Below, in pieces: positions 1-64,000 of a stretch of 64,000 nucleotides of DNA. The stretch lies in contig CAZBST010000007.1 in the NCBI GenBank assembly GCA_964494805.1, positions 44,493 through 108,492 on the forward strand. Reading direction: 5' to 3'. The notes beneath the pieces are model-generated. The model made no database searches. It was not told where the DNA came from and worked only from the letters and a program-made list of their open reading frames with translations. Origin of the DNA: an uncultured Pirellulales bacterium (GTDB taxonomy: Bacteria; Planctomycetota; Phycisphaerae; Sedimentisphaerales; Anaerobacaceae). A program made the position numbers and the translations under genes. The first letter of the stretch is position 1. Each line of letters begins with the position of its first letter.

Positions 1-1952
1 TAAGTCCATACTTCTTTACCGAACCCCTTGACATCCTCCAGCCATCCGGGGTGCTTTTCACTTACAATGCGAGACATAGACCAGATATCTATCAACGATT
101 GGAATCGATAGAACTCAGCAGGGCCTTTGCCGAAGGAACTGGCAAAAATCCTGATTTTCGGGTCTATAGTTTTAATCAGCTTGGCTAACTCATAAAATTC
201 CGCACCCAGCCACTCATCAAAAGGATATAATGCAAAGCGGTCGTACCCAATGCCATGTTCTTTTAAGATGTTTGTGATGTTTTTGAGCCAGGCGGCAAAT
301 TCATCTTGCCATGCTGGACTCATCCATGTACCAAACCGACCATAATCTTTTTTCCACGGTGAGAACGCAAGAAACAGCAGAAATGTCCTTGCATAACAAC
401 GGTGCTCGTCAATCATTCGCCCAAACTGCCTAAATTCATCCTGCTGACCTGCTTGTGCCGGTTTTCTCCGAAGATACGGTACTCGTGAAGGATGTACAAC
501 AAAGACATTGGTATAATGTTCCTGCAGGTCTTTGATGCATTCACTAATGTCTTTTTTTGCTATGCCGATGTGCTCAGGATATGCGCTGACGTTCGTACTT
601 AATTTTGTATCAGTGGTAAGTTCAAAGGGCTCGACCTTTATGTTGAGGGCTATTGTCTTGATAGGATATTGATTAGCTTCCGACATATCGGCCACAAAAC
701 CGATAGAGCCTCTATAGGTACCCGCCTTCAAAGCAGGATTATGAATACTCAGCCATATCTGCATAATTTCGCCCGGCCGTATTTCAAAAGGTCTTTCTCC
801 CTGCAGCACGAGGGCATCAGCTATGCTGCCTTTTTCCTTTACGCTAACATAGATGGCCCGTCTTACGGTAATAGTGCTCTTGCTGTCGATGACGATGTTA
901 TTGGGCCCGCTCAAAGGCGAGAGTGATACCGCAAGTTGAAGTTTTTTCTGAGAACAGTTTATGATGTTGACGGCTGCCGGTTCGTATTCTCCCCGCCAGA
1001 TGTCGAGACTTATTTCGTTGGGTGTCCCCGGCAAAACAAGCAGCATCGTCTTTTCTTCCCTGATTTCCATCGGGTCGGCGATGAGGCAGACATACTCCTT
1101 TTTATTGTAGAATGTGCGATATATTTTCGCCCTTGCCAAACCCAATTTATTTCTGAACATATCCAGCGAGGCATCATTCATATCGGATTTGGAAATATCA
1201 GTCTCGATTGAGGCAAGCTCGCTAAGGATACCACTGGTAAAATCCCGTGGAAAAGTAATGTCTTTCCGGTGCAGCGTTTCTATAGTCGCCGCAAGATTTC
1301 TTTTGAGTTGCTCTTTCTTTTCGATCGATGCAAAAACATCCTGAGGATTCGTCGGTTTAAACCGGTTACTCTTTGCTTTGGAGGCTGTGCTGTCAACAGT
1401 GACAAGACTGCCGATAACCTCTATTTCATCAAGAAACAAAAATGCACCCTCAGGCTCAAGCAGAATTTTCACAAATCGAGCGGTTTTATTAATGTTTTTG
1501 ACATGTAATACGATTGGTATCCTTTTGGGAGTGTCACCCCTCAGCCCGGCAGTTTGATTGGTTCCCGCAACGCCGGCCAATTCAAAATTTTTATTATCTG
1601 GACTCACAAATCCAAAGACCTGACGGGGAAATTCAACACCTGATAAGCCACCGCCGGTGGTATGAATGCGGATTTCCTGTATGAAGCCTGTTCTGCCGAG
1701 GTCAATGATAATATCAACCGGCGTTTTCACATACTGCCAGCCCACTGTGCTTTTATTTGCCCAGTAACTGCCAAGGGCTTTTCCGTCGGTAAGCTGGATC
1801 GCATCTGCATCATCGGTACAGAACTTGTAAGTGGGCCTTGGTTTCATCGTGTAGCTCTTGTGCAGTGCGAGGTTTTCTGCCGCAATAGCTGCGGGCAGGC
1901 AAAACTGTAGCACTACTCCTGCAACCGATAGCAATAAGAATCTGTTTCCCAT
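1..1952 (-). CDS. Secreted protein of unknown function, 3' end cut by the window edge (signal peptide plus discoidin/F5-8-type-C-like N-terminal domain)
   Basis: Missing from the ORF track because it runs off the window. Hand translation from ATG at 1952 (minus) gives MGNRFLLLSVAGVVLQFCLPAAIAAENLALHKSYTMKPRPTYKFCTDDADAIQLTDGKALGSYWANKSTVGWQYVKTPVDIIIDLGRTGFIQEIRIHTTGGGLSGVEFPRQ. The same frame is still open at nt 2-58 (EKHPGWLEDVKGFGKEVWT). No competing minus ORF is listed. The start overlaps the upstream stop (TGATG). Confidence 0.6.
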   Translation of the reverse strand, partial: MGNRFLLLSVAGVVLQFCLPAAIAAENLALHKSYTMKPRPTYKFCTDDADAIQLTDGKALGSYWANKSTVGWQYVKTPVDIIIDLGRTGFIQEIRIHTTGGGLSGVEFPRQVFGFVSPDNKNFELAGVAGTNQTAGLRGDTPKRIPIVLHVKNINKTARFVKILLEPEGAFLFLDEIEVIGSLVTVDSTASKAKSNRFKPTNPQDVFASIEKKEQLKRNLAATIETLHRKDITFPRDFTSGILSELASIETDISKSDMNDASLDMFRNKLGLARAKIYRTFYNKKEYVCLIADPMEIREEKTMLLVLPGTPNEISLDIWRGEYEPAAVNIINCSQKKLQLAVSLSPLSGPNNIVIDSKSTITVRRAIYVSVKEKGSIADALVLQGERPFEIRPGEIMQIWLSIHNPALKAGTYRGSIGFVADMSEANQYPIKTIALNIKVEPFELTTDTKLSTNVSAYPEHIGIAKKDISECIKDLQEHYTNVFVVHPSRVPYLRRKPAQAGQQDEFRQFGRMIDEHRCYARTFLLFLAFSPWKKDYGRFGTWMSPAWQDEFAAWLKNITNILKEHGIGYDRFALYPFDEWLGAEFYELAKLIKTIDPKIRIFASSFGKGPAEFYRFQSLIDIWSMSRIVSEKHPGWLEDVKGFGKEVWT

Positions 1953-3073
1953 CAGACAAGGCCTGCAATGATTTGCGCGATACGCTGAGCGGCTTTGCCG
2001 TCCCAGAATTTAGGGATTTTACCCTTTGCCGTGAAATTATTAGCTTTTATTTCATTATAATGTTTCACTATATCTTCTGTCTCAACGTGCACAAGTCGAT
2101 TAGTTCCCTCGGTAAGCGTTATTGACCACTCGGTATTTTCCCGCAAAGTCAGGCAGGGCACGCCCAGAATAGTTGTCTCTGCCTGTATGCCGCCGGAATC
2201 CGTCATTACAAATGCAGCATTACTCATCAAACACAGAAAATCCAAGTATCCTATCGGCTCAAGAAGAATAAAGTTTGTCATCGCCTTTATCCGCCTCTCA
2301 ATCTCACTACCCTTGATGTTATCCCTTGTGCGGGGATGCATAGGGAAAACCAACTTTGTTTCTTTCTGGATTTCCTCAAATGCCGCAGTAATCTCAGCGA
2401 ACTTATCGGGGTCATCGACGTTACTCGGCCTGTGAAGTGTAATTGCCGCGTAACCTTTTTCCTTAAGTCCGAGCCTGTCGAGTATATCGGATTTCTTCGC
2501 CTTTTCGCGATTTACTATCAGGGTGTCAGCCATAACGTTACCAACAAAGTGCACTTTGTTCGAATCGATACCTTCCTTGGCAAGGTTATCCAGACCCGAC
2601 TGGTCTGTTACGAAAAGCAAGCTGCTTATTCGGTCAGTAAGGATGCGGTTAATTTCCTCCGGCATAGCCCAGTCGAAACTGCGGAGCCCGGCCTCGATGT
2701 GTATTAGCTTTACTCCTAATTTCACTGCTACCAAGCCGCACGCAATGGTGCTATTGACGTCGCCCACAACGAGAACATAGTCCGGCTTAAAATCCAGAAC
2801 AACAGGCTCAAAACGCTTCATAATTTCGCCTGTCTGAACAGCGTGACTCGCTGAGCCCACCTCCAGATTTATATCTGGTTTGGGAATGCCGAGGTCATCG
2901 AAAAACAACCTGCTCATATTCTCATCGTAATGCTGGCCTGTATGCACCAGCAGTGACTTAAAATTGCCTGCCGCCTTAAACGCCTGCATAATCGGCGATA
3001 TCTTCATAAAATTGGGTCTGGCACCGCATACACAGATAATTTTTATCATCGGTCTCAAGTCCCAGGCAAACAA
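1952..3073 (-). CDS. wecB: UDP-N-acetylglucosamine 2-epimerase family (WecB/WbpI/WlbD-like, non-hydrolysing)
   Basis: 373 aa. The N-terminus IKIICVCGARPNFMKISPIMQAF...HTGQHYDENMS..FFDDLGIPKPD is typical of the family. It is the last enzyme gene of a wlbABCD-ordered operon. Confidence 0.85.
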   Translation of the reverse strand: MFAWDLRPMIKIICVCGARPNFMKISPIMQAFKAAGNFKSLLVHTGQHYDENMSRLFFDDLGIPKPDINLEVGSASHAVQTGEIMKRFEPVVLDFKPDYVLVVGDVNSTIACGLVAVKLGVKLIHIEAGLRSFDWAMPEEINRILTDRISSLLFVTDQSGLDNLAKEGIDSNKVHFVGNVMADTLIVNREKAKKSDILDRLGLKEKGYAAITLHRPSNVDDPDKFAEITAAFEEIQKETKLVFPMHPRTRDNIKGSEIERRIKAMTNFILLEPIGYLDFLCLMSNAAFVMTDSGGIQAETTILGVPCLTLRENTEWSITLTEGTNRLVHVETEDIVKHYNEIKANNFTAKGKIPKFWDGKAAQRIAQIIAGLV

Positions 3074-3084
3074 CCAACGACAAG

Positions 3085-4185
3085 CTATCTCAGAAACGAC
3101 AGGATAGTCTCGACAACATAATCCTTCATTTCATCCGTAAGCTCGGGATAGATCGGAATGGCCATAATCTCCTTGGCTGCCTTTTCCGATTCAGGCAAAT
3201 CACCTTGCTTATAACCCAGATACTTAAAGCACTCCTGGATATGCATAGGAACCGGATAATATATCTCGCAACCGATTTTATTTCCCTTCAGATGTGCTAA
3301 CAGTTCATCACGTTTTGGTACGCAAATGCAGTACTGATTATAAATAGTCACGCAATCAGGACTGATATAAGGAGTCTTTACGACGGTTCCTTTAAATTTC
3401 GCATCGTAATATGCTGCGTTGCGCCGTCTGGCCTCGGACCAGTCGTTCAAATGAGGCAGCTTGACTAAAAGCACCGCCGCCTGTACGGGGTCAAGACGGA
3501 AATTACCGCCGATATATTTATAATAATACTTTGGCTTGCCGCCGTGATTGCGCATAACAAACAAACGGTTGTAAAGCTGCTCGTCATTAGTTACAATCAT
3601 ACCGCCGTCCCCAATGCCGCCGAGGTTTTTGCTCGGGAAAAAGCTAAAGCAGCCGACGGTTCCGATGCTGCCGGCCTTTTTGCCTTTATAGGTGCTCGTA
3701 ATCGACTGGGCAGCGTCTTCAATCACCGCTATATTATGTTTTCTGGCAATTTCCATAATGGGATCCATATCTGCCATCTGCCCGAATAAATGAACGGGCA
3801 TAATCGCCTTAGTCTTCTCCGTAACCACCGAGGCAACAAGCTCAGCGTTGATATTGAAAGTTCGGGGGTCAATATCTACGAATACCGGCTTTGCACCGGT
3901 GCGGATGATACAGCCGACAGTCGAAAAAAATGTAAAAGGCGTGGTAATGACCTCATCACCACTGCCAATCTCCAGACTCATCAGACTGTTCAAAATAGCA
4001 TCGGTGCCGCTGGATGCCCCTACTGCAAATTTACAATCGCTCACGGCAGCTATTCTCTCTTCCAGCTCAGTAACTTTCGGCCCACCTATGCACCTTTGAG
4101 TTTCGAGCACCTCCGAAACAGCCGCCAAAACTTCGTTTTTAATTGTTGCATACTGTGCCTTCAAATCCAAAAGTGGTACATCCAT
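3085..4185 (-). CDS. DegT/DnrJ/EryC1/StrS PLP-dependent sugar aminotransferase (WbpE/WlbC-like)
   Basis: 366 aa with family-typical segments (GGPKVTELEERIA, FPSKNLGGIGDGGMIVTND). It lies between WbpD-like and WbpI-like genes. Confidence 0.85.
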   Translation of the reverse strand: MDVPLLDLKAQYATIKNEVLAAVSEVLETQRCIGGPKVTELEERIAAVSDCKFAVGASSGTDAILNSLMSLEIGSGDEVITTPFTFFSTVGCIIRTGAKPVFVDIDPRTFNINAELVASVVTEKTKAIMPVHLFGQMADMDPIMEIARKHNIAVIEDAAQSITSTYKGKKAGSIGTVGCFSFFPSKNLGGIGDGGMIVTNDEQLYNRLFVMRNHGGKPKYYYKYIGGNFRLDPVQAAVLLVKLPHLNDWSEARRRNAAYYDAKFKGTVVKTPYISPDCVTIYNQYCICVPKRDELLAHLKGNKIGCEIYYPVPMHIQECFKYLGYKQGDLPESEKAAKEIMAIPIYPELTDEMKDYVVETILSFLR

Positions 4186-4199
4186 TGCATAGTCTCCTG

Positions 4200-4865
4200 T
4201 TAATTAGGTTTTTTAAAATCATCATACGGTATTTTCCCAACAGCTTTTTCCAGCGGCAGGGGTGACTCCTCATCCAAATCCAGACACCTGACCACACCCG
4301 GGGCAACTTCTTTATAACGATAGCCGCTCTCCGGACAGACCATAACGCCGTCCGAATCCGGCTTTGGCAGACGGATTCCGTGTCGGCTCATCCATCCCAT
4401 CTGCTTGGCCGGTGCGCCCATCATCAGAGCATAATCCGGAACGTCCTTAGCTACAACGGCACCGGCGGCTATAAAGCAATAACGGCCAAGCTCGATTCCA
4501 CAAACAATAGTTGCATTTGCCCCGACAGTCGCTCCACGGCGGAAGATTGTCTTTTCATAAATGCTGTGCCGAACAACCTGCGAGCGAGGGTTCGTGACAT
4601 TTGTCAGAACACACGATGGTCCAAGAAAGACGTCGTCTTCAATAATTGCTCCTGTGTAAATCGAAACGTTATTCTGGACCTTCACATTACTGCCGATAAC
4701 AACTCCGCTGGCAACGTTGACGTTCTGGCCGAATATACACCTTTCACCAATTTTGACGTCCTTCATTATGTGTGAAAAATGCCATATTTTCGTTCCCTTG
4801 CCTATCTCGCAAGGCTCATCGACGTATGCTGATTCGTGAACAAAATAATCTTTTTTCTCGCTCAT
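4200..4865 (-). CDS. Left-handed beta-helix (hexapeptide) N-acetyltransferase, WbpD/WlbB-like
   Basis: 221 aa with hexapeptide repeats. The segment IWHFSHI...GQNVNV...VQNNVSIYTGAIIEDDVFLGPSCVLTNVTNPRS...GANATIVCG...GAVVAKDVPDYALMMGAPAKQMGWMSRHG matches my recollection of WlbB/WbpD. Confidence 0.8.
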   Translation of the reverse strand: MSEKKDYFVHESAYVDEPCEIGKGTKIWHFSHIMKDVKIGERCIFGQNVNVASGVVIGSNVKVQNNVSIYTGAIIEDDVFLGPSCVLTNVTNPRSQVVRHSIYEKTIFRRGATVGANATIVCGIELGRYCFIAAGAVVAKDVPDYALMMGAPAKQMGWMSRHGIRLPKPDSDGVMVCPESGYRYKEVAPGVVRCLDLDEESPLPLEKAVGKIPYDDFKKPN

Positions 4866-5893
4866 TAAAAATCCTCCGGATTAATGGGTTCGCCATTGTT
4901 CTTTAAAGATTTTTGTCCCGCCTCTAATACACGGACAACTCTCAGACCTTCGATACCGTCACTTCGTATCGGCATCCCGTCAAGCACACAATCTATGAAA
5001 TGCTTACATTCCATCGCAAGCGGCTCGCCGCTGGGTATCTTCGGAATCACTATGTCGCCGAATCGAAGCGATATTACTTCTGCGTATGATGTAGTTATAT
5101 CGTGTTTTATTGCAGCACCCTTATCATATATTCGTATTTTCTCCGTCGCCTCCATATCGTCAAAGGTTACCATCTTCTCGGAGCCGACAACCGTCATCTT
5201 TCTGATTTTGTGAGGGTCGAGCCAGCTGCAGTGAACGTTTGCCACTTTGCCGTCTGCGAATTTAATCGTGGCAAAAACCACATCTTCAATGCCCTTCTGC
5301 AAGTAACATTGCCCATGAGCAGTTACTAACACCGGCTCGGAGCCAAGCAAGTAGCAGATAATCGAAATATCGTGCGGCGCCAGCGACCACCAGGCATTCT
5401 CATTTTGACGAACAATACCCAAATTAACCCGCTGAGTATACATATAATACGGCTGACCCAACTGATCTCTGTCTATCATCTCTTTAAGGTAACTGACTGC
5501 AGGATGATATTCCAGCAGGTGACCGACCATCAGTTTCAACTTCTTGTCCTTTGCAAGTTCAACCAACACATTCGCATCAGCGGCTTTTAACGTAATTGGC
5601 TTTTCAACATAAGTATGTTTGCCGGCCTCCAAACACTTCTGTGCAATCTCAAAGTGTGTTGGCACTTCGGTTGCAATCACCACCGCATCAATTTCGGCAT
5701 CACCCAAAACATCTCCCAGCTCAGATGTGGTCTTAATAAAGGGGAACCTCTTCTTTTGAGAATCCAGCACTTTCTTATCGAGGTCGCAGACATATTTCAA
5801 ACTACATCTTTTGGCGGTGGCAAAATTACGAACCAGGTTCTTGCCCCAATATCCGGCGCCAACAACTGCAATATTTAAAATATTTTCACTCAT
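4865..5893 (-). CDS. Gfo/Idh/MocA family NAD-dependent oxidoreductase (WbpB/WlbA-like)
   Basis: 342 aa with an N-terminal Rossmann motif (NIAVVGAGYWGKNLVRNF). First gene of the operon; its stop overlaps the next start by 1 nt (TAATG). Confidence 0.8.
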   Translation of the reverse strand: MSENILNIAVVGAGYWGKNLVRNFATAKRCSLKYVCDLDKKVLDSQKKRFPFIKTTSELGDVLGDAEIDAVVIATEVPTHFEIAQKCLEAGKHTYVEKPITLKAADANVLVELAKDKKLKLMVGHLLEYHPAVSYLKEMIDRDQLGQPYYMYTQRVNLGIVRQNENAWWSLAPHDISIICYLLGSEPVLVTAHGQCYLQKGIEDVVFATIKFADGKVANVHCSWLDPHKIRKMTVVGSEKMVTFDDMEATEKIRIYDKGAAIKHDITTSYAEVISLRFGDIVIPKIPSGEPLAMECKHFIDCVLDGMPIRSDGIEGLRVVRVLEAGQKSLKNNGEPINPEDF

Positions 5894-5986
5894 ACTTTTA
5901 TTCCTTTTGAAACTGAAGAAAAAAACACGTCGGCAAAGCTTGACTGATTGACAGCTTTACCTATAATAAATACTCATTGTTCTTAT

Positions 5987-8479
<2,493 letters not shown>

Positions 8480-8486
8480 TCCTTTG

Positions 8487-9452
8487 TTACTTTGCCTGTT
8501 TAAAATTCTCTATAATTACTCGCAGCGCCTCGTCCAGACTTGTTTTGGGCTCCCAGCTGGTCATCTTTTTTATTCGCTCAAGGTTCGGCACACGCCGCAT
8601 CATATCTTCGATAGGCCTGCCGTAGGCTTCTTCGTATGACACAAATTCCTTTTTGCTTTTGCTGTTGGTCATCTCAATAATTTTATCAGCAAGACTTTCG
8701 ATGGCAATCTCTTCACTTGAGCCGATGTTATACACCTTTCCCGCTGCCCCCTCACAGTTCATCAAACCTATGACTGCCTCGACAAGGTCTTCCACATAAC
8801 AAAAGCATCGCTTTTGCCGGCCTGTGCCATATATCAAAACCGGCTCATTCCTTAATGCTCTTTGAACAAAACGAGGCACCACCATTCCGTATTGACCTGT
8901 TTGTCTTGGCCCGATTGTATTAAAGAACCTGCCGATTATCACGTCCAATTTATACTGTTGATGGAAAGCCAGACCCAGAAATTCGTCTATCGCCTTACTA
9001 CAGGCGTATGACCATCGTGACATTCGTGTGCTGCCGAGCACAATGTCGTCGTCTTCGCGGAAGGGCACTGTTTCATTTTTCCCGTAAACTTCGCTGCTTG
9101 AAGCAATCAGGATTTTTTTGCCGAACTTATTGGCCGTCTCTAGCACCACCTCGGTGCCGCCGATATTGGTTTCTATCGTATGGACCGGCCTATCGGCTAT
9201 CAATTTGACGCCGACAGCCGCAGCTAAATGAAAGACTACATCGCATTGCTCTGTCAAAGATTCCATCAATTCAACATTGCGAATGTCGCCTTCGACAAAG
9301 TCAAAGTAGGAATGTTTCCTGATGCCTTCGATATTTTTTAAGCTACCGGTACTGAGATTATCAATAACTGCTACATTATGCCCGTCTCTCAGTAGCCGCT
9401 CTGCCAGATGTGAACCTATAAATCCTGCCCCGCCTGTAATAAGCCCTTTCAT
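8487..9452 (-). CDS. NAD-dependent epimerase/dehydratase (extended SDR; UDP-sugar decarboxylase/epimerase-like)
   Basis: [17 protein letters not shown] with a YACSK catalytic motif. The track start at 9524 is an extension. ATG at 9452 (MKGLITGG) has GAGG 6 nt upstream. Confidence 0.75.
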
Positions 9453-9875
9453 ATAGGCCTCAATAAGTAAATAATCAACTTTGACAGACTCCGTCCCCGT
9501 CGGCTGCGCCAGAGAAACAAGCACATCCTGAGCATTTTATCAAGTTTTTGGGACAGTCTCTTCTCTTATCAGAAGTCAGTTCGTGCGAATTTACTCGCCG
9601 ACACTCTTACATAAGTATCGGCAAATAAAGGAGATAGCTTTAGTCAGACACGCTCCTGCCTGTTGTTATTAGCCAATTTTACGGCAAAAATTATACGTGC
9701 TTAGCATTCTGTAAGTTCACATCTATTGCCCTTGAGTAAAGTACTGCTGCGCCCCCTTCCCTTAATGTTAAAAAGGCCGTTTTTATCGGTCTTATCTTCG
9801 GGATTCGAAAAAAAGAGGATATTGAGGTGGTATGGCTTTTACGGCAAATTCTTTTTTTGATTTTTACTCCTTGTT

Positions 9876-10676
9876 CTACTGGCCATAATAGGAACAGTAT
9901 GTCTTATCGGTTTCCCAGATTGTTACGCAATGCAGCACCGCTTCGCCGAATTTACCTGCCAGCTTCTCCCACGCAAAAGTTGCGATATTCTCTACGGTCG
10001 GAACCGCTTTGGCAAAATACGGCACATCTACGTTCAAATTCTTGTGGTCAACCACTTTTATAAGCTCATCATCCACTACTTTTTCAAAATCGCTGATACA
10101 AAGATTATTCTCTCCTGCCGGCCTTTTTATCGTAACCTCAACGACATAATTATGCCCATGACCGGCCGGATTTGCACATTTGCCGAAGACCTCCCGATTG
10201 TGTTCATCCGAAAAATCATCGTTCCAAAGCTTATGTGTCGCCGCAAATTCAAATTTCTCACTAAAATAGCTCATCTCGCAGTCTCCGCAGTCAATCGCAA
10301 TCTTTCTGAAAGGATTCATCGCCAGGCTCAAGTTATTCAACCTTGCCGTTCCGAATTTATCAGCCAATTGTTCCTGCGCCGATTTTAAAAGTTTTGTTAT
10401 TTCTGGAAATCCGATATGTCTGCCCTGACGAAAGTCTTTTCTTATCTGCCGGGCGAAAATCGGCACAACATATTTCCGCACCCTCTCGTCGACATCATTT
10501 ACGTTGATGACAAATCCCGTAGCCGGGGCAACCTCACCGACCAGCGCAACAGTCAATTCGAAAAATATTGACAGCCCTTCGCCTGCCGGTTTTGATGCAA
10601 ACGAGTTAAGACCGATACTGTCTTCCGGCAAGAAAGGATTAATCGAAAACCGCACCAGCCTTGATAGTTTATGCAT
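9876..10676 (-). CDS. Two-domain 6-pyruvoyl-tetrahydropterin synthase / QueD-family protein
   Basis: 266 aa, about twice the size of a normal PTPS/QueD. The C-terminal half carries FEFAATHKL...FGKCANPAGHGHNYVVEV. The N-terminal half looks PTPS-like (GFVINVNDVD) but shows no His triad. Confidence 0.7.
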   Translation of the reverse strand: MHKLSRLVRFSINPFLPEDSIGLNSFASKPAGEGLSIFFELTVALVGEVAPATGFVINVNDVDERVRKYVVPIFARQIRKDFRQGRHIGFPEITKLLKSAQEQLADKFGTARLNNLSLAMNPFRKIAIDCGDCEMSYFSEKFEFAATHKLWNDDFSDEHNREVFGKCANPAGHGHNYVVEVTIKRPAGENNLCISDFEKVVDDELIKVVDHKNLNVDVPYFAKAVPTVENIATFAWEKLAGKFGEAVLHCVTIWETDKTYCSYYGQ

Positions 10677-10690
10677 AAACAGGAGACCTT

Positions 10691-11302
10691 TTATCTGTTA
10701 CCTTTATGCATCAAACTCATAATCTCACCTCGGCTTTTTGGGTCTCTCTTAAATATCCCGCGCAGCGCCGAAGTTACCATCACCGAGCCGGGCTTCTTAA
10801 TCCCTCGAATGGTCATACAGCTATGCGATGCCTCCAGCACCACTGCAGTACCCCGTGGCTCAAGGCTATCCATTATAAAATCAGCTATCTGGCCCGTAAG
10901 TCTCTCCTGGGTCTGCAGTCGCCGGGCAAAGCAATCCACAATACGGGCAAGCTTGCTGACCCCAAGTATGTCACCGCTCGGCAAATATGCAACATGAGCT
11001 GAACCGATGAACGGCATCAGATGATGCTCGCAAATACTGTAAAAAGGTATGTCACGCAGCAAAACTATCTCGTCGTAGTCCTCGGTAAAAACACTGCGGA
11101 GATGCTGTTCGGGGTCCTCACGCATCCCGGCCAGCAGCTCGGCATACATTTTTGCTACTCGCGTTGGTGTCCCCTTTAGTCCCTGACGTCCAACGTTTTC
11201 TCCTACAGCCAAAAGTATTTCTTTGACCGCTTTCTCAATCCTTTCGATGTCCACTTTTGCCTTATTTTTTGAACGCATATCCTTCACCCTTTTACCTGGC
11301 AA
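10691..11302 (-). CDS. folE: GTP cyclohydrolase I
   Basis: [58 protein letters not shown] start at 11302 overlaps the pepA stop; an internal Met at 11278 is an alternative. Confidence 0.9.
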
Positions 11303-12824
11303 TATTCATAAGATAAGTAGTCAGCAGCCGCACACCGAACCCGCTCGCGCCTTCCGTCGTGTATCCCGCGGTATTGTCGAACATTTCCACGCCTGCGATA
11401 TCCAGATGAACCCACTTTGCATTACCTGTAAACTGCCTCAAAAAAGCTGCTGCAGTGCACGCCCCGCCAAATTTGCTGCCGATATTTTTCAAGTCGGCTA
11501 TTTTGCTTTTCATTTCCTCTGCATACTCATCACCGCTCGGCATAGGCCAGACTTTCTCTCCGCTTTCTTCTGCTGCTGTTTGTAGTTGTTTCATTAGTTT
11601 CTCATTGTTTCCCATCAACCCGGCCATATACCTGCCCAAAGCAACTCTGCAGGCGCCGGTTAACGTCGCTATGTCAATGATAACATTGCAGTTCTGCGCA
11701 GCAGCATATGCGAGGGCGTCGCAGAGTATCATTCTGCCTTCAGCGTCGGTATTCAACACCTCGACGGTCTTGCCGCTGAATGTGGTGATAATATCGCCGG
11801 GCCGATAGCTCGCCCCGCTTGGTAAATTTTCTGCCGATGGAATTATCCCCATAACGTTGAGCGGCAGTTTTAATTCCGCCACCGCCTTCATCGTCCCCAA
11901 GACGGCGATTCCGCCGGTTTTATCCAACTTCATCTCATCCATACTGGCGGATGGTTTTATGCTTATCCCTCCGGAATCGAAAGTTATCGCTTTGCCAACC
12001 AGAGCAATTGCGGGCCGACCCTTCGCTGCTTTACCGCCTGGACTGTATTTCAAAACAATAAATCTGGGAGGACTTTTAGATCCGGAACCTACTGCCAGCA
12101 CTCCCCCCATGCCCTTTGCAGCCATTTGCTTTTCATCAAAAACCGTACAGGACAGGCCCGCTGTGGTTTTTGCCACCCTTTTTGCCTCTGCTGCAAGTAC
12201 CGATGGATTTATTATATTGGCCGGCCGATTCGCCAGCGTCCGGGCATAGCTTTGTGCTTTGCCGATAATAACTCCGCTCGAAAGGCCTTTGTTTAACTTT
12301 ATTATCTCTGCCGAATCAGAATCTATTACTTCAACGCCGAGCGAATTCAAACGCCCATTTTTGTCTTCAGTAACAAACTCATCATAGTAATAGCTGCCGA
12401 GATATGTTCCCTCAGCCATAGCTCTGCCCATCGCGGCTAAATCGAACCTTCCATCAAATGCTCGATGCAAGGCTAAGTCGAGAGTTTCCGCCTTTATTTC
12501 CACCGACTTCTTTGCTGCATTGGCCGCCGCTTTACGGACCGTATCAAGTGTCACCTTCTTTTTCTCGCCTAAACCAACCAGCAGAACCCTCTTGGCTCCT
12601 ATGCCATCGTTGCCGTAAACGACGGCGCTGGTTCCCTCCTTGCCTTTGAAATCACCCAGCTTTATAACCTGTTTAATGGCGCCGCCGAGCTTCCGGTCAA
12701 GCTCTGCGTTTAATTTGTCCAGACCTTTGGCTTCGCTGAAATGCCCTACGGCAAGCAAATCTGTTTCGCACTTGCTGAAATCAATCTTACGCACTTTTAG
12801 TTCGACATCAATAATTTCTTTCAT
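11292..12824 (-). CDS. pepA: Leucyl aminopeptidase (M17)
   Basis: 510 aa with [16 protein letters not shown] and [17 protein letters not shown] signatures. Confidence 0.9.
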
Positions 12825-12885
12825 CTTTGTTAATCCTTATCCGGTATTCGATAATTACTATTTACCAATTACCTTTCACTATTTA

Positions 12886-14008
12886 CTAATTTTTCGATTC
12901 CCTATTTTTATTTTTGACCCTATATCTCAAGTAGCTTTCAATAAAGCCGTCAAGGTCTCCGTTCAGCACCGCATCCACATTGCCCGTCTGGAGGTTTGTT
13001 CGATGGTCCTTAACCATCTGGTAAGGCTGCAGCACATAGCTTCGTATCTGATTTCCCCAAGCTATTTCACCTTTATCGCTGTATAGTTTTGCAAGTTCGG
13101 CATTGCGCTTTTGCTGTTCGAGCATATATAGCTTGCTCTTTAGCATCTTCATTGCCTCCGCCTTGTTGCGATGCTGACTTCGGTCGTTCTGGCACTGCAC
13201 CGCAACACCTGTGGGTATATGTACAATTCTGACTGCCGAGCTTACTTTGTTGACGTGCTGGCCGCCCGCTCCGCTTGCACGATAGTAATCTATTTTGAGG
13301 TCATCCTCTTTTATATCGATGTCAACATCCTCGGACTCAGGTAAACAATCAACCGCTGCAAAGCTCGTATGGCGTCTCTTGTTGGCGTCAAATGGGCTTA
13401 TTCGCACTAATCTGTGAACGCCCATTTCGCAGGAAAGCCTGCCGAATGCAAACGGCCCGCTTACCTTCAGCGTCACTGACCGGATACCGGCCTCTTCACC
13501 GGGAGAAATATCAAGCTCCTCGACCTTGTATTTTTTTGTTTCGAAATACCGCCCATACATCCGCAGCAGCATACTGACCCAGTCGCAGCTTTCTGTCCCC
13601 CCGGCCCCCGCGTGAATGCTGAAAAAGCAGTTCTTCACATCATCCTGTCCGCACAATAGCCCCTCCAGTTCGATTTGTTCACATCGCTTTACCAGTTGTG
13701 CCAAATCATTTTCTAATTGTTCCAGCTCTTCTCTGTCCGATTCAGCCGCTGCCATATCGAACAGCTCCGCCAAATCTTTAACCTCGCGGGATAGCTCCTC
13801 CACCGGCTCGATTATTGATTTAAGTGCGCTTAAATGAGAGACCACCGATTGGGCTGAATCGGGATTGTCCCAGAACCCAGGCTTGGCCATTTTCTCTTCT
13901 AATTGCGCCAGTCGTGCCTTCTTGCTGGGCAAATCAAAGCCAGTCCCGGATTTTTTCGACCCGGGCCAACAACTCTGTTATTGTAGATTTTAATTCTGCA
14001 GTTTCCAT
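12886..14008 (-). CDS. prfB: Peptide chain release factor 2, expressed through a programmed +1 frameshift
   Basis: The track ORF 12886..13932 has RF2 content (SPF tripeptide, GGQHVNK). An upstream frame from ATG 14008 reads METAELKSTITELLARVEKIRDWL, then CTT TGA T. Shifting +1 at CTT gives D-L-P-S-K-K-A-R-L, joining the long ORF. Confidence 0.85.
13933..13939 (-). other. Programmed +1 ribosomal frameshift site CTT TGA T of prfB
   Basis: Read directly on the minus strand: ...cgg gac tgg CTT TGA ttt gcc cag caa g. This has the same architecture as the classical RF2 autoregulatory site. Confidence 0.8.
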
Positions 14009-14060
14009 CTGATGTGCGTTTATATCACATCCTATCACGATACGCAATCAGATAATCCGC

Positions 14061-14201
14061 TTAGCCCCGCCAACACCTTGGCGGGGTTCGCAGTTTCGGT
14101 TAGCCCTGCCGCTTGCGGCAGGGGTTATTGTGCAGAGGGGACGGCAATCTCAAAAATTTTAGCCCCCTGCATCGCAGGGGATTACTTAGCTAACGACTAA
14201 T
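14061..14201 (+). repeat. GC-hairpin module (ttagcccc-hairpins plus GCGGCAATCTCAAAA core), copy A
   Basis: Contains the hairpins ccccgccaacaccttggcgggg, ccctgccgcttgcggcaggg and cccctgcatcgcagggg, plus gacggcaatctcaaaaatttt. A homologous module lies at 22719-22801. Confidence 0.75.
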
Positions 14202-14303
14202 TTGCTGTTGTGTCCTCCAGTTCGGCCCTCTTTTTTACTTACTCCGTCCTGCGGACTGCGTAATACACTGGTTCCTCATTGCGGCCTCCGGAAGCAACAG
14301 CAA
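14202..14303 (+). repeat. R1: 102-nt element with 9-bp terminal inverted repeats (TTGCTGTTG...CAACAGCAA), copy A
   Basis: ttgctgttgtgtcctccagttcggccc...tccgtcctgcggactgcgtaata...cattgcggcctccggaagcaacagcaa. Four copies occur in the window. Confidence 0.9.
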
Positions 14304-14312
14304 ACAAAATCT

Positions 14313-14337
14313 GTCATTCCCGCGCAAGCAGGAATCC
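14313..14337 (+). repeat. R2: 25-nt palindromic hairpin repeat GTCATTCC-YGCG-YAAGC-RGGAATCC
   Basis: gtcattcccgcgcaagcaggaatcc, located 9 nt after R1 copy A. Four copies occur in the window. Confidence 0.85.
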
Positions 14338-14440
14338 ATTCCTTTTCTTATCATCACCGCACTAGTTGCGGCGGAGGTTATGCCATAGCCAGACCGAGGC
14401 CGAGAAGTAAGAGCGTGGCTAATTCGGGGATAGGGGTGAT

Positions 14441-15355
14441 TTAAGATTCTCCATTTTCAAGCAAGTTGTCATAAAACTTTTTCCTTTCTTCTTTCTGTAT
14501 TTTTTTAGCCACATCTAAAGGAAATTGCTTCTCATAATATTCTTTTTCAGATTCCTTTTCAGATAAAGACTTGCTTTGAATTTTTTCGCCTAACCATTGA
14601 ATATCTTTGCCTTCTTCTCGATACTCAAATGCAGTTTTTTGTTGAATTATAAAAAAATGCATTTTTGAACTTAATTCTTTACGTAGGTACTTCCAATGCT
14701 TAGCAAAATGGTGGTCATTTGCACTAGATCCATATATTGTATCTTGTGTTGTGGGGTGATTATGTATGTGAAGTACCAATGAAGATTCACGCATCATACT
14801 TAATAATTTATATTGTTCTTCTTTTTCGGGTTCATAATACACTCTGTCAGGCAGTCCAATATATTTTGAGATATTATTACTTGCTATGCCTTTTGCTCGT
14901 AACCAAACAGGGTTTCTTTCGAAATCAGATGGGATAAGAACCCAAAAAGCTTCTTCAACACCTTGGAAACCAATTTTTTCACAAGCTTCAGTTAAAATCT
15001 CAACGATTTTTGTCTTGGAAACTTTTAACAATTCAGTATTGGCCTGATATTTATCAAATTGAGATGATATTGCTTCAATCTCGTCTCTGTCGCTTGGTTT
15101 CATTTGAACTAATAATTCTTTTTCATCTTTAGGAGTGGGATCAAGCTGTTGCATAAAGTATTTTGCAACAATTTTAATATCTTTATCACCCTCTATAAGC
15201 GCCCAATAAAGAAGTCTTTTTTGGTCATCGTTTGAAAGATTATTGAAGAAAATTTTGGACCTGCCTGGATCGCCATAACGGTATAGCGATTCAATTCCAT
15301 TTTTAAAAAGAAAGATTTTGTCTCGCAATTCGTCTGTGCTTAGCCTCTTGTCCAT
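14441..15355 (-). CDS. RadC-like JAB/MPN-domain protein with an unknown N-terminal extension
   Basis: 304 aa. EEAFWVLIPSD ... SSLVLHIHNHPTTQDTIYGSSANDHHFAKHW resembles the RadC/JAMM pattern (E..., HxH, S-x-x-D), but the His-to-Ser spacer is longer than canonical. The gene is strongly AT-rich. Confidence 0.55.
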   Translation of the reverse strand: MDKRLSTDELRDKIFLFKNGIESLYRYGDPGRSKIFFNNLSNDDQKRLLYWALIEGDKDIKIVAKYFMQQLDPTPKDEKELLVQMKPSDRDEIEAISSQFDKYQANTELLKVSKTKIVEILTEACEKIGFQGVEEAFWVLIPSDFERNPVWLRAKGIASNNISKYIGLPDRVYYEPEKEEQYKLLSMMRESSLVLHIHNHPTTQDTIYGSSANDHHFAKHWKYLRKELSSKMHFFIIQQKTAFEYREEGKDIQWLGEKIQSKSLSEKESEKEYYEKQFPLDVAKKIQKEERKKFYDNLLENGES

Positions 15356-15462
15356 TTTAATTTTTTACCATCCTATCCAGAAAGTTTTATCTCTTCTTTT
15401 AGTATAAGAATTTCCCATTGCTTCTTCAACACTCTTTAATTCGCCCTTGTTGGTTTCGATGG

Positions 15463-15837
15463 CTACTGTGTTTTGCGCCAGATCCAAATAGTAACAAGTA
15501 GAGAAATTACAGAGACCGCTACAGCGACTAAAGCCGAAAATGCTGAGAGCCATGTAGCTGATGCCATTTTTCTGGTATATTGATCAGTTCGCTTGTTTTG
15601 AATCCATTTCTGTATTTGCTCAAATGTTTGGGGATAAGTAAGCGGTATACAATGTATATCGGCGGAATGTTTAGGCAGACCTATAGACTCAGATAGTTTC
15701 AATAATTCCTGACCTTTCTGCTCTTTGGTATTTTTCTTATCTTTTACTATGTGAAGCAATTTCTGTTCGACTTCTTCTATTGTTGGCTCTGATGTCTTAC
15801 TGTTCTTATCCTGACATTCTGATTTTGCTTTGCACAT
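15463..15837 (-). CDS. Small C-terminally membrane-anchored protein, unknown function
   Basis: 124 aa with a charged Lys/Glu-rich N-terminal part and a C-terminal TM (WLSAFSALVAVAVSVISLLVTIWIW). AAGGAG lies 6 nt upstream of the ATG. AT-rich like the JAB gene just downstream. Confidence 0.55.
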   Translation of the reverse strand: MCKAKSECQDKNSKTSEPTIEEVEQKLLHIVKDKKNTKEQKGQELLKLSESIGLPKHSADIHCIPLTYPQTFEQIQKWIQNKRTDQYTRKMASATWLSAFSALVAVAVSVISLLVTIWIWRKTQ

Positions 15838-16099
15838 TAAATTCTCCTTATGGTTATTAAAGGTACTCTGGTTCAGTTTTTAACGGCCAACAATGCTTAT
15901 GCAGCCTGTTTTGGTAAATGCGAAAACCGTCTTTTCATTAGATAACATTATTGCCGATTAAAGTCAGAGAATAAATGGGAAATTGCGTTGAGGTTGCAAA
16001 AATCAATCAAAAGCGCAGCTACCCGCACACCAAAAACGGCTAATTTTAGATTTTTTTACTCCTTTTCTCACAATGAGTTACGAGAACCGAGTGACGAGA

Positions 16100-16150
16100 G
16101 ACGATAACCTTTTTCGCATCAAACGCGCAAGTCCATCCAATCATAGAGAG
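16100..16150 (+). repeat. R5 module, partial copy (ttttcgcatcaaACGCGCAAGTCCatccaat)
   Basis: Shares the core ttttcg..ca...cgcgcaagtcc.tc.aat with 25262-25296 and, inverted, 51645-51680. Confidence 0.6.
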
Positions 16151-16286
16151 ACGGTCTCTCTTTAAAGGAATCGCCAATGCCATCCGGCTAACTCAAATAA
16201 ACATTTATCAATAATCAATAATCGATAATCAATCGTCCGTCATAGCGATAGCGAAGATGGATACGAAGGTTGTTTGCGCGGAAGGG

Positions 16287-16433
16287 GAAAATCAATCAAA
16301 ATGAACAAAATTATGCAAAACGAACCCAATTTTAGAAATGCCAAAAATGACTGTAACTTTAGTAACAGCAATGACTACGAACTATGAACAACGAACTATG
16401 AACTCTTTAAAACAAACCCAATCAAACCCAAAT
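16287..16433 (+). repeat. R4 module (~145 nt; aaaatcaatcaaaatgaac...aaaacgaacccaatttt.gaaatgccaaaaatg...acaatgacta...)
   Basis: Aligns by eye with 25483-25600 (+) and with the reverse complement of 51282-51427. Confidence 0.8.
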
Positions 16434-16436
16434 AAT

Positions 16437-16470
16437 CTCCCCGCGAAGCGGCTCCGCAATTTTGCATTTT
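16437..16470 (+). repeat. R6 short hairpin repeat (ctccccgcgaagcggctccgcaattttgcatttt)
   Basis: Its reverse complement recurs at 56652-56685, between convergent PEP-CTERM genes. Confidence 0.7.
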
Positions 16471-16493
16471 ACACTTTGATTTTTAATTTTCTT

Positions 16494-17717
16494 TTATTGA
16501 GTCAGAAGCTGTCCGCCGAGAATCCTGTTCACATCTCTTTTGATGTCTGCTTCGCTAACAGGCCATCCTGCCTCGGCGATATCGGAATACTTCTCGCCCA
16601 AAACATCGGCGATAACCTTGCGCGAGTGCGACCATTTATAAATGAGCTGGTCAATTATACGGGCATCGCTGTGCTGCGGTATCATTGTCAGTCCCAGAGT
16701 TTCGATGCGCTCGTACGTCATTTCGCGGATGATACTCGGATTGTTCAAAAACCACCAGCACCCGAAGACAATCAGGTTTTTGAACTTGCGGGCGACAATG
16801 CAAAGCTCATGCTGGTTTTCACGCGACAACATCGTTACGAGAAATCTCACGTCCGGCCAGTCACGGGCAAGCTTGGCCACCTGCTCGACATCGGCTTTCC
16901 CAACGCCGTCACCCGCAACTCTCAGGGCGGGGTTTACCGCCCTCGTGACGCCAATCATCATTGCAAAAGGCAGCTTATGTTCTTGCGCAATAGGCAGCAC
17001 GCATTCCAGAATCAGTTTCGCCCTTGTCCCGCCGTCTTCTATGCTGAAGTCCGGCGGCAGCGAAACCGCCATATACATCGGCTCCATCTTTTCAATCCAC
17101 ACCTTGAGGAAATCCTTGACTGAGCTTGCCGTTTTTGCATCTACCTTATCGCCTGTTATTTGCTCATTTATTTCCTTACCGTACTGCTGAAAATTATTGA
17201 GTATGTTGTCTATTCTCAAAGCCGCCTTGAATCTACTGTCGGGATTGCCGCCGCCGTTCCATATCGGCTGCTCTTTTTTATCGAATGGGTCGTTCGTCAT
17301 AACGACATACTTGATATTAGCCAGCTCGAAGACTTTATCGACGTATTTGCCGACAGAAATCTCGGCGAAGTATTTGCGTATTTTATTAAGGTCTTTGCTT
17401 TTCACATCCAGCCCGAGCTCGTTAAGGACTGTCACCACGCCGCGGGCGGCCTCGCTTATCGGCGAATTTTTTATGAACATCTCTTCCCATATAAGCTCCG
17501 CCTGTTTTTGTTTCGACATATTCCAGAAATCATCGTAGCGCAGCTCCGGCTTATATCTGAACAGCTCCGCGATGAGATAGTGATAGGTTAGAAGTTCATC
17601 GACACCCCATAGCAGTAAATCGCCGAAGGCCTCGCTGTACGTATGCGTATGAATATCAGCTATCGGGGTCTCATCAACGATTTTACTAACCTGCCCTTTG
17701 AGTTTTTTCAACTCCAT
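16494..17717 (-). CDS. Amidohydrolase-superfamily TIM-barrel protein (possibly uronate-isomerase-like)
   Basis: The track ORF extends to 17936 and overlaps gnd. ATG at 17717 (MELKKLKGQ) lies 13 nt after the gnd stop. IADIHTHTYS is a metal-binding HxH-type motif near the N-terminus. The functional guess rests on that motif and the sugar-acid gene context. Confidence 0.55.
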   Translation of the reverse strand: MELKKLKGQVSKIVDETPIADIHTHTYSEAFGDLLLWGVDELLTYHYLIAELFRYKPELRYDDFWNMSKQKQAELIWEEMFIKNSPISEAARGVVTVLNELGLDVKSKDLNKIRKYFAEISVGKYVDKVFELANIKYVVMTNDPFDKKEQPIWNGGGNPDSRFKAALRIDNILNNFQQYGKEINEQITGDKVDAKTASSVKDFLKVWIEKMEPMYMAVSLPPDFSIEDGGTRAKLILECVLPIAQEHKLPFAMMIGVTRAVNPALRVAGDGVGKADVEQVAKLARDWPDVRFLVTMLSRENQHELCIVARKFKNLIVFGCWWFLNNPSIIREMTYERIETLGLTMIPQHSDARIIDQLIYKWSHSRKVIADVLGEKYSDIAEAGWPVSEADIKRDVNRILGGQLLTQ

Positions 17718-17730
17718 TATCTTGTCCTTA

Positions 17731-19182
17731 TCAAACTGTATATGTTGATGCCGCTGTTTGGCCGCCTCGACCGGTCCAGTTTGTATGGAAGAATTCGCCG
17801 CGGGGCTTGTCAACTCGTTCATAAGTATGAGCGCCGAAATAGTCTCGCTGTGCCTGCAGCAGATTTGCCGGCAGTCGCTCGTGGCGATAGCCGTCATAAT
17901 AAGCAAGGGCCGAACTGATGGCCGGCATCGGGACACCGAGCTTGACCGCCGTAGTCACGACCCGCCGCCAGGATGTTTGTGCCTTTGTCACCGCTTTTTT
18001 GAAGAACGGGTCCAGCAGAAGATTAACAAGATTCGGATTCTTATCGAAGGCCTTCTTTATATCGCCGAGAAATACCGACCGTATGATGCACCCGCCGCGC
18101 CACATAAGTGCGATGCCTCCGTTATTTAAGTTCCATTTGTATTCCTTCGCCGCTGCACGCATAAGCTGATAGCCCTGTGCGTAACTTACAATCTTCGATG
18201 CATATAGAGCACTTCGCAGGTCATTTATGAATTTTTTCTTATCGCCTTTGAACTTGGTCTTCGAACCTTTGAGAATCTTCGAGGCCTCGACGCGTTCTTC
18301 CTTTATGGCGGAAAGACATCTCGCAAAAACAGCTTCACCAACAAGCGTCAACGGCTGACCCGAATCAAGGGCGGCGACAACCGTCCACTTACCTGTGCCT
18401 TTCTGGCCGGCTGTATCCAGAATAATGTCGATAACGTCATTACCCTGCTCGTCCTTGTATGCGAGAATGTCCCTTGTAATCTCGATAAGGTATGATTTCA
18501 ATTCCCCTTCGTTCCATTCTGAGAAAATCTGATGCATCTCCTGATTGGATAGGTTCAGTCCCTCTTTCATCATACTATAGACTTCGCATATCATTTGCAT
18601 ATCGCCGTATTCTATGCCGTTATGGGTCATTTTAACGAAATGTCCCGCCCCGTTTTCACCGACCCAGTCACAGCAGGGGCTACCGTCATCTGTCTTGGCG
18701 CATATCGACTGGAATATCGGCTTGACGTGCGGCCACGCCGCCGGCGAGCCGCCCGGCATAATTGATGGCCCTCGCAGCGCTCCTTCTTCGCCGCCGGATA
18801 CGCCCGTGCCGATGTAAAGTTTGCCTTTGCTCTCGACATACTGCGTCCGCCGGATAGTATCGGGAAAATGACTATTGCCGCCGTCGATTATGATGTCACC
18901 GTTTCCCAGATGAGGCAAAAGCAATTCGATAAAAGCATCGACCGGCTGACCCGCCTTCACCATCAGCATAATTTTGCGTGGTGTCTTCAAAGATGTGACA
19001 AGCTCTTCGATTGTCTTACAGCCGATGATGTTTTTCCCCTTCGCCCGCCCGTTTATAAAATTGTCTACCTTTGAAACCGTGCGATTGAAGCACGCAACCG
19101 TAAAACCTTTGCTTTCCATATTAAGTATCAGGTTTTCGCCCATTACCGCAAGGCCGATGAGACCTATATCTGCTTGTGCCAT
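17731..19182 (-). CDS. gnd: 6-phosphogluconate dehydrogenase, decarboxylating
   Basis: 483 aa with [45 protein letters not shown] and [12 protein letters not shown]. Confidence 0.93.
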
Positions 19183-19225
19183 TGTGTTTTCCTTATTTTA
19201 TAAAATTGCCTTTAATTTTCTCTAA

Positions 19226-20308
19226 TTATCTCTGTATTCGCGCTGAACCACCAGCGGCAAACGCCTTCACCTGCTCTAAAGTAACCATCGTAGTATCACC
19301 GGGCGTGGTTGTTAAAAGCGCCCCGTGCGCCCAGCCCATTTTCACCGCTTCTTCCGGCTCCAGCCCCGTTAGAAGCCCGTAGAAGAAGCCGGCCGCATAC
19401 CCGTCCCCACCGCCGACGCGGTCATACACGTCAAGCTCAGCCGTCGGCGCCTGATACGCTTTGCCGTCTATCCACGCCACTGCGCTCCAGCTGTGACGAC
19501 TGCTCGAATGAACCTGACGCAGCGTTGTCGCCAAAACTTTTATCTGCGGATGTTTCTTGATAACTTTGTCTATCATTGCGATAAAGGCGCTTGCATCCAG
19601 CTTTGACTTTGCCGCTACTTCCGGCCCCGGCATGCCCAGACCCATTTGCAAATCTTCTTCATTACCCACAAGCACATCCACGTTTTTCACGATTTTGTCG
19701 AGCACCTCAACTGCTCGCTCGTGACCGCCGCAGATATTCCACAGTTTTGCCCTGTAATTAAGGTCGAACGATACAATCGCCCCGGCCTCCTTTGCAGACT
19801 GCATACCTTCGATAATCACATCAGATGTCGTCGGCGAAAGCGCCCCAAAAATTCCCCCGCTGTGAAACCATCGCACCCCGCCGGCAAAAACGGCCTTCCA
19901 GTCGAAATCGCCCTTCTTAAGCTGTGCCGCCGCTTCGTTGCATCGGTTATAAAATACCACCGGAGCCCGAACTCCACAGCCGTGGTCGCTGTAAACAGTG
20001 GCCATATTCGGCCCGTGAACACCGTCATGTTTGAAATGTTTGTAAAACGGTTTAACGCCCATCATACGTATCCGCTGCGCAATCAAATCGCCGATTGGGT
20101 AATCAACCATCGCCGTGACGATGCCGGTGTGCATCCCGAAGCAGTCCGACAGGTTCGCCGCAACGTTAAATTCTCCACCGCTGACGTGAATGTCAAATTT
20201 CGTCGCCTTTTTAAATGGCACAATCCCCGGGTCTAACCGGTGCACCATCGCACCCAGCGATACAAGGTCCAGCTCGCCCTTCTCCGGTATATTAAGTCCG
20301 TACTTCAT
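19226..20308 (-). CDS. PfkB-family sugar kinase (2-keto-3-deoxygluconate-kinase-like)
   Basis: 360 aa with the C-terminal motif DRVGGGDGYAAGFFYGLL typical of ribokinase/PfkB kinases. Confidence 0.75.
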   Translation of the reverse strand: MKYGLNIPEKGELDLVSLGAMVHRLDPGIVPFKKATKFDIHVSGGEFNVAANLSDCFGMHTGIVTAMVDYPIGDLIAQRIRMMGVKPFYKHFKHDGVHGPNMATVYSDHGCGVRAPVVFYNRCNEAAAQLKKGDFDWKAVFAGGVRWFHSGGIFGALSPTTSDVIIEGMQSAKEAGAIVSFDLNYRAKLWNICGGHERAVEVLDKIVKNVDVLVGNEEDLQMGLGMPGPEVAAKSKLDASAFIAMIDKVIKKHPQIKVLATTLRQVHSSSRHSWSAVAWIDGKAYQAPTAELDVYDRVGGGDGYAAGFFYGLLTGLEPEEAVKMGWAHGALLTTTPGDTTMVTLEQVKAFAAGGSARIQR

Positions 20309-20333
20309 TACATCTTCCTTTCTGTCTTATAAA

Positions 20334-21608
20334 TTATAGCTGTTTAAACTTCTCTTCCCACGACCACAATCCCAGACCGGGATTGGAAATGAAAAATATC
20401 TCTTCGCCGCCGATGACATTAAACCCATCTTTTAATTTTTGCGGGTCATATTTTTTCATCATCTGCCACAAGTCCGCGTATTTGAAATTAACCGACTCTA
20501 TTTCCTGTTTTGAAATCTTGCCAGGGCAATATGTAATCGAAAATCTGCCTTCTGATGAGCCGTGTATCAGATGCGCTGCGGCGCTCAAGTTTTCTTTCAA
20601 ATCATCGTTTTCCTTAACCAGCTCAAGTACCTTCGGCGTCCCCACGTAGCCGTATTTTCTTATAAGTTTATCTATCTGCGGGTCTTCACCAAACTCTGCC
20701 AGCCCCGGCGCCAGAACAATCAATTCGCCGCCGTCGGCTATCGCCATTCGTGTCCGGTATATGCTCTTGTTTCCAAGCCACGTGCTTTTATACTCTTTTG
20801 GGTCGAGATTCACAACAACTTTTTCGAGCGGCTTATCCAGCATTTGAAAATTTACTTTAAGAGAAAGTTCCGCCGCAAGGTTGAAACACTCGATGTCATC
20901 TCCTATAAATAGCCCCCGCGTCGCAAGCTGTCCCTCATCCGAAGTGCCCACTACCGTGTGAACATAAACAATGGGCAAGTCCTTTGCAAAATGTTCGCAG
21001 GCGTAATTTATAACTCTTCTCACCGGCGTGTCCGTCCTGCCCATCATCTTTTCCATCCCGTAGACAGCTCCGAGGAAATGGCTTTTATTTATCCCCTCCG
21101 CACCTCCCGCGCCGACAAAAATATTTTTGTTATAGCTGGCCATCCCGATGACTTCGTGCGGAACTACCTGCCCTATGGATAATATCAGGTCGAAGTTTCC
21201 TTCAGCAATAAGCTTATTGGTCGCAGCAGGCCAGTCATAATCTACTAATCCTCCGCTTACCTCTTTAACATACTCAGCGGGAACCCTGCCGAGTATAGCT
21301 AAATCGCCTCTAAAATTATGATTGCGAAAAAGACCACGCGGCGTATCTGAAAACATCCCTGCAATCTCTTTATCTGTCATCGGATAATGCGTGCCGGTCG
21401 CTGGCAAAATGTCCGTCAGCTTGTCGCCGTAGTATTTCCACGCCAAGTTCGTAATCTCCCCGGCTCTCGAATGAAACCGCGTAATATCAGGAGGAACCGC
21501 CAAAACCTTCTTCCTCGGCCCAAGTTTTCCAAGCGCAGCATACAGCCCCTCACGCAGGTCTGCCGCCGATAAGCTGTCCCCTTTATGTCCTCGTTTGAAA
21601 TACAGCAT
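20334..21608 (-). CDS. LarA-like (lactate racemase N-terminal / DUF2088) family protein
   Basis: 424 aa. VLAVPPDITRFHS and GQVVPHEVIGMASYNKNIFVGAGG resemble the LarA-family D-x-TR and PH...G motifs. Substrate unknown. Confidence 0.55.
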   Translation of the reverse strand: MLYFKRGHKGDSLSAADLREGLYAALGKLGPRKKVLAVPPDITRFHSRAGEITNLAWKYYGDKLTDILPATGTHYPMTDKEIAGMFSDTPRGLFRNHNFRGDLAILGRVPAEYVKEVSGGLVDYDWPAATNKLIAEGNFDLILSIGQVVPHEVIGMASYNKNIFVGAGGAEGINKSHFLGAVYGMEKMMGRTDTPVRRVINYACEHFAKDLPIVYVHTVVGTSDEGQLATRGLFIGDDIECFNLAAELSLKVNFQMLDKPLEKVVVNLDPKEYKSTWLGNKSIYRTRMAIADGGELIVLAPGLAEFGEDPQIDKLIRKYGYVGTPKVLELVKENDDLKENLSAAAHLIHGSSEGRFSITYCPGKISKQEIESVNFKYADLWQMMKKYDPQKLKDGFNVIGGEEIFFISNPGLGLWSWEEKFKQL

Positions 21609-21626
21609 TTTTTATCCACTAATACT

Positions 21627-21651
21627 GTCATTCCTGCGTAAGCAGGAATCC
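21627..21651 (+). repeat. R2 hairpin repeat
   Basis: gtcattcctgcgtaagcaggaatcc (perfect ATTCCTGC/GCAGGAAT stem), 5 nt beyond the stop of the HAD gene. Confidence 0.85.
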
Positions 21652-21655
21652 AGAT

Positions 21656-22561
21656 TTATCTTTCCCACGCCGGCTTTTCCGGCAAGCTCGCCCCGAATTC
21701 CATTACCAGCTTCTGCTCGTATCCGCCTGCGTATTGACCCTTGATAAACCTGTCGAACGCCTCCACGTAAAATCGCTTCCACGACTCCGTCTCTTTGCCC
21801 GGAACCACCGGAAAGAATAATGCGTTATTTGCCCTCGCCGCCTTCATATCGCCCGGTGCGTCGCCAATCATCAAAACGCACTCTTTCTCATATTTACCCT
21901 TAGTTGCATACTCAAGATGCTGCGCCTTTGTTCCCATTTCCTGTCCCGCTATTACATCGGTATACTTGGCGATGTCGTGTTCCTCCCACTCCCGCAAAAG
22001 AGCCTCACCGGGCGTAGCTGAAACAACAACTACATCAGCTAAAGGCCTGATTTTCTCCAGGCTCTCCCGCACGAACGGAAATGGCGGCACGCCCTTTACG
22101 ATGTCCGTAACTGCCTGGTTGACCTTTTTGCTCCAGTCCAGCACCTGCTCTAATTCTTTTTTCACCTGCAGGTCTTCCGTCTCCGCTATCGCCCTTTTAA
22201 GTCCATCATTGCTCAAAACGCTTTTCGGGTCGTCCACCCACGCGAAATAATATGGCAGTTGCGGCACCTCAAAACCTCTTTGCTTGACCATCGGATGGCA
22301 AGGCAGCAACTTTTCTAATATGAGTTTAAGTGTTTTATGCCGGTTGGCTCCTCGCGTCTTTGAAAAAAGGTCGGCAAAGTCCTTACACTCTCTCGCCGCC
22401 TGCGCGACCGGCTGCAGGCCGAAGCATCCTATCATCCACGGGCAGAAACATTCCCGATGCTTAATCCCCATCGTATCAAACGCGCACCCGTCCGAATCAA
22501 TCCCGACAAAGAATTTATTCCTCGGCTTAAATTCCTTCAATGCTTTCGCCGCATCTGTCAT
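21656..22561 (-). CDS. HAD-superfamily hydrolase
   Basis: 301 aa. FVGIDSDGCAFD is the DxDx(T/C) nucleophile motif; MIGDAPGDMKAA is HAD motif IV. Confidence 0.7.
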   Translation of the reverse strand: MTDAAKALKEFKPRNKFFVGIDSDGCAFDTMGIKHRECFCPWMIGCFGLQPVAQAARECKDFADLFSKTRGANRHKTLKLILEKLLPCHPMVKQRGFEVPQLPYYFAWVDDPKSVLSNDGLKRAIAETEDLQVKKELEQVLDWSKKVNQAVTDIVKGVPPFPFVRESLEKIRPLADVVVVSATPGEALLREWEEHDIAKYTDVIAGQEMGTKAQHLEYATKGKYEKECVLMIGDAPGDMKAARANNALFFPVVPGKETESWKRFYVEAFDRFIKGQYAGGYEQKLVMEFGASLPEKPAWER

Positions 22562-22566
22562 TTTCT

Positions 22567-22591
22567 GTCATTCCCGCGCAAGCGAGAATCC
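22567..22591 (+). repeat. R2 hairpin repeat (variant)
   Basis: gtcattcccgcgcaagcgagaatcc. On the minus strand it ends 5-6 nt before the HAD start codon. Confidence 0.8.
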
Positions 22592-22718
22592 AGTTGTTTT
22601 TTACCGCAGAAACCGCAAAATACGCAGAGATTGCTTTATATTTTTTCTCTGCGGTCTCAGCGTCCTCAGCGGTAAGACACCTTACAATTTTCCCCCGCTT
22701 TTATCAAGTCTTTTCGGG

Positions 22719-22801
22719 TTAGCCCCGGCACCTGTGCCGGGGGTCATTGCGAGCGCAGCGCGGCAATCTCAAAATGTTTAGCCCCGCAATTTATTGCGCG
22801 G
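22719..22801 (+). repeat. GC-hairpin module, copy B
   Basis: ttagccccggcacctgtgccggggg tcattgcgagcgcagcgcggcaatctcaaaatgtt tagccccgcaatttattgcgcgg. Same order as 14061-14201, directly preceding R1. Confidence 0.75.
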
Positions 22802-22903
22802 TTGCCGTTGTGTCCTCCAGTTCGGCTCTCTTTTTCATTTACTCCGTCCTGCGGACTGCGTAATACTAATGTTCCTCATTGCGGCTTCCGGAAACAACAG
22901 CAA
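22802..22903 (+). repeat. R1 102-nt TIR element, copy B
   Basis: About ten mismatches against copy A by eye. Left flank of the Panacea-HD cassette. Confidence 0.9.
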
Positions 22904-22972
22904 CTAGGGAGCTTTTATCTGCTCCAAAATACCTAAATTAATGAAGATTTTAAAAATAATAATATAAAAAGT

Positions 22973-23001
22973 ATTGATTGGTCGATAGAGCATGTATATC
23001 A
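22973..23001 (+). promoter_or_regulatory. Putative sigma70-type promoter of the cassette (TTGATT-17-TATCAT)
   Basis: ttgatt ggtcgatagagcatgta tatcat, about 50 nt upstream of ATG 23054 (GGAGAG RBS). Confidence 0.4.
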
Positions 23002-23053
23002 TATTAGAGTTAGTGGGTGAATTTTATCTTGGCGTCTAACCGGAGAGTGTGTC

Positions 23054-23548
23054 ATGGATAGGCAACAAATAAGCGTAAAGCTTACCATCGATGGTTTGAA
23101 GCTGCCATTCAAAATAGATAGCTTTGAAGACCGTCTGATATTGCAAAAAGCTGTTTATCTAGCACAAACAGCAGGAATAAATTTAGGCTACTACTATCAG
23201 TGGTATCTTTATGGCCCGTATTCTCCGTCCCTCACCCAAGACGAATATGCTATCGATATGGACATTTCAACAGGGCTGGATGAATCCAGAAAGTGGAAAC
23301 TGGACGACGCCTCGCGTAGACGATTAGGAGAAATACAAGCAATCTTTACGGAGCCCCAGAGAAACAAGCTCAGGAGGAAGCTGGAGTTGTTGGCATCAGT
23401 CCACTTCTTGATTGACCGCAAGCAAGTCCCCGGAGCAAATACTAAGCAGATCACTGAAACTTTGAAACGGTTCAACAAAGATTTCAGCGAGGAGGAAGTC
23501 AACGGGGCGTTGGGGGGGCTGAAAACTTATGGTCTCCTCCAAAGGTGA
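23054..23548 (+). CDS. Panacea/DUF4065 (SocA-like antitoxin domain)-like protein
   Basis: 164 aa. RLILQKAVYLAQTAGINLGYYYQWYLYGPYSPSLTQDEY fits the DUF4065 pattern as I recall it (KLQKLLY.aq ... W..GPv.p..Y). It overlaps the downstream gene by 20 nt. Confidence 0.5.
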   Translation: MDRQQISVKLTIDGLKLPFKIDSFEDRLILQKAVYLAQTAGINLGYYYQWYLYGPYSPSLTQDEYAIDMDISTGLDESRKWKLDDASRRRLGEIQAIFTEPQRNKLRRKLELLASVHFLIDRKQVPGANTKQITETLKRFNKDFSEEEVNGALGGLKTYGLLQR

Positions 23549-24935
23549 TGGCTTAGGAAAATCCATCGCTGATCCAATTCATGGCAATATACTGCTAAAA
23601 AAACGTGAAGTAAAAGTCATAGATACACCATCTTTTCAACGCCTGCGTCAACTTAAACAACTTGCAATGGCGCAATTGGTGTATCCATCTGCAACACTCA
23701 CTAGGTTTACTCACAGCATCGGTGCTTTGGGAACAATGATACGGATCATTCATGCTGCTAGGGATAATGGTATCGAATTTAAAGATGAAGACGAAGATAA
23801 TCTCCGACTTGCGGCACTTCTACACGGTATCGGACACTATCCATATTCCCACTTGATGGAAAGCGTAGACAGAGTCAACCTAATTGAGGAACAGGTTGAT
23901 GGAGCAACAATACCCACCAAAAAGGCACCGTATCCCGACCATGTAGAGGTCGGAACAATAATTGCTGCTGGTCAGGGCGACTTGATTAATGCTATTGGCG
24001 GAGAAAACAGGGCCAAAGCGGTGGCAGCTATTTTTGCACGAACAGAAGCAGCAGACCTACAATTGAGCAAACTTATTCATAGCAGCTTCGACATAGATAG
24101 ACTGGATTATTTACTACGAGACTCCTATGCTACCGGAGTCCCTTATGGACAAATAGATATTAATTACCTGCTAAATAATTTAAAAGTAAGTCCGCAACGG
24201 GTAGTCGGTTTTAAAGAAAAGGCATTAGCTGCGGTGGAACATTTTCTTTTGGCTCGATTTTTTATGTACCGCGTAGTCTATTACCACAAAACAATTTACG
24301 GAATGGAGGAGGTGTGTCGCCAATTACTAAGGCGTCTTAGGGATCGTGATGGAGAGAAATATGGCTTGCCCGCTGACGGAGAGGAAATCAAGAATTTGGT
24401 TAAATCACCAAAACTAACCACGTTCACCGATGCTTTTGTAGATAATATTATCCAAAAAGCTGTTAACGATGAAGAACCAATTGTCCGAACTCTAGCGAGA
24501 GCAATACAGAGCCGAAATCCTCCTAAGTTACTGAAGGAAGTTCCGGTGTGCGAAGAAGCAGCTAAAAGGTCCCACACTGGTAAAACTTTCATCCAAAATT
24601 GTAAGGAAAAATTGAAAGATTTAGCTAAGTCCTCTAAAATACCCCTTAAGCAATTTTTACTTTGCGAAATTATACTGCCTATAATCAAACAACCAAAAAA
24701 ATTCACTGCAACCGAAGTAGCTAAGCTTGGGCTGCAAGAAATCTATGAGATGGCATACGAAGAAGAAGGAGAAGATATCAAGATTTTTACTGCTGATAAG
24801 AAAGAACCAACATCGCTGATGAAAACAGAACACAGTTTGGTAGTTAAATATTGCAAGTTATTCACTTCAAATCTTTCGTCTTTATGTAGTTTACGAAAGC
24901 GAGGACAGGGAAGGCATTGTTGCGAAATTGCGTAA
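23529..24935 (+). CDS. SAMHD1/dNTP-triphosphohydrolase-like HD-domain protein with a degenerate HD dyad (HG)
   Basis: 468 aa with IADPIHGNI..., FQRLRQLKQL, YPSATLTRFTHSIGA, LAALLHGIGHYPYSH (canonical LLHDIGHGPFSH) and FDIDRLDYLLRDSYATGV. The C-terminal roughly 200 aa have no motif I recognise. Confidence 0.7.
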   Translation: MVSSKGDGLGKSIADPIHGNILLKKREVKVIDTPSFQRLRQLKQLAMAQLVYPSATLTRFTHSIGALGTMIRIIHAARDNGIEFKDEDEDNLRLAALLHGIGHYPYSHLMESVDRVNLIEEQVDGATIPTKKAPYPDHVEVGTIIAAGQGDLINAIGGENRAKAVAAIFARTEAADLQLSKLIHSSFDIDRLDYLLRDSYATGVPYGQIDINYLLNNLKVSPQRVVGFKEKALAAVEHFLLARFFMYRVVYYHKTIYGMEEVCRQLLRRLRDRDGEKYGLPADGEEIKNLVKSPKLTTFTDAFVDNIIQKAVNDEEPIVRTLARAIQSRNPPKLLKEVPVCEEAAKRSHTGKTFIQNCKEKLKDLAKSSKIPLKQFLLCEIILPIIKQPKKFTATEVAKLGLQEIYEMAYEEEGEDIKIFTADKKEPTSLMKTEHSLVVKYCKLFTSNLSSLCSLRKRGQGRHCCEIA

Positions 24936-24974
24936 AAAGGTTAAAGACTGGGATAAAGCTTAATCTTTCTCGAT

Positions 24975-25076
24975 TTGCTGTTGTGTCCTACAGTTCGGCC
25001 ATCTTTTTTATTTACTTCGCCCTGCGGACTGCGTAATACTAACGTTCCTCATTGCGGCCTCTGGAAACAACAGCAA
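24975..25076 (+). repeat. R1 102-nt TIR element, copy C
   Basis: Same orientation as copy B. Starts 12 nt after the end of an alternative-frame tail of the HD gene. Confidence 0.9.
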
Positions 25077-25085
25077 AATAAAATT

Positions 25086-25110
25086 GTCATTCCTATGAAA
25101 GCAGGAATCC
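25086..25110 (+). repeat. R2 hairpin repeat (variant)
   Basis: gtcattcctatgaaagcaggaatcc, 9 nt after R1 copy C. The spacing matches locus A. Confidence 0.8.
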
Positions 25111-25145
25111 AGTTTGAAAAGCCCCCGCGGCAATTGAGCGGGGTA

Positions 25146-25296
25146 AAATCAATCATTTGCGCAGGGGGTTAAACCCCCTAAAATCCATTTTTTCGAAAAT
25201 TTTTTATCCCTTTATCTATAACGACTTAGCCAAAATCGCACCTCTGAAAATTCCAGAATTTTCGACAAATTCGCGCAAGTCCGTCAAATTATAGAA
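25146..25296 (+). repeat. R5 module (~150 nt)
   Basis: aaaatcaatca...aaaatccattttttcgaaaattttttatccctttatctataacgacttagccaaaatcgcacctctgaaaa...ttttcgacaaattcgcgcaagtccgtcaaatt aligns with the reverse complement of 51645-51795. Confidence 0.8.
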
Positions 25297-25482
25297 GGGA
25301 CGAATTCTGTCCCAAATCGCCCAGCAGGGCGATGGTCTTGGGGCCGGCAGGCCCGGGTCAGAAACGACTTAGCTGTTTTTAATCTTGTAGTGGAGTTTAG
25401 CCGTTTGTAAGACCAACGGAAACCCCATCGGAGACTCTCTATCAACAATGAACTGTAAAAGAGTTAAAACGGTTAACCGTTC

Positions 25483-25600
25483 AAAACAAACCCAATTTTA
25501 GAAAAACCAAAAATGCTTATAAGTGTATTAATTACAATGACTAATAACAAAAATGAACGTTCAACCAACTTTGAAAAACGAACCCAAACAAAGCCAATTT
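25483..25600 (+). repeat. R4 module
   Basis: aaaacaaacccaattttagaaaaaccaaaaatgcttataagtgtattaattacaatgactaataac...aaaaacgaacccaaac. Confidence 0.8.
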
Positions 25601-25623
25601 ATGGTGAGCCTGTCGAATCCATT

Positions 25624-27426
25624 TCAATCTTTGCTGGTTACATAGATTACCTGCTCAGCGAACAAATTCGGTGCGAATCGCACCGGACTCAACCTCGCCT
25701 TGCTCAAGGCAATCCTGTCTTCCACCTTTACGCCGAGCTTATCACAAAACCGGTCGAAATCCTTCAGCGACAAAAAATGTATGTTCGGCGAATTGTGCCA
25801 TTCGAACGGCAGCCGTTTGGTTACGGGCGCCTTGCCGGCAAGCATCATCTGCGCTCTGCACCGCCAATGCGCAAAGTTGGGGAAGCTGACAATCACCTTC
25901 TTACCGACCCGAAGCAGCTCTTTGAAAACCTTCTCCGGCTCCTTTACCGTCTGCAGCGTCTGCGACAGGATTATATAATCGAAACTCTTGTCGCCGTAAA
26001 ACCGCAGTCCCTCTTCGACATCCTGCTGAATAATCGGCAGATGCCGGCAGATACAGTCCAGCACAAGCTCCTGGTCAATTTCGATGCCGCTGCCCTTTGT
26101 GTTCTTGTCGCGCACGAGATTAACAAGCAGTTGGCCGTCGCCGCAGCCGACGTCAAGCACGGAACTATCCGGCTCAATGAGAGATTCTATCAGCTCATAA
26201 TCCACGCGTGCCCTGTGCGCCTGCTTAAACTCGTCGAGCTTTCGCATACTCCGCGCGTAACACGAACAAGTCTGCTGCTCGTCCCCCGGCCTGAAAGTGG
26301 CCTGCAAAAAGCAGCAAAGGAACCTCCCCAACACTTCCGGCTCCAGCAGGAACGCATCGTGGCCGTATGGCGAAGCAATATCACAGTAACTGACGTCCTT
26401 ATCCACGGCGGCGAGCGCGTCTACCATCACCTTCGATTGAGCCGGCGTAAAGAGCCAGTCGCTTGCGAAACTGATTATCAGGAACCGCGAATTCGTTTTT
26501 GCAAAGGCCTTTTCCAGCGAGCCGTATTTTCTCTGAAGGTCGAAATAATCCGCCGCCTTGGTTATATAAAGGTAGCTGTTGGCGTCGAACCTTTCCACGA
26601 AGCTCTGCCCCTGATAGTCCAGATATGTCTCGACCGCAAACTCACTATTGAAATCGTAACTGTATTTCTCGGCCCCGCGCAGCTGGCGCCCGAACTTCGC
26701 GCGCATACCCGGCTCCGACAGGTACGTTATATGACCAATCATTCTCGCAATGGCAAGACCTCTATCCGGCCCGACGCCGTCGTGATACTTCCCGCCGACA
26801 AAATTGGAATCCGCCAGTATCGCATTTCGGCCTACCGCATCGAATGCTATCGACTGCGCGCTCAGGTGCGTCGTCGTCGCAACCGCTATCGCCGATTTGA
26901 CAAAATCAGGATATGCAATCGCCCACTGCAGAACCTGCATCCCTCCAATCGAGCCGCCGATTACGCTCAACAGCTTTTTTATTCCGAGCTTGTCCAACAG
27001 CAGCTTTTGCACCTTCACCATATCCGCAATAGTTATAATCGGAAAATCCAGCCCATATGGCTTGCCCGTTTCCGGATTAATCGAGCCTGGCCCCGTCGTC
27101 CCGCTGCACCCGCCGAGAAAGTTCGAGCAAATAACAAAATACTTGTTCGTATCGATGCCCTTGCCGGGACCTACCATAACGTCCCACCAGCCGGGTTTTC
27201 TGTCCTCGGGACTGTTCAAGCCTGCAACGTGAGCGTTGCCGCTCAAAGCGTGGCAAATCAAAACAGCGTTATCCCCCGCCTCGTTGAGCCTGCCGTACGT
27301 CTCGTAGGCCACGTCAATCGGGCCTAATCGCTTGCCGCTCTCTAACTCGAGCGGCTTATCCCGCTCGACGACGCGCATTGTCTCCGTCTTGACAATACCG
27401 ACCGAATTTCCCCTTGTTTCTGCCAT
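25624..27426 (-). CDS. metX: Fused homoserine O-acetyltransferase MetX plus MetW domain
   Basis: The N-terminal roughly 380 aa are MetX-like (LESGKRL.PIDVAYETYGRLN...NAVLICHALSGNAHVAG, GGSIGGMQ). The C-terminal roughly 200 aa are MetW-like (VLDVGCGDGQLL...FDYIILSQTLQTVKEPEKV...SFPNFAHWRCR). Likely start is ATG 27426 (MAETRGN). Confidence 0.85.
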   Translation of the reverse strand: MAETRGNSVGIVKTETMRVVERDKPLELESGKRLGPIDVAYETYGRLNEAGDNAVLICHALSGNAHVAGLNSPEDRKPGWWDVMVGPGKGIDTNKYFVICSNFLGGCSGTTGPGSINPETGKPYGLDFPIITIADMVKVQKLLLDKLGIKKLLSVIGGSIGGMQVLQWAIAYPDFVKSAIAVATTTHLSAQSIAFDAVGRNAILADSNFVGGKYHDGVGPDRGLAIARMIGHITYLSEPGMRAKFGRQLRGAEKYSYDFNSEFAVETYLDYQGQSFVERFDANSYLYITKAADYFDLQRKYGSLEKAFAKTNSRFLIISFASDWLFTPAQSKVMVDALAAVDKDVSYCDIASPYGHDAFLLEPEVLGRFLCCFLQATFRPGDEQQTCSCYARSMRKLDEFKQAHRARVDYELIESLIEPDSSVLDVGCGDGQLLVNLVRDKNTKGSGIEIDQELVLDCICRHLPIIQQDVEEGLRFYGDKSFDYIILSQTLQTVKEPEKVFKELLRVGKKVIVSFPNFAHWRCRAQMMLAGKAPVTKRLPFEWHNSPNIHFLSLKDFDRFCDKLGVKVEDRIALSKARLSPVRFAPNLFAEQVIYVTSKD

Positions 27427-27523
27427 AGCACGTTTAAGTATATACGAAAACTTCCCGCTGTAAAGCACAACAGCAACCCGGCAGGAGTGATGATATTTTC
27501 TGCATCGAAATCGCTAAAAACAC

Positions 27524-27552
27524 TTGACACCGCCGATTAGCGAACGTAAATT
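27524..27552 (+). promoter_or_regulatory. Putative promoter TTGACA-17-TAAATT
   Basis: ttgaca ccgccgattagcgaacg taaatt, about 75 nt upstream of ATG 27627. Confidence 0.45.
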
Positions 27553-27626
27553 GTATTTTAGTTTGTTATAGATACCAAACAGTGGGGCATACCCAAATAA
27601 ATACATTTAGCGAAAGGAAATGCAAA

Positions 27627-27839
27627 ATGGCAAAGAAAAGAAAAGCCGTAAAAAGAAAAAAAGCCCCAAAGCAGTGGTCAACCCGTGACGTCAATCTGTT
27701 AAAGAGGCTTTTCCCGACCAATCCGACCTCTAAGATAGCTAAAAAGCTCAGACGCAAAACCGACGCAGTGAAGAAAAAAGCATCGAGAATGGGGCTTAAA
27801 AAATCAAAGAAGTATCTGAAGTCTCTCGGCAAGGCCTAA
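27627..27839 (+). CDS. Small lysine-rich protein with a SANT/Myb-like helix motif
   Basis: 70 aa counted from MAKKRKAVKRKKAPKQ. The core WSTRDVNLLKRLFPTNPTSKIAKKLRRKTDAVKKKASRMGL is flanked by basic tails. Confidence 0.5.
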   Translation: MAKKRKAVKRKKAPKQWSTRDVNLLKRLFPTNPTSKIAKKLRRKTDAVKKKASRMGLKKSKKYLKSLGKA

Positions 27840-28044
27840 ATAAAGTTCGTCTCTTTGCATCTCACAAAGCCGCAACCGCAAGGTAGTGGTCAATGCCGGA
27901 GTTTTTCGCTGCCGGTTGTCGTTTACCATTTCGCAGCGCAACGAAGATACCCTATTGCTGTCTTCTAAACTTACTGCTAATCAACTAATCCCAACGTCGA
28001 GCCGCCTGCTTATCTTAACATCCTCATTTTGACTCGCAAAAACA

Positions 28045-28073
28045 TTGACATCTGAGCGGTTTTTACTTAGAAT
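28045..28073 (+). promoter_or_regulatory. Putative promoter TTGACA-17-TAGAAT upstream of trpS
   Basis: ttgaca tctgagcggtttttact tagaat. Confidence 0.45.
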
Positions 28074-28120
28074 CTTCGAGGTATTCTGCGTTTCCGCCAC
28101 AGGCGGACAAGTTTTAATAA

Positions 28121-29098
28121 ATGGAGTTTGAATTGAGAGTACTATCAGGGATACAGCCGAGCGGAAGGTTGCATATAGGCAACTTCTTCGGCGCAATGCG
28201 TCAGCACCTTAATCTCCAGGCGGAGCACGACTGCTTTTATTTCATCGCTGACTACCACGCCTTAACCAGCAATCCGAAGCCAGCGGACGTCTCCCAGCAT
28301 AGCCTTGACGTTACAATGGATTATCTCGCTCTGGGTCTTGATACCAAGAAAACCGTCTTCTGGCGGCAGTCGGACGTGCCGGAGGTGCTGGAACTTGCGT
28401 GGCTGTTATCGTGCGTAACGCCGATGGGGCTTCTGCAGCGATGCACAAGCTTCAAGGACAAGGTCGCTCAGGGCATAAGTGCGAATCACGGCCTGTTCGC
28501 ATACCCGGTCCTGCAGGCGGCGGACATCCTGATTTACAAATCCGATTTAGTGCCGGTAGGGGCAGACCAGAAACAGCACATAGAGGTTACCCGCGACATT
28601 GCAATCCGTTTCAATAACGCTTATGGCGAAATTTTCACCGTGCCGAAAGAATATATCCTCGAATCGGTAGCCGTTGTGCCGGGCACCGACGGCAGAAAAA
28701 TGAGCAAAAGCTATGGGAACACCATCGAAATATTCGAGCCGGAGAAGAGCACGCGGAAAAAGATTATGAGCATCGTTACGGATTCGACGCCGGTCGAGGA
28801 CCCGAAAGACCCCGACAAGTGCAATGTCTTTGCTCTTTTGAAGTTAGTGGCCTCGGCGGAAGAATTGGCGGAGTGGGGAAAAAGGTATCGCAGCGGTGGG
28901 ATGGGATACAGTGAAGCCAAGAAGCGTTTGGCTGAACTGATAACAGAATATTTTGCACCGTTCAGGCAAAAAAGAACTGAACTCGAAAACAACATCAGCT
29001 ATGTTAAAGAAGTCCTTGCCGACGGGGCCAAGCGGGCAAAGGCCGTAGCTGCCAAAACTCTTGAACAGGCACGACAGGTTGTCGGATTAGAAAGGTGA
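28121..29098 (+). CDS. trpS: Tryptophan--tRNA ligase
   Basis: 325 aa with GIQPSGRLHIGNFFG (HIGH-type) and KMSKS. Confidence 0.93.
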   Translation: MEFELRVLSGIQPSGRLHIGNFFGAMRQHLNLQAEHDCFYFIADYHALTSNPKPADVSQHSLDVTMDYLALGLDTKKTVFWRQSDVPEVLELAWLLSCVTPMGLLQRCTSFKDKVAQGISANHGLFAYPVLQAADILIYKSDLVPVGADQKQHIEVTRDIAIRFNNAYGEIFTVPKEYILESVAVVPGTDGRKMSKSYGNTIEIFEPEKSTRKKIMSIVTDSTPVEDPKDPDKCNVFALLKLVASAEELAEWGKRYRSGGMGYSEAKKRLAELITEYFAPFRQKRTELENNISYVKEVLADGAKRAKAVAAKTLEQARQVVGLER

Positions 29099-30006
29099 CC
29101 GTGGCTGATTATCGCGTAAATCTCGATATCTTTGCAGGGCCGATGGATTTACTATTGTATCTTGTCCGCAGGGAGGAAGTGGACATTTATGATATTCCAA
29201 TCGCAGAGATAACCGACCAATATGTCCGCTACATCGAAATGCTGCAAAGTCTGGATATTGATTTAGCGGGCGATTTTTTAGTGATGGCCTCCACATTATT
29301 GCAGATAAAATCTGCGATGCTGCTTCCAAAAACGGATGCCGATACCGCAGTCGGCGGCGAGGACTTAGCCGACCCGCGAGCAGAGCTTATCCGGCAGCTT
29401 CTCGAATATAAAAAGTTCAAGGACGCCGCCAACTTACTCGGCGCTGCAGCCGATGAGACAGGCAAACGGTTTGCGCGACCAGGGACAATTATCGAGCAGT
29501 TGAAGCCCGGAGCGGAACCGGAAGTTGATATCGAACAGTTAAGCGTCTGGGACCTGCTTGAAGCATTCGGCTCAATTGTCGAGGCCACCGGCGGGGCCAG
29601 TTTCGATGTAAGTCATATCAAGGACGATACGCCGATCGATTTATATCAGATAGAGATTTTGCACCGTTTGCAAACGGAAGGAGCGATGAGCTTTGAACGA
29701 GTATTCGAGGGCCGAACCAGCCGAATAGTAATGATTGGATTATTCCTTGCGATTCTCGAATTAATCCGGGAGAAGCTGGTTGGGGCTGAGCAACAGAGGG
29801 GAGCCATATATTTGCGGCCATTGACCGATAAAAACGCCGAGCAGGCAGTGCAAGAGGCCATTTTTACTCTCGCTGAGACCAACAACGAACAACGCGTTCA
29901 GGCGAAAAAAGAGGTGAAACCACCTATTCCAATAGCCGAACTGCCGCCCGAAAGCCAGCATAAGGCCTCTTCAGCAAAATATGAAGAAGCAGAACCAGCG
30001 AAATAG
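29095..30006 (+). CDS. scpA: Segregation and condensation protein A
   Basis: YRVNLDIFAGPMDLLLYLVRREEVDIYDIPIAEITDQY. The GTG start overlaps the trpS stop (GTGA). Confidence 0.85.
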   Translation: MTVADYRVNLDIFAGPMDLLLYLVRREEVDIYDIPIAEITDQYVRYIEMLQSLDIDLAGDFLVMASTLLQIKSAMLLPKTDADTAVGGEDLADPRAELIRQLLEYKKFKDAANLLGAAADETGKRFARPGTIIEQLKPGAEPEVDIEQLSVWDLLEAFGSIVEATGGASFDVSHIKDDTPIDLYQIEILHRLQTEGAMSFERVFEGRTSRIVMIGLFLAILELIREKLVGAEQQRGAIYLRPLTDKNAEQAVQEAIFTLAETNNEQRVQAKKEVKPPIPIAELPPESQHKASSAKYEEAEPAK

Positions 30007-30148
30007 GCGGAAAATTAATCCGCTGCGGGCGGATTAACAATTGACAGGGCATCTCTTCGCCACTAAAATGGTTTCCGTTTGTTGGAAAAAGTTTATATGA
30101 CCCATTTTGCAATCTTTCGCAAATGGTTGCCTCGGAAAGGATAAAGTA

Positions 30149-30475
30149 ATGGCTGGTAATATAACAGAGCTGACTGATGCCGATTTTGACGAGGTTGTTC
30201 ACAATTCTGATGTGCCGGTGCTGGTCGACTTCTGGGCGCCGTGGTGCGGACCGTGCAAGATGATGGCCCCGATACTAAAAGAAGTTGCGGATGAATATGC
30301 AGACAAGGCCAAAATCTGCAAGCTTAATACAGACGATGCTCGCGACAGTGCTATGGAATTCGGTATAAATGCAATACCGACCATTATCTTATTCAAGAAC
30401 GGCCAAGTTCAGAATAAATGGGTCGGCTTAACCAGTAAAAAAGTCCTCGCAGCCGCAATCGACGAATTGCTCTAA
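30149..30475 (+). CDS. trxA: Thioredoxin
   Basis: 108 aa from ATG 30149, with VLVDFWAPWCGPCKMMAP. Confidence 0.92.
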   Translation: MAGNITELTDADFDEVVHNSDVPVLVDFWAPWCGPCKMMAPILKEVADEYADKAKICKLNTDDARDSAMEFGINAIPTIILFKNGQVQNKWVGLTSKKVLAAAIDELL

Positions 30476-30523
30476 CCTGTGCTCCACAACTAATCGCTAC
30501 TTTACAGGCCAACCGATTAAGCT

Positions 30524-30907
30524 TTAATACCAGACCGTAATTATGAGGTTAGGTTCGGTCTTTTTCCCCTGAATCTCACCTGTAATCATATTGGTTCGTT
30601 TTATAGAGACACCAGGATTATTTTTCAGCCAGTTGGTGATTTGCTCATTGAGAAAATCGATGGCGCCGGCGTGCAGTTTTGTAAAGAAAGTTCTAACGGC
30701 TGTGATTCGTTCGGTGGAGTTTATTTCTTCAGCTGGCTTTTTTGCGGCCAGTCCTGCCGGCTGAGTCGGCTTCTCAATCTTCGGCGCCTCCGTCGTACCG
30801 CCACCTCCTAAATTCAAAGGCGAATGTGAAATGCCTGCACCACCTGTATTATTGTCAAAAGGAATTGGTTCATTGCGATCAGTTTTGTCGATACCGAAAT
30901 TGTCCAT
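30524..30907 (-). CDS. Hypothetical protein
   Basis: 127-aa ORF with a Gly/Pro-rich N-terminal half and a structured-looking C-terminal half. No motif recognised. Confidence 0.45.
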   Translation of the reverse strand: MDNFGIDKTDRNEPIPFDNNTGGAGISHSPLNLGGGGTTEAPKIEKPTQPAGLAAKKPAEEINSTERITAVRTFFTKLHAGAIDFLNEQITNWLKNNPGVSIKRTNMITGEIQGKKTEPNLIITVWY

Positions 30908-31042
30908 ATACAGTCCCTCAACTAAAAACTCTAAATTGCATTTGGTAATTCCCAGTATACATCCACTTGTTTAAAGTGTAAAGCGCCAAATTGAATTAAA
31001 ACATTAGACCGGGCGACGTTTTTCTGCTACTTTTATCCGGCT

Positions 31043-32440
31043 ATGAGAAGGAAAAAACACCAAAAACCCGAGCAAAATCGAGGGACTGTCGGCTTTATAG
31101 CTCTGGGCTGTCCTAAAAATATAGTTGACAGCGAAAGGATGTTAGCCGAAATCGCCAAGGCAGGTTTCCTGATAACCACCGAGCCCGATCCATCAAACAA
31201 GTGGTGGGCTGATGTCGTTGTCGTCAATACCTGCGGCTTTATCGCACCTGCAAAGGCCGAAGCGCTCAAAGCAATAAAACACGCCATAGATTGCAAGCGC
31301 AACGGCACCGTAAAGAAGGTGATTGTCGCAGGATGCCTTCCGCAAAGGTTGGGTGCAGAACTATTCAACCAGGCAAATGGCATCGATGCGATAGTCGGCC
31401 TCGGCCAGCGGGACGCAATAGCTCATATAATCAAGGAAACTGTCCGCCGGACGGATGGCGGACAAGTCCGCTCAAAACAGCCGGCCTCTTTCCTCGGTCA
31501 ATCGCCGCACGCAATCAGCGATGACAGAACCAGATTACTCATTACTCCGCGCCATTGGGCGTATCTGCGAATCAGCGAGGGCTGCAATCACCACTGCTCT
31601 TTTTGTACAATACCGGCAATAAGAGGGCCATTCAGGAGCAAACCCAAAGAACTTGTCCTCGATGAAGCCGCAGAATTGGTTTCTGCAGGCGCGGTAGAAT
31701 TGAATATCATAGCGCAGGACACAACTAACTACGGCCGGGATTTGAAAATAAAAAACGGCCTCGGTGAGCTGGCAAAAGAACTTGAAAAAATTGCAGGACT
31801 ATCGTGGATTAGATTGATGTATCTATACCCGGCCCGGATAACAAACCAGCTAATTAAAACCATCGCGGAAAGTGAAAAACTCGTCCACTATTTCGACATC
31901 CCCATTCAGCACATAAACGACAAAATCTTAAAGGATATGCACCGACCCGACACCAAGAAGAGCATCTATTCTCTTATTGAAAACCTGCGGACAACTATCC
32001 CGGATGCCGTACTGCGAACCACCCTTATCGTCGGCTTTCCCGGCGAGACCGACCGGCAATTTAACGAGCTGCTGGACTTCGTGAAACGAGCTGAATTCGA
32101 TGCACTCGGCGCCTTTAAGTACTATTCCGAATCCGGCACGGTCGCCGCAGAGATGCGCGGCCAGATCACGGATAAGATAAAACGACAGCGACTCAAAGAA
32201 TTGATGCTGACCCAGCAGAAAATCGCCTTTGCCAAGAACAAAAAGCGAATCGGCAGTGAACTTGCCTGCATAGTCGATTCCGCCGAAACGAAAAACGCCG
32301 CAAGGGGACGTTTTTACGGCCAGGCACCCGACGTCGACAGCATCTGCTTCATAAAAAACTGCTCAGCAAACCCGGGGCAATTCATTGAAACAAAAGTCAT
32401 CGGTACAAAAAACTACGATTTGGTCGTTGAGCAAGTTTAG
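31043..32440 (+). CDS. rimO: Ribosomal protein S12 methylthiotransferase (radical SAM, MiaB/RimO family)
   Basis: 465 aa with VGFIALGCPKNIVDSE, the radical-SAM motif CNHHCSFC and a C-terminal TRAM-like domain. Confidence 0.8.
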   Translation: MRRKKHQKPEQNRGTVGFIALGCPKNIVDSERMLAEIAKAGFLITTEPDPSNKWWADVVVVNTCGFIAPAKAEALKAIKHAIDCKRNGTVKKVIVAGCLPQRLGAELFNQANGIDAIVGLGQRDAIAHIIKETVRRTDGGQVRSKQPASFLGQSPHAISDDRTRLLITPRHWAYLRISEGCNHHCSFCTIPAIRGPFRSKPKELVLDEAAELVSAGAVELNIIAQDTTNYGRDLKIKNGLGELAKELEKIAGLSWIRLMYLYPARITNQLIKTIAESEKLVHYFDIPIQHINDKILKDMHRPDTKKSIYSLIENLRTTIPDAVLRTTLIVGFPGETDRQFNELLDFVKRAEFDALGAFKYYSESGTVAAEMRGQITDKIKRQRLKELMLTQQKIAFAKNKKRIGSELACIVDSAETKNAARGRFYGQAPDVDSICFIKNCSANPGQFIETKVIGTKNYDLVVEQV

Positions 32441-32477
32441 GATTGTATTGCGGCGGAAAGAAATTAAAATTATCAGC

Positions 32478-33098
32478 ATGATTAAACAGATTCCAAATAT
32501 TCTGACTTTCGGACGGCTTATTTTAACCATTGTTTTTCTGATTATGCTTTTGCTGTCGCCACGGCTTTACACTGAGGGCGAACGTCCCTTCCCGGATTTC
32601 CTCGACTACGCATTTATAATTTTTGTTATAGCCGGCCTTACCGATGTGATAGACGGTCCCATAGCCCGAAAGTTAAATATCGCCACCAAATTCGGAAGGA
32701 TGCTGGACCCATTGATAGACAAGGTCCTTGTATGCGGGTCCTTTGTTTGTTTTGCGATAATCGGAGAGCCGAAACTTTTTAATTTAGAGCGAACTACAAT
32801 GGCAATAATCCAATGGTCGGCGGCAGGGGTCATTATTTTAAGAGAGGTTTACGTCACGACACTGCGTCATATAGCCGAGGCCCGCGGCATTAACTTTGCC
32901 GCCACAGTATCCGGAAAAATCAAAATGTTTTTACAGTCCTTCGCCATCGGAACGGTGGTAATAAAGATAGCCCACGTCCAGACCGCCAGATGGGGATACT
33001 GGTTTACCACCATAACGTTCGCATTTACGCTGATAGTTACTATTATTTCCGGCTTAAGGGCAACGCAGCGAAGCTCCTGGAAAAAAGCGACAAGTTAA
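32478..33098 (+). CDS. pgsA: CDP-alcohol phosphatidyltransferase (PgsA-like)
   Basis: PNILTFGRLIL...DGPIARKLNIATKFGRMLDPLIDK is the CDP-alcohol transferase motif. ATG 32478 is preferred over the track TTG 32385, which overlaps rimO. Confidence 0.8.
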   Translation: MIKQIPNILTFGRLILTIVFLIMLLLSPRLYTEGERPFPDFLDYAFIIFVIAGLTDVIDGPIARKLNIATKFGRMLDPLIDKVLVCGSFVCFAIIGEPKLFNLERTTMAIIQWSAAGVIILREVYVTTLRHIAEARGINFAATVSGKIKMFLQSFAIGTVVIKIAHVQTARWGYWFTTITFAFTLIVTIISGLRATQRSSWKKATS

Positions 33099-33198
33099 AG
33101 GCGCTGCATACCGACACATAAAATTCCAGAACCCCACCTGCAAACCCGTCCCAGCGGAGCACCAAGCTGCGGCCGGAAAAGTTTTATAATATCCAAAT

Positions 33199-33243
33199 AA
33201 AAAAACCGCTCTGAGGAAATAAATCCTTACAGCGGTTTAATTC
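33199..33243. terminator. Rho-independent terminator hairpin between convergent genes (stronger on the minus strand)
   Basis: aaaaaaAACCGCTctgaggaaataaatccttacAGCGGTTtaatt: a 7-bp outer stem plus an inner AGGA/TCCT pairing. A T-run follows the hairpin on the minus strand. Confidence 0.55.
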
Positions 33244-33308
33244 CCATTTTCGTCGTCGGGATATTTCTTTATAGTCTACTCAATCCTAAGTGCCACCTCG
33301 GGCGCTTT

Positions 33309-33647
33309 TTAAACTTCCCTGTAACTTTCTACCTTTATCCACTTCCGAACACCTTCCTCTGAAACGGTTCCCTCGACTTCAACTACCTTGTAAGCCATTG
33401 CTTTGCCGAGCTCCTCACCTTTTTCATCCAGAGTTATATTATAAACGACTTTATCTTTTGTTACCACAGTCACCTTAGTGATTACACCATTCACGTCCTT
33501 GGTAACATTTACCATACCCTGCACTTTGACCAGCTGCGGCTGCTCCGCCCCCGGAGTTGGCTCAGCAGCAAAGCATACTGCGCTCGGAAGTGCAGTCCCT
33601 GCGATTAACAAAATCGCAAGCTTCACCAAATCCTTTTTTACCAACAT
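33309..33647 (-). CDS. Small secreted protein, paralog 1 (unknown family)
   Basis: 112 aa. Signal peptide LAILLIAGTALPSAVCFAAE, then VKVQGMVNVTKDVNGVITKV...NITLDEKGEELGKAM...VEVEGTVSEE..KWIKV. GGAGG RBS. Confidence 0.7.
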   Translation of the reverse strand: MLVKKDLVKLAILLIAGTALPSAVCFAAEPTPGAEQPQLVKVQGMVNVTKDVNGVITKVTVVTKDKVVYNITLDEKGEELGKAMAYKVVEVEGTVSEEGVRKWIKVESYREV

Positions 33648-33945
33648 ATTTCTTTGCCTCCAAATATATTTTATACATTTGCAGTTTCCTCAAGAAGCAT
33701 ACACATCTTCACCTGCACAGCCAACGCTCGCCTCTGGTGCAATATCTCTCAATGACTTATTCAAATACTGTAAAAAGTCACCGGCCGACACCATCGCCAC
33801 AAACGTTTTCTACATCCCAAAAGCGATGTCCGGCCTATCAAAAAAACCGCCACAGACAATTACCATCTTAACTGCGATGGCGTGATACCCTGAGCTTGTT
33901 CGGACTGATATCTTGTCCTGCTAAATTATCCCAGGTTTATTTCGT

Positions 33946-34266
33946 TTATTCTTCAAGGGTGCTAAACGTCGATACTGTCAGCCACTTTTGGCCGTCTTTT
34001 TCAGAAACCACGCCCTCGACTTCGACGTTCTCGCCCTCCATACTCTCCCCAAGCTCTTCACCATTCGCATCGAGTTCAACATTATAAGCGCCTGCGTTTG
34101 TGACCAACTGCACTGCTGTGATGATATCGTTAGCGTCTCTGGTAACGCTGACAACGCCTTGCACTTGGACGGTCTCGCCCTCTGCTGCAAAGCAGGTCGA
34201 AACCAAAAGTACCATTGCCAGCATTGTCAAAAGTGCAATGCCCACTCTTTGTCTTTTCACAAACAT
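33946..34266 (-). CDS. Small secreted protein, paralog 2
   Basis: 106 aa. Signal peptide ending CFAAE, then VQVQGVVSVTRDANDIITAV...NVELDANGEELGESM...VEVEGVVSEK..KWLTV. AGGAG RBS. Confidence 0.7.
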   Translation of the reverse strand: MFVKRQRVGIALLTMLAMVLLVSTCFAAEGETVQVQGVVSVTRDANDIITAVQLVTNAGAYNVELDANGEELGESMEGENVEVEGVVSEKDGQKWLTVSTFSTLEE

Positions 34267-34483
34267 TTCTATTTTCTCCTGTAAATATGGTTAATAATCC
34301 CCCACCTACCAAGCCACGCGCTTCACAGCAGGGGATCATATATGTTCAACTGTATGATGTACTCCTTATATAAGGCGAAAAAGCGTAACTAACGACATAT
34401 TAAATGTCAACTAAAAAATGCTGCAGCGGCTCGAATTTCTTACCCGTCGCCCTTTTCACGGACCACCCAAAACCTGCACCCCC

Positions 34484-34512
34484 TTGACATAGATAAGCCC
34501 AGCATCTATCAT
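34484..34512 (+). promoter_or_regulatory. Putative promoter TTGACA-17-TATCAT upstream of dnaE
   Basis: ttgaca tagataagcccagcatc tatcat. Confidence 0.45.
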
Positions 34513-34549
34513 AAGCATACAGTTTTATTCTTAAGGAAGTGTCTAACTT

Positions 34550-37500
34550 ATGCCAAGTAAAGGATTTACGCATCTTCATTTACACAGCCAATATTCACTG
34601 CTCGATGGTGCAATATCTCTCGACAAATTACTCAAGCGCTGCAAACAATTGGAAATGGATGCCGTAGCCGTTACCGACCACGGCAATATGTTTGGCGCCG
34701 TCGAATTCTATACAAAAGCGGTTGTCTCCCACATAAAACCAATCCTCGGCATCGAAGCATATATCGCCCCGCACAGCAGATTTGACAGAAGAAAATGCAG
34801 TATCACCGATGCTGCTTTTCATCTAATACTTCTGGCTGAAAACAATACCGGCTATCAAAATCTTTTGAAACTGGCAAGTGCCGGCTTCACTGAAGGATTT
34901 TATTATCGCCCCAGAATTGACAAAGAAATCCTCGCCGAGCTAAGCGCCGGGCTGATAGCCACATCGGCTTGTCCCAAAGGCGAGCTTGCAACGCTACTGG
35001 CCAGAGGTGATGAAAAGGGAGCCTTTGCCGCTGTAGAAAGCTATATGAAGATATTCGGCTCCGACAGATTCTTCATTGAAATCCAAAACCACGAAAATGA
35101 TGACCCGCACATCCGTGAGGCGCTGATAAATCTTGCAAAAAAGAAGTCTTTGCCGCTGGTCGCAACCAATGATGTGCATTTTTTACAAGAGAATGACTGG
35201 GAAGCACACAATTGTTTATGCTGTATAAGCACCGGCAAAAACGCTGACGACCCCAACAGGATGATTTATCCGAAAGATATTTTCCTAAAAGATGCTGAAC
35301 AAATGCGATCACGCTTTGCGGATCTTGCTCCTGATGCCTGCGACAATACCCTGGCCATTGCTGAGCGTTGCAATGTGGAGCTTGATTTGAAAACTCGCCA
35401 TGCCCCCCGCTTCAAACCTCCGGACGGCACAACCGCCGACGAATTTCTCACCAAATTATGCTACGAACGGGCCGAGCGGATATACGGTCAAACCACAAAC
35501 AAAATAAAAGAGCGATTAGACAGGGAACTGGATGTAATCAAATCGAAAGGATTCGCCAGTTACTTTCTTATTGTCTGGGACTTCTGCAATTATGCCCACG
35601 AAAACAACATCCCCGCAGGGGCAAGAGGCAGCGGCGTCGGGACGCTGGTAGGATATTGCCTCGGATTGTGCGATGTTGACCCGATTAGATACGACCTGCT
35701 TTTCGAACGATTTATGGATCCGCAGCGCAACGAACTGCCCGATATCGATATCGATATCTGCCAGGTCAGCCGGGCCAAAATCATCGATTATGTCCGCCGG
35801 AAATACGGCCAGGTCGCACAAATCATAACTTTCGGAACAATGAAAGCACGGGCCGTTATCCGTGACATCTGCAGAGTTCTCGGCGTGCCGCTGAGCGAGG
35901 CCGACACATTAGCCAAGCTTGTCCCTGACTCTCTCGGCATGACACTCGATAAAGCCCTAAATACCGAGCCGAAGTTAAAACAAGCTTATGAGCAAAGCGA
36001 GCAAACCAGAAAAGTGATTGACCTCTGTAAAAAGCTCGAAGGCCTCACCCGTCACGCATCCGTTCACGCTGCCGGCGTTGTCATAGCCGATGAGCCGCTG
36101 ACCAATTTCATACCCCTCTACAAGGCGCCTGACTCCGACGACATCATAACCCAGTTCGAAGGGCCCATAGTTGAAAAAGTCGGCCTATTAAAGATGGACT
36201 TTCTGGGCCTGAAGACGCTCAGCGTTCTGGAGCGTGCCCGCCAGTTAGTCGCCAGTCTCCGTAAGCAGGACATCGACCTGAAAAAAATCGATTTCAGTAA
36301 CCAGAAGGTTTTTGAATTATTCTCCAGCGGCCAAACAAAGGGTGTCTTCCAATTTGAGTCCGGCGGTATGCAGGACTTGTTAATGAAAATGAAGCCCGAC
36401 AGAATTGAAGACCTCATCGCCGCAAATGCGCTATACCGCCCGGGTCCTATGATACTAATCCCGGATTATATCGAGCGAAAGCATGGGGCAAAATGGCGTC
36501 TGCCGCATCCGATTATGAACGAAATCCTCGATGAGACCTACGGAATTATGGTCTATCAGGAACAGGTGATGCGGATTTGTAATCGCTTAGGCGATATACC
36601 TTTGCGGGAGGCCTACGGCCTAATCAAGGCGATAAGCAAAAAGAAAGCCAGAACTATCGCCAAGGAAAAAGAGAGATTCATAGCCGGCTGCACCAATAAA
36701 GGCTTAACGAAAAGTCAGGCGCAGCAGATTTTTGAATTTATCGAGCGCTTCGCCGGCTACGGCTTCAACAAGAGCCACTCGACCCGCTATGCCATCATCG
36801 CATATCAGACAGCCTATATGAAGACCTACTGGCCTGTCGAATATATGGCGGCGCTGTTGACTTATGAAATGGGCGACACCGATAAGGTCGTCAGTTATAT
36901 CACCGAGTGCAGGAAAATGAATATCGAGGTCCTGGCGCCGGACATCAACGAAAGCGGCGTTGATTTTACGCCTCTTTACAAAGGCCACGGGGAAGAAAGA
37001 AAGGGCGTAATACGCTTCGGTCTGGCTGCGGTCAAAGGCGTCGGTGAAAAGGCCGTCGAGCAAATCATCGCCGCACGCGAGAAAGCAGGCCGATTCCAGA
37101 GTCTGTTCCATTTCTGCGAAAATGCCGATTTAAGGGCTGCCAACAAACAGGTAATCGAAGCCCTGATAAAAGCCGGCGCCTACGACAAACTCGGAGGAAG
37201 CCGGGCACAAATGCTGTCCGGTCTGGAAAAGGCGATGCAAATCGGCACTGCGCTGCAGGCCGACAAGCAAAACGGCCAGATGAACTTTTTCGGTAAATCT
37301 GACGAAGCCGACTATTCACGAGACCACGAACGCCTGCCGAATGTCACCCCCTGGCCTGAGCCACAAATGTTAGCTTATGAAAAAGAGGTCCTCGGCTTCT
37401 ATGTGACCAGCAACCCCTTGAGCCATCACGCCGAAACAATAACCCTTTATTCCACGCTCGACACCTCACAATTGGCCGACAGTACGCAAAACAAACAAGT

Positions 37501-38002
37501 CGTCATCGGCGGACTGATAAATAAAATCAGATACCACATCACACAAAAGGGACGAAACGCCGGGGCGAAAATGGCCGTCTTTACGCTCGAAGATTTGCAG
37601 GGTCAAGTCGAAGTTGTTTTGTTCCCTGATGTGCTGGATAAATTCGCAGAACTGCTGCTCAAAGATACTATCGTCTTTGTAAAAGGGAAACTCGATTACA
37701 GAAGGGAAAAGCCCAACATCATCGCCGCAGAACTGATAGCCCTCGACGGGGTCAGAGAAAAATTAGCTGCGAAAGTAAGGATAAAATTAGACGCGAAGGA
37801 CGTTACCAAAGAGAGGGTTGCGGCGATAAAAAGCATCTGCCAGCACCACAAAGGACAAAGCCCTGTTTATGTAGCGGTAAGGACCAACAAAGGCCGGGTC
37901 TATGCAACCGCCGACAGGGGCCTTAATGTCAATCCCGACCTCGAATTCTGCAGAAAAATGCGGCAGCTTGTCGGCGAAGAAAACTTCCAACTGGCAAAAT
38001 AA
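34550..38002 (+). CDS. dnaE: DNA polymerase III alpha subunit
   Basis: 1150 aa with a PHP N-terminus (FTHLHLHSQYSLLDGA), PDIDIDI and an OB-fold C-terminal region. Confidence 0.95.
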   Translation: MPSKGFTHLHLHSQYSLLDGAISLDKLLKRCKQLEMDAVAVTDHGNMFGAVEFYTKAVVSHIKPILGIEAYIAPHSRFDRRKCSITDAAFHLILLAENNTGYQNLLKLASAGFTEGFYYRPRIDKEILAELSAGLIATSACPKGELATLLARGDEKGAFAAVESYMKIFGSDRFFIEIQNHENDDPHIREALINLAKKKSLPLVATNDVHFLQENDWEAHNCLCCISTGKNADDPNRMIYPKDIFLKDAEQMRSRFADLAPDACDNTLAIAERCNVELDLKTRHAPRFKPPDGTTADEFLTKLCYERAERIYGQTTNKIKERLDRELDVIKSKGFASYFLIVWDFCNYAHENNIPAGARGSGVGTLVGYCLGLCDVDPIRYDLLFERFMDPQRNELPDIDIDICQVSRAKIIDYVRRKYGQVAQIITFGTMKARAVIRDICRVLGVPLSEADTLAKLVPDSLGMTLDKALNTEPKLKQAYEQSEQTRKVIDLCKKLEGLTRHASVHAAGVVIADEPLTNFIPLYKAPDSDDIITQFEGPIVEKVGLLKMDFLGLKTLSVLERARQLVASLRKQDIDLKKIDFSNQKVFELFSSGQTKGVFQFESGGMQDLLMKMKPDRIEDLIAANALYRPGPMILIPDYIERKHGAKWRLPHPIMNEILDETYGIMVYQEQVMRICNRLGDIPLREAYGLIKAISKKKARTIAKEKERFIAGCTNKGLTKSQAQQIFEFIERFAGYGFNKSHSTRYAIIAYQTAYMKTYWPVEYMAALLTYEMGDTDKVVSYITECRKMNIEVLAPDINESGVDFTPLYKGHGEERKGVIRFGLAAVKGVGEKAVEQIIAAREKAGRFQSLFHFCENADLRAANKQVIEALIKAGAYDKLGGSRAQMLSGLEKAMQIGTALQADKQNGQMNFFGKSDEADYSRDHERLPNVTPWPEPQMLAYEKEVLGFYVTSNPLSHHAETITLYSTLDTSQLADSTQNKQVVIGGLINKIRYHITQKGRNAGAKMAVFTLEDLQGQVEVVLFPDVLDKFAELLLKDTIVFVKGKLDYRREKPNIIAAELIALDGVREKLAAKVRIKLDAKDVTKERVAAIKSICQHHKGQSPVYVAVRTNKGRVYATADRGLNVNPDLEFCRKMRQLVGEENFQLAK

Positions 38003-38003
38003 G

Positions 38004-38795
38004 ATGACCGAAATCAAAAAAACGTTAGCAATCCTCAAAGCCCGCTGGCCGGAGACCATTCTTATTATTGGTGTTTATCTTTTGCCCTTGCTGTCAAGTA
38101 GACTTGTCACAGAGTTAGGACCAAAATCAATACGAACTCTCAGCTTAGTAATTCCATTGCTGTCGTTGTTATTTTTATTAATTCAAACTTTGCTCCTTAG
38201 TGGTTTTCTCAGGACAATCTGTTTAGAATGCTCAAAACGGCAATCCCCGCTGACTCTGCTGAGGGTAGGCATGCATTTTCTCTGGCGGATGTTCGCATTA
38301 TTTCTGATTTATATGCTGTCTTTTATGCTTTTATTCTGGATATTTTCCAGATTGGCTCACAGGTATATTGGTTCCGGTGCCTCGCATGCCGTTTTTTGGT
38401 TTAATGTATTATATCCTGTTTTTGTAAATTCAATCCTGATTAAGCTGATGCTGTTACTGCCTGCTTTGATAATCGTATTAGACTGCACAATTTTCGATAG
38501 CTTCAAATTGTTCAGGCGGTACAAGTTATCGAACGCAAAAGAATTAGTCTTTTTATACTTTGCTAACATTGCTATTGGTCTTTCGAGGTCAATATTGTCG
38601 TTCTATTTTTTGGACACCACCCATTATGGCACAACGGTATTATCGCAATACATTTCGAGAACAATTTTTTTTCTGATAACATCTTTTATCAACTTAATGA
38701 TAGCAATCATGGCTGTTAGATTTGTAGCTTCTCAGAATTTAGTATATGATGTCAAACTGGTTGAAGATTCGCCAAAATATGTAAACGGGAATTAG
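38004..38795 (+). CDS. Polytopic membrane protein, unknown function
   Basis: ATG 38004 lies 2 nt after the dnaE stop. Several hydrophobic segments. The track start at 37902 overlaps dnaE. Confidence 0.55.
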   Translation: MTEIKKTLAILKARWPETILIIGVYLLPLLSSRLVTELGPKSIRTLSLVIPLLSLLFLLIQTLLLSGFLRTICLECSKRQSPLTLLRVGMHFLWRMFALFLIYMLSFMLLFWIFSRLAHRYIGSGASHAVFWFNVLYPVFVNSILIKLMLLLPALIIVLDCTIFDSFKLFRRYKLSNAKELVFLYFANIAIGLSRSILSFYFLDTTHYGTTVLSQYISRTIFFLITSFINLMIAIMAVRFVASQNLVYDVKLVEDSPKYVNGN

Positions 38796-38807
38796 AAAGA
38801 ATAAATT

Positions 38808-39428
38808 TTGCAGAACAAATTATCAGGCAAATTCATCGTTATCGACGGTCCCGACGGCTGCGGGAAGACTACGCAAACAAAACTGCTGGTTGACTGGCTG
38901 AAAAAGCGGGATATTGCGGTCGAGACCTTCCGTGAGCCGGGCGGAACAGCCATCGGTGAGAAAATTCGCCAAATCCTGCTCAACCCTGAGCATATCGCTA
39001 TGGGCACGGAAACCGAAGTGATGCTCTATATGGCGGCAAGAGTTCAGCTTTGGCAGGAAAAAGCAAAACCGGCCTTAAAAGAAAATAAATGTGTCGTTCT
39101 CGACAGGTGGCTCTCAAGCACCTGTGCCTATCAGGGTTCTGCCGGTGGGTTCGGAATAGACAAGGTCATAAAAATTGCAAGAGACTGCCTTGAAAAGCCC
39201 TGGCCTGATTTGACAATAATCCTCGATGTTGATTTAGAGACTGCGGCGAAGCGGCTCAAGAAAGACCTCGACAGGATGGAGCAAAAAGGCGATGGCTACC
39301 ACAAAAAAGTCCGCAAGGGTTTCTTGAAATTAGCCGACGGTCGTGAGGATTTTGTCGTCATCAACGCCGCCGATGATATTGAGACCATTCATAAAAAAAT
39401 AACTGGCATCATTGAAAAGATATTTTAG
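38808..39428 (+). CDS. tmk: Thymidylate kinase
   Basis: GKFIVIDGPDGCGKTTQ P-loop, DRWLSST.AYQG. TTG start. Confidence 0.9.
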   Translation: MQNKLSGKFIVIDGPDGCGKTTQTKLLVDWLKKRDIAVETFREPGGTAIGEKIRQILLNPEHIAMGTETEVMLYMAARVQLWQEKAKPALKENKCVVLDRWLSSTCAYQGSAGGFGIDKVIKIARDCLEKPWPDLTIILDVDLETAAKRLKKDLDRMEQKGDGYHKKVRKGFLKLADGREDFVVINAADDIETIHKKITGIIEKIF

Positions 39429-39434
39429 CGAACA

Positions 39435-40547
39435 ATGTCACTTAAAGAAATTTTCTGCCAGGAGAAGGCGCTTTCGATTCTGCAAAGAGGCTTTGCTGCA
39501 GACAAGATGCCCCACGCATACATTTTTGCTGGCGCAGAAGGCGTCGGCAAATTCAAGACCGCCCGCGAATGGGCCAAACTGCTTCTGTGCAAAAATCCGG
39601 TTACGGAAAATGATTTTGCCGACAGTTGCGGCGACTGTCAATCCTGCCGATTGTTCGAGGCTGGCTCACATCCGGATTTCAATCATATCTACAAAGAGCT
39701 GCTCGAATTTACAAAAGATAACAAGGACAAAAAAACGCCCGTCGCTTTGGCAATAGATGTCATTCGCGAATTTCTAATCGACAAAGTATCAACCAGGCCA
39801 ACCTTATCGCAAAGGAAGGTTTATGTCGTCAGCGAAGCCGAACGGCTGAACGCCTCATCACAAAACGCAATGCTGAAGGTTCTCGAAGAGCCGCCCGCAT
39901 ACTGCACAATTATCCTGCTGTGCACCCGAATGGAAAGACTTCTTCCCACTACCAAATCAAGATGCCGGATAATACGCTTCTCGCACATAGACTCGGAGAG
40001 GATAATCGACAAGCTGAAGGTGATGGGCCTGGATGAGAAAAAGGCCCAATACTTCGCGCATCTGGCTCAGGGCAGTTTAGGGCGGGGCTGTCAGTGGGCA
40101 CAGCTTGAACTGGCCGATGCAAACCTTTATCAAATCAAAAAAGAGCTGCTCAATTCCCTTTCAACATATAAATTGGCCGACTGCTTAGACCTGGCTGAAT
40201 GGCTTTTGGAAAAGAGCAAAAAAATCGCTGCCGCCTGGGAGGACATCGAGAAGACCACCAGTAAAACAGATATAAATCGCAGGGCACAGAAAACCCTTAT
40301 CCAAATAATCATATCGGCTCTGCACGATGCAATGAAACTAAACATTGCAGGGCCGCGTGGGCTTGTCAATTCCGACCAGAAGGAACAGATAAAAAGCATA
40401 GCCGAACGCTTCAGCCCCGAGCAGTCAGCAGAAAAAATCGCCGATGCCTACAAAACAATTCATTGGATTGAGTCCAGCGTCAACGAAAAGCTTATTGTCG
40501 AACAGCTGTTGTTAAATCTCGTAGTTTCTGATACAATAAAGGTTTAG
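39435..40547 (+). CDS. holB: DNA polymerase III delta-prime subunit
   Basis: HAYIFAGAEGVGKFKTA, a Cys cluster (CGDCQSCRL) and the SRC motif (TKSRCRI). Confidence 0.85.
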   Translation: MSLKEIFCQEKALSILQRGFAADKMPHAYIFAGAEGVGKFKTAREWAKLLLCKNPVTENDFADSCGDCQSCRLFEAGSHPDFNHIYKELLEFTKDNKDKKTPVALAIDVIREFLIDKVSTRPTLSQRKVYVVSEAERLNASSQNAMLKVLEEPPAYCTIILLCTRMERLLPTTKSRCRIIRFSHIDSERIIDKLKVMGLDEKKAQYFAHLAQGSLGRGCQWAQLELADANLYQIKKELLNSLSTYKLADCLDLAEWLLEKSKKIAAAWEDIEKTTSKTDINRRAQKTLIQIIISALHDAMKLNIAGPRGLVNSDQKEQIKSIAERFSPEQSAEKIADAYKTIHWIESSVNEKLIVEQLLLNLVVSDTIKV

Positions 40548-40584
40548 AAACAGCATCGCTAATGCGAATAATTAGGCAGTTTAA

Positions 40585-41562
40585 ATGGCAGATACCGCAG
40601 CAATAAAACTTAAGCAGGCAAAAAATAAAAAATATATGCTGGTCAGCTACGGCAGAATGAACACTCTCGGCTGGTTTGAGCACCACGAAACCAACATACC
40701 CAAAATGCCCAGCCGCGTCGTGGTAAAAACTGATAGAGGCCTCGAGCTGGGCCATATCGTAGGCCAATCCTGCCCTTATAGGGGAGGGCAATTCAAATTA
40801 AGCCAAGACCAGATTAAAAAATATTTCAGCGACAGCGAAATCGACCTTGTCGTCGAGGAGGCCGGAAAATTCATTCGTTACGCAACCGCCGATGATATAA
40901 GCGAAGAAAAGCACCTGCGTAAAATCTCGGAAGAAGAACTCAAGTGCTGCAGGCGTTTTGTTAAGGAATTGCACCTGCCGATGAAAATAATCGACGCAGA
41001 ACACATATTCGGCGGAGAGCGCCTCATCTTCTACTTTATGTCCGACGGCCGAGTGGATTTCCGCGAGCTGGTAAGAAAAATCGCACGTGAACACCAGACA
41101 AGAATCGAAATGCGCCAAATCGGCTCGCGAGACGAAGCCAAGCTGCTCGGCGATATAGAAAGCTGCGGACAGGAATGCTGCTGCATAAGGTTCCTTAAAG
41201 CACTGAAACCGGTCAATATGCGAATGGCCAAAATGCAAAAGGCAACACTTGACCCTTCAAAAATCTCCGGATACTGCGGCAGGCTTAAATGCTGCCTGCG
41301 ATATGAAGACAAAACTTACACCGAGCTTAAAAAGAATCTGCCGAGAAAGAACTCCATTGTAAAAACCAGATATGGCCAGGGGAAAGTCGTCGATACCCAA
41401 ATACTGACTCAGCTCGTTATGATAGAACACGACGACGGCACAAAAATCGCCGTCCCCGTCGAGGAGCTTAAGGTAATTTCCTCGCCAACCGTCGAAAAGG
41501 AAGAGCAAAGTGATGTTGCAAGCAGCGAAGGTCAGGACGACAAGGAAGATAAAAAGCAGTAG
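40585..41562 (+). CDS. PSP1-domain protein (YaaT/RicT-like)
   Basis: MRQIGSRDEAKLLGDIESCGQECCCIRFL...YCGRLKCCLRYE, in the conserved tmk-holB-PSP1-metG neighbourhood. Confidence 0.8.
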   Translation: MADTAAIKLKQAKNKKYMLVSYGRMNTLGWFEHHETNIPKMPSRVVVKTDRGLELGHIVGQSCPYRGGQFKLSQDQIKKYFSDSEIDLVVEEAGKFIRYATADDISEEKHLRKISEEELKCCRRFVKELHLPMKIIDAEHIFGGERLIFYFMSDGRVDFRELVRKIAREHQTRIEMRQIGSRDEAKLLGDIESCGQECCCIRFLKALKPVNMRMAKMQKATLDPSKISGYCGRLKCCLRYEDKTYTELKKNLPRKNSIVKTRYGQGKVVDTQILTQLVMIEHDDGTKIAVPVEELKVISSPTVEKEEQSDVASSEGQDDKEDKKQ

Positions 41563-41578
41563 TCGTTAAGGAAATGCT

Positions 41579-43579
41579 ATGCCCCGCAAAATTATTGTAA
41601 CATCTGCCCTACCATATGCAAACGGCCCGATACACATCGGACATCTTGTCGAATATCTTCAAACCGACATCTGGGTGCGCTTTCAAAAAATGTGCGGCAA
41701 CGAGTGCCTTTACTTCTGCGCCGATGACACCCACGGCACACCCGTTATGATAAGCGCAAAAGCCGCCGGCATTAGCCCTGAGCAGTTAATCGAGCAAATG
41801 CATAAAGAACACCAAACGGACTTCGACGGCTTCCTCGTGGAATTCGATAATTATTACACAACACACTCCCCGGAAAATAAAAACCTAAGCGAGCAAATTT
41901 TCAATTCGCTCAACAAAGCCGGTTCAATCGTCAAACGAAATGTCGAACAAGCCTACTGCGAGAACTGCAGAATGTTTTTGCCTGACAGGTATATTCGCGG
42001 CACCTGTCCCAGATGCGGTGCCGAGGACCAATACGGCGACTCCTGTGAGGTCTGCAGTGGAACACATCGGCCAACTGAACTGGTTAATCCCCAGTGTGCA
42101 ACTTGCGGAACCGAGCCCATCCGCAGGCAAAGTGAGCACTACTTTTTAAAAATCGCCGATTATGAGCAAAAACTCAAAGACCTTATCGCGGCAGGATATA
42201 CTGAAAAACCAGTGGCAAACAAACTCGATGAGTGGTTCAAAACAGGCTTGAAAGATTGGGACATTTCCAGGGACGGTCCCTACTTCGGCTTCAAAATCCC
42301 CGGGGAAGAAAACAAGTTTTTCTACGTCTGGCTGGACGCTCCTGTCGGATATATGGCTTCTGTAAAAAACTACTGTGACAAAAACGGTTTGGATTTCGAG
42401 ACACTCTGGAACAGCCCCGAATATGAGCTTTATCACTTCATTGGCAAAGACATTATGTACTTTCACGCGCTGTACTGGCCGACAATGCTTATGGAAGCTG
42501 GCTTCAAAACCGCAAATAAACTTTTCGTTCACGGCTTCCTGACCGTCAATGGCCAAAAAATGAGCAAATCGCGGGGAACTTTCATCAACGCGAGTACTTA
42601 TTTGAAGCATCTTAATCCCGAATGCCTGCGTTACTACTACGCGAGCAAGCTGACCGGAGGTATCGAAGATATAGATTTGAACACGGAAGATTTTATAAAC
42701 AAAATTAATTCCGATTTGGTCGGAAAACTTGCAAACCTTGCCTCACGTTCGGTTCCGATGATTACAAAGAATTTTGATGGCCAGCTTGGCCGATTAGACA
42801 GCCGGGGCGGAAATTTAATAAAAAAGCTCACTGCTGCAAAAAGGCAAATTATAGAAAACTATGAAAATTTGAACTATGCTGCTGCCGTCCGAACAATCGC
42901 CGCTCTGGCCGACGAGGCGAACCGATACGTCGAACAAAACCAGCCTTGGGTAACCGTAAAAACCGACCTCGAAAAAACGCAGACAACTCTTACGGCCATA
43001 ATCAACGCCTTCAAAGTCCTGACGATTTACTTAAAACCAATCCTTCCCCGTTACGCCGGGAAAGTGCAGGAATTTCTCAATGTCGGTGAAATGAAATTCG
43101 CAGATATTGAAACAGTATTGGAAAATCATAAAATAAAAGATTACCAGCGATTGATTGAAAGAATTGACGAAGAAAAGGTGAAAGCAATGGTAGAAGAAAC
43201 TAAGGAAACACAAGGTGCGCAGCCGAAGGCTGCTCCAGCCGAGCCGATTAAGCCGCAATGCACTATTGACGACTTCGCCAAGATTGATTTGCGAGTCGCC
43301 AAGGTTCTAAAGGCTGAAAAAGTTGCCGGTGCAGATAAACTTCTGCACCTCGAATTGGACATAGGAGGCATCACCAAAAACGTTTTTGCCGGCGTCGCAC
43401 AGACATACCAGCCCGAACAGCTTGTTGGTAAAATAGTTATTTGCGTTGCAAACCTCCAACCGCGAAAAATGAAATTCGGCATATCTGAAGGTATGATTCT
43501 GGCAAGCGGTAGCGGCGGAAAAGAGATTTTTATGCTCACAGTTGACCCCGGTGCAGAACCTGGACAGAGCGTACACTGA
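41579..43579 (+). CDS. metG: Methionine--tRNA ligase (with C-terminal tRNA-binding domain)
   Basis: 666 aa with YANGPIHIGHLVEY (HIGH), a zinc knuckle (CPRCGAEDQYGDSCEVC) and KMSKS. Confidence 0.95.
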   Translation: MPRKIIVTSALPYANGPIHIGHLVEYLQTDIWVRFQKMCGNECLYFCADDTHGTPVMISAKAAGISPEQLIEQMHKEHQTDFDGFLVEFDNYYTTHSPENKNLSEQIFNSLNKAGSIVKRNVEQAYCENCRMFLPDRYIRGTCPRCGAEDQYGDSCEVCSGTHRPTELVNPQCATCGTEPIRRQSEHYFLKIADYEQKLKDLIAAGYTEKPVANKLDEWFKTGLKDWDISRDGPYFGFKIPGEENKFFYVWLDAPVGYMASVKNYCDKNGLDFETLWNSPEYELYHFIGKDIMYFHALYWPTMLMEAGFKTANKLFVHGFLTVNGQKMSKSRGTFINASTYLKHLNPECLRYYYASKLTGGIEDIDLNTEDFINKINSDLVGKLANLASRSVPMITKNFDGQLGRLDSRGGNLIKKLTAAKRQIIENYENLNYAAAVRTIAALADEANRYVEQNQPWVTVKTDLEKTQTTLTAIINAFKVLTIYLKPILPRYAGKVQEFLNVGEMKFADIETVLENHKIKDYQRLIERIDEEKVKAMVEETKETQGAQPKAAPAEPIKPQCTIDDFAKIDLRVAKVLKAEKVAGADKLLHLELDIGGITKNVFAGVAQTYQPEQLVGKIVICVANLQPRKMKFGISEGMILASGSGGKEIFMLTVDPGAEPGQSVH

Positions 43580-43581
43580 AT

Positions 43582-43935
43582 ATGAAGAAAAAACTGGAAG
43601 AAATTGCCAGGGAAGATGGCCGATTCAGTGCAGCAGCACTGAAGTTCGTTTATGAAGGACTCGGTTATGCCGCGAAAAAAGCCACCACGGAACCACACCA
43701 CGTTACCGGCCAAGCCCTTTGTGAGGGATTAAAAAAATTAGCTGTCGAAAAATGGGGCAGACTGGCGATGCTCGTATTAAACAAATGGAAAATAAAAACG
43801 ACACACGATTTCGGCGAAATCGTTTATCTGATGATAAAACACGGATGGATGAGCGTTCAGCCGACCGACTCAATCGACGATTTTAACGATGTTTACGATT
43901 TCAAATCCGCATTCAAAGACCAGTTCAAATTCTAA
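43582..43935 (+). CDS. Conserved hypothetical protein
   Basis: 117-aa ORF starting 3 nt after metG. Globular-looking sequence (FVYEGLGY...HVTGQALCEGL...FGEIVYLMIKHGWM); no motif I can name with confidence. Confidence 0.5.
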   Translation: MKKKLEEIAREDGRFSAAALKFVYEGLGYAAKKATTEPHHVTGQALCEGLKKLAVEKWGRLAMLVLNKWKIKTTHDFGEIVYLMIKHGWMSVQPTDSIDDFNDVYDFKSAFKDQFKF

Positions 43936-44024
43936 CGGGGCAGACCGACATAATATTTGCTATTTCGAATTTGTATTCAAATAAACGAAATCACAGCGAA
44001 AATAAAAAAAAGAAAAAATTTTTG

Positions 44025-44053
44025 TTGCAGATTAAAATATAAATGAACATAAT
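44025..44053 (+). promoter_or_regulatory. Putative promoter TTGCAG-17-CATAAT
   Basis: ttgcag attaaaatataaatgaa cataat. Confidence 0.35.
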
Positions 44054-44127
44054 GCAGGACTAAGTCCCGTAAGGGATGCCTGCCTATGGCTTAGCCATTA
44101 CGGCATTACGAAGGACGAAGAACATAA

Positions 44128-44862
44128 ATGGGACCTGTATTGAATGCCCTTATAAAACTTCAAAGCGTTGAAAACCAGCTGCGGGCGGCAAAAGCAAAGC
44201 TTGCAAGATGCAGAAGAAATGTAATCATTCAGGAAAATAATGTCAGAAGCCTCCAAAATGCTTTAGAAGCCAAAAAAGAGGAGATTCAGCTAACCAAGGT
44301 CCAGTCCGACCGCCTCGAATTGGAACTGCGAACCAGAGAGGAAGAAATAGCCAAGTTAAGGGCCCATCTTAACGCCGCAAAAACAAACAAAGAATACGCC
44401 TCAGTCCTCACCCAGCTTAATACCACCAAGGCCGACAATTCCAAAATCGAAACCCAAATTCTGGAGCTGCTGAAGGACATCGAAGCCGACGAAACCGAAC
44501 GCCAAAACATCCAGAATCAGATAGACGAGCGGAAACAGGCGCTTGAGCAAACCCGAAAGGAATCTGAACTGATGGCAGCTAAATACGAGGCCGAAATCGA
44601 GGAAATCCAGGCTGAATGGGACAGGAAAACACAAGACATACCTGCCGAACCGCTGCGCATCTTTAAGCGCGTCGCAGAAACATACGATGGCGAAGCATTA
44701 GCAGTAGTTGAGAAACAGGAAGGCAAAACAGAGGCCTATAGCTGTGGTGGCTGCTTTATGGGTATCACCACAGAATCCGTCAATCTGCTCCTGTCTAAAG
44801 ATGATATAATCCGATGCCCAAGCTGCACGAGGATACTCGTAATTAGCGATTCGCAAGATTAA
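44128..44862 (+). CDS. Coiled-coil protein with a C-terminal C4 zinc ribbon (COG1579-like)
   Basis: 244 aa, long heptad-rich region, then CGGC...(18)...CPSC. Confidence 0.7.
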   Translation: MGPVLNALIKLQSVENQLRAAKAKLARCRRNVIIQENNVRSLQNALEAKKEEIQLTKVQSDRLELELRTREEEIAKLRAHLNAAKTNKEYASVLTQLNTTKADNSKIETQILELLKDIEADETERQNIQNQIDERKQALEQTRKESELMAAKYEAEIEEIQAEWDRKTQDIPAEPLRIFKRVAETYDGEALAVVEKQEGKTEAYSCGGCFMGITTESVNLLLSKDDIIRCPSCTRILVISDSQD

Positions 44863-44915
44863 TTTCGACGCTCGATTTTTTCTCTTTACGAGCACCCAGT
44901 ATAGGAGTTGGTAAA

Positions 44916-45989
44916 TTGCCTGAGCAAATTATCGTTTACACAGATGGCGGCAGCAGAGGCAACCCTGGCCCAGCCGCTGCCGGCTTCATCTTAGCCGACC
45001 CCAATGGAAACCAATTACAGGCCAAAGCTTTATTTCTCGGCCAAACCACAAACAACGTAGCCGAATATACTGCCATTATAAAAGCTCTCCAAGCCGCAAA
45101 GCAGATTGGCGCCAAACGGCTGACGGTTTTCAGTGACAGCGAACTGCTTGTAAAACAGGTTAACGGCCAATATAAAGTCAAAAGTGAGCAAATCCGACCG
45201 CTTTTCCAGCAAACCATCAATTTAATTAACGAATTTGAAGACTGCAAAGTCAAACACATCACCAGAGATAAAAACAAACAGGCCGACGAGCTTGTTAACC
45301 AGGCATTAAATCTCGAACAGGACATCGAATGCAAACCCCAAGCTGAACCGATGCCGGCAGCACAAAATAAAAAACCAATTCGACTCGGTGTTTTGATTAG
45401 CGGCGGCGGCACAACATTAATGAATATTCTCGAATATATAAATAAGGGCCGGCTAAACGCTGAAGTCGCTGTCCTAATAAGTTCGCTATCGACCGCAGCT
45501 GGCATTGAAAAAGCGAAAGCCGCCGGACTGGACGTAAAAATCATCCGTAAAAAAGACCATCCGAACATCGACAAGTTCAGCAAACACATCGAAGAAGAAC
45601 TCGTCGTTGCAAACGTCGACCTCGTCGTCCAGGGTGGCTGGCTCTGCCTGTGGAAAATACCGCCCCGATACGAAAACCGCGTGATGAATATACACCCAGC
45701 CCTGCTGCCGAGCTTCGGCGGAAAAGGTATGTGGGGACATCACGTCCACGAGGCGGTTCTCGCAGCAGGATGCAAAATAAGCGGTTGCACTGTGCATTTT
45801 TGCACGAATGAGTATGATAAAGGACCAATAATCGTTCAGCGGAGCTGCCCGGTCGAAAATGACGACAGTCCTGAAACGCTTGCCGCCAGAGTCTTTGAGC
45901 AGGAATGTATCGCATATCCGCAAGCCATAAAACTGTTCGCAGAAGATAAATTACTCATCCAAAACGGCACGGTAAAAATAAAATCATGA
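44916..45989 (+). CDS. purN: Fusion protein: RNase H (type 1-like) N-terminal domain plus phosphoribosylglycinamide formyltransferase (PurN) C-terminal domain
   Basis: N-terminal part: IIVYTDGGSRGNPGPAAAGF, NNVAEYTAI, VFSDSELLVKQ, NKQADELVN (a DEDD pattern). C-terminal part: IRLGVLISGGGTTLMNI, VMNIHPALLPSFGG, GCTVHFCTNEYDKGPIIVQ. TTG start. Confidence 0.8.
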   Translation: MPEQIIVYTDGGSRGNPGPAAAGFILADPNGNQLQAKALFLGQTTNNVAEYTAIIKALQAAKQIGAKRLTVFSDSELLVKQVNGQYKVKSEQIRPLFQQTINLINEFEDCKVKHITRDKNKQADELVNQALNLEQDIECKPQAEPMPAAQNKKPIRLGVLISGGGTTLMNILEYINKGRLNAEVAVLISSLSTAAGIEKAKAAGLDVKIIRKKDHPNIDKFSKHIEEELVVANVDLVVQGGWLCLWKIPPRYENRVMNIHPALLPSFGGKGMWGHHVHEAVLAAGCKISGCTVHFCTNEYDKGPIIVQRSCPVENDDSPETLAARVFEQECIAYPQAIKLFAEDKLLIQNGTVKIKS

Positions 45990-46029
45990 AGTGTTAACTG
46001 TCAACCGCACCCCAGCCGAAATACCAGAT

Positions 46030-46527
46030 ATGAACAGACGACAAAAAACCATATTAGGAAATACCGCAACTGTAATAGTTATTACGGCTATTGCCGTCGT
46101 GGCAATGATTAACCTCAAAAACTGGGTCAACCGTTCAGAAGCAACGCGTGCAATGGAAAATCTCGGCAGAATGGTCTCGCAGTATCGGGAGAAATACGGT
46201 TGTGTCCCTCCTGAATCCCATATCGATAGAATCAAAGAAGAATTAGAAGGGCACGTTCGACTCGGTAAAGTGATTTATAGGGCTCAATGGATTGATTTTG
46301 AATCAACGCCCGACGAAATTTTGGCTTATACCGAAAGGCCCTACAGTTCATGGTTGTTCGGCAAAAAACATATTATCCTTCGTCTTGGTGGCCGCGTAGA
46401 GTGGATGGATAAGCGAGAGTTCGAGACCCTGTTAGCCCAACAGCAAAGCTCCCAAGAACTTGAACTGCTGCACAAAAAGTTAAGGCACGTTTCACCGCCG
46501 TCTTCTAATCCCGTTTTCAGTCCGTAG
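46030..46527 (+). CDS. Membrane-anchored hypothetical protein
   Basis: Starts MNRRQKTILGNTATVIVITAIAVVAMI (single TM), followed by a soluble domain. Confidence 0.5.
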   Translation: MNRRQKTILGNTATVIVITAIAVVAMINLKNWVNRSEATRAMENLGRMVSQYREKYGCVPPESHIDRIKEELEGHVRLGKVIYRAQWIDFESTPDEILAYTERPYSSWLFGKKHIILRLGGRVEWMDKREFETLLAQQQSSQELELLHKKLRHVSPPSSNPVFSP

Positions 46528-46577
46528 ATGTCTTTTTTGTTGCAAAACCCAGCTTGAAAAGCCGACCTTAGCCCCTT

Positions 46578-49133
46578 TTATTGTGATTGTGCATCCGTCT
46601 CGGAAGGGTCAAGCCTCGACGGAACCGGTTGTTTGTTGTCTCCCGTAAGGGATGCCTCACGGCACTCATCCTCCTTTACCTTGAAACCCTCAAACTTCAG
46701 GTGCTCTTCGTCCTGCACGTCAATTTTTATCAACTTCTCACCCTTGAATCGTCCTTGCAGCAAACTTTCCGAGAGCGGGTCTTCTATATAATGCTCAATA
46801 GCTCGACGCAGCGGCCTTGCGCCGAATTCCGGATTGTAACCCTTGTCGATGAGAAATTCCTTTGCCTGCTCACTGAGTTCCAGCTTCAAACCGTGCTCAA
46901 TTAGACGCTTGAACACCTTTACAAGCTCGAATTCCACAATAACCTGCAGGTCCTCTCTGGTCAGTGCCTTTAGCACTATCACATCATCGAGTCGGTTCAG
47001 AAACTCGGGCCTAAAATGCCGCTCAACCTCTTTATGCAGCATATCTTTCATCTTCTCGTAGTTGGCCTCAGGGGTCTTCTTTCCGAACCCAAAACCGGAG
47101 CTGTTTTTAATCAGGTCCGCACCGATGTTACTGGTCATAATCAGGACAATGTTCTTAAAATCAACGTGTCTGCCGAAGCTGTCAGTCAATCTTCCCTCAT
47201 CCATAATCTGCAGCAGTATATTGTAAACATCAGCATGGGCCTTTTCGATTTCATCCAGCAGCAGGACGGCATACGGCCTTCTTCGAATTCTTTCGGTCAA
47301 TTGTCCTCCTTCTTCGTAACCGACATACCCTGGAGGAGCCCCAACCAATCTGCTGACATTATGCTTTTCCATAAATTCGCTCATATCAATCTGGATGAGT
47401 GAATTCTCGTCTCCGAACATAAACTCGGCGAGCGATTTGGCAAGCAGAGTTTTTCCGACCCCGCTTGGTCCAAGGAATATGAAGGAGCCCATCGGCCGAT
47501 TTGGGTCCTTTATTCCGCTTCTGGCACGTCTTACAGCTTTAGCAATAGCGTTAATGGCCTCGTCCTGCGAAACAACCCGCTTATGCAGCTCGGTTTCGAG
47601 CTCCAAAAGTCGCTGGGTTTCTTTCTTTTCCAGTCTGGTCAGTGGAACGCCTGTCATCTTGCTGACTACCTCTGCAATAATCTCGGTGTCCACCACGCCG
47701 GTTGTTTCTTTGTTCTCTTCATACCATTTTTTATGCAGGGCTGTCTTCTCAGTCAAAAGCTGCTGGGCCTCATCCCTCAATGCCGCTGCCCGTTCATAGT
47801 CGGCGCTTCGGACCGCCTCGTCCTTTTCCCTCTGCAGCTTCTCAATTTTTTCTTCGAGTTCAGTCAAATCCGGCGGCGGCGTCATATTCTTCAATCGCAC
47901 TCTTGCACCGGCCTCATCGACCACATCTATGGCCTTATCCGGCAGACACCGCCCGCTGATATATCTGCTCGACAGCTCCACCGCCTGATACAATGCCTCA
48001 TCGCTGAATCGCACCCTATGGTGTGCTTCATACCTGTCCTGCAGTCCCCTGAGAATTTCGAGCGTTTCATCTTTTGACGGCGATTCAACGATTATGGTCT
48101 GGAAACGTCTTTCGAGAGCTCCGTCCTTTTCGATATGTTTTCTGTACTCATCGAGCGTAGTAGCCCCAATACACTGCACCTCTCCGCGAGCCAGAGCCGG
48201 CTTTAGGACATTGGAGGCGTCTATGGCGCCCTCTGCACCGCCAGCCCCGACGAGCGTATGAAGCTCATCGATAAACAATACTACATTTTTGGCTCTGACA
48301 ACCTCGTTAATGACGGCCTTTATTCGTTCCTCGAATTGCCCACGGTACTTTGTTCCGGCGACCATCATAGCAAGGTCGAGTACCACTATACGCTTGTCTT
48401 TGAGAATTTCCGGCACTTGCTTATTAACAATCTGTTGTGACAGTCCCTCGACGATAGCAGTCTTTCCAACGCCAGCTTCACCGAGCAGGACAGGATTATT
48501 TTTCGTTCTTCTGCATAGAATCTGTATAAGCCGTTCGATTTCAGTTTTTCTGCCTATGACTGGGTCAAGCTCATCATTGGCGGCCAATTCAGTCAAGTCT
48601 CTGCCGAAAGAATCGAGCGCGGGGGTTTTGCTTTTTGGCTTACGGCCGATATGTGGCCCGAGCTTCATATCGAGGCCGGCCGGCGAGCCTTCTACGCCGG
48701 CCCCGAGTAAATTCAGGATTTCCTGCCGTACCTCTTCGAGTTTCAAACCAAGACTCAGCAGCACCTGAGCAGCAATACCTTCGCTTTCCCGCAGCAGCCC
48801 TAACAAGATATGTTCAGTGCCGACATAATTATGGTTAAGAGCTCTGGCCTCTTCAATGGCATACTCAATAACCTTTTTGGCCCTTGGACTCTGTGGAAGT
48901 TTGCCCATAGTAACCATATCCGGCCCGCTTTTGACATGTTTTTCGACCTCCAGGCGAAGCTTTTTTATATCGACATCAAAGTTCTTCAGGACGGTAGCGC
49001 CTACGCCGCTGCCTTCTTTAACCAGCCCCAGCAGAATATGTTCAGTGCCAATAACGTCGTGGTTAAAACGCTGAGCTTCCTGATTCGCCAGTGCCATAAC
49101 CTTGCGTGCACGGTCTGTAAAACGCTCAAACAT
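46578..49133 (-). CDS. clpC: ATP-dependent Clp protease ATP-binding subunit ClpC (class I AAA+)
   Basis: 851 aa with a double Clp-N repeat ([23 protein letters not shown]), two Walker A sites ([16 protein letters not shown]) and a UVR-like linker. Confidence 0.93.
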
Positions 49134-49166
49134 CTTCAGTTACCTCAAAAATATCGCAAAATATTA

Positions 49167-49195
49167 ATTATAATGCATCTTAACCAGTTTGTCAA
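49167..49195 (-). promoter_or_regulatory. Consensus sigma70 promoter TTGACA-17-TATAAT upstream of clpC
   Basis: The minus strand reads ggtTTGACAaactggttaagatgcatTATAATtaat, about 30 nt upstream of ATG 49133. Confidence 0.6.
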
Positions 49196-49524
49196 ACCAT
49201 CAGGATATACTAAATCCCTCTCAAAACCACTGGCTTCCATCCTTTTATATGCCCCAAACCAAATTGATGTTCATTTGTCGGACTAATACTATTTTCCTTC
49301 CAGAGCTACGGCAAGGTTCCCGCCTTGACGAGCATTGCCAGTTTTATCGACAAAAATGGCGGTGGACTTTCCTTTTGATTGCCCGAAAACCCTCTTTAGA
49401 CACCAAAAAAGACCTTCCTAATTCACAAAACAGCCTTTTGGCAAAATAGAATTGATAACGGGCTTTACTAGGGATTTATTCAAACCCCTCGTACTTGGTG
49501 TGTATGTTTGATGCCTTTTGAATT

Positions 49525-49797
49525 CTATGTCGGCCCCTGGCCGTTATTTTCCCCAAGCATTTTTCTAAGGTACTCATTTTCCCGGCGGGTGGCTTCCAGG
49601 TCGAAAAGCTGATATTTAATACATACCCGCAAATAATCCAGCGACTCTTGCAGACTACTGACGCTTTTTTCAAGCTTCTTCTGGCTCTCGCTGGCTTGTT
49701 GGGCCAGCATAGCCAGCTTTCTATATTGTGAGTCGGCTGTCCCCCCGAATTCTTTGACCAGTTCTTTAAGCTTCTCTTGCAACTGTGCTTCGTCCAT
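49525..49797 (-). CDS. Small coiled-coil protein, unknown function
   Basis: 90 aa from MDEAQLQEKLKELVKEF, heptad-like throughout. The track start at 49833 is less likely. Confidence 0.45.
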   Translation of the reverse strand: MDEAQLQEKLKELVKEFGGTADSQYRKLAMLAQQASESQKKLEKSVSSLQESLDYLRVCIKYQLFDLEATRRENEYLRKMLGENNGQGPT

Positions 49798-50186
49798 CAC
49801 ATCATTCTCCCCAGAAAAGCTTCTTCCATTCAATCACCCTCTTACAGAATCTCCGAAGCCGTTTGTTCATAAATAATGCAAAATTCATACCAGGACGCAC
49901 CTAAATAAGCTGGCCGCAAAATTCCACCGCTCGACCCTATAAAAAGCATCTTAAAGCAGCTTGAAGTAACACCTTTAAGCATTATCCCGATGTATTGGGA
50001 CATAACCCCTATACGGATTAAAGCCCTGTGTGGCGAAAAATCGACGTTGCAGCCCTACCCGCATTGACTCACGAGGCGTAACGATTTCAACAAAAGATAG
50101 TTACACCGGCGTTGATTATTATAAACATCGCTGTTGATTTGCAGCGACAATTATGCCTAATCAGCCACATAAACAGCCTTTTTTAG

Positions 50187-50216
50187 TTGTAGTTTCCCTG
50201 TTAAAATGACTATAAT
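50187..50216 (+). promoter_or_regulatory. Putative promoter TTGTAG-18-TATAAT
   Basis: ttgtag tttccctgttaaaatgac tataat, followed by a leader hairpin at 50229-50270. Confidence 0.4.
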
Positions 50217-50306
50217 ATCTGAAGACTTAACTCCCCCTTATCTTCTGTCGAAGACAGAAAAGAGGGGAGCGGTTGCATAAAATTCTTTTTGAAAAGGGCA
50301 GGTCTT

Positions 50307-51281
50307 ATGAACCCGGGAAAAGATAAACCCTTAGCACAGCTTACATGGCTTATCCCTATCGCATTAATAGCCGTGGCCTTGCTCATAGTCCTTGTCGACA
50401 TATTTCTTCCTGGAAGCAGGATATTATATTTCGCATGGCTCCTTATTGCTCTAGCGCTTTTGGCGGTAGTTTCTTTGATACTCTTAAAAACATTTAAAAT
50501 TCTCAACTCACTTACGGAAAACGACACGAAGCTCGAAAAAATAGCCGAGACACTGGAAAAGAGCCGCTCTGTTTTGACACAAATCAACCAAAACACCCGC
50601 CTCAGCGAAGCAGCAAAAGCGGTTGCATTCCGCGATGCAGACATACAGTCCCTCAGGGAGGCCGTTTTTGATAAGCTCCAGCAGCAGGATTTCGATGCCG
50701 CCTACGAAGTGATTGATGAAATCGCCCTCCATATTGAGTATAAAAACCTGGCTGAGCAGCTACGGACTCAGGCAAACAATTACCGCGATGCAACCGACAC
50801 CGAAAGGGTAAATCAGGTCATATCGCATATCGAAAAGCTCTTTGAAAGCTCTCAGTGGGCCAAAGCCAGCGCCCAGATTGAAAGGTTAATCAGAGACTTT
50901 CCCAAATCCGAAAATGCAAAAGCAATGCGGCAGAAACTGCTCGATAAAAAAGAAGAGCGGAAAAAAATATTGCTCAACGCCTGGGATGATGCCATAAAAC
51001 GTCAGGCCACCGACCGAAGCCTGGAGATTCTAAGGGAGCTGGACCTCTACCTTACTCCAAATGAAGGGTTGGCTTTACAGGAAGCTGCAAAGGACGTTTT
51101 CAGAAACAAGCTGCACAACCTCGGCGTCCAATTCTCTCTGGCTGTATCCGGAAAACAATGGGCAAAAGCGATTGAGGCCGGCGAGCAGATTATTCACGAC
51201 TTCCCAAACAGCAAAATGGCCGAGGAAATTCACGAAAAGTGGGACATCCTGAGGCAGAAAGCCGAGCAGAGAGACAATTAA
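50307..51281 (+). CDS. Membrane protein with two N-terminal TM segments and a helical repeat (TPR-like) C-terminal domain
   Basis: Starts at MNPGKDKPLAQLTWLIPIALIAVALLIVLV. A second TM (FAWLLIALALLAVVSLILL) is followed by a long helical region. Confidence 0.55.
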   Translation: MNPGKDKPLAQLTWLIPIALIAVALLIVLVDIFLPGSRILYFAWLLIALALLAVVSLILLKTFKILNSLTENDTKLEKIAETLEKSRSVLTQINQNTRLSEAAKAVAFRDADIQSLREAVFDKLQQQDFDAAYEVIDEIALHIEYKNLAEQLRTQANNYRDATDTERVNQVISHIEKLFESSQWAKASAQIERLIRDFPKSENAKAMRQKLLDKKEERKKILLNAWDDAIKRQATDRSLEILRELDLYLTPNEGLALQEAAKDVFRNKLHNLGVQFSLAVSGKQWAKAIEAGEQIIHDFPNSKMAEEIHEKWDILRQKAEQRDN

Positions 51282-51427
51282 AATTGGGTTCGTTTGGGTT
51301 CGTTTTTGAGCTTGGCCGTTTTAAGTTTTTGGTTATTAGTCATTGTAATTACTACATTTACAAGCATTTTTGGCATTTCGAAAATTGGGTTCGTTTTGCA
51401 TTTTTTTGTTCATTTTGATTGATTTTT
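51282..51427 (-). repeat. R4 module, inverted copy
   Basis: The reverse complement reads aaaatcaatcaaaatgaacaaaaaaatgcaaaacgaacccaattttcgaaatgccaaaaatgcttgtaaatgtagtaattacaatgactaataacc... Confidence 0.8.
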
Positions 51428-51644
51428 CCTTCCAGCGCAGAAAATCTCCGTATCAACCGCAGAGGGCGCAGAGAACGCAGAGGAACAAGTTATAAATGGT
51501 ATTAGCTGTTTATCCGTAACCGCTCATTGGTAATTCCTTTAAAAAACTATCCCCCGCTACTTCGCTTCGGCGAAGTAAGACGACGGGGGCGACCCCCTTT
51601 AGAGTAAACGGCACTCTATACAAAGGGGCAGGCGAAGTGTCGTC

Positions 51645-51795
51645 TACAATTGGAGGGACTTGCGCGATTGATGCGAAAATTGTGGGGTTTTCAGAGGTGT
51701 GGTTTTGGCTAAGTCGTTATAGTTAAAGGGATAAAAAAATTTTGAAAAAATGGGTTTTAGGTATGGGGGTATCTGCGCTTTTGATTGAAGTTTAA
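51645..51795 (-). repeat. R5 module, inverted copy
   Basis: The reverse complement aligns with 25146-25296 (…cattttttcaaaatttttttatccctttaactataacgacttagccaaaaccacacctctgaaaa…ttttcgcatcaatcgcgcaagtccctccaatt). Confidence 0.8.
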
Positions 51796-51836
51796 CCGCT
51801 GAGAACGCAAAGAGCGCAGTGATTTTTAGATCTAAG

Positions 51837-51938
51837 TTGCTGTTGTTTCCGTAAGCCGCAATGAGGAACATCAGTATTACGCAGTCCGCAGGACGAAGTA
51901 AATAGGAAAGATGGCCGAACTGGAGGACACAACAGCAA
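51837..51938 (-). repeat. R1 102-nt TIR element, copy D (inverted)
   Basis: ttgctgttgtttccgtaagccgcaatgaggaac...cgcagtccgcaggacgaagtaaat...ggccgaactggaggacacaacagcaa is the reverse complement of the R1 consensus. Confidence 0.9.
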
Positions 51939-52027
51939 ATTTTAAGGATTGGAGAGGGAAGATTTCAGTAGGTGGCAATGCCACATAGCGCGGACATTTG
52001 CGTAGGTTTTTAGACACAGATTAGTTT

Positions 52028-55000
52028 TTATAACTGGGCGTTCAATTCTTCTAACCAATCCTGCAGCGTTTCTGCAAATTCCTGCCAGGCCTGTTCGCCC
52101 TGTTCTTCAATCATCATTTCTTTAAGTTGCTCATCGGAGAGCAGCTCCTGGAGACACTCTATGTTATTGTTTATCTCTTCTTCATCAATCTCTTCTTCGA
52201 TTTGTTCCGCCTGGGGTTGCGGTTGGGGTTCTGGTTGTAGCTCAGGTTCAGGTTGCGGCGGCTCAGGCGCAGATTGTTCAGGAGGTTGAGATTCAGGCTC
52301 GGGCTGTAGTTCGATTTGCGGTTGTTGAGGTGATGATGCGTAAAAGGCTCCGCCGAAGCCATCGCCCATTGACGTTTCTTCGCCTAACTGCAGGAGCCAA
52401 TAATCACAGAAGCGAGCGAGGTCGTCCATATCGATTATATCATTGTGGGGGACTGAGATATCGCAGACGGGATTGTAGTCCGGCTGTTCTGAGCTTGTCA
52501 GCCAGGCCTGGGCGAAAACTGCAAAGTCATAAAAGTCAACGACGCAGTCCGGCTTAAAGTCGCCTACCGGATAGCATCCAGGAAAACACCTCATCCCTAA
52601 ATACAGCCGAATATCCTCAAAGAACACGGTGCCATCGCTTTCAGCCGGCGTACCGTCGCCGAAACCGATAATAATTTTCTTAACATCGGCCAGATTTACG
52701 TCATTATCATCAACGAAATCCTGCAGGACAATATTCCACTGGTGCCATTCTTCCTCTGTTATGTCGCTCATATAGGGATATTCCACTTTCCCGGTAGCGT
52801 CTTCGCCATCGGTTAGTTTCACATACATCTGCTGGTTGGCGTCATTGGTTGCTATGCCATAGAACCACAGCGACAATACTTTAGCGCCCATATCAAGCCA
52901 ATTCGGGTCTTTTCCAAGGTCGTCCAGCTGCGCGGTATTAACATCTGCTCTGGCCTCAGAATAGTATGGCCCATACGAATAATTCAAGAAATTATACCTC
53001 ATCGAATATCCACTGCGGCTCGGCCCCGACACATTAGAAACTATCGCGCAGGTGTAGGGGAGGTCCTGGGTCCAATAATCCTTCCATGTATCCCTCAGCC
53101 TATCAGGGTAAAAGGCACCATACGTCTTATTAAAATTGTCTATGAGATAGCAATCCGTCGTAAAGCCCCATACACTACCTCTCCATACGTTAGAGTCGTT
53201 GACTTCGTCGATACGCCAATAGTAAGTTGTCCCTAATTCAATTTTATTGGCCTCGATTGGATAAGAGGGATTGGAAACCGGGCCTTTATAAACTTCGCCG
53301 AGCGGCCAGGAGTTATTGGCATCGTTGACATCGTTGAAATTGGTGCCGAAGTAGATTTCGTGGCCATTAAGAGCGGCAGCAAAATATCCCGAGCACCAGG
53401 TGAGGTTGAGGTTAGGTTCGCCAGTGCATAAAAAATCAGATAATTCCCCGCAGGTCGGGTTGGGGTTACTTGCGCAGAGGACAGGTGTATGTTCACGAGT
53501 CCAGCGGGAATAATTACCGCCACTGATTTTGCATAAATTTGTGATTGAACCATAAGACGGGATGCAATCATTTACTTTTGCCGTTAACGTAACAGAATTC
53601 GATTCATTCGGTTCCAATGTGCCGATGTTCCAGGTAACGGTGTGAGTGCTGGGGTGATAAACACTATTTGGGCCGGAGGCGGAGATAAAGGCGAGGTCAT
53701 CAGGCAATAAATCAGTAATTACAACATCGTTGATGGTACCTATATAGTTAGGGTCGCCAACAGGCGGATTGAGGTAACTGATGGTATAATTTACATCATT
53801 GCCGGGGAGGACACCATTGGCGTCAGCGATATTATCAACCTTATTCAGAGATAGACCTAATGCGTTGGCAATGGCGAGAGCGTTGAAAAGATTTAGTCGG
53901 CCTCCTGTAACGCAAAGACCATTCAAAGCAGATTTTTGGTCAACAGAATTGAGAATAATATCTTTTACATTAAGATGAATCAGAGTTGGATTAATCGACC
54001 AGACAAGTGCAGCGGCCCCTGCAACAAACGGGGTAGACATTGATGTCCCGTCCTTATAATTGTATTGTCCGTATACCGCGCAGCTTAAGATATTCGACCC
54101 AGGCGCAGCCAAATCAACAGAAGTAAGACCCCAGTTTGAGCTTCCCGAGGCCCATATCGACCGCACATCATTAGAATCAGAAGCCATTACCGAGATGATG
54201 TTGCTGCAATCAAAACGGGCTGGATAAGATGGATATGAGTAACCATCGTTCCCTGCAGCCGCTATGAATAAGACACCCATCGCATTAGCGACATCAATGG
54301 CATCCTTCAACTCCTGGTCATATTCATAGCTACCCCACGAGTTGCTCAGGACCTTTGCTCCTTTATCAATAGCATATTCAATACAGGAGATGGCATTTGC
54401 TGTCGAACCCCCTTCACCCAAATCGTTTAGAAACTTCAAGGCCATTATCTTTACATTCCAGCAGACGCCCGTAACGCCCTGAGAATTGTTGCCCACAGCA
54501 CCTATTATTCCTGCGCAATGAGTGCCGTGCCCATTGTCATCCATCGGGTCACTGTCATTGTTATAGAAATCATACCCGAAACTACCATTGGAGTCTGTCC
54601 ACATATTGGCTGACAAGTCTGGATGGGTGTAATCAACGCCGGAGTCGATAACAGCCACGATAATGTTACTATCTCTTGTGATATACCAAGCCTCGGGCGC
54701 ATCAATATCGGCATCCGGCGTTCCGCCGGTCTGGCCTGTGTTGTGCAGTCCCCATTGGTCGCCGCCGTTAGGAACAGGACCGCAGGGGTCGTTGGGGAAG
54801 GTCGAGAAAGCATGATAGATGTAATTCGGCTGAATATGGATAATATCTGATGAGGTACCGAAAGTTGCTAAGGCAGATTCTACAGATATTCCTTGAGGTA
54901 ATTTAACCAAGCTTAATTCCGGAACGAGCTTGTAACTTCGAACTATGGAGCCGCCGCCCAAAGATGAAAGAATTTCTGCCTTCTCTCCTGCACTGCGTTG

Positions 55001-55147
55001 CTCCCCATTATCTTTTAACTTGAAGCGCACAAGTACCTCACTGGGAACATAGTTCGGCTCGATAGCTGAACCGGCAGATGATATGAATAAAAAAGAAGAT
55101 GTAATTACCATGATGATTATATTTCTGGACATGGGGTGATTCTCCAT
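52028..55147 (-). CDS. Secreted multidomain subtilisin-like serine protease (S8) with I9 propeptide, dockerin-like repeats and an acidic P/E/Q-rich tail
   Basis: 1039 aa with a signal peptide. Catalytic triad motifs are VAVIDSGVDYTHPDL, HGTHCAGIIGA and GTSMSTPFVAGAAAL. Also a TYYWRIDEV...WGFTT module. GDFKPDCVVDFYDFAVFAQAWL and DIIDMDDLARFCDYWL look dockerin/EF-hand-like. The tail reads QPQIELQPEPESQPPEQSAPEPPQPEPELQPEPQPQPQ. Start could be Met at 55132. Confidence 0.85.
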   Translation of the reverse strand: MENHPMSRNIIIMVITSSFLFISSAGSAIEPNYVPSEVLVRFKLKDNGEQRSAGEKAEILSSLGGGSIVRSYKLVPELSLVKLPQGISVESALATFGTSSDIIHIQPNYIYHAFSTFPNDPCGPVPNGGDQWGLHNTGQTGGTPDADIDAPEAWYITRDSNIIVAVIDSGVDYTHPDLSANMWTDSNGSFGYDFYNNDSDPMDDNGHGTHCAGIIGAVGNNSQGVTGVCWNVKIMALKFLNDLGEGGSTANAISCIEYAIDKGAKVLSNSWGSYEYDQELKDAIDVANAMGVLFIAAAGNDGYSYPSYPARFDCSNIISVMASDSNDVRSIWASGSSNWGLTSVDLAAPGSNILSCAVYGQYNYKDGTSMSTPFVAGAAALVWSINPTLIHLNVKDIILNSVDQKSALNGLCVTGGRLNLFNALAIANALGLSLNKVDNIADANGVLPGNDVNYTISYLNPPVGDPNYIGTINDVVITDLLPDDLAFISASGPNSVYHPSTHTVTWNIGTLEPNESNSVTLTAKVNDCIPSYGSITNLCKISGGNYSRWTREHTPVLCASNPNPTCGELSDFLCTGEPNLNLTWCSGYFAAALNGHEIYFGTNFNDVNDANNSWPLGEVYKGPVSNPSYPIEANKIELGTTYYWRIDEVNDSNVWRGSVWGFTTDCYLIDNFNKTYGAFYPDRLRDTWKDYWTQDLPYTCAIVSNVSGPSRSGYSMRYNFLNYSYGPYYSEARADVNTAQLDDLGKDPNWLDMGAKVLSLWFYGIATNDANQQMYVKLTDGEDATGKVEYPYMSDITEEEWHQWNIVLQDFVDDNDVNLADVKKIIIGFGDGTPAESDGTVFFEDIRLYLGMRCFPGCYPVGDFKPDCVVDFYDFAVFAQAWLTSSEQPDYNPVCDISVPHNDIIDMDDLARFCDYWLLQLGEETSMGDGFGGAFYASSPQQPQIELQPEPESQPPEQSAPEPPQPEPELQPEPQPQPQAEQIEEEIDEEEINNNIECLQELLSDEQLKEMMIEEQGEQAWQEFAETLQDWLEELNAQL

Positions 55148-55194
55148 AAAAGAATATTCCCTTATTCCAACGTGACCGGTCCCGAGTGCACGGG

Positions 55195-55782
55195 TTAACC
55201 TATGCGGCTATGACTTTTGCGCCGAATAATCTGCGTAAATCCAGAGACAAGTAATATAAAAGTAGCTGGCTCAGGGATGACCGTCCCTTCGACAATCAAT
55301 GTCGCATCATTCAGCACAACAGAACCGTAATCAATATAGTGCCATCCACCTGTACCAACGAATGAGATATGGCTAATCCTAATATTGCCTTGGCCGTCAA
55401 GAAGGTCCGACCAACTGGATGTTGGTGAAAGCGAGAATTGTGAAATTCTGTCAAAAATCTCTGGTTCTGGATCAGTTTCGGCCCCGCCCCATATTTCTGT
55501 AAGTCGAGGCCATGGATTAGAACCCAAGGATGCACGGATTCCTACATCCAGAGGAAACGGGTTGCAGGGGTCGGTGTCATATACCGCCAGACCAGCGGTG
55601 ATTCCACCCGACCAGTCGATATAAACGTGCGATATTTCACTAAAAGTAACTCCGAGGTTGAAATCTGCTTGCCAATATGAATTGAAACCATACGTTCCCG
55701 CACAGTTCAAGGGCAGTTCGACGGTATCGCCCAAAGCTACTCCCGCCATTGCAAGTATTATCGCAATAATCGCATATTTCAT
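55195..55782 (-). CDS. PEP-CTERM sorting-signal protein P1
   Basis: 195 aa with a signal peptide. C-terminus VIPEPATFILLVSGFTQIIRRKSHSRIG: PEP motif, then TM, then a basic tail. Confidence 0.8.
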   Translation of the reverse strand: MKYAIIAIILAMAGVALGDTVELPLNCAGTYGFNSYWQADFNLGVTFSEISHVYIDWSGGITAGLAVYDTDPCNPFPLDVGIRASLGSNPWPRLTEIWGGAETDPEPEIFDRISQFSLSPTSSWSDLLDGQGNIRISHISFVGTGGWHYIDYGSVVLNDATLIVEGTVIPEPATFILLVSGFTQIIRRKSHSRIG

Positions 55783-55914
55783 TTTTGCCTCCTCAACTTA
55801 CGCTTTTAACCTTTACATTATTATACCACATTTTGACCTCCCAAAACAACTAAAAATCAAGATAAAGGCCTCATTTTCCACTATTAAGATGCAGAAAAGG
55901 GGGGAAGTGTTCCC
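55776..55914 (-). repeat. Promoter/leader repeat L1, copy 1 (upstream of P1)
   Basis: About 139 nt, nearly identical to 57242-57380. The minus strand contains TGgTATAAT and GAGGAGG 5 nt before the ATG. Confidence 0.85.
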
Positions 55915-56006
55915 TTAACTTTCTTGAATTATAAAAAGGTTGCCAGAAATGAGGGAGTTTTTGAGGCCTTTCATGTTATTATCTGGTGATTAGAGGCAGT
56001 ACTTTC

Positions 56007-56035
56007 TTGACATTTTCATGTCAATCAAATAAAAT
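56007..56035 (+). promoter_or_regulatory. 18-bp palindrome TTGACATTTTCATGTCAA overlapping a TTGACA-17-TAAAAT promoter for P2
   Basis: ttgaca ttttcatgtcaatcaaa taaaat. The palindrome spans 56007-56024 and recurs at 58784-58801. Confidence 0.5.
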
Positions 56036-56108
56036 ATTTTGTGAGTAGTTTTTTGGTATGCCCCACTCGTTGAGGAAGCGGTTATTTCGTAGTATAAGGG
56101 AGGCAGGC

Positions 56109-56564
56109 ATGAAACGATTATTGCCAATAGCTATTATTATGATAATAATATTTTGCCCTCTGAAAACAGCGAAGGGAATTCTGATAGAAGATGTACATAC
56201 GGATCCGATCGAACCAAAAGATGTAGACATCATTACGATAGTTGTTTCCGGGATAGGTGGAACTCCAACTTGGATAGATGATTCTGATTTTCGAATAGAA
56301 GATACCTCTCTCGAACTCGATATCTTTTTAAGGTTTGGCCCTTACGGAGCGATATCACCATGGTCTCATTCAGAGATAATCGGGACGCTGCCTGCGAATT
56401 ACTATGACCTTGCCGTAAGTGCATATGTTTATAATGATTTAACCGAGATATATGAGTTTAGAGAAACATATTCAACCGGATTCACCGTTGTTCCGGAACC
56501 GGCGACATTGCTGCTATTGACTATGGGAGCGGTTTGGATTCGAGCAGGAAAACGCAGAACGTAA
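56109..56564 (+). CDS. PEP-CTERM sorting-signal protein P2 (paralog of P4)
   Basis: ATG 56109 with GGGAGG upstream, and a signal peptide. C-terminus FTVVPEPATLLLLTMGAVWIRAGKRRT. Confidence 0.8.
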   Translation: MKRLLPIAIIMIIIFCPLKTAKGILIEDVHTDPIEPKDVDIITIVVSGIGGTPTWIDDSDFRIEDTSLELDIFLRFGPYGAISPWSHSEIIGTLPANYYDLAVSAYVYNDLTEIYEFRETYSTGFTVVPEPATLLLLTMGAVWIRAGKRRT

Positions 56565-56651
56565 CATCAAAAAATGGCGGCTGTCCCCATAGAAGAAATT
56601 TAAAAATCAATCCGTCTTTGCTGTGCTACGCCGAGACGCTGCGCGAATGCA

Positions 56652-56685
56652 AAAATAAAAATTGCGGAGCCGCTTCGCGGGGATT
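56652..56685 (-). repeat. R6 short hairpin repeat, inverted copy
   Basis: aaaataaaaattgcggagccgcttcgcggggatt, close to the reverse complement of 16437-16470. Lies between the convergent stops of P2 and P3. Confidence 0.7.
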
Positions 56686-56696
56686 TTTAGAAGTGA

Positions 56697-57248
56697 TTAA
56701 ACGATTCTTTTTCTTGTTAAATAAATTATGCCGCCAAGGAGTAAGGCCAATGAACTTGGTTCGGGAACAACAACTATTGGGACTGAAACCATACTATCAT
56801 AATCAGGTTCTGGTGCACCGCCGTCCAATCCGCCAATTACATCGTATTCGCCAACATTTATTAGATTGTCTTCGCTGTCCCGCATATCCCATATATAAGG
56901 AGGGTCAAAATCAGGAAACTCTTTATATTCACCGGGGGCCAATGTAAACATAGTAGGCTTGGCATACCAACCCTCTACGGCTGACCAAATATTTTCCCCA
57001 TCCTTTTCGACCCAGAAGTTCCATGCGGGACTACCGCCAAAATAAAATGTTACATCCTCACTTCTCAAATTGGTTACTCTATAAAGCATTTCTACATCTT
57101 CGCCTAAATCGTAAGTAGATTTATTCGTCTGGACGTAGTATTCGATGCCATCTTCAATTATGGAATTTGAATTAATTGTTGCCATTGCGATGGGGGTTAC
57201 CCCAAATACCAGCACCATAAGGGAGATTGCAGAGATTACCTTTTTCAT
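56697..57248 (-). CDS. PEP-CTERM protein P3 with a BsuPI-like (intracellular proteinase inhibitor fold) domain
   Basis: 183 aa. TYDLGEDVEMLYRVTNLRSEDVTFYFGGSPAWNFWVEKDGENIWS...FTLAPGEYKEF...GEYDVIG matches the BsuPI pattern as I recall it. C-terminus VVVPEPSSLALLLGGIIYLTRKRIV. Confidence 0.6.
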   Translation of the reverse strand: MKKVISAISLMVLVFGVTPIAMATINSNSIIEDGIEYYVQTNKSTYDLGEDVEMLYRVTNLRSEDVTFYFGGSPAWNFWVEKDGENIWSAVEGWYAKPTMFTLAPGEYKEFPDFDPPYIWDMRDSEDNLINVGEYDVIGGLDGGAPEPDYDSMVSVPIVVVPEPSSLALLLGGIIYLTRKRIV

Positions 57249-57380
57249 TTTTGCCTCCTCAACTTACGCTTTTAACCTTTACATTATTATACCACATTTC
57301 GACCTCCCAAAACAGCTAAAAATCAAGATAAAGGCCTCATTTTCCACTATTAAGATGCAGGAAAAGGGGAAACTGTTCCG
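57242..57380 (-). repeat. Promoter/leader repeat L1, copy 2 (upstream of P3)
   Basis: Differs from copy 1 at only a handful of positions (for example tttTgacc/tttCgacc and acaActaa/acaGctaa). Confidence 0.85.
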
Positions 57381-57405
57381 TAAATTCAATCAAAATTCTT
57401 AAAAA

Positions 57406-57996
57406 TTACGTTATCAGATAACCGTTGTTATCGTCGTCTATGCCGTTACCGGGAATTTCTCCCGGGTTAATCCACATATTTGCTTTCAGGTCAGGGTGAG
57501 TGTAGTCAACGCCAGTGTCAATTACAGCAACGATAATGTTACTGTCGGTGGCGATGTCCCAAGCCACCGGCGCATCAATGTCGGCATCGGATATTCCTCC
57601 GGTTTGGCCAGTGTTGTGTATTCCCCAGAGCTGACTAAAATATGGGTCGTTGGGAAGCGTTGAATAGCGTTTAATTTTATAGTTAGGTTCTACATACAAG
57701 ATTTCGTCGGTATTTTTAAATAAGGAGAGAGCGTTTTCGACTGTCTGATTTTCAGGTAGCTTTACTAAGGTCAAGCCTGGAACAAATCTCATAGATTTTT
57801 TTATTGTGCCTGCACTAAAGGCAGCCAAAATCTGATTACATTCGTGGATAGTCCGCTGAACTCCTGTGGTTTTTGGGGCGAATCTTACGAGTAATTCACC
57901 TTCCTTGTAAGGCAAATCTGAGGCTCCGGCATAATTTGAGATGAATACAAAACAAATAACAGAGATATAAAGATATCCACATCCTTTTTTAGACAT
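57406..57996 (-). pseudogene. Truncated S8 subtilase paralog (signal peptide, I9 propeptide and the Asp box only)
   Basis: 196 aa, collinear with the N-terminus of the 1039-aa protease (…NTGQTGG.SDADIDAP.AW....DSNIIVAVIDTGVDYTHPDLKANMW…). It stops at DDDNNGYLIT, before the His and Ser boxes and about 25 nt from the L1 repeat boundary. Confidence 0.6.
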
Positions 57997-58045
57997 AAAA
58001 TGACCCTCCTTGAGATAAGGTTAAATTTATTCTGGTTTTGCTTAA

Positions 58046-58540
58046 CTATCGCAGCCCCTTGGTTTTCCTTCTGGGAAAGTTTCTGAAGAACGGCAAAGCG
58101 AGGACAAAAATAGTAAGCATACTTGGCTCCGGGACGACAGTGAAATCAACATTATAGATATCCTGGAGCGTGCTATCGTAATTATCGAATGCTCTGACTT
58201 CAAGACTGTAAACCTCCGCAGGCAAAGGTGAAATTTGCTTGGAATAGGTCCAGTTGCTTAACGAATACTGGGCACCCATCTCAATATACAAGTCTAACTG
58301 AAGTGACGTTCCATTCTGTGAAAACAGGTCGTGTTCTACCCAACTCGGTGAGGTAGCTGCCCAGCCAGATATATTGAAGGTTATTATGTCGGTTTCTAAC
58401 GGCTGATTTGGGATTATATCAACGTTGTCTATCTGAATAGTGACCCCTATAGCTATTGGTTGGTATATAAATACTAACAAAACTATAAAAAGGGCTGTTG
58501 ACCACGTTTTTGTTCTAATTTCGAATATTATCTTTCTCAT
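58046..58540 (-). CDS. PEP-CTERM sorting-signal protein P4 (paralog of P2)
   Basis: 164 aa. Shares DIITxxxSG, TSLxLD, LPAxxYxL and FTVVPEP with P2. C-terminus VVPEPSMLTIFVLALPFFRNFPRRKTKGLR. Confidence 0.8.
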   Translation of the reverse strand: MRKIIFEIRTKTWSTALFIVLLVFIYQPIAIGVTIQIDNVDIIPNQPLETDIITFNISGWAATSPSWVEHDLFSQNGTSLQLDLYIEMGAQYSLSNWTYSKQISPLPAEVYSLEVRAFDNYDSTLQDIYNVDFTVVPEPSMLTIFVLALPFFRNFPRRKTKGLR

Positions 58541-58672
58541 ACTCCATCTCCTTCAAACAGCAGCCCTATAGACTGGACTACTCATTCAATTAACCGCTTC
58601 CTCGTTATAGCGTGGTATATTTATACCCTATTTTACCACTGCCTGAGCCGTAAAGTCAAGAGAAAAAACGCA
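58541..58672 (-). repeat. Promoter/leader repeat L2, copy 1 (upstream of P4; TTGACT-18-TAAAAT at 58630-58659)
   Basis: The minus strand reads cTTGACTttacggctcaggcagtggTAAAATagggtataaatataccacgctataacgaggaagcggttaattgaa... It is homologous to 59583-59734. Confidence 0.7.
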
Positions 58673-58783
58673 AGCATATCTTGTTATAAGATGCGCAAAA
58701 GCGGTTAAATGTTCCCATAATTTTCCTTAAATCTGTAAAGAATAACCGGACGAAAAATGGTGGCTGTTCCTAGTTTCCCTCCC

Positions 58784-58801
58784 TTGACATTTTCGTGTCA
58801 A
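58784..58801. promoter_or_regulatory. Second copy of the 18-bp palindrome (TTGACATTTTCGTGTCAA)
   Basis: Overlaps the stop codon of the 62-aa ORF. No -10 box is suitably spaced on either strand, so it looks more like an operator than a promoter. Confidence 0.4.
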
Positions 58802-58986
58802 TCATACGGATTGGCCGGATCTGAAGCCACACAAAGATTTGCCCGCAATATATTATCTGAAATTACCAATACCCAATCAGGGTCGGTATAGGTTGTTTCC
58901 ACAAATGTGTTTTCAGCCAACGATAAACTTGCCTGTCCTAACAGAATTAGAATTACCAGAATGGTATGTAATTTTACTTTTGACAT
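58798..58986 (-). CDS. Small secreted peptide or gene remnant
   Basis: 62 aa with a signal peptide (LHTILVILILLGQASLSLAEN). Lies 35 nt downstream of P5. Its reality is uncertain. Confidence 0.35.
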   Translation of the reverse strand: MSKVKLHTILVILILLGQASLSLAENTFVETTYTDPDWVLVISDNILRANLCVASDPANPYD

Positions 58987-59021
58987 GCCATCACTCCCTC
59001 GATAGTTAATTGATGTTCGAA

Positions 59022-59582
59022 TTATGACCGCTGCTTAGTTTTCCTTACGAATAGTATTCCTAAGCCAAACAGAAATACTGTCCCGGGTTCCGGAATAACT
59101 GTTAACGTCAAACTTTCTGGCGTTATATACACTAAGTCGCCGGCCACATTGCAAAATACTTCATTGATGGCACCATCTGATGGGTCAGCAAAGATTGTGA
59201 TTGTGTGGCCTATAGAGGCCATTGGAACTAAGTAATCGAAACTATAGAGAACCCCTGAGACACCAGACCACACCGGAAGTCCGATGCTCGCTTTAATCCC
59301 TTCAATTAACACGCCGTTGTTATTGACCACAACACCTTCATTGTAACCCGAACCAAGAGGGTAATCGGGATTCAGATACAAGTTACCGGCTGTTCCAAAA
59401 TCAGAGTCGCTGATTCGATCCATCCTGATACTGTCGGTTTCCACGGTCGAAAAAATGCTTATCGAGATAGTCTCTCCCGGTTCTACCATAGGGTCGGCGG
59501 TATCAAAATATACCACCGTTGCCTGCGACGTTACAGCGAACAAGATTACCACTAAGATAATTAGAAATGATTGCGTTTTCAT
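59022..59582 (-). CDS. PEP-CTERM sorting-signal protein P5
   Basis: 186 aa with a signal peptide. C-terminus VIPEPGTVFLFGLGILFVRKTKQRS. Confidence 0.8.
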   Translation of the reverse strand: MKTQSFLIILVVILFAVTSQATVVYFDTADPMVEPGETISISIFSTVETDSIRMDRISDSDFGTAGNLYLNPDYPLGSGYNEGVVVNNNGVLIEGIKASIGLPVWSGVSGVLYSFDYLVPMASIGHTITIFADPSDGAINEVFCNVAGDLVYITPESLTLTVIPEPGTVFLFGLGILFVRKTKQRS

Positions 59583-59734
59583 AACTTCTCTCCTTCAAAT
59601 CCGTTTTTGCTGCGCTACACCAAGACATCCAGACTGGCCTACTTATTTCAATTGACCGCTTCCTCGTTATAGTGTGGTATATTTATAGCCTATTTTACCA
59701 CTGTTTAAGCCGTAAATTCAAGAGAAAAAAACGC
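59583..59734 (-). repeat. Promoter/leader repeat L2, copy 2 (upstream of P5; TTGAAT-18-TAAAAT at 59692-59721)
   Basis: The minus strand reads cTTGAATttacggcttaaacagtggTAAAATaggctataaatataccacactataacgaggaagcggtcaattgaa... Confidence 0.7.
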
Positions 59735-59740
59735 TATGTG

Positions 59741-59766
59741 ACCCGCGCAATAAATTGCGGGGCTAA
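59741..59766 (-). repeat. GC-hairpin unit (reverse complement of ttagccccgcaatttattgcgcgg at 22778-22801)
   Basis: acccgcgcaataaattgcggggctaa. Confidence 0.7.
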
Positions 59767-59803
59767 ATAACTTTTCTTGCAGCGCTTAGCCGGCGGCAGT
59801 CGC

Positions 59804-60349
59804 CTACTGGAAGTCGAACAGCGATTGCGTCTTAATCATCGTTACCCGGTCCGGATAAGCAGCGAACGTGTGGATATGCAATTCGGTTTGTCTTGCCTCA
59901 AAGTCAACATAGCAGAACGGCTGCAAACCTCCGATTTCCAACCCCGGAAATTTGACAAACACGCCTCGATTTCGGGCAAACCCCTCAAGGTCAATATGAC
60001 TCTGCCGATACAGATTGGGACTCATCTTCTCAATCTGAAAATCGGTCATATAGCTTACACCTCGGCTCAACGTGCACTTGTGAGAGCGCGGGCCGTGAAA
60101 TTGAAAACGCTCAATCAACCCTCGACGTGGAAGCATCTGTCCCGGCGAGCTTACAACCTCGCTCAGACAAACATCCCCGGCATACACGCTAACAACGTGT
60201 GTGCATCCTGTAATCCAGATGTCCGCCTCGTATTTGCCGGTTCTTAGCTGCCGCTTGGCGTAAATCTGGAAAAGCTCCGGATGTAACGGCCTTTGAAAAA
60301 GACTGAATGTCAATTCTTCAATTGCTATATTAATTTGCGGCAATTCCAT
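59804..60349 (-). CDS. Conserved hypothetical protein
   Basis: 181-aa ORF with a globular-looking sequence (LFQRPLHPELFQIY...). No catalytic motif recognised. Confidence 0.5.
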   Translation of the reverse strand: MELPQINIAIEELTFSLFQRPLHPELFQIYAKRQLRTGKYEADIWITGCTHVVSVYAGDVCLSEVVSSPGQMLPRRGLIERFQFHGPRSHKCTLSRGVSYMTDFQIEKMSPNLYRQSHIDLEGFARNRGVFVKFPGLEIGGLQPFCYVDFEARQTELHIHTFAAYPDRVTMIKTQSLFDFQ

Positions 60350-60540
60350 AGTAAAATTCCGCTAACTACACTAAATGTATTCTGCCAAGTCTGACGCTAT
60401 TATACAAAAAATAGCACATTTATTCAAGCGTAATATCAGTATTGATACTGCCTGTTCTGCCGCTTATAGGACTATGATTCTGCAAGTTCCGCAAACCAAA
60501 AGAGTAACAACGGCAATGTTTTTTGAAAAAAATTAAGAAA

Positions 60541-60580
60541 CGACCCCCTTTCCGTCTTCGACAAAAGACAAGGGAGCTGA
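60541..60580 (-). terminator. Probable rho-independent terminator after the CPBP gene
   Basis: The minus strand reads ctCCCTTGTCttttgtcgaaGACggAAGGGggtcgtttcttaatttttttt: a hairpin followed by a T-rich tract. Confidence 0.45.
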
Positions 60581-60584
60581 TTTC

Positions 60585-61580
60585 TCAAGGCTGAGGGAAA
60601 AAAGCATTCATAAAAACTGCAATAATATCATAAAAGGTATGAGCGCCTGCCGTAATTCCGAAACCGCGAATTGCAAAAAGAACGGCAAAATAAATACCGG
60701 CGATTGTCCGAAAACTAAACTCCGCCCAGTTAAAGGGACTACTTTGGATAAACTGACCTCCCAGATATACTATATGATGGTATGCGCCGAACAAAGCTGC
60801 TGAAATAAAAACGGAAAGTATAATTGAAATCTTATGACCTAACTGAAAAACATCCTGAAGCAGCACCATTAATACAACAATCAAAATCAATCGAAAAACA
60901 AGCTCTTCATAAATCCCCGCTCCTATACCGGTAACAACATTGGCTAAAAGTCCCAGCCATTTCCCATTGTCACCGCTGTCTGTCCCGTGGTGAGCTTCGT
61001 CGAGCCAAGTCGAGGCGTCCTCTGCCGTCGCAGGCAAATCCCCGTTTCTGCCCTCAACAGAAGACACGGGGACAGCCGAAGAGCACTTTAAAACCACATC
61101 AGTTTGTATTCTTGCCTCGTTGCTTGCGAACTGGTCGATATCGCTCTGTCGCTGGCCCGAACCGCTCAAAAACATACTCAAAACAATCAACGGAACCGCA
61201 AGCAGAATACACTCAACCGCCATTGGCAAAATATCACCGAGCCCAAAACGCCACCCTCTGCGAGACGCCAACTGCAGTGCCAACAAAATCACCACAACAG
61301 CCAGAGGGGTTGCCGCCCAGCCGAACTTGCTGCCCAGCCCTAAGTATGCGAGAAAGTCCTGCAGCCACGAGAATGCCACCACTCTGCCCTGCCAGTAGCG
61401 CCCCAGCAAATCGGTACTGATAAAAAGAGTCCCAATCTCATAGAAAACAATAAACGGCAGCAAAAAAACTACAGCGTAAATCGGTCGGCTTGTCCGCTCA
61501 AAATAGGAACCTTGCACAAAGTTAAACAACTGGCTGACGCTGTATATCTTCTCTTTCACTTGGTTGCCGTTTTTTCCCAT
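60585..61580 (-). CDS. CPBP-family (CAAX/Abi-type) intramembrane glutamic endopeptidase
   Basis: Polytopic membrane protein with GIYEELVFRL (EExxxR), FGAYHH (FxxxH) and HTFYDIIAVF (HxxxD/N). ATG 61580 is preferred over the track start at 61694. Confidence 0.75.
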   Translation of the reverse strand: MGKNGNQVKEKIYSVSQLFNFVQGSYFERTSRPIYAVVFLLPFIVFYEIGTLFISTDLLGRYWQGRVVAFSWLQDFLAYLGLGSKFGWAATPLAVVVILLALQLASRRGWRFGLGDILPMAVECILLAVPLIVLSMFLSGSGQRQSDIDQFASNEARIQTDVVLKCSSAVPVSSVEGRNGDLPATAEDASTWLDEAHHGTDSGDNGKWLGLLANVVTGIGAGIYEELVFRLILIVVLMVLLQDVFQLGHKISIILSVFISAALFGAYHHIVYLGGQFIQSSPFNWAEFSFRTIAGIYFAVLFAIRGFGITAGAHTFYDIIAVFMNAFFPQP

Positions 61581-61693
61581 AACTTTTCCTGCCAGCCTTC
61601 GACGGAGCAGAATATCAAAAATTATTTGACTCCACAGCTCAAATTTTGCAAATTCTACTTTAAGTAAATCAAAATTACAATAATCGAGTCGCA

Positions 61694-62359
61694 ATGCTCA
61701 GTGAACAATTAACTGAAATTTATCAACTTCTCCTCAACCGCTTCGGCCCTCAGCACTGGTGGCCTGGTGAAACACAGTTTGAGATAATCACCGGCGCCAT
61801 ACTAACCCAAAACACAAGCTGGGCCAATGTCGAAAAAGCAATCGCGAACCTGAAATCCGCCAACCTGCTGACCCCGGAAAAACTCTACCATCTCGATACC
61901 TCACAGTTAGCTAAGCTTATCCGGCCGGCCGGTTATTACAATATAAAAGCAAAGCGGCTCAAAAATTTCCTGACCTGGCTCTTTCAGAATCACGATGGTC
62001 AACTGGCAAATCTCGAAACACTCGAAACCGACCGTTTAAGGACCGAACTTTTAGCCGTCCGAGGCATCGGCCCCGAAACCGCTGATTCGATTCTGCTTTA
62101 TGCCTTCGATAGGCCCATCTTCGTCGTGGACGCCTACACCGCACGGGCTGCCGTCCGCCACGGATTAATCTCTGCCGAAGTCGACTATGAACAATTGCGG
62201 GATTTATTCCAGTCGAATCTGCCGCAAGAACCTCAGCTTTTCAATGAGTTTCACGCCCTGCTCGTCCGGCTGGGCAAAGAATTCTGCAGACCCACCGCAA
62301 GATGCCCCGGCTGCCCGCTCGAAAAACTCCAGCACTGCCTTGACATACAATGCTTCTAA
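61694..62359 (+). CDS. Endonuclease III-related HhH-GPD family protein with a C-terminal 4-Cys cluster
   Basis: ILTQNTSWANVEKA, LLAVRGIGPETADSILLYAFDRPIFVVDAYT (HhH-GPD plus Asp) and CRPTARCPGCPLEKLQHC. Confidence 0.75.
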   Translation: MLSEQLTEIYQLLLNRFGPQHWWPGETQFEIITGAILTQNTSWANVEKAIANLKSANLLTPEKLYHLDTSQLAKLIRPAGYYNIKAKRLKNFLTWLFQNHDGQLANLETLETDRLRTELLAVRGIGPETADSILLYAFDRPIFVVDAYTARAAVRHGLISAEVDYEQLRDLFQSNLPQEPQLFNEFHALLVRLGKEFCRPTARCPGCPLEKLQHCLDIQCF

Positions 62360-62488
62360 ATACCATAATCTTTGTCTCCGAACAGTCCTAAAAGCCCCAT
62401 ATTCCCCTTGCAAACAAACGGCTGCTCGCTATACTGCGCTTTCAGCATCAAACGCTCCATAATTGAATCTTAACCGAAAGGAGAATAT

Positions 62489-62770
62489 ATGAACGCTTGT
62501 ATTTCAGCTCAGCAGTATCCGCAAGTGGAACCCGTTTTTGTAATCCTCCTCGCCCTTCTTATAGCATTTATTACCCTGGTTATTCTCGCGGTGAAGCTGC
62601 TGATTTGCTGCAAGATTTTCTCGAACGCTGGCTATAGCTGGGCGCTGGGCCTGTTAATGCTCATACCAATCGTGAACATAATTATGATATTTTATCTTGC
62701 TTTTGCCGACTGGCCGGTCAACAAAGAGTTGCGCTCACTGAAAAAAAGACAGGAAAATATCAGCGACTGA
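62489..62770 (+). CDS. Small two-TM membrane protein
   Basis: 93 aa with two hydrophobic helices and a basic C-terminus. GGAG lies upstream. Confidence 0.5.
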   Translation: MNACISAQQYPQVEPVFVILLALLIAFITLVILAVKLLICCKIFSNAGYSWALGLLMLIPIVNIIMIFYLAFADWPVNKELRSLKKRQENISD

Positions 62771-62892
62771 CCCATCTATCGGAAGGCCTTTTCAGAATAA
62801 CGTCAGGAAAATATCAAAAAGTGTGAGTAATTCGCTTCTCGTACGCATAATACTTAATAGAAATCAGCGCCGGAAAGGTATTTTCTGAAAAA

Positions 62893-63474
62893 GTGACTGA
62901 TGAGCCGGAACAACAAAGCCAAGCGGGGTTCGCCGAGGGCGATACTGATATATGGCGAGAGTTCCTCGACAGGGAGATTCCCCTGCTTTATGGAATGTTT
63001 ATGAAGCGCTGGCCGAATCCTTCGCTGGCTGAAGAGTTGGTGCAAAAAACGGTTTTTGATGCTGTGCGCGGATGCGGCGGTTATGACCCATCGAAGGGTA
63101 GCCCTGAGGAATGGATTTTCGGCATTGCACGGAACAACATTCGCCTTGAGACGAGAAAGCGGGCGAGCAGGCCGACTGTCAACGGCGAAATCAGCAGCTA
63201 CCTTGAAGCGATTGACACCAGGCCGCTGCCTGACGAAGTTCTCGAACGAAAGGAAACATCTGTGATTGTCCGTTCAACATTGAGCAAATTGGAAAATAAA
63301 GAACAAACCGTTCTAAGGGCCAAGTATATCGAAGGTCTGCCAGCATACGAAATCGCTCAGCAGATGGGTATTACCGAAAAGGCCGTGCACAATCTATTAT
63401 ATCGGGCGAAAATTTCTCTTCGTCAGGAGCTTAAAAGGATAATTCTTTCAAACAACGAAAGACAAAAACTATGA
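62893..63474 (+). CDS. ECF-type RNA polymerase sigma factor
   Basis: Region 2 (LVQKTVFDAVRG...EWIFGIARNNIR) and region 4 HTH (VLRAKYIEGLPAYEIAQQMGITEKAVHNLLYRAK). GTG start. Confidence 0.8.
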   Translation: MTDEPEQQSQAGFAEGDTDIWREFLDREIPLLYGMFMKRWPNPSLAEELVQKTVFDAVRGCGGYDPSKGSPEEWIFGIARNNIRLETRKRASRPTVNGEISSYLEAIDTRPLPDEVLERKETSVIVRSTLSKLENKEQTVLRAKYIEGLPAYEIAQQMGITEKAVHNLLYRAKISLRQELKRIILSNNERQKL

Positions 63475-63794
63475 ATAAAGAAGATGAAAACATCTCGCGA
63501 TTAGTGAAACTCGCTGACGATTCAAACAGACCCGGCAGAGCATTCACCCGGTCTCTGATTACTAATGCTCTCGGCGAACTCAACCGCCTGAAGACGGCAA
63601 AGCAACAAGAAATTACGAACGTAAGCTGGTGGGAGAAAGCCGCGGGCTGGGCCGCTATGTTCGCAGCCGCCTGCAGCGCAGGGTTCGCTATTATAGTGTC
63701 CGCTTTACTGAAAATAAATTTCTTCTTGGAAGTGGTAGTTATCTTAACTATGTTATTTAACTGGCTGACTTATCTTGGAGGATATATATTATGA
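63471..63794 (+). CDS. Putative membrane anti-sigma factor
   Basis: 107 aa. ATGA overlap with the sigma gene. Cytoplasmic N-terminal part, then two TM segments. Confidence 0.5.
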   Translation: MNKEDENISRLVKLADDSNRPGRAFTRSLITNALGELNRLKTAKQQEITNVSWWEKAAGWAAMFAAACSAGFAIIVSALLKINFFLEVVVILTMLFNWLTYLGGYIL

Positions 63795-64000
63795 CTCCTG
63801 AACAACCGAACAGAGTAAGTGTAATTGACCCCATCGGTCCCGCTATCGAAAGAGTGAAGGTAATGCTCTTCAAGCCATTCAACCTGGGCAAATGGTTTAC
63901 CGTCGGCTTCTGCGCCTGGCTGGCATATCTTGGAACCGGCGGTGGAGGAGGCGGGGGCGGGGGCAATTGGAACGCACCCCACGGACCACACGAACAACAG
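63791..64000 (+). CDS. Membrane protein with a poly-Gly tract, 3' end cut by the window edge
   Basis: Hand translation: MTPEQPNRVSVIDPIGPAIERVKVMLFKPFNLGKWFTVGFCAWLAYLGTGGGGGGGGGNWNAPHGPHEQQ. ATGA overlap with the previous gene. Confidence 0.5.
   Translation, partial: MTPEQPNRVSVIDPIGPAIERVKVMLFKPFNLGKWFTVGFCAWLAYLGTGGGGGGGGGNWNAPHGPHEQQ

Follow-up and report, generated by a model that had tools for sequence, protein, structure and literature searches.

The AT-rich segment analyzed here, part of a 64,000-nt stretch of DNA from an uncultured Pirellulales bacterium (contig CAZBST010000007.1; hereafter the window), is a real foreign insertion, and comparison with homologous loci suggests that it probably consists of two independent cassettes of one gene each, arranged head to tail, instead of a two-gene system. 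The two minus-strand ORFs described in the initial annotation, encoding a 304-aa protein (gene J) and a 124-aa protein with a C-terminal TM anchor (gene T), are both present (Table 1), but the view that they form one cassette, as a toxin/antitoxin or defence pair, did not hold up, because they belong to separate DNA modules, each of which is found alone in many unrelated contexts. As delimited by blastn, the J module spans 14393-15434 and the T module 15392-15909, with the stretch 15392-15434 common to both homologies. The J module is 79-87 % identical to loci with unrelated flanks (carAB, murD, metG/holB/tmk, thyA/alkaline phosphatase, opp), and the T module is 74-91 % identical to loci devoid of J. 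In the neighborhood survey that had been proposed for finding a conserved pair, T and J were joined in 2 of ~27 J contexts and 2 of 6 T contexts, namely only in the window and in locus L031; about 25 of the 27 distinct J contexts lacked T, and 4 of the 6 T contexts lacked J.

Table 1. Coordinates of the features discussed, in window numbering.
Feature	Position	Strand	Description
Lineage-specific block	14062..16493		~2.4 kb; not in syntenic relative L049
Left half of repeat mosaic (families D1, D5)	14200..14346		copies 22800-22938, 24973-25119, 51828-51941 (inverted)
Degraded PEP-CTERM-coding remnant (ITPIPELATLLLLGLGLAMA, then stop)	14378..14440	-	in frame directly after J stop codon; 3' end of J module
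Gene J	14441..15355	-	ORF, 304 aa, cytoplasmic; three regions
J JAB/MPN+ domain	14588..14962	-	predicted metal site E134, H198, H200, S211, D214
J N-terminal helical domain, aa 1-128	14972..15355	-	separate AF2 model, pLDDT 87.2
T-J intergenic spacer	15356..15462	-	extended R region and short J leader with GGATGG Shine-Dalgarno-like site
Element R, TTGAAGAAGCAATGGGAAATTCTTATAC	15402..15429	-	28 nt, promoter/operator-like tag, 47 nt 5' of J's ATG
Gene T	15463..15837	-	ORF, 124 aa; charged N-terminal ~90 aa and single C-terminal TM helix
T's leader	15838..15975	-	distal half of canonical R-leader recognizable at 15887-15925; R box degenerate or missing
Right half of repeat mosaic (I7, I8, I1, D4)	15998..16436		copies 25177-25602, 51325-51793 (inverted)

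That T and J nevertheless constitute a functional two-gene module, either as a toxin/antitoxin or defence pair or with T serving as a membrane anchor in trans (a split version of the TM-J fusions that distant relatives have), appears quite improbable to us. The two genes are co-directional and only 107 bp apart, and the pair recurs in L031 at ~91 % nucleotide identity with different upstream DNA; moreover, among 23 J family members examined for N-terminal extensions, 14 have TM helices at their N-terminus, and the J core may thus work at the membrane. Against such a module speak, besides the many contexts with only one of the genes, the location of J's own R/promoter-like element between T and J, and the occupancy of the slot upstream of J in other loci, which is either empty or taken by a TIR gene or an HNH-like gene. 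The variant of a split TM-J fusion was rejected since T does not resemble the N-terminal extensions found in J homologues with TM segments; the match of T to another tail-anchored neighbor (in L014) was weak (E 0.011) and confined to the TM segment. T represents an orphan family with seven clusters in the database, and its TM helix (aa ~91-122, nt 15472-15567; maximum Kyte-Doolittle 19-residue score 2.54) is followed by RKTQ. Adjacency of T and J is thus a poor ground for treating them as a toxin/antitoxin pair, and T would be an unrelated tail-anchored membrane protein that lies beside J by chance.

The foreign character of the segment, as initially claimed, is borne out by composition. GC content and GC3 are 0.33 and 0.26 for J and 0.38 and 0.34 for T, compared with 0.49-0.50 and 0.52-0.60 in the four flanking housekeeping genes, and the bin 15001-16000 has the lowest GC content (0.358) among the 64 one-kb bins of the window (mean 0.463); solely the value of 50-60 % GC given for the neighbors turned out to be somewhat high (measured ~46-53 %). 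The insertion reading is likewise supported, as the whole block, made up of the J and T cassettes together with REP-like hairpins and the mosaic's right half, is missing from the syntenic relative L049. There, the positions corresponding to window 16503 and 14007 are joined via ~110 bp in place of window ~14062-16493, the flanking genes are 77-78 % identical at the nucleotide level, and homology in the prfB promoter region extends from ~14060 downwards. On one side of the insertion lies the stop codon of a 408-aa gene, on the other the promoter of prfB. The expectation that an empty site would directly join the flanking repeat modules (R2-R5 in the initial annotation) failed, because L049 lacks the repeats too. 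The cassettes split a mosaic that was noted to be contiguous at ~25 kb, and we found its left- and right-half modules to be contiguous at ~51 kb as well: the module 14200-14338 is repeated at 24973-25111 and, inverted, at 51828-51941, and the mosaic restarts at ~15975-15998 beyond T's leader.

The shared feature that ties J to a larger set of genes is the 28-nt element R. It may be read as a promoter, with a -35 box TTGAAG, a 17-nt spacer and a -10 box TATACT, or alternatively as an ECF-type GGAAC box. R was picked up by a sigma-70 scan that itself ran at background level (7 sites versus 6.3 expected), but is unique in the window, with 0 occurrences expected by chance. An exact R pattern was found in 31 stretches of species-representative genomes, almost all from Planctomycetota, against a chance expectation of ~0.01 by our own estimate. 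In total, 41 distinct copies were located 5' of unrelated genes, including J, T (for the window T, the distal half of the leader only), a TIR gene and further genes with lengths such as 140 and 202. In Planctomycetota MAGs, R precedes more than 25 unrelated accessory genes, among them genes for TIR, Abi_alpha, nuclease and DUF4238 proteins; as judged from a scan of 10 proteins, of which 7 matched a Pfam family, the genes 3' of R copies are all different and largely of the defence type. With the R-leader (11 leaders aligned), nhmmer gave an E-value of 2e-8 at J's element and of 0.027 for T's leader (model positions 77-112), whose homology to L031, L020 and L021 stops at 15909. R is absent 5' of J in L002/3/22/30, L019, L016 and L004, and is therefore not obligatory. 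An Rfam search of the leaders and of window 13800-16700 yielded no family, with one chance lncRNA match at E 0.3, and a MITE/IS reading of R was dismissed as there is no inverted partner copy 3' of the cassettes.

These distributions make it rather likely that the J and T cassettes belong to an AT-rich accessory gene pool of Planctomycetota (Sedimentisphaerales, Phycisphaerae and 'Pirellulales' MAGs). With similar, somewhat better than even confidence we propose that pool members share R and encode mostly solitary conflict-type proteins, i.e. TIR/SEFIR, Abi_alpha, PD-(D/E)xK-type nucleases, DUF4238, ParB_N and small membrane proteins. Neighbors in other loci match ThsB/TIR and PtuB-like PADLOC models, which agrees with the mobile, conflict-type genomic setting assumed at the outset. 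Cassette J comprises the R element, a 47-nt leader, the 304-aa ORF and a dead PEP-CTERM tail, and cassette T a degenerate R-type leader and the 124-aa ORF. The 3' boundary of the J module falls at ~14393-14384, within the PEP-CTERM-like tail. One or two stop codons precede this tail, and its window copy is degraded; intact versions in L015, L025 and L014 pass the TIGR02595 cut-off. We discarded the idea that J is a PEP-CTERM/exosortase substrate, as the tail lies beyond stop codons and J has no hydrophobic N-terminus. The cassettes may move by recombination between dispersed repeats, namely the R-leader, the PEP-CTERM coding tails and REP-like mosaic modules; no recombinase, target-site duplication or terminal repeat was found. 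A factor shared by all members of the pool might transcribe R or control it, in which case J would be co-regulated with defence-like genes. As a more far-reaching and tentative proposal, it is possible that R and its leader mark an undescribed, Planctomycetota-wide set of solitary accessory or immune gene cassettes that is under common regulation (for example by one repressor or ECF sigma factor) and exchanged by recombination at leaders and PEP-CTERM tails, with J as a new single-gene JAB effector or regulator bearing a new substrate-recognition domain. The R tag is the more useful lead, since it provides a sequence handle for candidate defence genes in Sedimentisphaerales and Phycisphaerae, and makes it testable whether they form one regulon and how single genes pass from genome to genome without an obvious recombinase.

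A different origin, as a phage- or plasmid-derived anti-defence remnant, would be compatible with the foreign composition of the segment and with the matches of the J model in BFVD (Foldseek), which are phage RadC-like proteins. We regard it as highly improbable: neither J relatives nor copies of R were found in IMG/VR, phage, conjugation or integrase genes are lacking in the window block and in most contexts, and the neighbors are host-type defence genes.

Turning to the protein encoded by J, its AF2 model (pLDDT 78.7) predicts three parts: residues 1-128 form an all-helical N-domain, residues ~132-256 a RadC-like JAB/MPN+ domain, and residues 266-301 the C-terminal helices. Hydropathy indicates neither a TM segment nor a hydrophobic N-terminus. 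By this model, J has a JAB/MPN fold: in Foldseek searches against the PDB it matched RadC 2qlc (E 8e-4, probability 1.0, TM 0.59-0.65 on target) and, further, PfJAMM1 (5ld9), Rpn11 and BRCC36. Structure prediction thus supported the RadC/JAMM-like domain that had been recognized in the C-terminal half of the protein, together with the conserved motif and weak family matches, whereas the HMM check failed for the window protein itself: the Pfam RadC model did not match J even at E<=10, and no Pfam model reached threshold. Within the family (homologue sets of 25 close and 110 representative sequences; motif columns from 49), weak Pfam matches concentrate on RadC (6/49 members, best E 0.0016) and Prok-JAB (4/49), all subthreshold, and weak MgtE_N matches occur in 4/49 members (best E 0.023). 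PDB sequence-profile searches with J gave nothing significant, with RadC 2qlc appearing only at E 1.5. For J and T, searches of Pfam, NCBIfam, PADLOC and PHROGs returned nothing usable, including no match to the PADLOC-DB 2.0 defence models at E<=10. We therefore assign J to the RadC clade because of fold and motif, not of profile membership.

The motif comprises EEAFWVL (residues 134-140) and HIHNHP...SSAND (residues 196-214; HIHNHP..S..D at nt 14714-14770). H198, N199, H200 and D214 are invariant across the 49 homologues, down to 25 % identity, and conservation reaches at least 90 % at E134, H196, P201 and S211. The His-Ser spacer of the textbook JAMM motif (HxHx7Sx2D) has 7 residues; the atypically long spacer noted before was verified, amounting to 10 residues in J and up to ~14 in homologues. 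The N-terminal ~130 aa are indeed novel and belong to no known family or fold: the window domain had no Pfam match, and in Foldseek against the PDB it found no counterpart when searched alone, the best E being 0.53, to TOG/HEAT-like helices. J would work as a self-contained zinc-dependent hydrolase and fall within the RadC-like branch of the JAB/MPN+ superfamily. In J, E134 is predicted to activate water, H198, H200 and D214 to bind the metal, and S211 to support catalysis, while the helical N-domain and C-terminal helices may serve target recognition or regulation. If active, J would represent a divergent branch of the superfamily missed by current profile libraries, with a new helical partner domain, in a phylum with accessory and immune genes that have hardly been explored.

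As to the substrate, we favor a protein (peptide or isopeptide) acted upon in the cytoplasm or at the membrane face, because relatives of J carry additional TPR, HEAT or MORN repeats or, at the N-terminus, TM or Zn-ribbon modules. No biochemical activity has been demonstrated for RadC-clade JAB domains; published comparative analysis argues that their targets are nucleic acids or nucleotides, not peptides, that they lack a groove for the ubiquitin tail and that they are positionally equivalent to nucleases (PMC5512222, PMC3239186). On these grounds, J could be a nucleic-acid- or nucleotide-processing enzyme acting on invader or host DNA/RNA, also considering that its closest structural counterparts are RadC and RadC-like phage proteins instead of ubiquitin-type deconjugases and that HNH-type nucleases are among its neighbors. 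Yet we judge this unlikely, as J lacks any DNA-binding partner domain such as HhH, helicase or primase, its family is fused to protein-interaction repeats and TM segments, and S211 of the peptidase-type motif is conserved. On roles of RadC-like JAB proteins in defence or anti-defence, our literature search found only comparative-genomics papers (PMC5512222, PMC3239186).

Compared with known systems, J comes closest to the RadC-like JAB proteins (PF04002; 2qlc), with which it shares the fold (best Foldseek match in PDB and BFVD), the HNHP core motif with downstream S..D and the upstream catalytic Glu. Prophages and conjugative elements commonly carry such proteins, and J resembles their solitary representatives in being a lone gene in mobile AT-rich DNA. 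Membership in the RadC family proper was rejected, since RadC proteins score above the Pfam threshold and J below it, carry 'SG' after HNHP where J reads HNHPTT, and have a His-Ser spacer of 7 compared with 10-14 residues in the J family; H196 is an extra conserved residue of J, and in place of the N-terminal HhH of YicR-type RadC, J has its novel 128-aa helical domain and C-terminal helices. A search for canonical RadC (HNHPSG) in the DNA of the loci examined found none. The JAMM/MPN+ peptidases (PfJAMM1 5ld9, Rpn11, CBASS Cap3, Bil/Bub JAB) share with J the MPN fold, the E..HxH..S..D site and occurrence near immune-type genes. Membership of J in the JAB/MPN+ superfamily is thus indicated by both fold and motif, though the deconjugating peptidases score structurally weaker than RadC; a ubiquitin-like conjugation immune system was discarded, as no Ubl, E1 or E2 gene lies beside J in any of the ~27 contexts, unlike in CBASS type II (Cap3), Bil and Bub. 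Finally, an integron gene cassette consists of a promoterless ORF with attC (R''/L''...L'/R', GTTRRRY core) at its 3' side, near an intI integrase. The J and T cassettes resemble integron cassettes and 'minimal mobile element' arrays in being single-ORF units in unrelated contexts, stacked head to tail and often with defence functions. We rejected an integron/attC reading of the T-J spacer because it has no R''/R' symmetry (no such inverted repeat by inspection of the junctions, where no integrase was seen either) and because its conserved part is a 5' promoter-like box. Thus, where integron cassettes carry their shared element 3' of the ORF, the J and T cassettes carry a promoter-like one 5' of it, and the J cassette ends, again unlike integron cassettes, in a PEP-CTERM coding remnant.

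ORF calling confirmed the minus-strand reading frames J (304 aa) and T (124 aa), and the foreign, AT-rich composition proposed for them in the initial annotation was borne out by their GC and GC3 values (see table), relative to 0.49–0.50 and 0.52–0.60, respectively, in four flanking housekeeping genes (M17 aminopeptidase, RF2 (prfB), a 408-aa protein without a Pfam family, and 6-phosphogluconate dehydrogenase). The REP-like repeat mosaic is split here as claimed, with modules that adjoin in other copies lying ~1.6 kb apart. In L049, a syntenic locus from a MAG labelled Pirellulales with 77–78 % nt identity over the 408-aa gene, prfB and pepA, the stop codon of the 408-aa gene and the prfB promoter are separated by ~110 bp versus ~2.4 kb in the window; the insertion is real and extends beyond the J/T segment. 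Since L049 lacks the REP-like hairpins and mosaic modules in addition to T and J, the empty site does not show the anticipated junction of repeat modules R2 and R5; nor were the same genes encountered at this locus of a relative with native composition, an outcome that the initial annotation had named as contradicting it. We consider it very probable that the block was inserted and that its genes are independently mobile. Between a short upstream ORF (start ~14010) and its main ORF, the neighboring prfB has the +1 programmed frameshift site typical of RF2 (…TGG CTT TGA TTT…), a known and ordinary feature. A second low-GC gene pair, arranged like the J/T locus, lies between two copies of the D1 repeat module.

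Coordinates of features in the window and in loci from other genomes (L-numbers)
Feature	Position	Strand	Remark
J	window 14441-15355	minus	GC 0.33, GC3 0.26
T	window 15463-15837	minus	GC 0.38, GC3 0.34
J DNA module	window 14393-15434		79-87 % identity to differently flanked loci
T DNA module	window 15392-15909		74-91 % identical to loci without J
Element R	window 15429-15402	minus	28 nt
PEP-CTERM tail, degraded	window 14378-14440	minus	in frame, directly after stop codon of J
PEP-CTERM tails, intact type	L014 1361-1432; L015 3700-3765; L025 ~6910-6980		
Separated mosaic modules	window 14200-14338; 15998-16436		
Contiguous mosaic copies	window 24973-25602; 51325-51941		second copy inverted
Insertion relative to L049	window ~14062-16493		
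Lowest-GC 1-kb bin	window 15001-16000		GC 0.358 (window mean 0.463)
prfB frameshift site	window ~13930-14012	minus	
D1-flanked gene pair	window 22800-25119		D1 copies 22800-22938, 24973-25111
D1-flanked pair, gene 1	window 23054-23548		164 aa, no Pfam match
D1-flanked pair, gene 2	window 23529-24935		468 aa, HD + HD_assoc_2
PEP-CTERM/subtilase region	window 54500-59600		GC somewhat low, 0.40-0.44
Four-gene operon	L046 5150-9950		

T ends in the membrane anchor ascribed to it, a single hydrophobic stretch at the extreme C-terminus (~residues 91–122, then RKTQ), while hydropathy analysis revealed none in J. The reading of both genes as one toxin/antitoxin, defence or anti-defence module was not supported, as they reside on separate DNA modules and the neighborhoods of homologues revealed no conserved partner. 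In other loci, the slot upstream of J is occupied by a TIR protein (L001), an HNH_5/PtuB-like protein (L019; in L015 such a protein lies downstream) or nothing, and unrelated housekeeping genes (carAB, murD, metG/holB/tmk, thyA, opp) lie farther out. The gene after a T homologue encodes a lipoprotein or a TM protein of 140 or 202 aa, or is convergent, and in these loci it is not J. By tblastn, the two occur together only in the window and in L031, a 2.1-kb metagenome contig, corresponding after dereplication to 2 of ~27 J and 2 of 6 T contexts. In L046, a distant homologue of J (30 % identity) belongs to an operon of four tightly overlapping genes, the others encoding a STAND-like AAA_16 ATPase and two MutS-domain-V proteins. 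The operon may represent an uncharacterised multi-gene conflict system and points to conflict-type settings, with other partners.

The overlap of the J and T modules led to the identification of R (TTGAAGAAGCAAC/TGGGAAC/ATTCTTATAC), which precedes the ATG of J by 47 nt in the window, L031, L001, L014, L015 and L025, and was not found upstream of J in L002, L019, L016 and L004. It also precedes the TIR gene (L001), T (L010-13, L031) and genes after T (L020, L021). When one genome per species was scanned for the exact pattern, 31 stretches were retrieved versus an estimated chance expectation of ~0.01 for 596 Gb. Almost all of them belong to Sedimentisphaerales, Phycisphaerae, 'Pirellulales' or unclassified Planctomycetota MAGs; IMG/VR gave no copy. 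The ORFs 3' of the scanned copies all differ, and in total more than 25 unrelated accessory genes are preceded by R in Planctomycetota MAGs (L061-L089, L001, L010, L020, L021, L031), including HSDR_N_2 and NucS_C-like nucleases, DUF4238, TIR/SEFIR, ParB_N, Abi_alpha, an ion channel, an ankyrin protein and small membrane proteins. The sequence of R fits a sigma-70-type promoter (TTGAAG, 17 nt, TATACT), or alternatively could represent an ECF-type GGAAC box. Among 41 distinct copies its spacer hardly varies, which suggests binding of a factor. In the usual long leader, a 9-bp inverted repeat and TATAAT come after R; the J leader is short, and the T leader comprises only the distal half in the window (nhmmer E 0.027) and is complete in L031. 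No Rfam family matched the R-leaders. R may be the mark of a regulon or of a cassette system.

At its other end, J is followed by sequence encoding ITPIPELATLLLLGLGLAMA and a stop codon. The same tail occurs after two stop codons in L015, L025 and L014 (reading IPEPATLLLLGLGVVMLRKQL and similar), where it passes the curated TIGR02595 PEP-CTERM cut-off, and its DNA module also trails other small genes (L005-9, L034, L067, L087). The window's genuine PEP-CTERM proteins, five small ones at 55–59 kb, are accompanied by subtilase-like genes and internal direct repeats (D2, D3, D6). With R at one end and this tail at the other, both ends of the J module coincide with multi-copy sequences, which, together with the REP-like mosaic, suggests that dispersed repeats would recombine homologously and so move cassettes; no recombinase, duplicated target or inverted repeat at the termini came to light.

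J matched no model in Pfam, NCBIfam, PADLOC or PHROGs. With 25 close homologues and 110 clusters retrieved when 1.8 billion representatives were searched by profile, its family is small. Across 49 members with identities as low as 25 %, H198, N199, H200 and D214 are invariant and E134, H196, P201 and S211 at least 90 % conserved, which at the sequence level is the JAMM arrangement E...HxH...S..D with a RadC-like 'HNHP' core. The His-Ser spacer spans 10–14 residues in the family and 7 in the canonical motif. The AlphaFold2 model (pLDDT 78.7) comprises a helical N-domain (1–128), an alpha/beta domain (~132–256) and C-terminal helices; Foldseek matched the alpha/beta domain to RadC 2qlc (E 8e-4, probability 1.0, TM 0.59–0.65 on target), then to PfJAMM1, Rpn11 and BRCC36, and the best BFVD matches were phage RadC-like JAB proteins. 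We regard a JAB fold of J, with its site intact, as highly likely. The proposed RadC-like assignment stands for fold and motif, not for profile membership, as Pfam RadC gave no match to J even at E<=10; in individual scans of the 49 members, RadC (6 members, best E 0.0016) and Prok-JAB (4, best E 8e-4) were the commonest families, all matches being subthreshold. The N-domain modelled separately (pLDDT 87.2) had no structural neighbor (best E 0.53). Based on fold, motif and this unmatched domain, J is a divergent and probably active metallohydrolase of the RadC-like JAB/MPN+ type that carries a new accessory domain. A J homologue of 58 % identity in L016 (CAYFUV010000054.1, binned Bathyarchaeia) and an R copy in L070 (binned Spirochaetota) reflect either short contigs that were mis-binned or transfer to outside the Planctomycetota.

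For the RadC clade, biochemical activity is disputed, with nuclease or nucleotide processing proposed (PMC5512222, PMC3239186). For J we favor a protein substrate, since distant members carry protein-interaction repeats (TPR, HEAT or MORN) at the C-terminus (P0033, P0048, P0051, P0063). N-terminally, 14 of 23 inspected members have one or two predicted TM segments, and a few a Zn-ribbon, before the helical and JAB core (P0025, P0047, P0049, P0052, P0053, P0056, P0060, P0070-72, P0076, P0084, P0099, P0105). A defence or conflict role of J is conceivable, on balance somewhat doubtful. The best explanation, in which we have moderate confidence, is that two cassettes from a lineage-wide, largely defence-like accessory gene pool would have been stacked here, J being a predicted stand-alone zinc hydrolase. 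The R tag is more novel than J, yet lies largely beyond what the initial annotation claimed; J itself belongs to the known JAB/MPN+ superfamily as a divergent new form.

Follow-up and report, generated by a model that had tools for sequence, protein, structure and literature searches.

A free-standing relative of the DarG C-terminal domain paired with a SAMHD1-type HD protein: a candidate two-gene nucleotide-depletion defence module with exchangeable effectors

Among the established effectors of anti-phage defense are dNTPases and dCTP deaminases (bioRxiv 10.1101/2021.04.26.441389). In the Clover system, a dNTPase is restrained by its partner gene (PMC12265719). The restraint of such self-toxic dNTP destroyers has so far had one answer for a dNTPase, that of Clover, and one for a deaminase, the sRNA AvcI. 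In DarTG, the C-terminal domain of DarG keeps DarT inhibited, according to the title of the 7YK3 paper as cited in PMC12170906. The paper describing Panacea gives no HD or deaminase partners, and mentions DarG as an analogy only.

We analyzed a 64,000-nucleotide stretch of DNA (the window) in which a small gene precedes a gene for an HD protein. Judged from sequence, the pair points to a two-gene nucleotide-depletion immune module that would be new to description. An earlier note on this DNA had proposed a self-contained, translationally coupled two-gene unit with its own promoter, and this is supported. The unit consists of a promoter, a leader, gene 1 and gene 2, and the 20-nt coding overlap that had been reported was confirmed at the coordinates below; the overlap is also kept in close relatives. 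The elements are as follows.

22950..23002, forward strand: promoter and putative operator, with a match to the consensus and a 16-nt motif conserved in 43 loci
23003..23053, forward strand: conserved leader of ~50 nt, from an alignment of 9 relatives, with the Shine-Dalgarno sequence GGAGAG at 23043-23048
23054..23548, forward strand: gene 1, 164 aa
23529..24935, forward strand: gene 2 open reading frame, 468 aa; frameshift-corrected end at 24963, ~477 aa
23826..23828, forward strand: HD-motif codon GGT of gene 2, encoding Gly100 (LLHGIGH in place of LLHD[IV]GH)
24850..24853, forward strand: insertion of one nucleotide (extra T at 24852), throwing the final ~36 codons of gene 2 out of frame

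The comparison of loci shows genes 1 and 2 to be a predicted co-transcribed unit, with overlapping reading frames behind a conserved promoter. Their neighbors in the window are gnd, pfkB, a HAD hydrolase gene, metXW and a class I (Trp/Tyr-type) tRNA synthetase gene.

Profile and fold comparisons identify gene 1 as a free-standing homologue of the C-terminal, DarT-binding domain of DarG; its JGI label is ‘YwgA’. This domain was recognized by PADLOC (DarG, E 3.4e-9), by NCBIfam (NF048014, 8.3e-9, model positions 184-320 of 338, 35 bits versus a 250-bit cutoff), by hhalign against Streptomyces DarG (97.8% probability), by a search of the PDB with the family profile (sole match 7yk3_B, 4e-5) and by Foldseek with an AF2 model of pLDDT 97 (matches to 7yk3 chains B and D only, probability 1.00). 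The macrodomain (ADP-ribosyl glycohydrolase) is absent, as the NF048014 alignment covers the C-terminal part only, and no DarT (DUF4433) gene adjoins gene 1 in the window, its neighbor being the HD protein gene. Neither Pfam nor PADLOC nor NCBIfam detected an NTase domain in gene 1. When the gene 1 model was compared with the folds of BFVD, no credible match emerged, and tblastn found none in 50,697 phage (INPHARED) or 72,556 plasmid (PLSDB) records. We regard the gene 1 product as a putative restraining or sensing partner.

Gene 1 had previously been read as a Panacea/DUF4065 protein. The motif LQKAVYLAQ...WYLYGPYSP is indeed present, but membership in that family did not stand. Gene 1 has no match to PF13274 even at E<1, and 0/54 family members match at E<0.1. 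The best scores belong to the Bacillus homologues P0391 (14.6 bits) and P0392 (17.8 bits), below the 25.7-bit gathering cutoff. There is also no Panacea-like structural match in the PDB or BFVD. With neither an HMM nor a structural match, and only these sub-threshold homologues, the assignment is not supported.

Gene 2 is a SAMHD1/EF1143-fold HD protein and a putative dNTP triphosphohydrolase, based on its sequence and on a model of its nearest intact homologue. It matches the Pfam families PF01966 (26.1 bits, cutoff 22) and PF19276 (30.6 bits, cutoff 23.1), and among PDB sequences it matches 2hek (2e-32), 2q14, 2o6i and SAMHD1. The AF2 model of the homologue aligns over its full length with SAMHD1, EF1143 and BT4208 (TM 0.62-0.77; Foldseek E 1e-16). 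The gene 2 family combines the HD domain, the HD-associated region and a full-length SAMHD1 fold, and the placement of gene 2 in the SAMHD1 family in the earlier note is thereby upheld. No full-length match to defense dGTPase models was detected; the similarity is confined to residues 29-111, with partial scores of 21 bits in PADLOC and 13 bits for NCBIfam NF003701 (cutoff 383).

The window copy of gene 2 has two lesions that were missed earlier, a D-to-G change in the active site and a frameshift at the C-terminal end. Position 100 is Asp in 119/119 of the closest homologues and in 140/141 gene-1-linked HD genes. It is Gly in the window, and D100G is the sole departure of gene 2 from the 140 conserved columns 5' of the frameshift. 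The set of H...HD...D metal-binding residues is therefore broken by G100; H62, H99, H103, H108 and the DxDRxDY segment, read by eye from the translation, are intact. We take the SAMHD1 equivalent of position 100 to be D207; the PDB matches include crystal forms in which this residue is mutated (H206R/D207N). As for the second lesion, the conserved C-terminus (ASYSLQIFRLYVVYESEDREGIVAKLRKKVKDWDKA and its stop, ending at 24963) sits in the +1 frame and matches the C-termini of homologues, so that the corrected protein of ~477 aa compares with 478-490 aa in those homologues. In the AF2 model of the nearest intact homologue, the segment lost to the frameshift is confidently predicted as a beta-strand and a helix (pLDDT 90-96). 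The 468 aa previously given for gene 2 are thus correct as the length of the open reading frame, but that frame is not intact, being shifted by the T at 24852. An identical 468-aa product is found in an independent Logan assembly of SRR14802572. The ribosome-binding site of gene 2, at 23513-23517, is also changed in the window, from GGAGG to GGGGG. Given D100G in the HD dyad and the C-terminal frameshift, the enzyme encoded in the window is probably inactive, which makes this copy a poor choice for experiments. The HD gene beside gene 1 is also disrupted in L012, L034, L060, L063, L073 and L139, and such recurrent disruption fits a costly effector.

Across genomes, the HD gene lies directly 3' of gene 1 in 63/70 GTDB species genomes and in ~142/172 loci overall, with no third conserved gene found beside the pair. 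The pattern scan for related loci was seeded by the closer 15-sequence alignment, as the 54-sequence alignment was too divergent. The pair spans Planctomycetota, Verrucomicrobiota, Riflebacteria, Anaerolineales, Terriglobia and a phage contig. A small gene adjoining a larger enzyme gene, co-transcribed with it and conserved as a pair, is the organization of type II toxin-antitoxin systems. The suggestion that the pair itself was undescribed needs correction, since it is very common in genomes and homologues of gene 1 already carry the COG-style name YwgA. Our literature search for ‘YwgA’ and ‘YwfO’ found no functional study, and looking up the window proteins by cluster returned neither names nor accessions. 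PADLOC has no model for the gene 1-HD pair, and hence there is no prior defense-island statistic.

A main argument concerning function comes from the exchange of the effector. The same promoter and gene 1 that precede the HD gene stand, at the loci of close relatives, in front of a kinase-deaminase or a DCD dCTP deaminase. Three loci illustrate this: L002 carries gene 1 and an HD gene, L089 gene 1 and a PADLOC dCTPase (E 3.9e-87), and L088 gene 1 and a DCD_N/DCD/DCD_C protein. L002 and L089 have der, cstA and DAC in common downstream, and L088 shares der, plus the upstream cellulase, DUF2178 and HTH genes. The PADLOC dCTPase family (P-loop kinase plus deaminase) is the partner of gene 1 in L089, L100, L108 and L133. 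The nearest neighbors of deaminase-partnered gene 1 copies are HD-partnered, at 82-89% identity, indicating that the swaps are polyphyletic, and a relic of ~35-40 nt of the HD 5' end persists at deaminase loci. More distant homologues of gene 1 are either part of a DarG fusion or precede KAP/STAND NTPases, the latter in Bacillus and Brevibacillus, where they lie at prophage ends. A further partner is an RmrA-like HTH-M78 protein, followed by a DUF4411-like ORF that was assigned by reading its sequence. A DarT-like/DarG pair, likewise assigned by reading ORF sequences, occurs only in the distant Streptomyces locus L075. We found no gene 1 residues that track partner type. That gene 1 remains 82-89% identical across partners of three unrelated folds is awkward for a fold-specific stoichiometric inhibitor.

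We consider it likely, with some reserve, that the unit is a toxin-antitoxin-like nucleotide-depletion defense module with interchangeable effectors. The toxin-antitoxin or abortive-infection reading, already proposed in the earlier note, is the best fit, and the main grounds for it, the deaminase swaps and the DarG-domain homology, are new to the present analysis. Under the proposed mechanism, the gene 2-type enzyme would hydrolyze dNTPs and starve phage DNA replication. In uninfected cells the small protein may restrain the enzyme, either by binding it or by repressing the conserved operator, or both; infection, or loss of the small protein, would then release dNTP depletion. The promoter and gene 1 would form a platform on which the effector is exchangeable, the dNTPase being replaced in sister loci by an AvcD/Tal-type dCTP deaminase or a DCD deaminase. 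More tentatively, and somewhat short of an even chance in our judgment, the YwgA/DarG-C-terminal-domain family may be a general, fold-independent control module for nucleotide-depleting immune effectors, its platform taking SAMHD1-like dNTPases, AvcD-type and DCD deaminases and, in Firmicutes, KAP/STAND NTPases.

The main rival to the defense-module reading is housekeeping control of the dNTP pool. The HD protein would then be a dNTPase with which the cell balances or sanitizes this pool, regulated by the YwgA-like protein as a subunit or at the level of transcription, and neither would have a part in immunity or toxin-antitoxin function. We judge this rather unlikely. It draws on the neighborhoods of the pair, which are of a housekeeping kind in the window and in L175 and L176 (the pair of L176 adjoins mdh and rplU/rpmA); indeed, many copies of the pair lie among housekeeping genes, a counterpoint to the defense reading. 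None of the window's neighbor genes was found beside the pair in 70 genome loci, and L087, which was located later, is the sole locus to share metXW with the window. Its metXW is 88% identical and the pair lies on the same side of metXW as in the window, which argues that the pair was not freshly acquired. The identity of gene 1 also drops roughly with taxonomic distance (60-74% in Sedimentisphaerales-type MAGs, ~50% in Planctomycetaceae, and ~40% in Gemmataceae and Verrucomicrobiota), DCD enzymes are normally metabolic, and YwfO has been the subject of published speculation as a nucleotide-sanitizing enzyme (PMC4993169). Against a housekeeping role speaks the replacement of the dNTPase by an AvcD/Tal-type kinase-deaminase, shown only in phage defense (bioRxiv 10.1101/2021.04.26.441389), and with it the homology of gene 1 to an antitoxin domain and the position of its relatives 5' of KAP/STAND NTPases at prophage ends. 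Two pairs occur within single genomes (L026/L063 and L081/L176), and copies are found in mobile and phage contexts: one adjoins IS1595 and BstA-like genes, and another, on phage contigs, is preceded by thymidylate synthase and followed by a ParB-methyltransferase and the small terminase subunit. The GC content of the pair is below that of its flanks in 13/13 loci, and the enzyme appears dispensable in the window genome, with its D100G change and frameshift.

The promoter bears on how the effector might be held in check. The TTGATT-17-TATCAT promoter of the earlier note is present at 22974-23002. The conserved element at 22950-23002 comprises an A-rich UP-like tract, the -35 hexamer TTGATT (22974-22979), the conserved spacer GGTCGATAGA (22980-22989) and the -10 hexamer TATCAT (22997-23002). 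By itself the promoter is only a 9/12 match to the consensus, and the region holds no excess of such matches (8 observed versus 5.2 +/- 1.8 in shuffles). It is supported by the motif TTGATTGGYCGAYRRA, the -35 hexamer and the next 10 nt, which occurs exactly once per locus in 43 related loci, ~80 nt 5' of where gene 1 starts, including loci whose effector is a deaminase. Judged by this conservation, the promoter upstream of gene 1 is genuine.

That the 16-nt -35/spacer element is present in its 43 loci irrespective of effector, and that the spacer is conserved beyond the needs of a promoter alone, would suit a gene 1 product acting purely as a DNA-binding autorepressor of the conserved promoter (putative operator TTGATTGGTCGATAGA), one that sets the effector level and never contacts the enzyme. 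The lack of co-variation of gene 1 with partner type would suit it as well, as would weak matches to HTH-type Pfam models in a few family members. We find this reading unlikely, because the sole structural relative of gene 1 is a protein-binding module, the DarG C-terminal domain, and because Foldseek gave no HTH or winged-helix match to the gene 1 model. Moreover, the motif is unmatched in 133/176 loci and more distant gene 1-HD pairs persist without it, and the conserved overlap of the reading frames suggests stoichiometric co-production of the two proteins.

The module is flanked by copies of a repeat, R1, and two further repeat families lie downstream:

22802..22905, forward strand: R1 copy B, a 104-nt dispersed intergenic repeat flanking the module
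24975..25078, forward strand: R1 copy C, starting 12 nt past the frame-corrected gene 2 stop
14201-14304, forward strand: further R1 copy
51835-51938, reverse strand: further R1 copy
25177-25300, forward strand: R2, a dispersed intergenic repeat
25482-25602, forward strand: R3, a dispersed intergenic repeat

The two R1 copies that bracket the module are confirmed in position and shared orientation. R1 has terminal inverted repeats of 10-14 bp (TTGCYGTTGT...ACAACAGCAA) and folds chiefly through them, with weak z-scores (-1.2 to -3.3); its 19-nt core occurs 4 times, compared with 0.01 expected. The earlier note had regarded the two genes as cargo between repeat elements, moved or inserted there. 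Direct R1 copies abut the module (~45 nt upstream and 12 nt downstream), the cassette is lower in GC than its flanks, the R1 copy at 14201-14304 adjoins a 33-38% GC island with two orphan ORFs, and the short-read contig L001 ends precisely at both R1 copies, all of which would fit such mobility. We nevertheless consider this very unlikely. The R1 core was not found in any of the 171 other loci, ~140 of which carry the pair, so that R1 does not flank the pair there; in the nearest relative, L087, the pair adjoins metXW with no R1 copy. R1 is also found at a cargo-free site (51835-51938), and no transposase or integrase was identified beside the module in the part of the window ORFs that was scanned. 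By our own estimate, based on 4 copies over ~35 usable intergenic gaps, two R1 copies would be adjacent by chance in ~30% of cases, and in the same orientation in ~15%. The bracketing of the module is within chance expectation, and R1 is a genome-specific MITE-like intergenic repeat that is incidental to the module.

Blocks of R2 and R3 recur at 51281-51761 (reverse strand) and 16003-16436 (forward strand), and also in L087, L002, L015, L123, L014 and L054. Rfam searches returned nothing over the whole window at gathering thresholds, or over 22500-25700 at E<=1, and thus R1, R2 and R3 are not known RNAs; tRNA and tmRNA genes were also not found. An identity of R1 as an integron attC site was rejected by eye, as R''/R' core sites are lacking, the copies lie 2-27 kb apart and one is inverted.

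If the defense-module reading is correct, one highly conserved small protein with its promoter/operator, set ahead of three unrelated dNTP-depleting enzymes, is a candidate regulator of such enzymes, though its role is putative. The swaps of effector at 82-89% partner identity provide a built-in comparative experiment. The analysis also places the DarT-binding domain of DarG within a wider, free-standing family, and we offer a hypothesis for the function of the widespread ‘YwgA’ proteins. Should the fold-independent control module prove true, it would define a new family of two-gene defense systems and explain what the B. subtilis-type ywgA-ywfO pair, a long-standing orphan, does.

Among known systems, the B. 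subtilis ywfO-ywgA pair is the source of the name YwgA. B. subtilis ywfO encodes an HD phosphohydrolase, and the systematic names imply that ywfO and ywgA adjoin; we know of no toxic or defensive role for this ywgA locus. By contrast, the Bacillus homologues of gene 1 that we inspected pair with KAP NTPases rather than HD proteins. PanA/Panacea (DUF4065, PF13274) likewise has a small antitoxin-like domain beside many unrelated partner enzymes and a similar motif (LQK..Y..Q ... GP), and the Bacillus relatives of gene 1 with sub-threshold PF13274 scores include one labeled DUF4065 by UniRef. However, gene 1 and 54 members of its family fail the Pfam model, and BFVD gave no match to phage Panacea-type proteins.

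As to the effectors, the putative activity of gene 2 follows the logic of the defense dGTPase, of the dCTP deaminase of Tal et al. and of AvcD of AvcID, namely destruction of dNTPs, and the deaminases beside gene 1 in L089, L100, L108 and L133 belong to that very dCTP deaminase family. The known systems consist of one gene, or of one gene together with the sRNA antitoxin AvcI, whereas here a conserved protein partner comes first; also, the HD domain of gene 2 is of the SAMHD1/EF1143 type (COG1078-like), not of the Dgt type. The dNTPases SAMHD1, EF1143, BT4208 and Aq_1910 have in common with gene 2 the HD and HD_assoc_2 domains and the full-length fold (TM 0.62-0.77), and differ from the window copy in its Gly for the metal-binding Asp, its frameshifted C-terminus and its obligate small upstream partner.

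Clover (CloA dNTPase and CloB nucleotidyltransferase; PMC12265719) is also a pair of genes, forming an anti-phage operon. There the partner keeps the HD dNTPase in check and limits self-toxicity, a role that is putative for gene 1. CloB is an enzyme that makes the inhibitory nucleotide p3diT, whereas gene 1 is without nucleotidyltransferase motifs or fold. In DarTG (DarG, PDB 7YK3), the macrodomain and DarT have no counterpart here; gene 1 is free-standing and 5' of its partner, and that partner is a dNTPase or a deaminase, not an ADP-ribosyltransferase. Nevertheless, gene 1 shares with the DarG C-terminal domain its fold and the motifs (L/I)QK..YL.Q..G..LG, GPYS and ELLASVHFL, and both DarG and gene 1 adjoin the gene of a growth-arresting enzyme whose target is DNA or a DNA precursor, an activity that is putative for gene 2.

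The gene pair, a small protein resembling the C-terminal domain of DarG (gene 1) followed by an HD protein of the SAMHD1/EF1143 type (gene 2), and the dispersed repeats R1, R2 and R3 are placed in the window as follows.

22974-23002: promoter TTGATT-17-TATCAT
23054..23548, + strand: gene 1, 164 aa
23529..24935 as ORF, + strand: gene 2, 468 aa
14201-14304, + strand: R1 copy A
22802-22905, + strand: R1 copy B
24975-25078, + strand: R1 copy C
51835-51938, - strand: R1 fourth copy
25177-25300: R2, recurring elsewhere in the window and in a number of related genomes
25482-25602: R3, recurring likewise

The two overlapping genes and their own promoter, reported in an earlier note from inspection of the sequence, are present; the reading frames overlap by 20 nt, and the pair has co-transcription signals and coupled frames. 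Membership of gene 1 in Panacea/DUF4065, whose pattern that note saw in it, is not supported: it has no Pfam match, and PF13274 matches 0/54 diverse family members at E<0.1. It matches instead the C-terminal third of DarG (PADLOC, 3.4e-9; NCBIfam, 8.3e-9), and hhalign gives 97.8% probability against a Streptomyces DarG that comprises a macrodomain plus the C-terminal domain and adjoins a DarT-like ORF. The sole match of the family profile in the PDB is 7yk3_B (4e-5), and the sole credible PDB neighbour of the gene 1 AF2 model (pLDDT 97.2) is the DarG C-terminal domain (probability 1.00, TM 0.63); a BFVD fold search with this model gave no credible match. Close homologues are named "uncharacterized protein YwgA" by JGI. 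A distant link to Panacea at the superfamily level is possible, given sub-threshold Panacea matches among Bacillus homologues, one of which is labelled DUF4065 in UniRef. Three residues conserved in the family are altered in the gene 1 of the window (V42I, A107R, E155G).

The assignment of gene 2 to the SAMHD1 family stands. The protein exceeds the Pfam thresholds for HD and HD_assoc_2, and the sequences closest to it in the PDB are Aq_1910 (2hek, 2e-32), BT4208 (2q14), EF1143 (2o6i) and SAMHD1. Its fold, modelled by AF2 on the nearest intact homologue (pLDDT 81.6), resembles fungal and human SAMHD1, EF1143 and BT4208 over the full length (E ~1e-16, TM 0.62-0.77). A frameshift and a broken active-site motif are both absent from the earlier note. 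An extra T at 24852 places the conserved C-terminus in the +1 frame, ending at 24963; homologues are 478-490 aa long and cover ~94% of the 468-aa ORF, and the model of the intact homologue shows the lost segment as a beta-strand and a terminal helix, both predicted with confidence. An independent Logan assembly of SRR14802572 gives the same 468-aa product, so an artefact of one assembler is unlikely. The HD motif reads LLHGIGH (D100G), the Asp being present in 119/119 closest homologues and 140/141 HD genes linked to gene 1; of the 140 columns conserved before the frameshift, no other is altered. Before the start of gene 2, GAG GAG has become GGG GGG, which abolishes a GGAGG 12 nt upstream of the start codon. 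Judged from D100G, the frameshift and the loss of GGAGG, effector function has probably been lost in the window genome. Among the fetched loci carrying gene 1 homologues (L numbers), HD genes in L012, L034, L060, L063, L073 and L139 contain an internal stop, a ~140-aa deletion or frameshifts, and gene 1 of L063 is itself 5'-truncated or frameshifted; these lesions may reflect repeated decay of the effector or errors in MAG assembly.

The pair recurs widely, the HD gene directly following gene 1 in 63/70 GTDB species loci and ~142/172 of all fetched loci, with no third gene conserved in the loci compared. Among the hosts are Planctomycetota (Sedimentisphaerales, Planctomycetaceae, Gemmataceae), Verrucomicrobiota, Riflebacteria, Anaerolineales and Terriglobia. 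One pair lies on a phage contig, with thymidylate synthase upstream and a ParB-methyltransferase and small terminase subunit downstream, and the HD gene that follows one distant gene 1 homologue has IS1595 and BstA-like genes next to it. The GC content of the pair is 0.42 against 0.50-0.51 in its flanks in the window, and is below that of the flanks in 13/13 other loci, which is consistent with accessory genes that have long been resident. Alternatively, the pair may have a housekeeping role, as many copies have core-gene neighbours and the pair seems old. Two divergent pairs occur in one genome in GCA_039810545.1 (L081, L176), one in mobile surroundings (IS1595, Bro-N/BstA_C) and the other near the housekeeping genes mdh and rplU/rpmA, and in one Sedimentisphaerales MAG (L026, L063).

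Exchange of the effector after gene 1 is seen in three metagenome contigs with common flanking genes, whose gene 1 products are 72-78% identical to that of the window.

L002: HD gene, 489 aa
L089: P-loop kinase plus cytidine deaminase, 441 aa (PADLOC anti-phage "dCTPase" model, 3.9e-87)
L088: DCD_N/DCD/DCD_C dCTP deaminase, 390 aa

Downstream, L002 and L089 have der, cstA and DAC in common, and L088 has der too; upstream, all three carry DUF2178 and HTH genes, L088 and L089 a cellulase, and L002 and L089 a bPH_2 gene. The gene after the L088 deaminase (8808-9845) matches the PADLOC candidate-system model PDC-M11B (1.4e-24) and, weakly, DUF365. Kinase-deaminases partner six distinct, polyphyletic gene 1 sequences, whose nearest neighbours are HD-partnered (78-89% identity) except in L128 and L132, nearest each other at 99%. 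In deaminase loci a relic of the HD gene, ~35-40 nt from its 5' end, still follows the gene 1 stop codon and identifies HD as the ancestral partner, repeatedly replaced.

More distant homologues precede 838-851-aa KAP/STAND NTPases in Bacillus, Brevibacillus and a Bacillales MAG, directly following prophage lysis genes (holin, amidase). In the Bacillus subtilis, Brevibacillus and Bacillales MAG loci L078-L080, L084-L086 and L173-L174, the homologue lies 40-50 nt upstream of the NTPase, with LXG toxin or Mrr-like nuclease genes around them, and the two together have the look of a separate candidate defence pair. In L152 (274-2585; also L021 and L151), a homologue with 62% identity is followed after 10 nt by an HTH_3 plus Peptidase_M78 protein resembling RmrA or CapP, and then by an overlapping 163-aa ORF, DUF4411/PIN-like by eye, an arrangement that could represent a variant of three genes or a pair of neighbouring toxin-antitoxin-like modules.

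We infer that the HD effector would deplete dNTPs, since it is homologous to SAMHD1/EF1143 and interchangeable with dCTP deaminases. The gene 1 product would restrain the effector, and perhaps sense, by analogy with the homologous DarG domain that keeps DarT inhibited and given its upstream, overlapping position. It may also bind a conserved operator. A stretch of ~110 nt 5' of gene 1 is conserved among related loci, and TTGATTGGYCGAYRRA is present once in each of 43 loci, ~80 nt ahead of the start codon, with an A-rich tract upstream and TATYAT downstream; deaminase-partnered loci likewise carry the conserved promoter. The spacer is conserved more than a promoter alone requires, which suggests that the element is a putative operator. 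No gene 1 alignment columns were found to track partner type. A simple binding model has its greatest problem here, and for this reason we retain as a rival a variant in which gene 1 would be an autorepressor only.

Direct R1 copies flank the pair, as the earlier note observed; its reading of the pair as cargo between them is not supported, as the R1 core occurs in 0/171 other fetched loci and L087, a close relative (metXW 88% identical at the protein level), keeps the pair beside metXW without R1. The side of metXW is unchanged there, two extra genes intervene, and the genes upstream of the pair differ. R1 is a 104-nt element with terminal inverted repeats of 10-14 bp, its four window copies 86-91% alike; its 19-nt core occurs four times in the window against 0.01 expected. 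From these patterns we take R1, R2 and R3 for MITE/REP-like repeats, dispersed between genes, that spread into the gaps around the module and were not its vehicle. The R2/R3 blocks, ~120 nt each and both opening with AAAATCAATCAAAA, have no Rfam match; they occur in the window at 25177-25602, 51281-51761 (-) and 16003-16436, and between genes in related contigs (L087 6381-6828, L002 6670-7274, L015, L123). Short GC-rich palindromes, GTCATTCC...GGAATCC and GTCATTGCGAGCG...GCAATC (22560-22600, 22740-22775, 25085-25120), are REP-like hairpins accompanying R1 in intergenic regions.

A low-GC island (14400-16000; GC 0.33-0.38 against ~0.49 nearby) between R1 copy A and the R2/R3-like blocks at 16003-16436 is probably a second case of foreign DNA beside these repeats; its minus-strand ORFs, 14441..15355 (304 aa) and 15463..15837 (124 aa), have no Pfam or PADLOC match. 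Small minus-strand ORFs (164-196 aa) at 54598-60350 are essentially unrelated in sequence, most with N-terminal signal peptides judged by eye, and are separated by repeated intergenic segments of 157-159 nt (54598/57471, 55760/57226); a further segment of 84 nt (58585/59647) is 92% identical. The window (25624..27468, -) and L087 encode metX-metW as one fused 614-aa protein; the antisense 604-aa ORF (25513..27327, +) is almost certainly spurious.

Several known systems resemble the module. DarTG shares homology of its antitoxin domain with gene 1, and PanA/Panacea the concept of an antitoxin domain promiscuous as to partners. The dGTPase, dCTP deaminase and AvcID defences share the effector logic, and their family supplies the actual alternative effector here. 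In Clover (PMC12265719), a partner gene holds a dNTPase in check. The pair is not covered by any PADLOC v2 model, and we found no functional study of YwgA or YwfO in the literature. None of these systems joins a DarG-C-terminal-domain-like protein to SAMHD1-type or deaminase effectors.

Follow-up and report, generated by a model that had tools for sequence, protein, structure and literature searches.

Introduction

NIMEs consist of dRS3 inverted repeats (20 bp, ATTCCCN8GGGAAT) that flank RS elements of about 50-150 bp, and arrays of this kind were stated as not seen outside Neisseria (PMC1797815). REPs were reported in Planctomycetes, and the REP tags described are GTAG or CGTC (PMC3733652).

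The window that we analysed, a stretch of 64 kb, is core chromosome of a Phycisphaerae/Sedimentisphaerales-like planctomycete. It holds three non-coding mosaics (A, B and C) of 0.6-0.75 kb each, which are copies of one modular repeat. Like NIMEs, they combine repeat families of 50-175 bp with a palindrome of the ATTCCC-N8-GGGAAT type (here R2), and the families that resemble RS elements (R1, R5 and R4) recur within and between genomes. Syntenic positions beside variable genes, proposed as recombination hot spots, are shared as well. Apart from the host phylum, the arrangement differs. While dRS3 brackets every module in NIMEs, R2 is confined to one side of R1, does not bracket R5 or R4 in any case, and is missing from mosaic C. 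Moreover, R5 and R4 form an invariable pair of modules, about 0.42 kb long, whose ends are defined, where NIMEs are open-ended arrays, and the slot in the window holds whole foreign genes instead of alleles of one gene. The features are collected in Table 1; loci of relatives are cited by L numbers.

Table 1. Mosaics, repeat modules and cargo in the window
Feature	Position	Strand	Remarks
Mosaic A	13.9-16.5 kb	+	R1, R5, R4 in the order common to A, B and C
Mosaic B	24.9-25.6 kb	+	R1, R5, R4, same order
Mosaic C	51.3-52.0 kb	-	R1, R5, R4, same order, opposite strand
Mosaic D	22564-22905	+	R2 22564-22600, TTAG hairpins 22712-22801, R1 22799-22905; left border of the 23054-24935 islet
R1 copy A	14199-14305	+	covariance-model score 124.7 bits
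R1 copy D	22799-22905	+	covariance-model score 126.9 bits
R1 copy B	24972-25078	+	covariance-model score 128.7 bits
R1 copy C	51835-51941	-	covariance-model score 129.6 bits
R2 copy A	14310-14346	+	repeat family search
R2, solitary	21624-21660	+	between two genes
R2 copy D	22564-22600	+	repeat family search
R2 copy B	25083-25119	+	repeat family search
R5 copy A	15988-16161	+	nhmmer 133.8 bits
R5 copy B	25135-25312	+	nhmmer 149.8 bits; AATCAATCA box at 25147
R5 copy C	51628-51804	-	nhmmer 154.3 bits
R4 copy A	16263-16437	+	nhmmer 137.1 bits; AACRAASCCAA boxes at 16319, 16411
R4 copy B	25428/25482-25610	+	boxes at 25485, 25577, 25587
R4 copy C	51278-51451	-	terminus abuts stop codon of 330-aa gene
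Variable spacer of B	25313-25481	+	several unrelated GC-rich hairpins; not common to A or C
Three TTAG-tagged GC-rich hairpins	14061-14190	+	prfB-side border of islet A; TTAGCCC starts at 14061, 14100, 14159
TTAG-tagged REP-like hairpin	59743-59767	-	far border of islet C; identical to 22777-22801
R6 short hairpin module	16438-16473	+	inverted copy at 56648-56683
Cargo islet A	14441-15837	-	two AT-rich ORFs, 14441-15355 (304 aa) and 15463-15837 (124 aa)
Cargo between R1-D and R1-B	23054-24935	+	164-aa and 468-aa proteins, GC 40-44%
Cargo islet C	52028-59742		1039-aa subtilase, PEP-CTERM proteins, small ORFs, duplicated gene fragments (Pfam)

Results

The mosaics are copies of one modular repeat

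In a repeat search and a blastn self-comparison of the window, mosaics B and C aligned over 327 nt (24973-25295 with 51940-51643) at 75% identity (E 2e-56). The R4 copies of B and C were 81% identical in the blastn self-comparison (E 1e-26), and the R1 copies in the window were 86-91% identical pairwise (E about 1e-35). A fourth R1 at 22799-22905 is part of mosaic D. With E values of 1e-26 to 2e-56 between copies, the likeness of A, B and C is not a low-complexity coincidence, and the mosaics are not the unrelated sequences that an earlier note on this DNA had named as the alternative. The short-read Logan contig L002 breaks off inside R4 and inside the D hairpins, as is expected of multi-copy DNA.

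The earlier note had located the modules correctly, give or take a few bases, and the common order R1, R5, R4 that it saw in A, B and C was confirmed by BLAST (E down to 2e-56). The smaller modules it listed are also real, namely R2 at 21624 and 22564, the hairpin block 22712-22785, R6 at 56648-56683, and 59743-59767 with its match at 22777-22801. On other points we came to a different result. The order hairpins-R1-R2-R5-R4 does not describe the unit, as R5-R4 alone is constant across genomes and C has no R2; the supposed R5 remnant of A is a full-length copy (134 bits); and to call the genome compact is baseless, since contigs of relatives reach 6.2 Mb and the host is a planctomycete.

R5-R4 is the constant core

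Across related metagenome loci the constant unit is R5-R4, and its ends are sharply defined. In nhmmer searches R5 adjoined R4 in the same order and on the same strand in 11/11 cases from at least 10 samples (A, B and C of the window; L009, L013, L018 twice, L035, L045, L053 and L065), and 16 copies of R4 from at least 10 samples could be aligned. R4 is about 120-175 nt long and R5 about 170 nt. The top strand of R4 is A/C-rich and G-poor. Its motif AACRAASCCAA occurs nine times in the window, compared with 0.24 expected, and eight of the nine occurrences fall inside the three R4 copies. The three direct R4 boxes (AACGAACCCAA) keep a fixed spacing of 91-92 bp plus 10 bp, and R5 has three conserved sequence boxes; a GC hairpin is inserted within R5 copy B at 25165-25182. 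These conserved boxes are presumed to be protein-binding sites.

The end of R4 often abuts a stop codon. In C it stands directly at the stop codon of the 330-aa gene (CAATTAA|AATTGGGTTCG), and in B it ends 14-24 nt from the metXW stop, the 23 nt between them being a separate small repeat. R4 faced the 3' end of a gene at all sites seen. Most of these lie between convergent genes, where either orientation satisfies the rule, and with two informative sites we do not claim significance for it. Local alignment of the R1 left end with the R4 right end gave no terminal inverted repeats beyond shuffled controls, nor were there any for R5-R4, and no target duplication was recognised at the R5-R4 junctions. 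TTAA was considered as a target and rejected, because only two of about 11 R4 junctions follow it (C and L024/L035) and the others differ. The closest relatives differ by several percent, so the junctions are not resolved to the base.

Asymmetric ends without inverted repeats or duplication are a property of IS200/IS605-type elements and PATEs. These elements further share with the islets a hairpin followed by a tetranucleotide (…GGGGCTAA) at one end, the insertion at TTAA in two cases, and a Y1 enzyme in a relative. In non-autonomous elements of the IS200/IS605 type, the subterminal hairpins of the two ends resemble each other and insertion takes place 3' of a fixed tetra- or pentanucleotide. 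Here, the hairpin stands at the far islet end only, the R4 end has no conserved hairpin, and the junction targets are inconsistent. Nor is the orientation tied to one strand; the GC skew is uniform along the window, and A and B are plus-strand copies whereas C is a minus-strand copy.

We found the composites to be non-coding, as had been claimed. An ATG inside R4 starts an ORF in all three window copies. As the codon is ACG, TTG or TAG in L009, L019, L035 and L045, and codon periodicity is lacking, a small peptide was rejected. Unlike structured non-coding RNAs, R4 and R5 showed no conserved folding. RNAalifold predicted no pairs on either strand of R4 (16 copies), and for R5 (12 copies, both strands) none on the forward strand and at most six overall (-0.57 kcal/mol). 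There was no Rfam match at the gathering threshold in the whole 64 kb, and a permissive scan of B and C gave matches at chance level only. Within R5 box 3, visual inspection shows a conserved sigma-70-like TTGNNN-18/19-GAAAAT on the reverse strand. Its orientation is shared by the adjoining cargo genes in only about 4/9 cases, and since the cargo orientation is inconsistent, R5 is not simply an outward promoter. Searches of IMG/VR with the R4 and R5 boxes returned only low-complexity matches, and neither there nor in the phage and plasmid collections was there a true match to R4 or R5; the phage collection gave no match and the plasmid collection the R2 hairpin only.

R1 is a rare, optional palindrome

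R1 is an optional module of 104-107 nt and forms an imperfect palindrome. Its ends are inverted over 11+3 bp (TTTGCTGTTGTGTCC...GGAAACAACAGCAAA) and pair in all five full copies. Its stem showed no covariation beyond shuffled controls, and no direct repeats were common to the flanks of the four window copies and L065. Relative to R5-R4 its orientation is constant in A, B, C and L065. A covariance-model search found R1 to be rare, with the four window copies, L065 and L001. An exact 19-mer of R1 was present in one other contig of the species-representative genomes (L001, where R1 is cut by the contig end) and in none of the JGI metagenomes, and a protein-database search for further copies with a spurious ORF spanning R1-R2 found nothing.

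MITEs and mobile insertion cassettes such as Correia elements are the obvious comparison for small, non-coding, multi-copy intergenic insertions. R1, with about 104 bp and 14-bp inverted ends, resembles them, and some copies enclose passenger genes without a transposase. On the other hand, terminal inverted repeats of the MITE kind are found in R1 alone and not in the composite or in R5-R4, no target duplication was recognised, and no parent insertion sequence is known.

R2 and the TTAG hairpins are independent REP-like palindromes

Neither R2 nor the GC-rich hairpins are part of the constant unit; they are REP-like palindromes in their own right. The R2 hairpin (TGTCATTCCCGCGCAAGCAGGAATCCA) is a short dRS3-like palindrome of the pattern ATTCC(C/T)-N8-AGGAAT. 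IMG/VR contigs contain this hairpin in an unrelated sequence context, and it recurs in Neisseria and other records; over 51 nt, R2 copy B and adjoining sequence match a NIME unit of Neisseria gonorrhoeae at 86.5%. R2 belongs to a cross-phylum type that resembles the neisserial dRS3.

The hairpins tagged with TTAG, 22-30 bp in size, lie at 14061, 14100, 14159, 22719, 22778 and 59760 (the last on the minus strand), and in the blastn self-comparison 14094-14166 matched 22712-22785. The bare 7-mer TTAGCCC is not enriched alone. REPs are imperfect palindromes of 20-40 bp with a conserved terminal tetranucleotide, and where they go with a RAYT, they flank its single-copy Y1 transposase gene. Much as in REPs and BIMEs, the hairpins here are short, GC-rich and imperfectly palindromic, have an apparently conserved 5' tetranucleotide, and cluster with other motifs after gene ends. 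A possible further likeness comes from the islet of a relative (L018), in which a 182-aa Y1/IS200-like protein (15093-15641) sits among the same hairpins, with hairpins on both sides. Its PF01797 score of 23.4 bits just exceeds the cut-off of 23, and it has an HUH motif (HIHIV). Neither the window nor the other 98 loci contained a RAYT-like relative of this protein, and a scan of window ORFs turned up no transposase or recombinase, tyrosine recombinases included. The differences from REPs and BIMEs are the tag, which is TTAG and not GTAG or CGTC, the long modules R5, R4 and R1, which have no BIME counterpart, the lack of a RAYT in the window, and the association with gene islets, to which BIMEs are not linked.

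The mosaic sites are insertion-polymorphic among relatives

All three mosaic sites are insertion-polymorphic, as seen directly for A and C and as the related metXW site suggests for D/B. The comparison of syntenic loci that the earlier note had proposed revealed both empty and occupied sites at A, C and metXW. Relatives have 26-100 bp at these places, compared with 2.5 kb (A) or 8.5 kb (C together with the subtilase islet) in the window. The view of the earlier note that mosaics lie at the edges of accessory DNA was thereby borne out directly for A and C; with three cases, the wording "every accessory segment" goes too far. The cargo of the islets is AT-rich and accessory-looking.

At site A, L014 has about 100 bp between the 410-aa gene and prfB, and homology to this empty site stops a few bases before the first hairpin (14061). 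The cargo of islet A is absent from L014 and L016, and L009, L018 and L019 carry other ORFs instead. R4-R5 lies at the same place, adjoining the 410-aa gene, in L009, L013, L018 and L019 (R4 in L019; R5 too in L009 and L018). The GC content of the islet is 36-41%, compared with 46-50% in its flanks. Its ORFs matched no Pfam, NCBIfam or PADLOC family, and the 124-aa one has a hydrophobic C-terminal tail. For the 304-aa protein a JAMM/JAB assignment was rejected, as the motif was seen by eye only and had no support from Pfam, PDB, NCBIfam or PADLOC.

At site C five relatives (L109-L113) have none of the islet cargo, and the DUF2617 gene follows their 330-aa gene after 37-42 bp, compared with 8.5 kb in the window. 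The left junction reads TAA|AATTGGG and the right junction is the TTAG hairpin; to the right of the 59743-59767 hairpin, the window can be aligned with the spacer of the empty site in L109 and L113. L109 and L111 have restriction-modification genes beside clpC, a variable site without R5-R4.

Between D and B, the 164-aa protein resembles the C-terminal part of DarG and the 468-aa protein is an HD-domain, dGTPase-like one with one weak relative among 99 related loci. Composition, gene content and the related metXW site suggest that D/B, too, is an accessory border. About 29 bp separate metXW from the convergent cbiO-like gene in L020, L021, L058 and L062. In L053 the distance is 443 bp, and R5-R4 stands there by itself from one stop codon to the other; in L065 it is 3.1 kb, with R1-cargo-R5-R4 in the opposite orientation. 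Copies of R4-R5 lie beside metXW in L024/L035, L045 and L053, and the neighbouring gene content differs. In islet A and L065 the cargo is placed between R1/R2 and R5, in B/D and C it is outside R1; as the cargo changes sides relative to R1, the islets do not amount to a single, simply bounded transposon.

Discussion

We lean towards the reading that the mosaics are NIME/BIME-like and that their core is a non-coding, non-autonomous insertion element, specific to a lineage of Phycisphaerae/Sedimentisphaerales-like planctomycetes, which marks hot spots of accessory-gene turnover. Each mosaic would be an R5-R4 core, in some copies with R1, and all would have been secondarily peppered with REP-like hairpins including R2. 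R5-R4 would land in the short spacer just after the stop codon of a gene and would then delimit one side of a slot where accessory genes (0-8 kb) could be gained, lost and exchanged, with the TTAG-tagged hairpins as the opposite border. As in NIMEs and BIMEs, dispersed homologous or protein-binding DNA would promote recombination and tolerate insertion. We infer that R5-R4 promotes the turnover of cargo rather than accompanying it. The unit is presumably moved by a trans-acting enzyme or by homologous recombination, and a RAYT-like Y1 transposase of the L018 type may be a candidate for the enzyme. It is a good deal more speculative, and in our opinion doubtful, that R5-R4 and the TTAG hairpins form a new class of transposase-less, cargo-carrying mobile islets. 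These would be moved in trans by a single-copy enzyme (e.g. RAYT-like Y1/HUH) or by a recombinase reading the AACGAACCCAA boxes, and would insert in either orientation after a stop.

The mosaics could also be a passive graveyard of repeats. Harmless gene-end spacers would gather unrelated repeats (REPs, MITE-like R1, R5-R4) and foreign genes independently, and the order common to A, B and C would go back to a few duplications of one composite that is not a functional unit. The hairpins do vary between copies and were clearly inserted independently, R2-type hairpins occur alone (21624) and across many phyla, some variable sites of relatives have no R5-R4 (clpC in L109 and L111), and no enzyme or target motif was found. 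We nevertheless think this unlikely, since R5 and R4 were paired in the same order and strand in every one of the 11 cases, the ends of the unit are defined and it can stand by itself from one stop codon to the next, all three window mosaics border an accessory islet, and R1 keeps its orientation to R5-R4 in A, B, C and L065. The position of R5-R4 directly after gene 3' ends, together with the A/C-rich, G-poor top strand of R4 and the sigma-70-like motif conserved by eye in R5 box 3, would suit a functional transcript or cis-element, be it an sRNA gene, a 3' UTR, terminator or insulator, or a Rho-loading tract that stops read-through into the convergent gene. The probability of this appears small to us, as neither RNAalifold (0 pairs in R4, at most 6 in R5) nor Rfam gave support, close relatives do without R5-R4 at the same genes, and both orientations occur at the metXW/cbiO site.

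Two further explanations invoke site-specific integration. If the mosaics were leftover attachment sites of integrative elements (prophage, ICE or satellite) whose integrase is encoded elsewhere or lost, the R4 boxes would be arm-type integrase-binding sites; the asymmetric ends without inverted repeats, the short boxes directly repeated at fixed spacing, and the variable cargo adjoining gene 3' ends would all fit. Yet no integrase was found in any islet examined, no duplicated core was seen at the two borders of an islet, R5-R4 stands in L053 with nothing else inserted, and the IMG/VR, phage and plasmid collections held no true R4 or R5 match, which makes such an origin improbable. Integron-like cassettes, with R1 as attC and the islets as cassettes, are very improbable and already largely refuted. 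R1 is an imperfect palindrome of attC-like size, and direct R1 copies flank the two-gene block at 23054-24935. Its ends (TTGCTGTTGTG...CAACAGCAA) have GTT on the left and AAC on the right, though, which is the reverse of attC R''(RYYYAAC)...R'(GTTRRRY) and leaves the consensuses unmatched; the window has no integrase gene, its R1 copies are separated by housekeeping genes, and most related islets lack R1.

Mosaics that mark gene exchange are known in detail mainly from Neisseria (NIMEs) and enterobacteria (BIMEs), and there is now a comparable system in uncultured planctomycetes. To the features of NIMEs and BIMEs it adds a defined core of 0.42 kb, clear empty and occupied sites, and islet content that differs with each genome. 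In short-read assemblies of these MAGs, the repeat family also causes breaks exactly where the loci vary most. The coordinates given here are a starting point for asking how small accessory and defence-like blocks are exchanged by genomes that have no obvious integrase. If the reading as mobile islets were true, R5-R4 and the TTAG hairpins would be a general vehicle for the exchange of defence and accessory genes in uncultured Phycisphaerae.

The mosaics share a module order and a conserved core

Repeat finding and blastn self-comparison of the window, which covers 64 kb of the genome, confirmed every module named in the earlier note. Mosaic B aligned to the opposite strand of mosaic C over 327 nt (24973-25295 against 51940-51643; 75% identity, E 2e-56), and their R4 copies were 81% identical (E 1e-26). 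The same order is found in mosaic A, where two AT-rich minus-strand ORFs split R1+R2 from R5+R4. These alignments and the layout of A show that the claimed order R1-(R2)-R5-R4 is real and far beyond chance, with R2 absent from mosaic C. The supposed 'R5 remnant' in A turned out to be a full-length copy (134 bits, nhmmer).

Positions of repeats, genes and ORFs in the window
Feature	Position	Strand	Remark
TTAG-initial GC-rich hairpins	14061, 14100, 14159, 22719, 22778		
TTAG-initial GC-rich hairpin	59760	-	
R1+R2 of A	14199-14346		repeat finding and blastn self-comparison
R5 and R4 of A	15988-16437		repeat finding and blastn self-comparison
R2 hairpins	14310, 21624, 22564, 25083		
R1 of mosaic D	22799-22905		fourth copy
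Mosaic B spacer	24936-25623		between convergent HD-domain gene (end 24935) and metX-metW fusion (stop 25624)
MetX (homoserine O-acetyltransferase) fused to MetW	25624-27468	-	614 aa; fusion common to relatives
RNase H domain fused to formyltransferase domain	44916-45989	+	357 aa; fusion common to relatives
Antisense shadow ORF opposite metXW	25513-27327	+	604 aa
Antisense shadow ORF opposite 410-aa gene	16338-17123	+	261 aa
Cargo protein	14441-15355	-	304 aa
DUF2617 gene	59804-60349		

We compared 99 related loci (L numbers mark these and other sequences from outside the window), anchored on 6-phosphogluconate dehydrogenase (6PGD), MetXW and the 330-aa protein beside C. With nhmmer profiles, R4 and R5 stood together in the same order and on the same strand in 11 of 11 cases (A, B and C; L009, L013, L018 twice, L035, L045, L053, L065), and R4 without R5 was seen at contig ends or in L019, L059 and L092. 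The conserved unit is the R5-R4 core and not the whole composite.

The AACRAASCCAA box occurs three times in R4 as a direct repeat, singly on the left and in tandem on the right; all copies keep the spacing of 91-92 bp. Three boxes are conserved in R5: TCAATCAAAAGCGCAG, an A/T tract with TATCCCTTT, and TTTTCGCATCAAACGCGCA. Both shadow ORFs begin at the same R4-internal ATG, and they are unlikely to be genes because this ATG is not kept among relatives. A ACGAACTATGAAC micro-repeat recurs within some R4 copies and in L025. Between the R4 terminus and the adjacent stop, a distinct short repeat, GTGAGC-N-TGTCGAA(C/T)C, is seen time and again (window 25601-25623, L009 12775-12800, L019, L045). R4 seems as a rule to face the 3' end of a gene, judging from two informative sites only.

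Presence and absence among relatives

At the metXW site, compared where the convergent cbiO-like gene was present, the stop-to-stop gap was about 29 bp in L020, L021, L058 and L062, 443 bp with R5-R4 alone in L053, and 3.1 kb in L065, which holds R1-cargo-R5-R4 in the opposite orientation. These states point to R5-R4 as a discrete insertion unit; it seems to have gone into this spacer one way round in some lineages and the other way round in others. The R4 terminus abuts the stop codon in L024 and L035 (GATTAA/AATTGGC). Elsewhere, the gap between trpS and an 88-aa gene is about 4.4 kb in the closest MetXW relatives (L020 1086-5524, L022 1316-5491) versus 288 bp in the window (27833-28120), so this slot is variable as well.

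Presence and absence were also seen at sites A and C in the syntenic comparison that the earlier note had proposed. Between the 410-aa gene and prfB (site A), the gap is 100 bp in L014, about 180 bp in L016 and L017, and 2.5 kb in the window. As in the window, R4 adjoins the 410-aa gene in L009, L018 and L019, together with R5 in the first two. The ORFs at this site are unlike those of the window: three small ones in L009, a 494-aa protein and a 182-aa Y1-transposase-like protein in L018, and two 88-aa proteins in L019.

At site C, the convergent DUF2617 gene follows the 330-aa gene by 37-42 bp in L109-L113, so that 51282 to ~59767 of the window is a single 8.5-kb insertion, made up of mosaic C, a subtilase, two PEP-CTERM proteins and duplicated fragments. 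The left junction, CAATTAA/AATTGGGTTCG, places the R4 terminus directly after the stop codon; on the right, a reverse-strand TTAG hairpin is followed by sequence aligning with the empty-site spacer. Relatives diverge by several percent, so junction positions are not single-base exact. Internal duplications join 55760-55918 with 57226-57384 (90%), 54598-54754 with 57471-57627 (80%, subtilase N-terminal fragments) and 58585-58668 with 59647-59730 (92%). The neighbouring gap between clpC and the 330-aa gene is variable too: it holds restriction-modification genes (N6_N4 methyltransferase with HinfI or MjaV) in L109 (2532-6426) and L111 (317-2719), and two small ORFs only in the window (49134-50288). 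R5-R4 was not detected there.

R1, R2 and the hairpins

R1 is 104-107 nt long with inverted ends of 11+3 bp. A covariance model run on 955 kb of related DNA found four copies in the window, one in L065 and one truncated at the end of L001, and no covariation was found in the R1 stem. L001 (CAZDQP010000057.1, from a MAG labelled Pirellulales) is the sole genome-collection contig with R1, and the end of the contig truncates the R1 copy.

R2 is a 27-nt palindrome, TGTCATTCCYGCGNAAGCAGGAATCCA, which agrees with the Neisseria dRS3 pattern ATTCCCN8GGGAAT save for one position (PMC1797815). We found the hairpin in six IMG/VR viral contigs (L003-L008) with unrelated flanks, in Neisseria, Photobacterium, Legionella, Rickettsia endosymbiont, Azospirillum, Cupriavidus and Sphingomonas records, and at no fewer than 40 places in one Photobacterium record. 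The R2-type hairpin (GTCATTCC...GGAATCC) is cosmopolitan. Window 25064-25114 (R1 3' end, spacer and R2) matched a Neisseria gonorrhoeae NIME unit (L115 301-352) over 51 nt (86.5%, E 8e-6); planctomycete and betaproteobacterium have more in common here than a bare R2 hairpin. The GC-rich hairpins are unlike from mosaic to mosaic and are therefore independent insertions.

Islet cargo and host

The islets, accessory-gene blocks bordered by a mosaic, have 36-42% GC versus 46-50% in their flanks. Their proteins look accessory. The D/B islet encodes a DarG-C-terminal-like and an HD/dGTPase-like protein, and islet A two orphans. By eye, HIHNHP...SSAND in the 304-aa cargo protein resembles a JAMM/MPN metalloprotease motif; this was not backed by any match in Pfam, NCBIfam, PADLOC or PDB. 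In relatives, AT-rich DUF4238 and DUF5677-like genes adjoin R1 (L001 5264-7183), the L065 islet encodes a phosphoribosyltransferase and a MerR-like protein, and that of L018 includes a PEP-CTERM protein.

Core genes in the window include dnaE, metG, tmk-holB-PSP1, clpC, trpS, scpA, prfB, pepA and gnd. The 'compact genome' of the earlier note is unsupported, because the nearest 6PGDs (84-97% identity, metagenomic; the named ones from Phycisphaerae, Sedimentisphaerales or Planctomycetota MAGs) lie in part on contigs of 2.5-6.2 Mb. SRR14802572 yielded a Logan short-read contig that matches window 16321-22772 without a difference; it terminates within R4 of A and within the D hairpins, as expected of multi-copy DNA. 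The study code of the MAG with L001 suggests that it shares a project with this run.

Possible mechanism

These results describe a repeat family present in several genomes, whose two-module core is fixed and whose ends are sharp; it has no coding region, no terminal inverted repeats and no recognisable target duplication. On balance we favour a reading in which R5-R4 is an insertion element of the non-autonomous kind, and proteins would bind its conserved boxes. One candidate mover is a Y1/HUH enzyme. Just one recombinase came up, the 182-aa Y1/IS200-like (RAYT-like) protein of L018 (15093-15641), which has an HIHIV (HUH) motif and scores just above the Pfam cut-off (23.4 against 23 bits); the same REP-like hairpin types, including a reverse-strand R2, lie on both sides of its gene, and nothing in the window is related to it. 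That the repeats accumulated passively in harmless spacers is rather unlikely. Relic attachment sites are improbable. We give about as little credit to a transcript or terminator/insulator function; conserved RNA structure was absent from R4 and R5 on both strands, and an Rfam search gave no match. Integron-like cassettes with R1 as attC are very improbable, since the R1 core-site order contradicts attC and no integrase was found.

The system would work like NIMEs and BIMEs, yet it does not fully fit either class. In NIMEs the palindrome brackets every unit, which R2 does not do here; the hairpins are tagged TTAG and not GTAG or CGTC as in REP/BIME, and neither class has a counterpart of the long R5-R4 core. 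Nor is this a MITE in the strict sense, R1 possibly excepted. According to PMC1797815, NIME arrays had not been observed outside Neisseria, and in the literature searched we came upon no account of comparable mosaics from Planctomycetes. Neisserial NIME arrays (PMC1797815) and REP/BIME clusters (PMC3733652) have been proposed to act as landing and recombination zones. Relatives either have R5-R4 at a given site or lack it, and it borders islets of changing content; once in place, R5-R4 and the REP-like hairpins would probably form such a zone for accessory genes.
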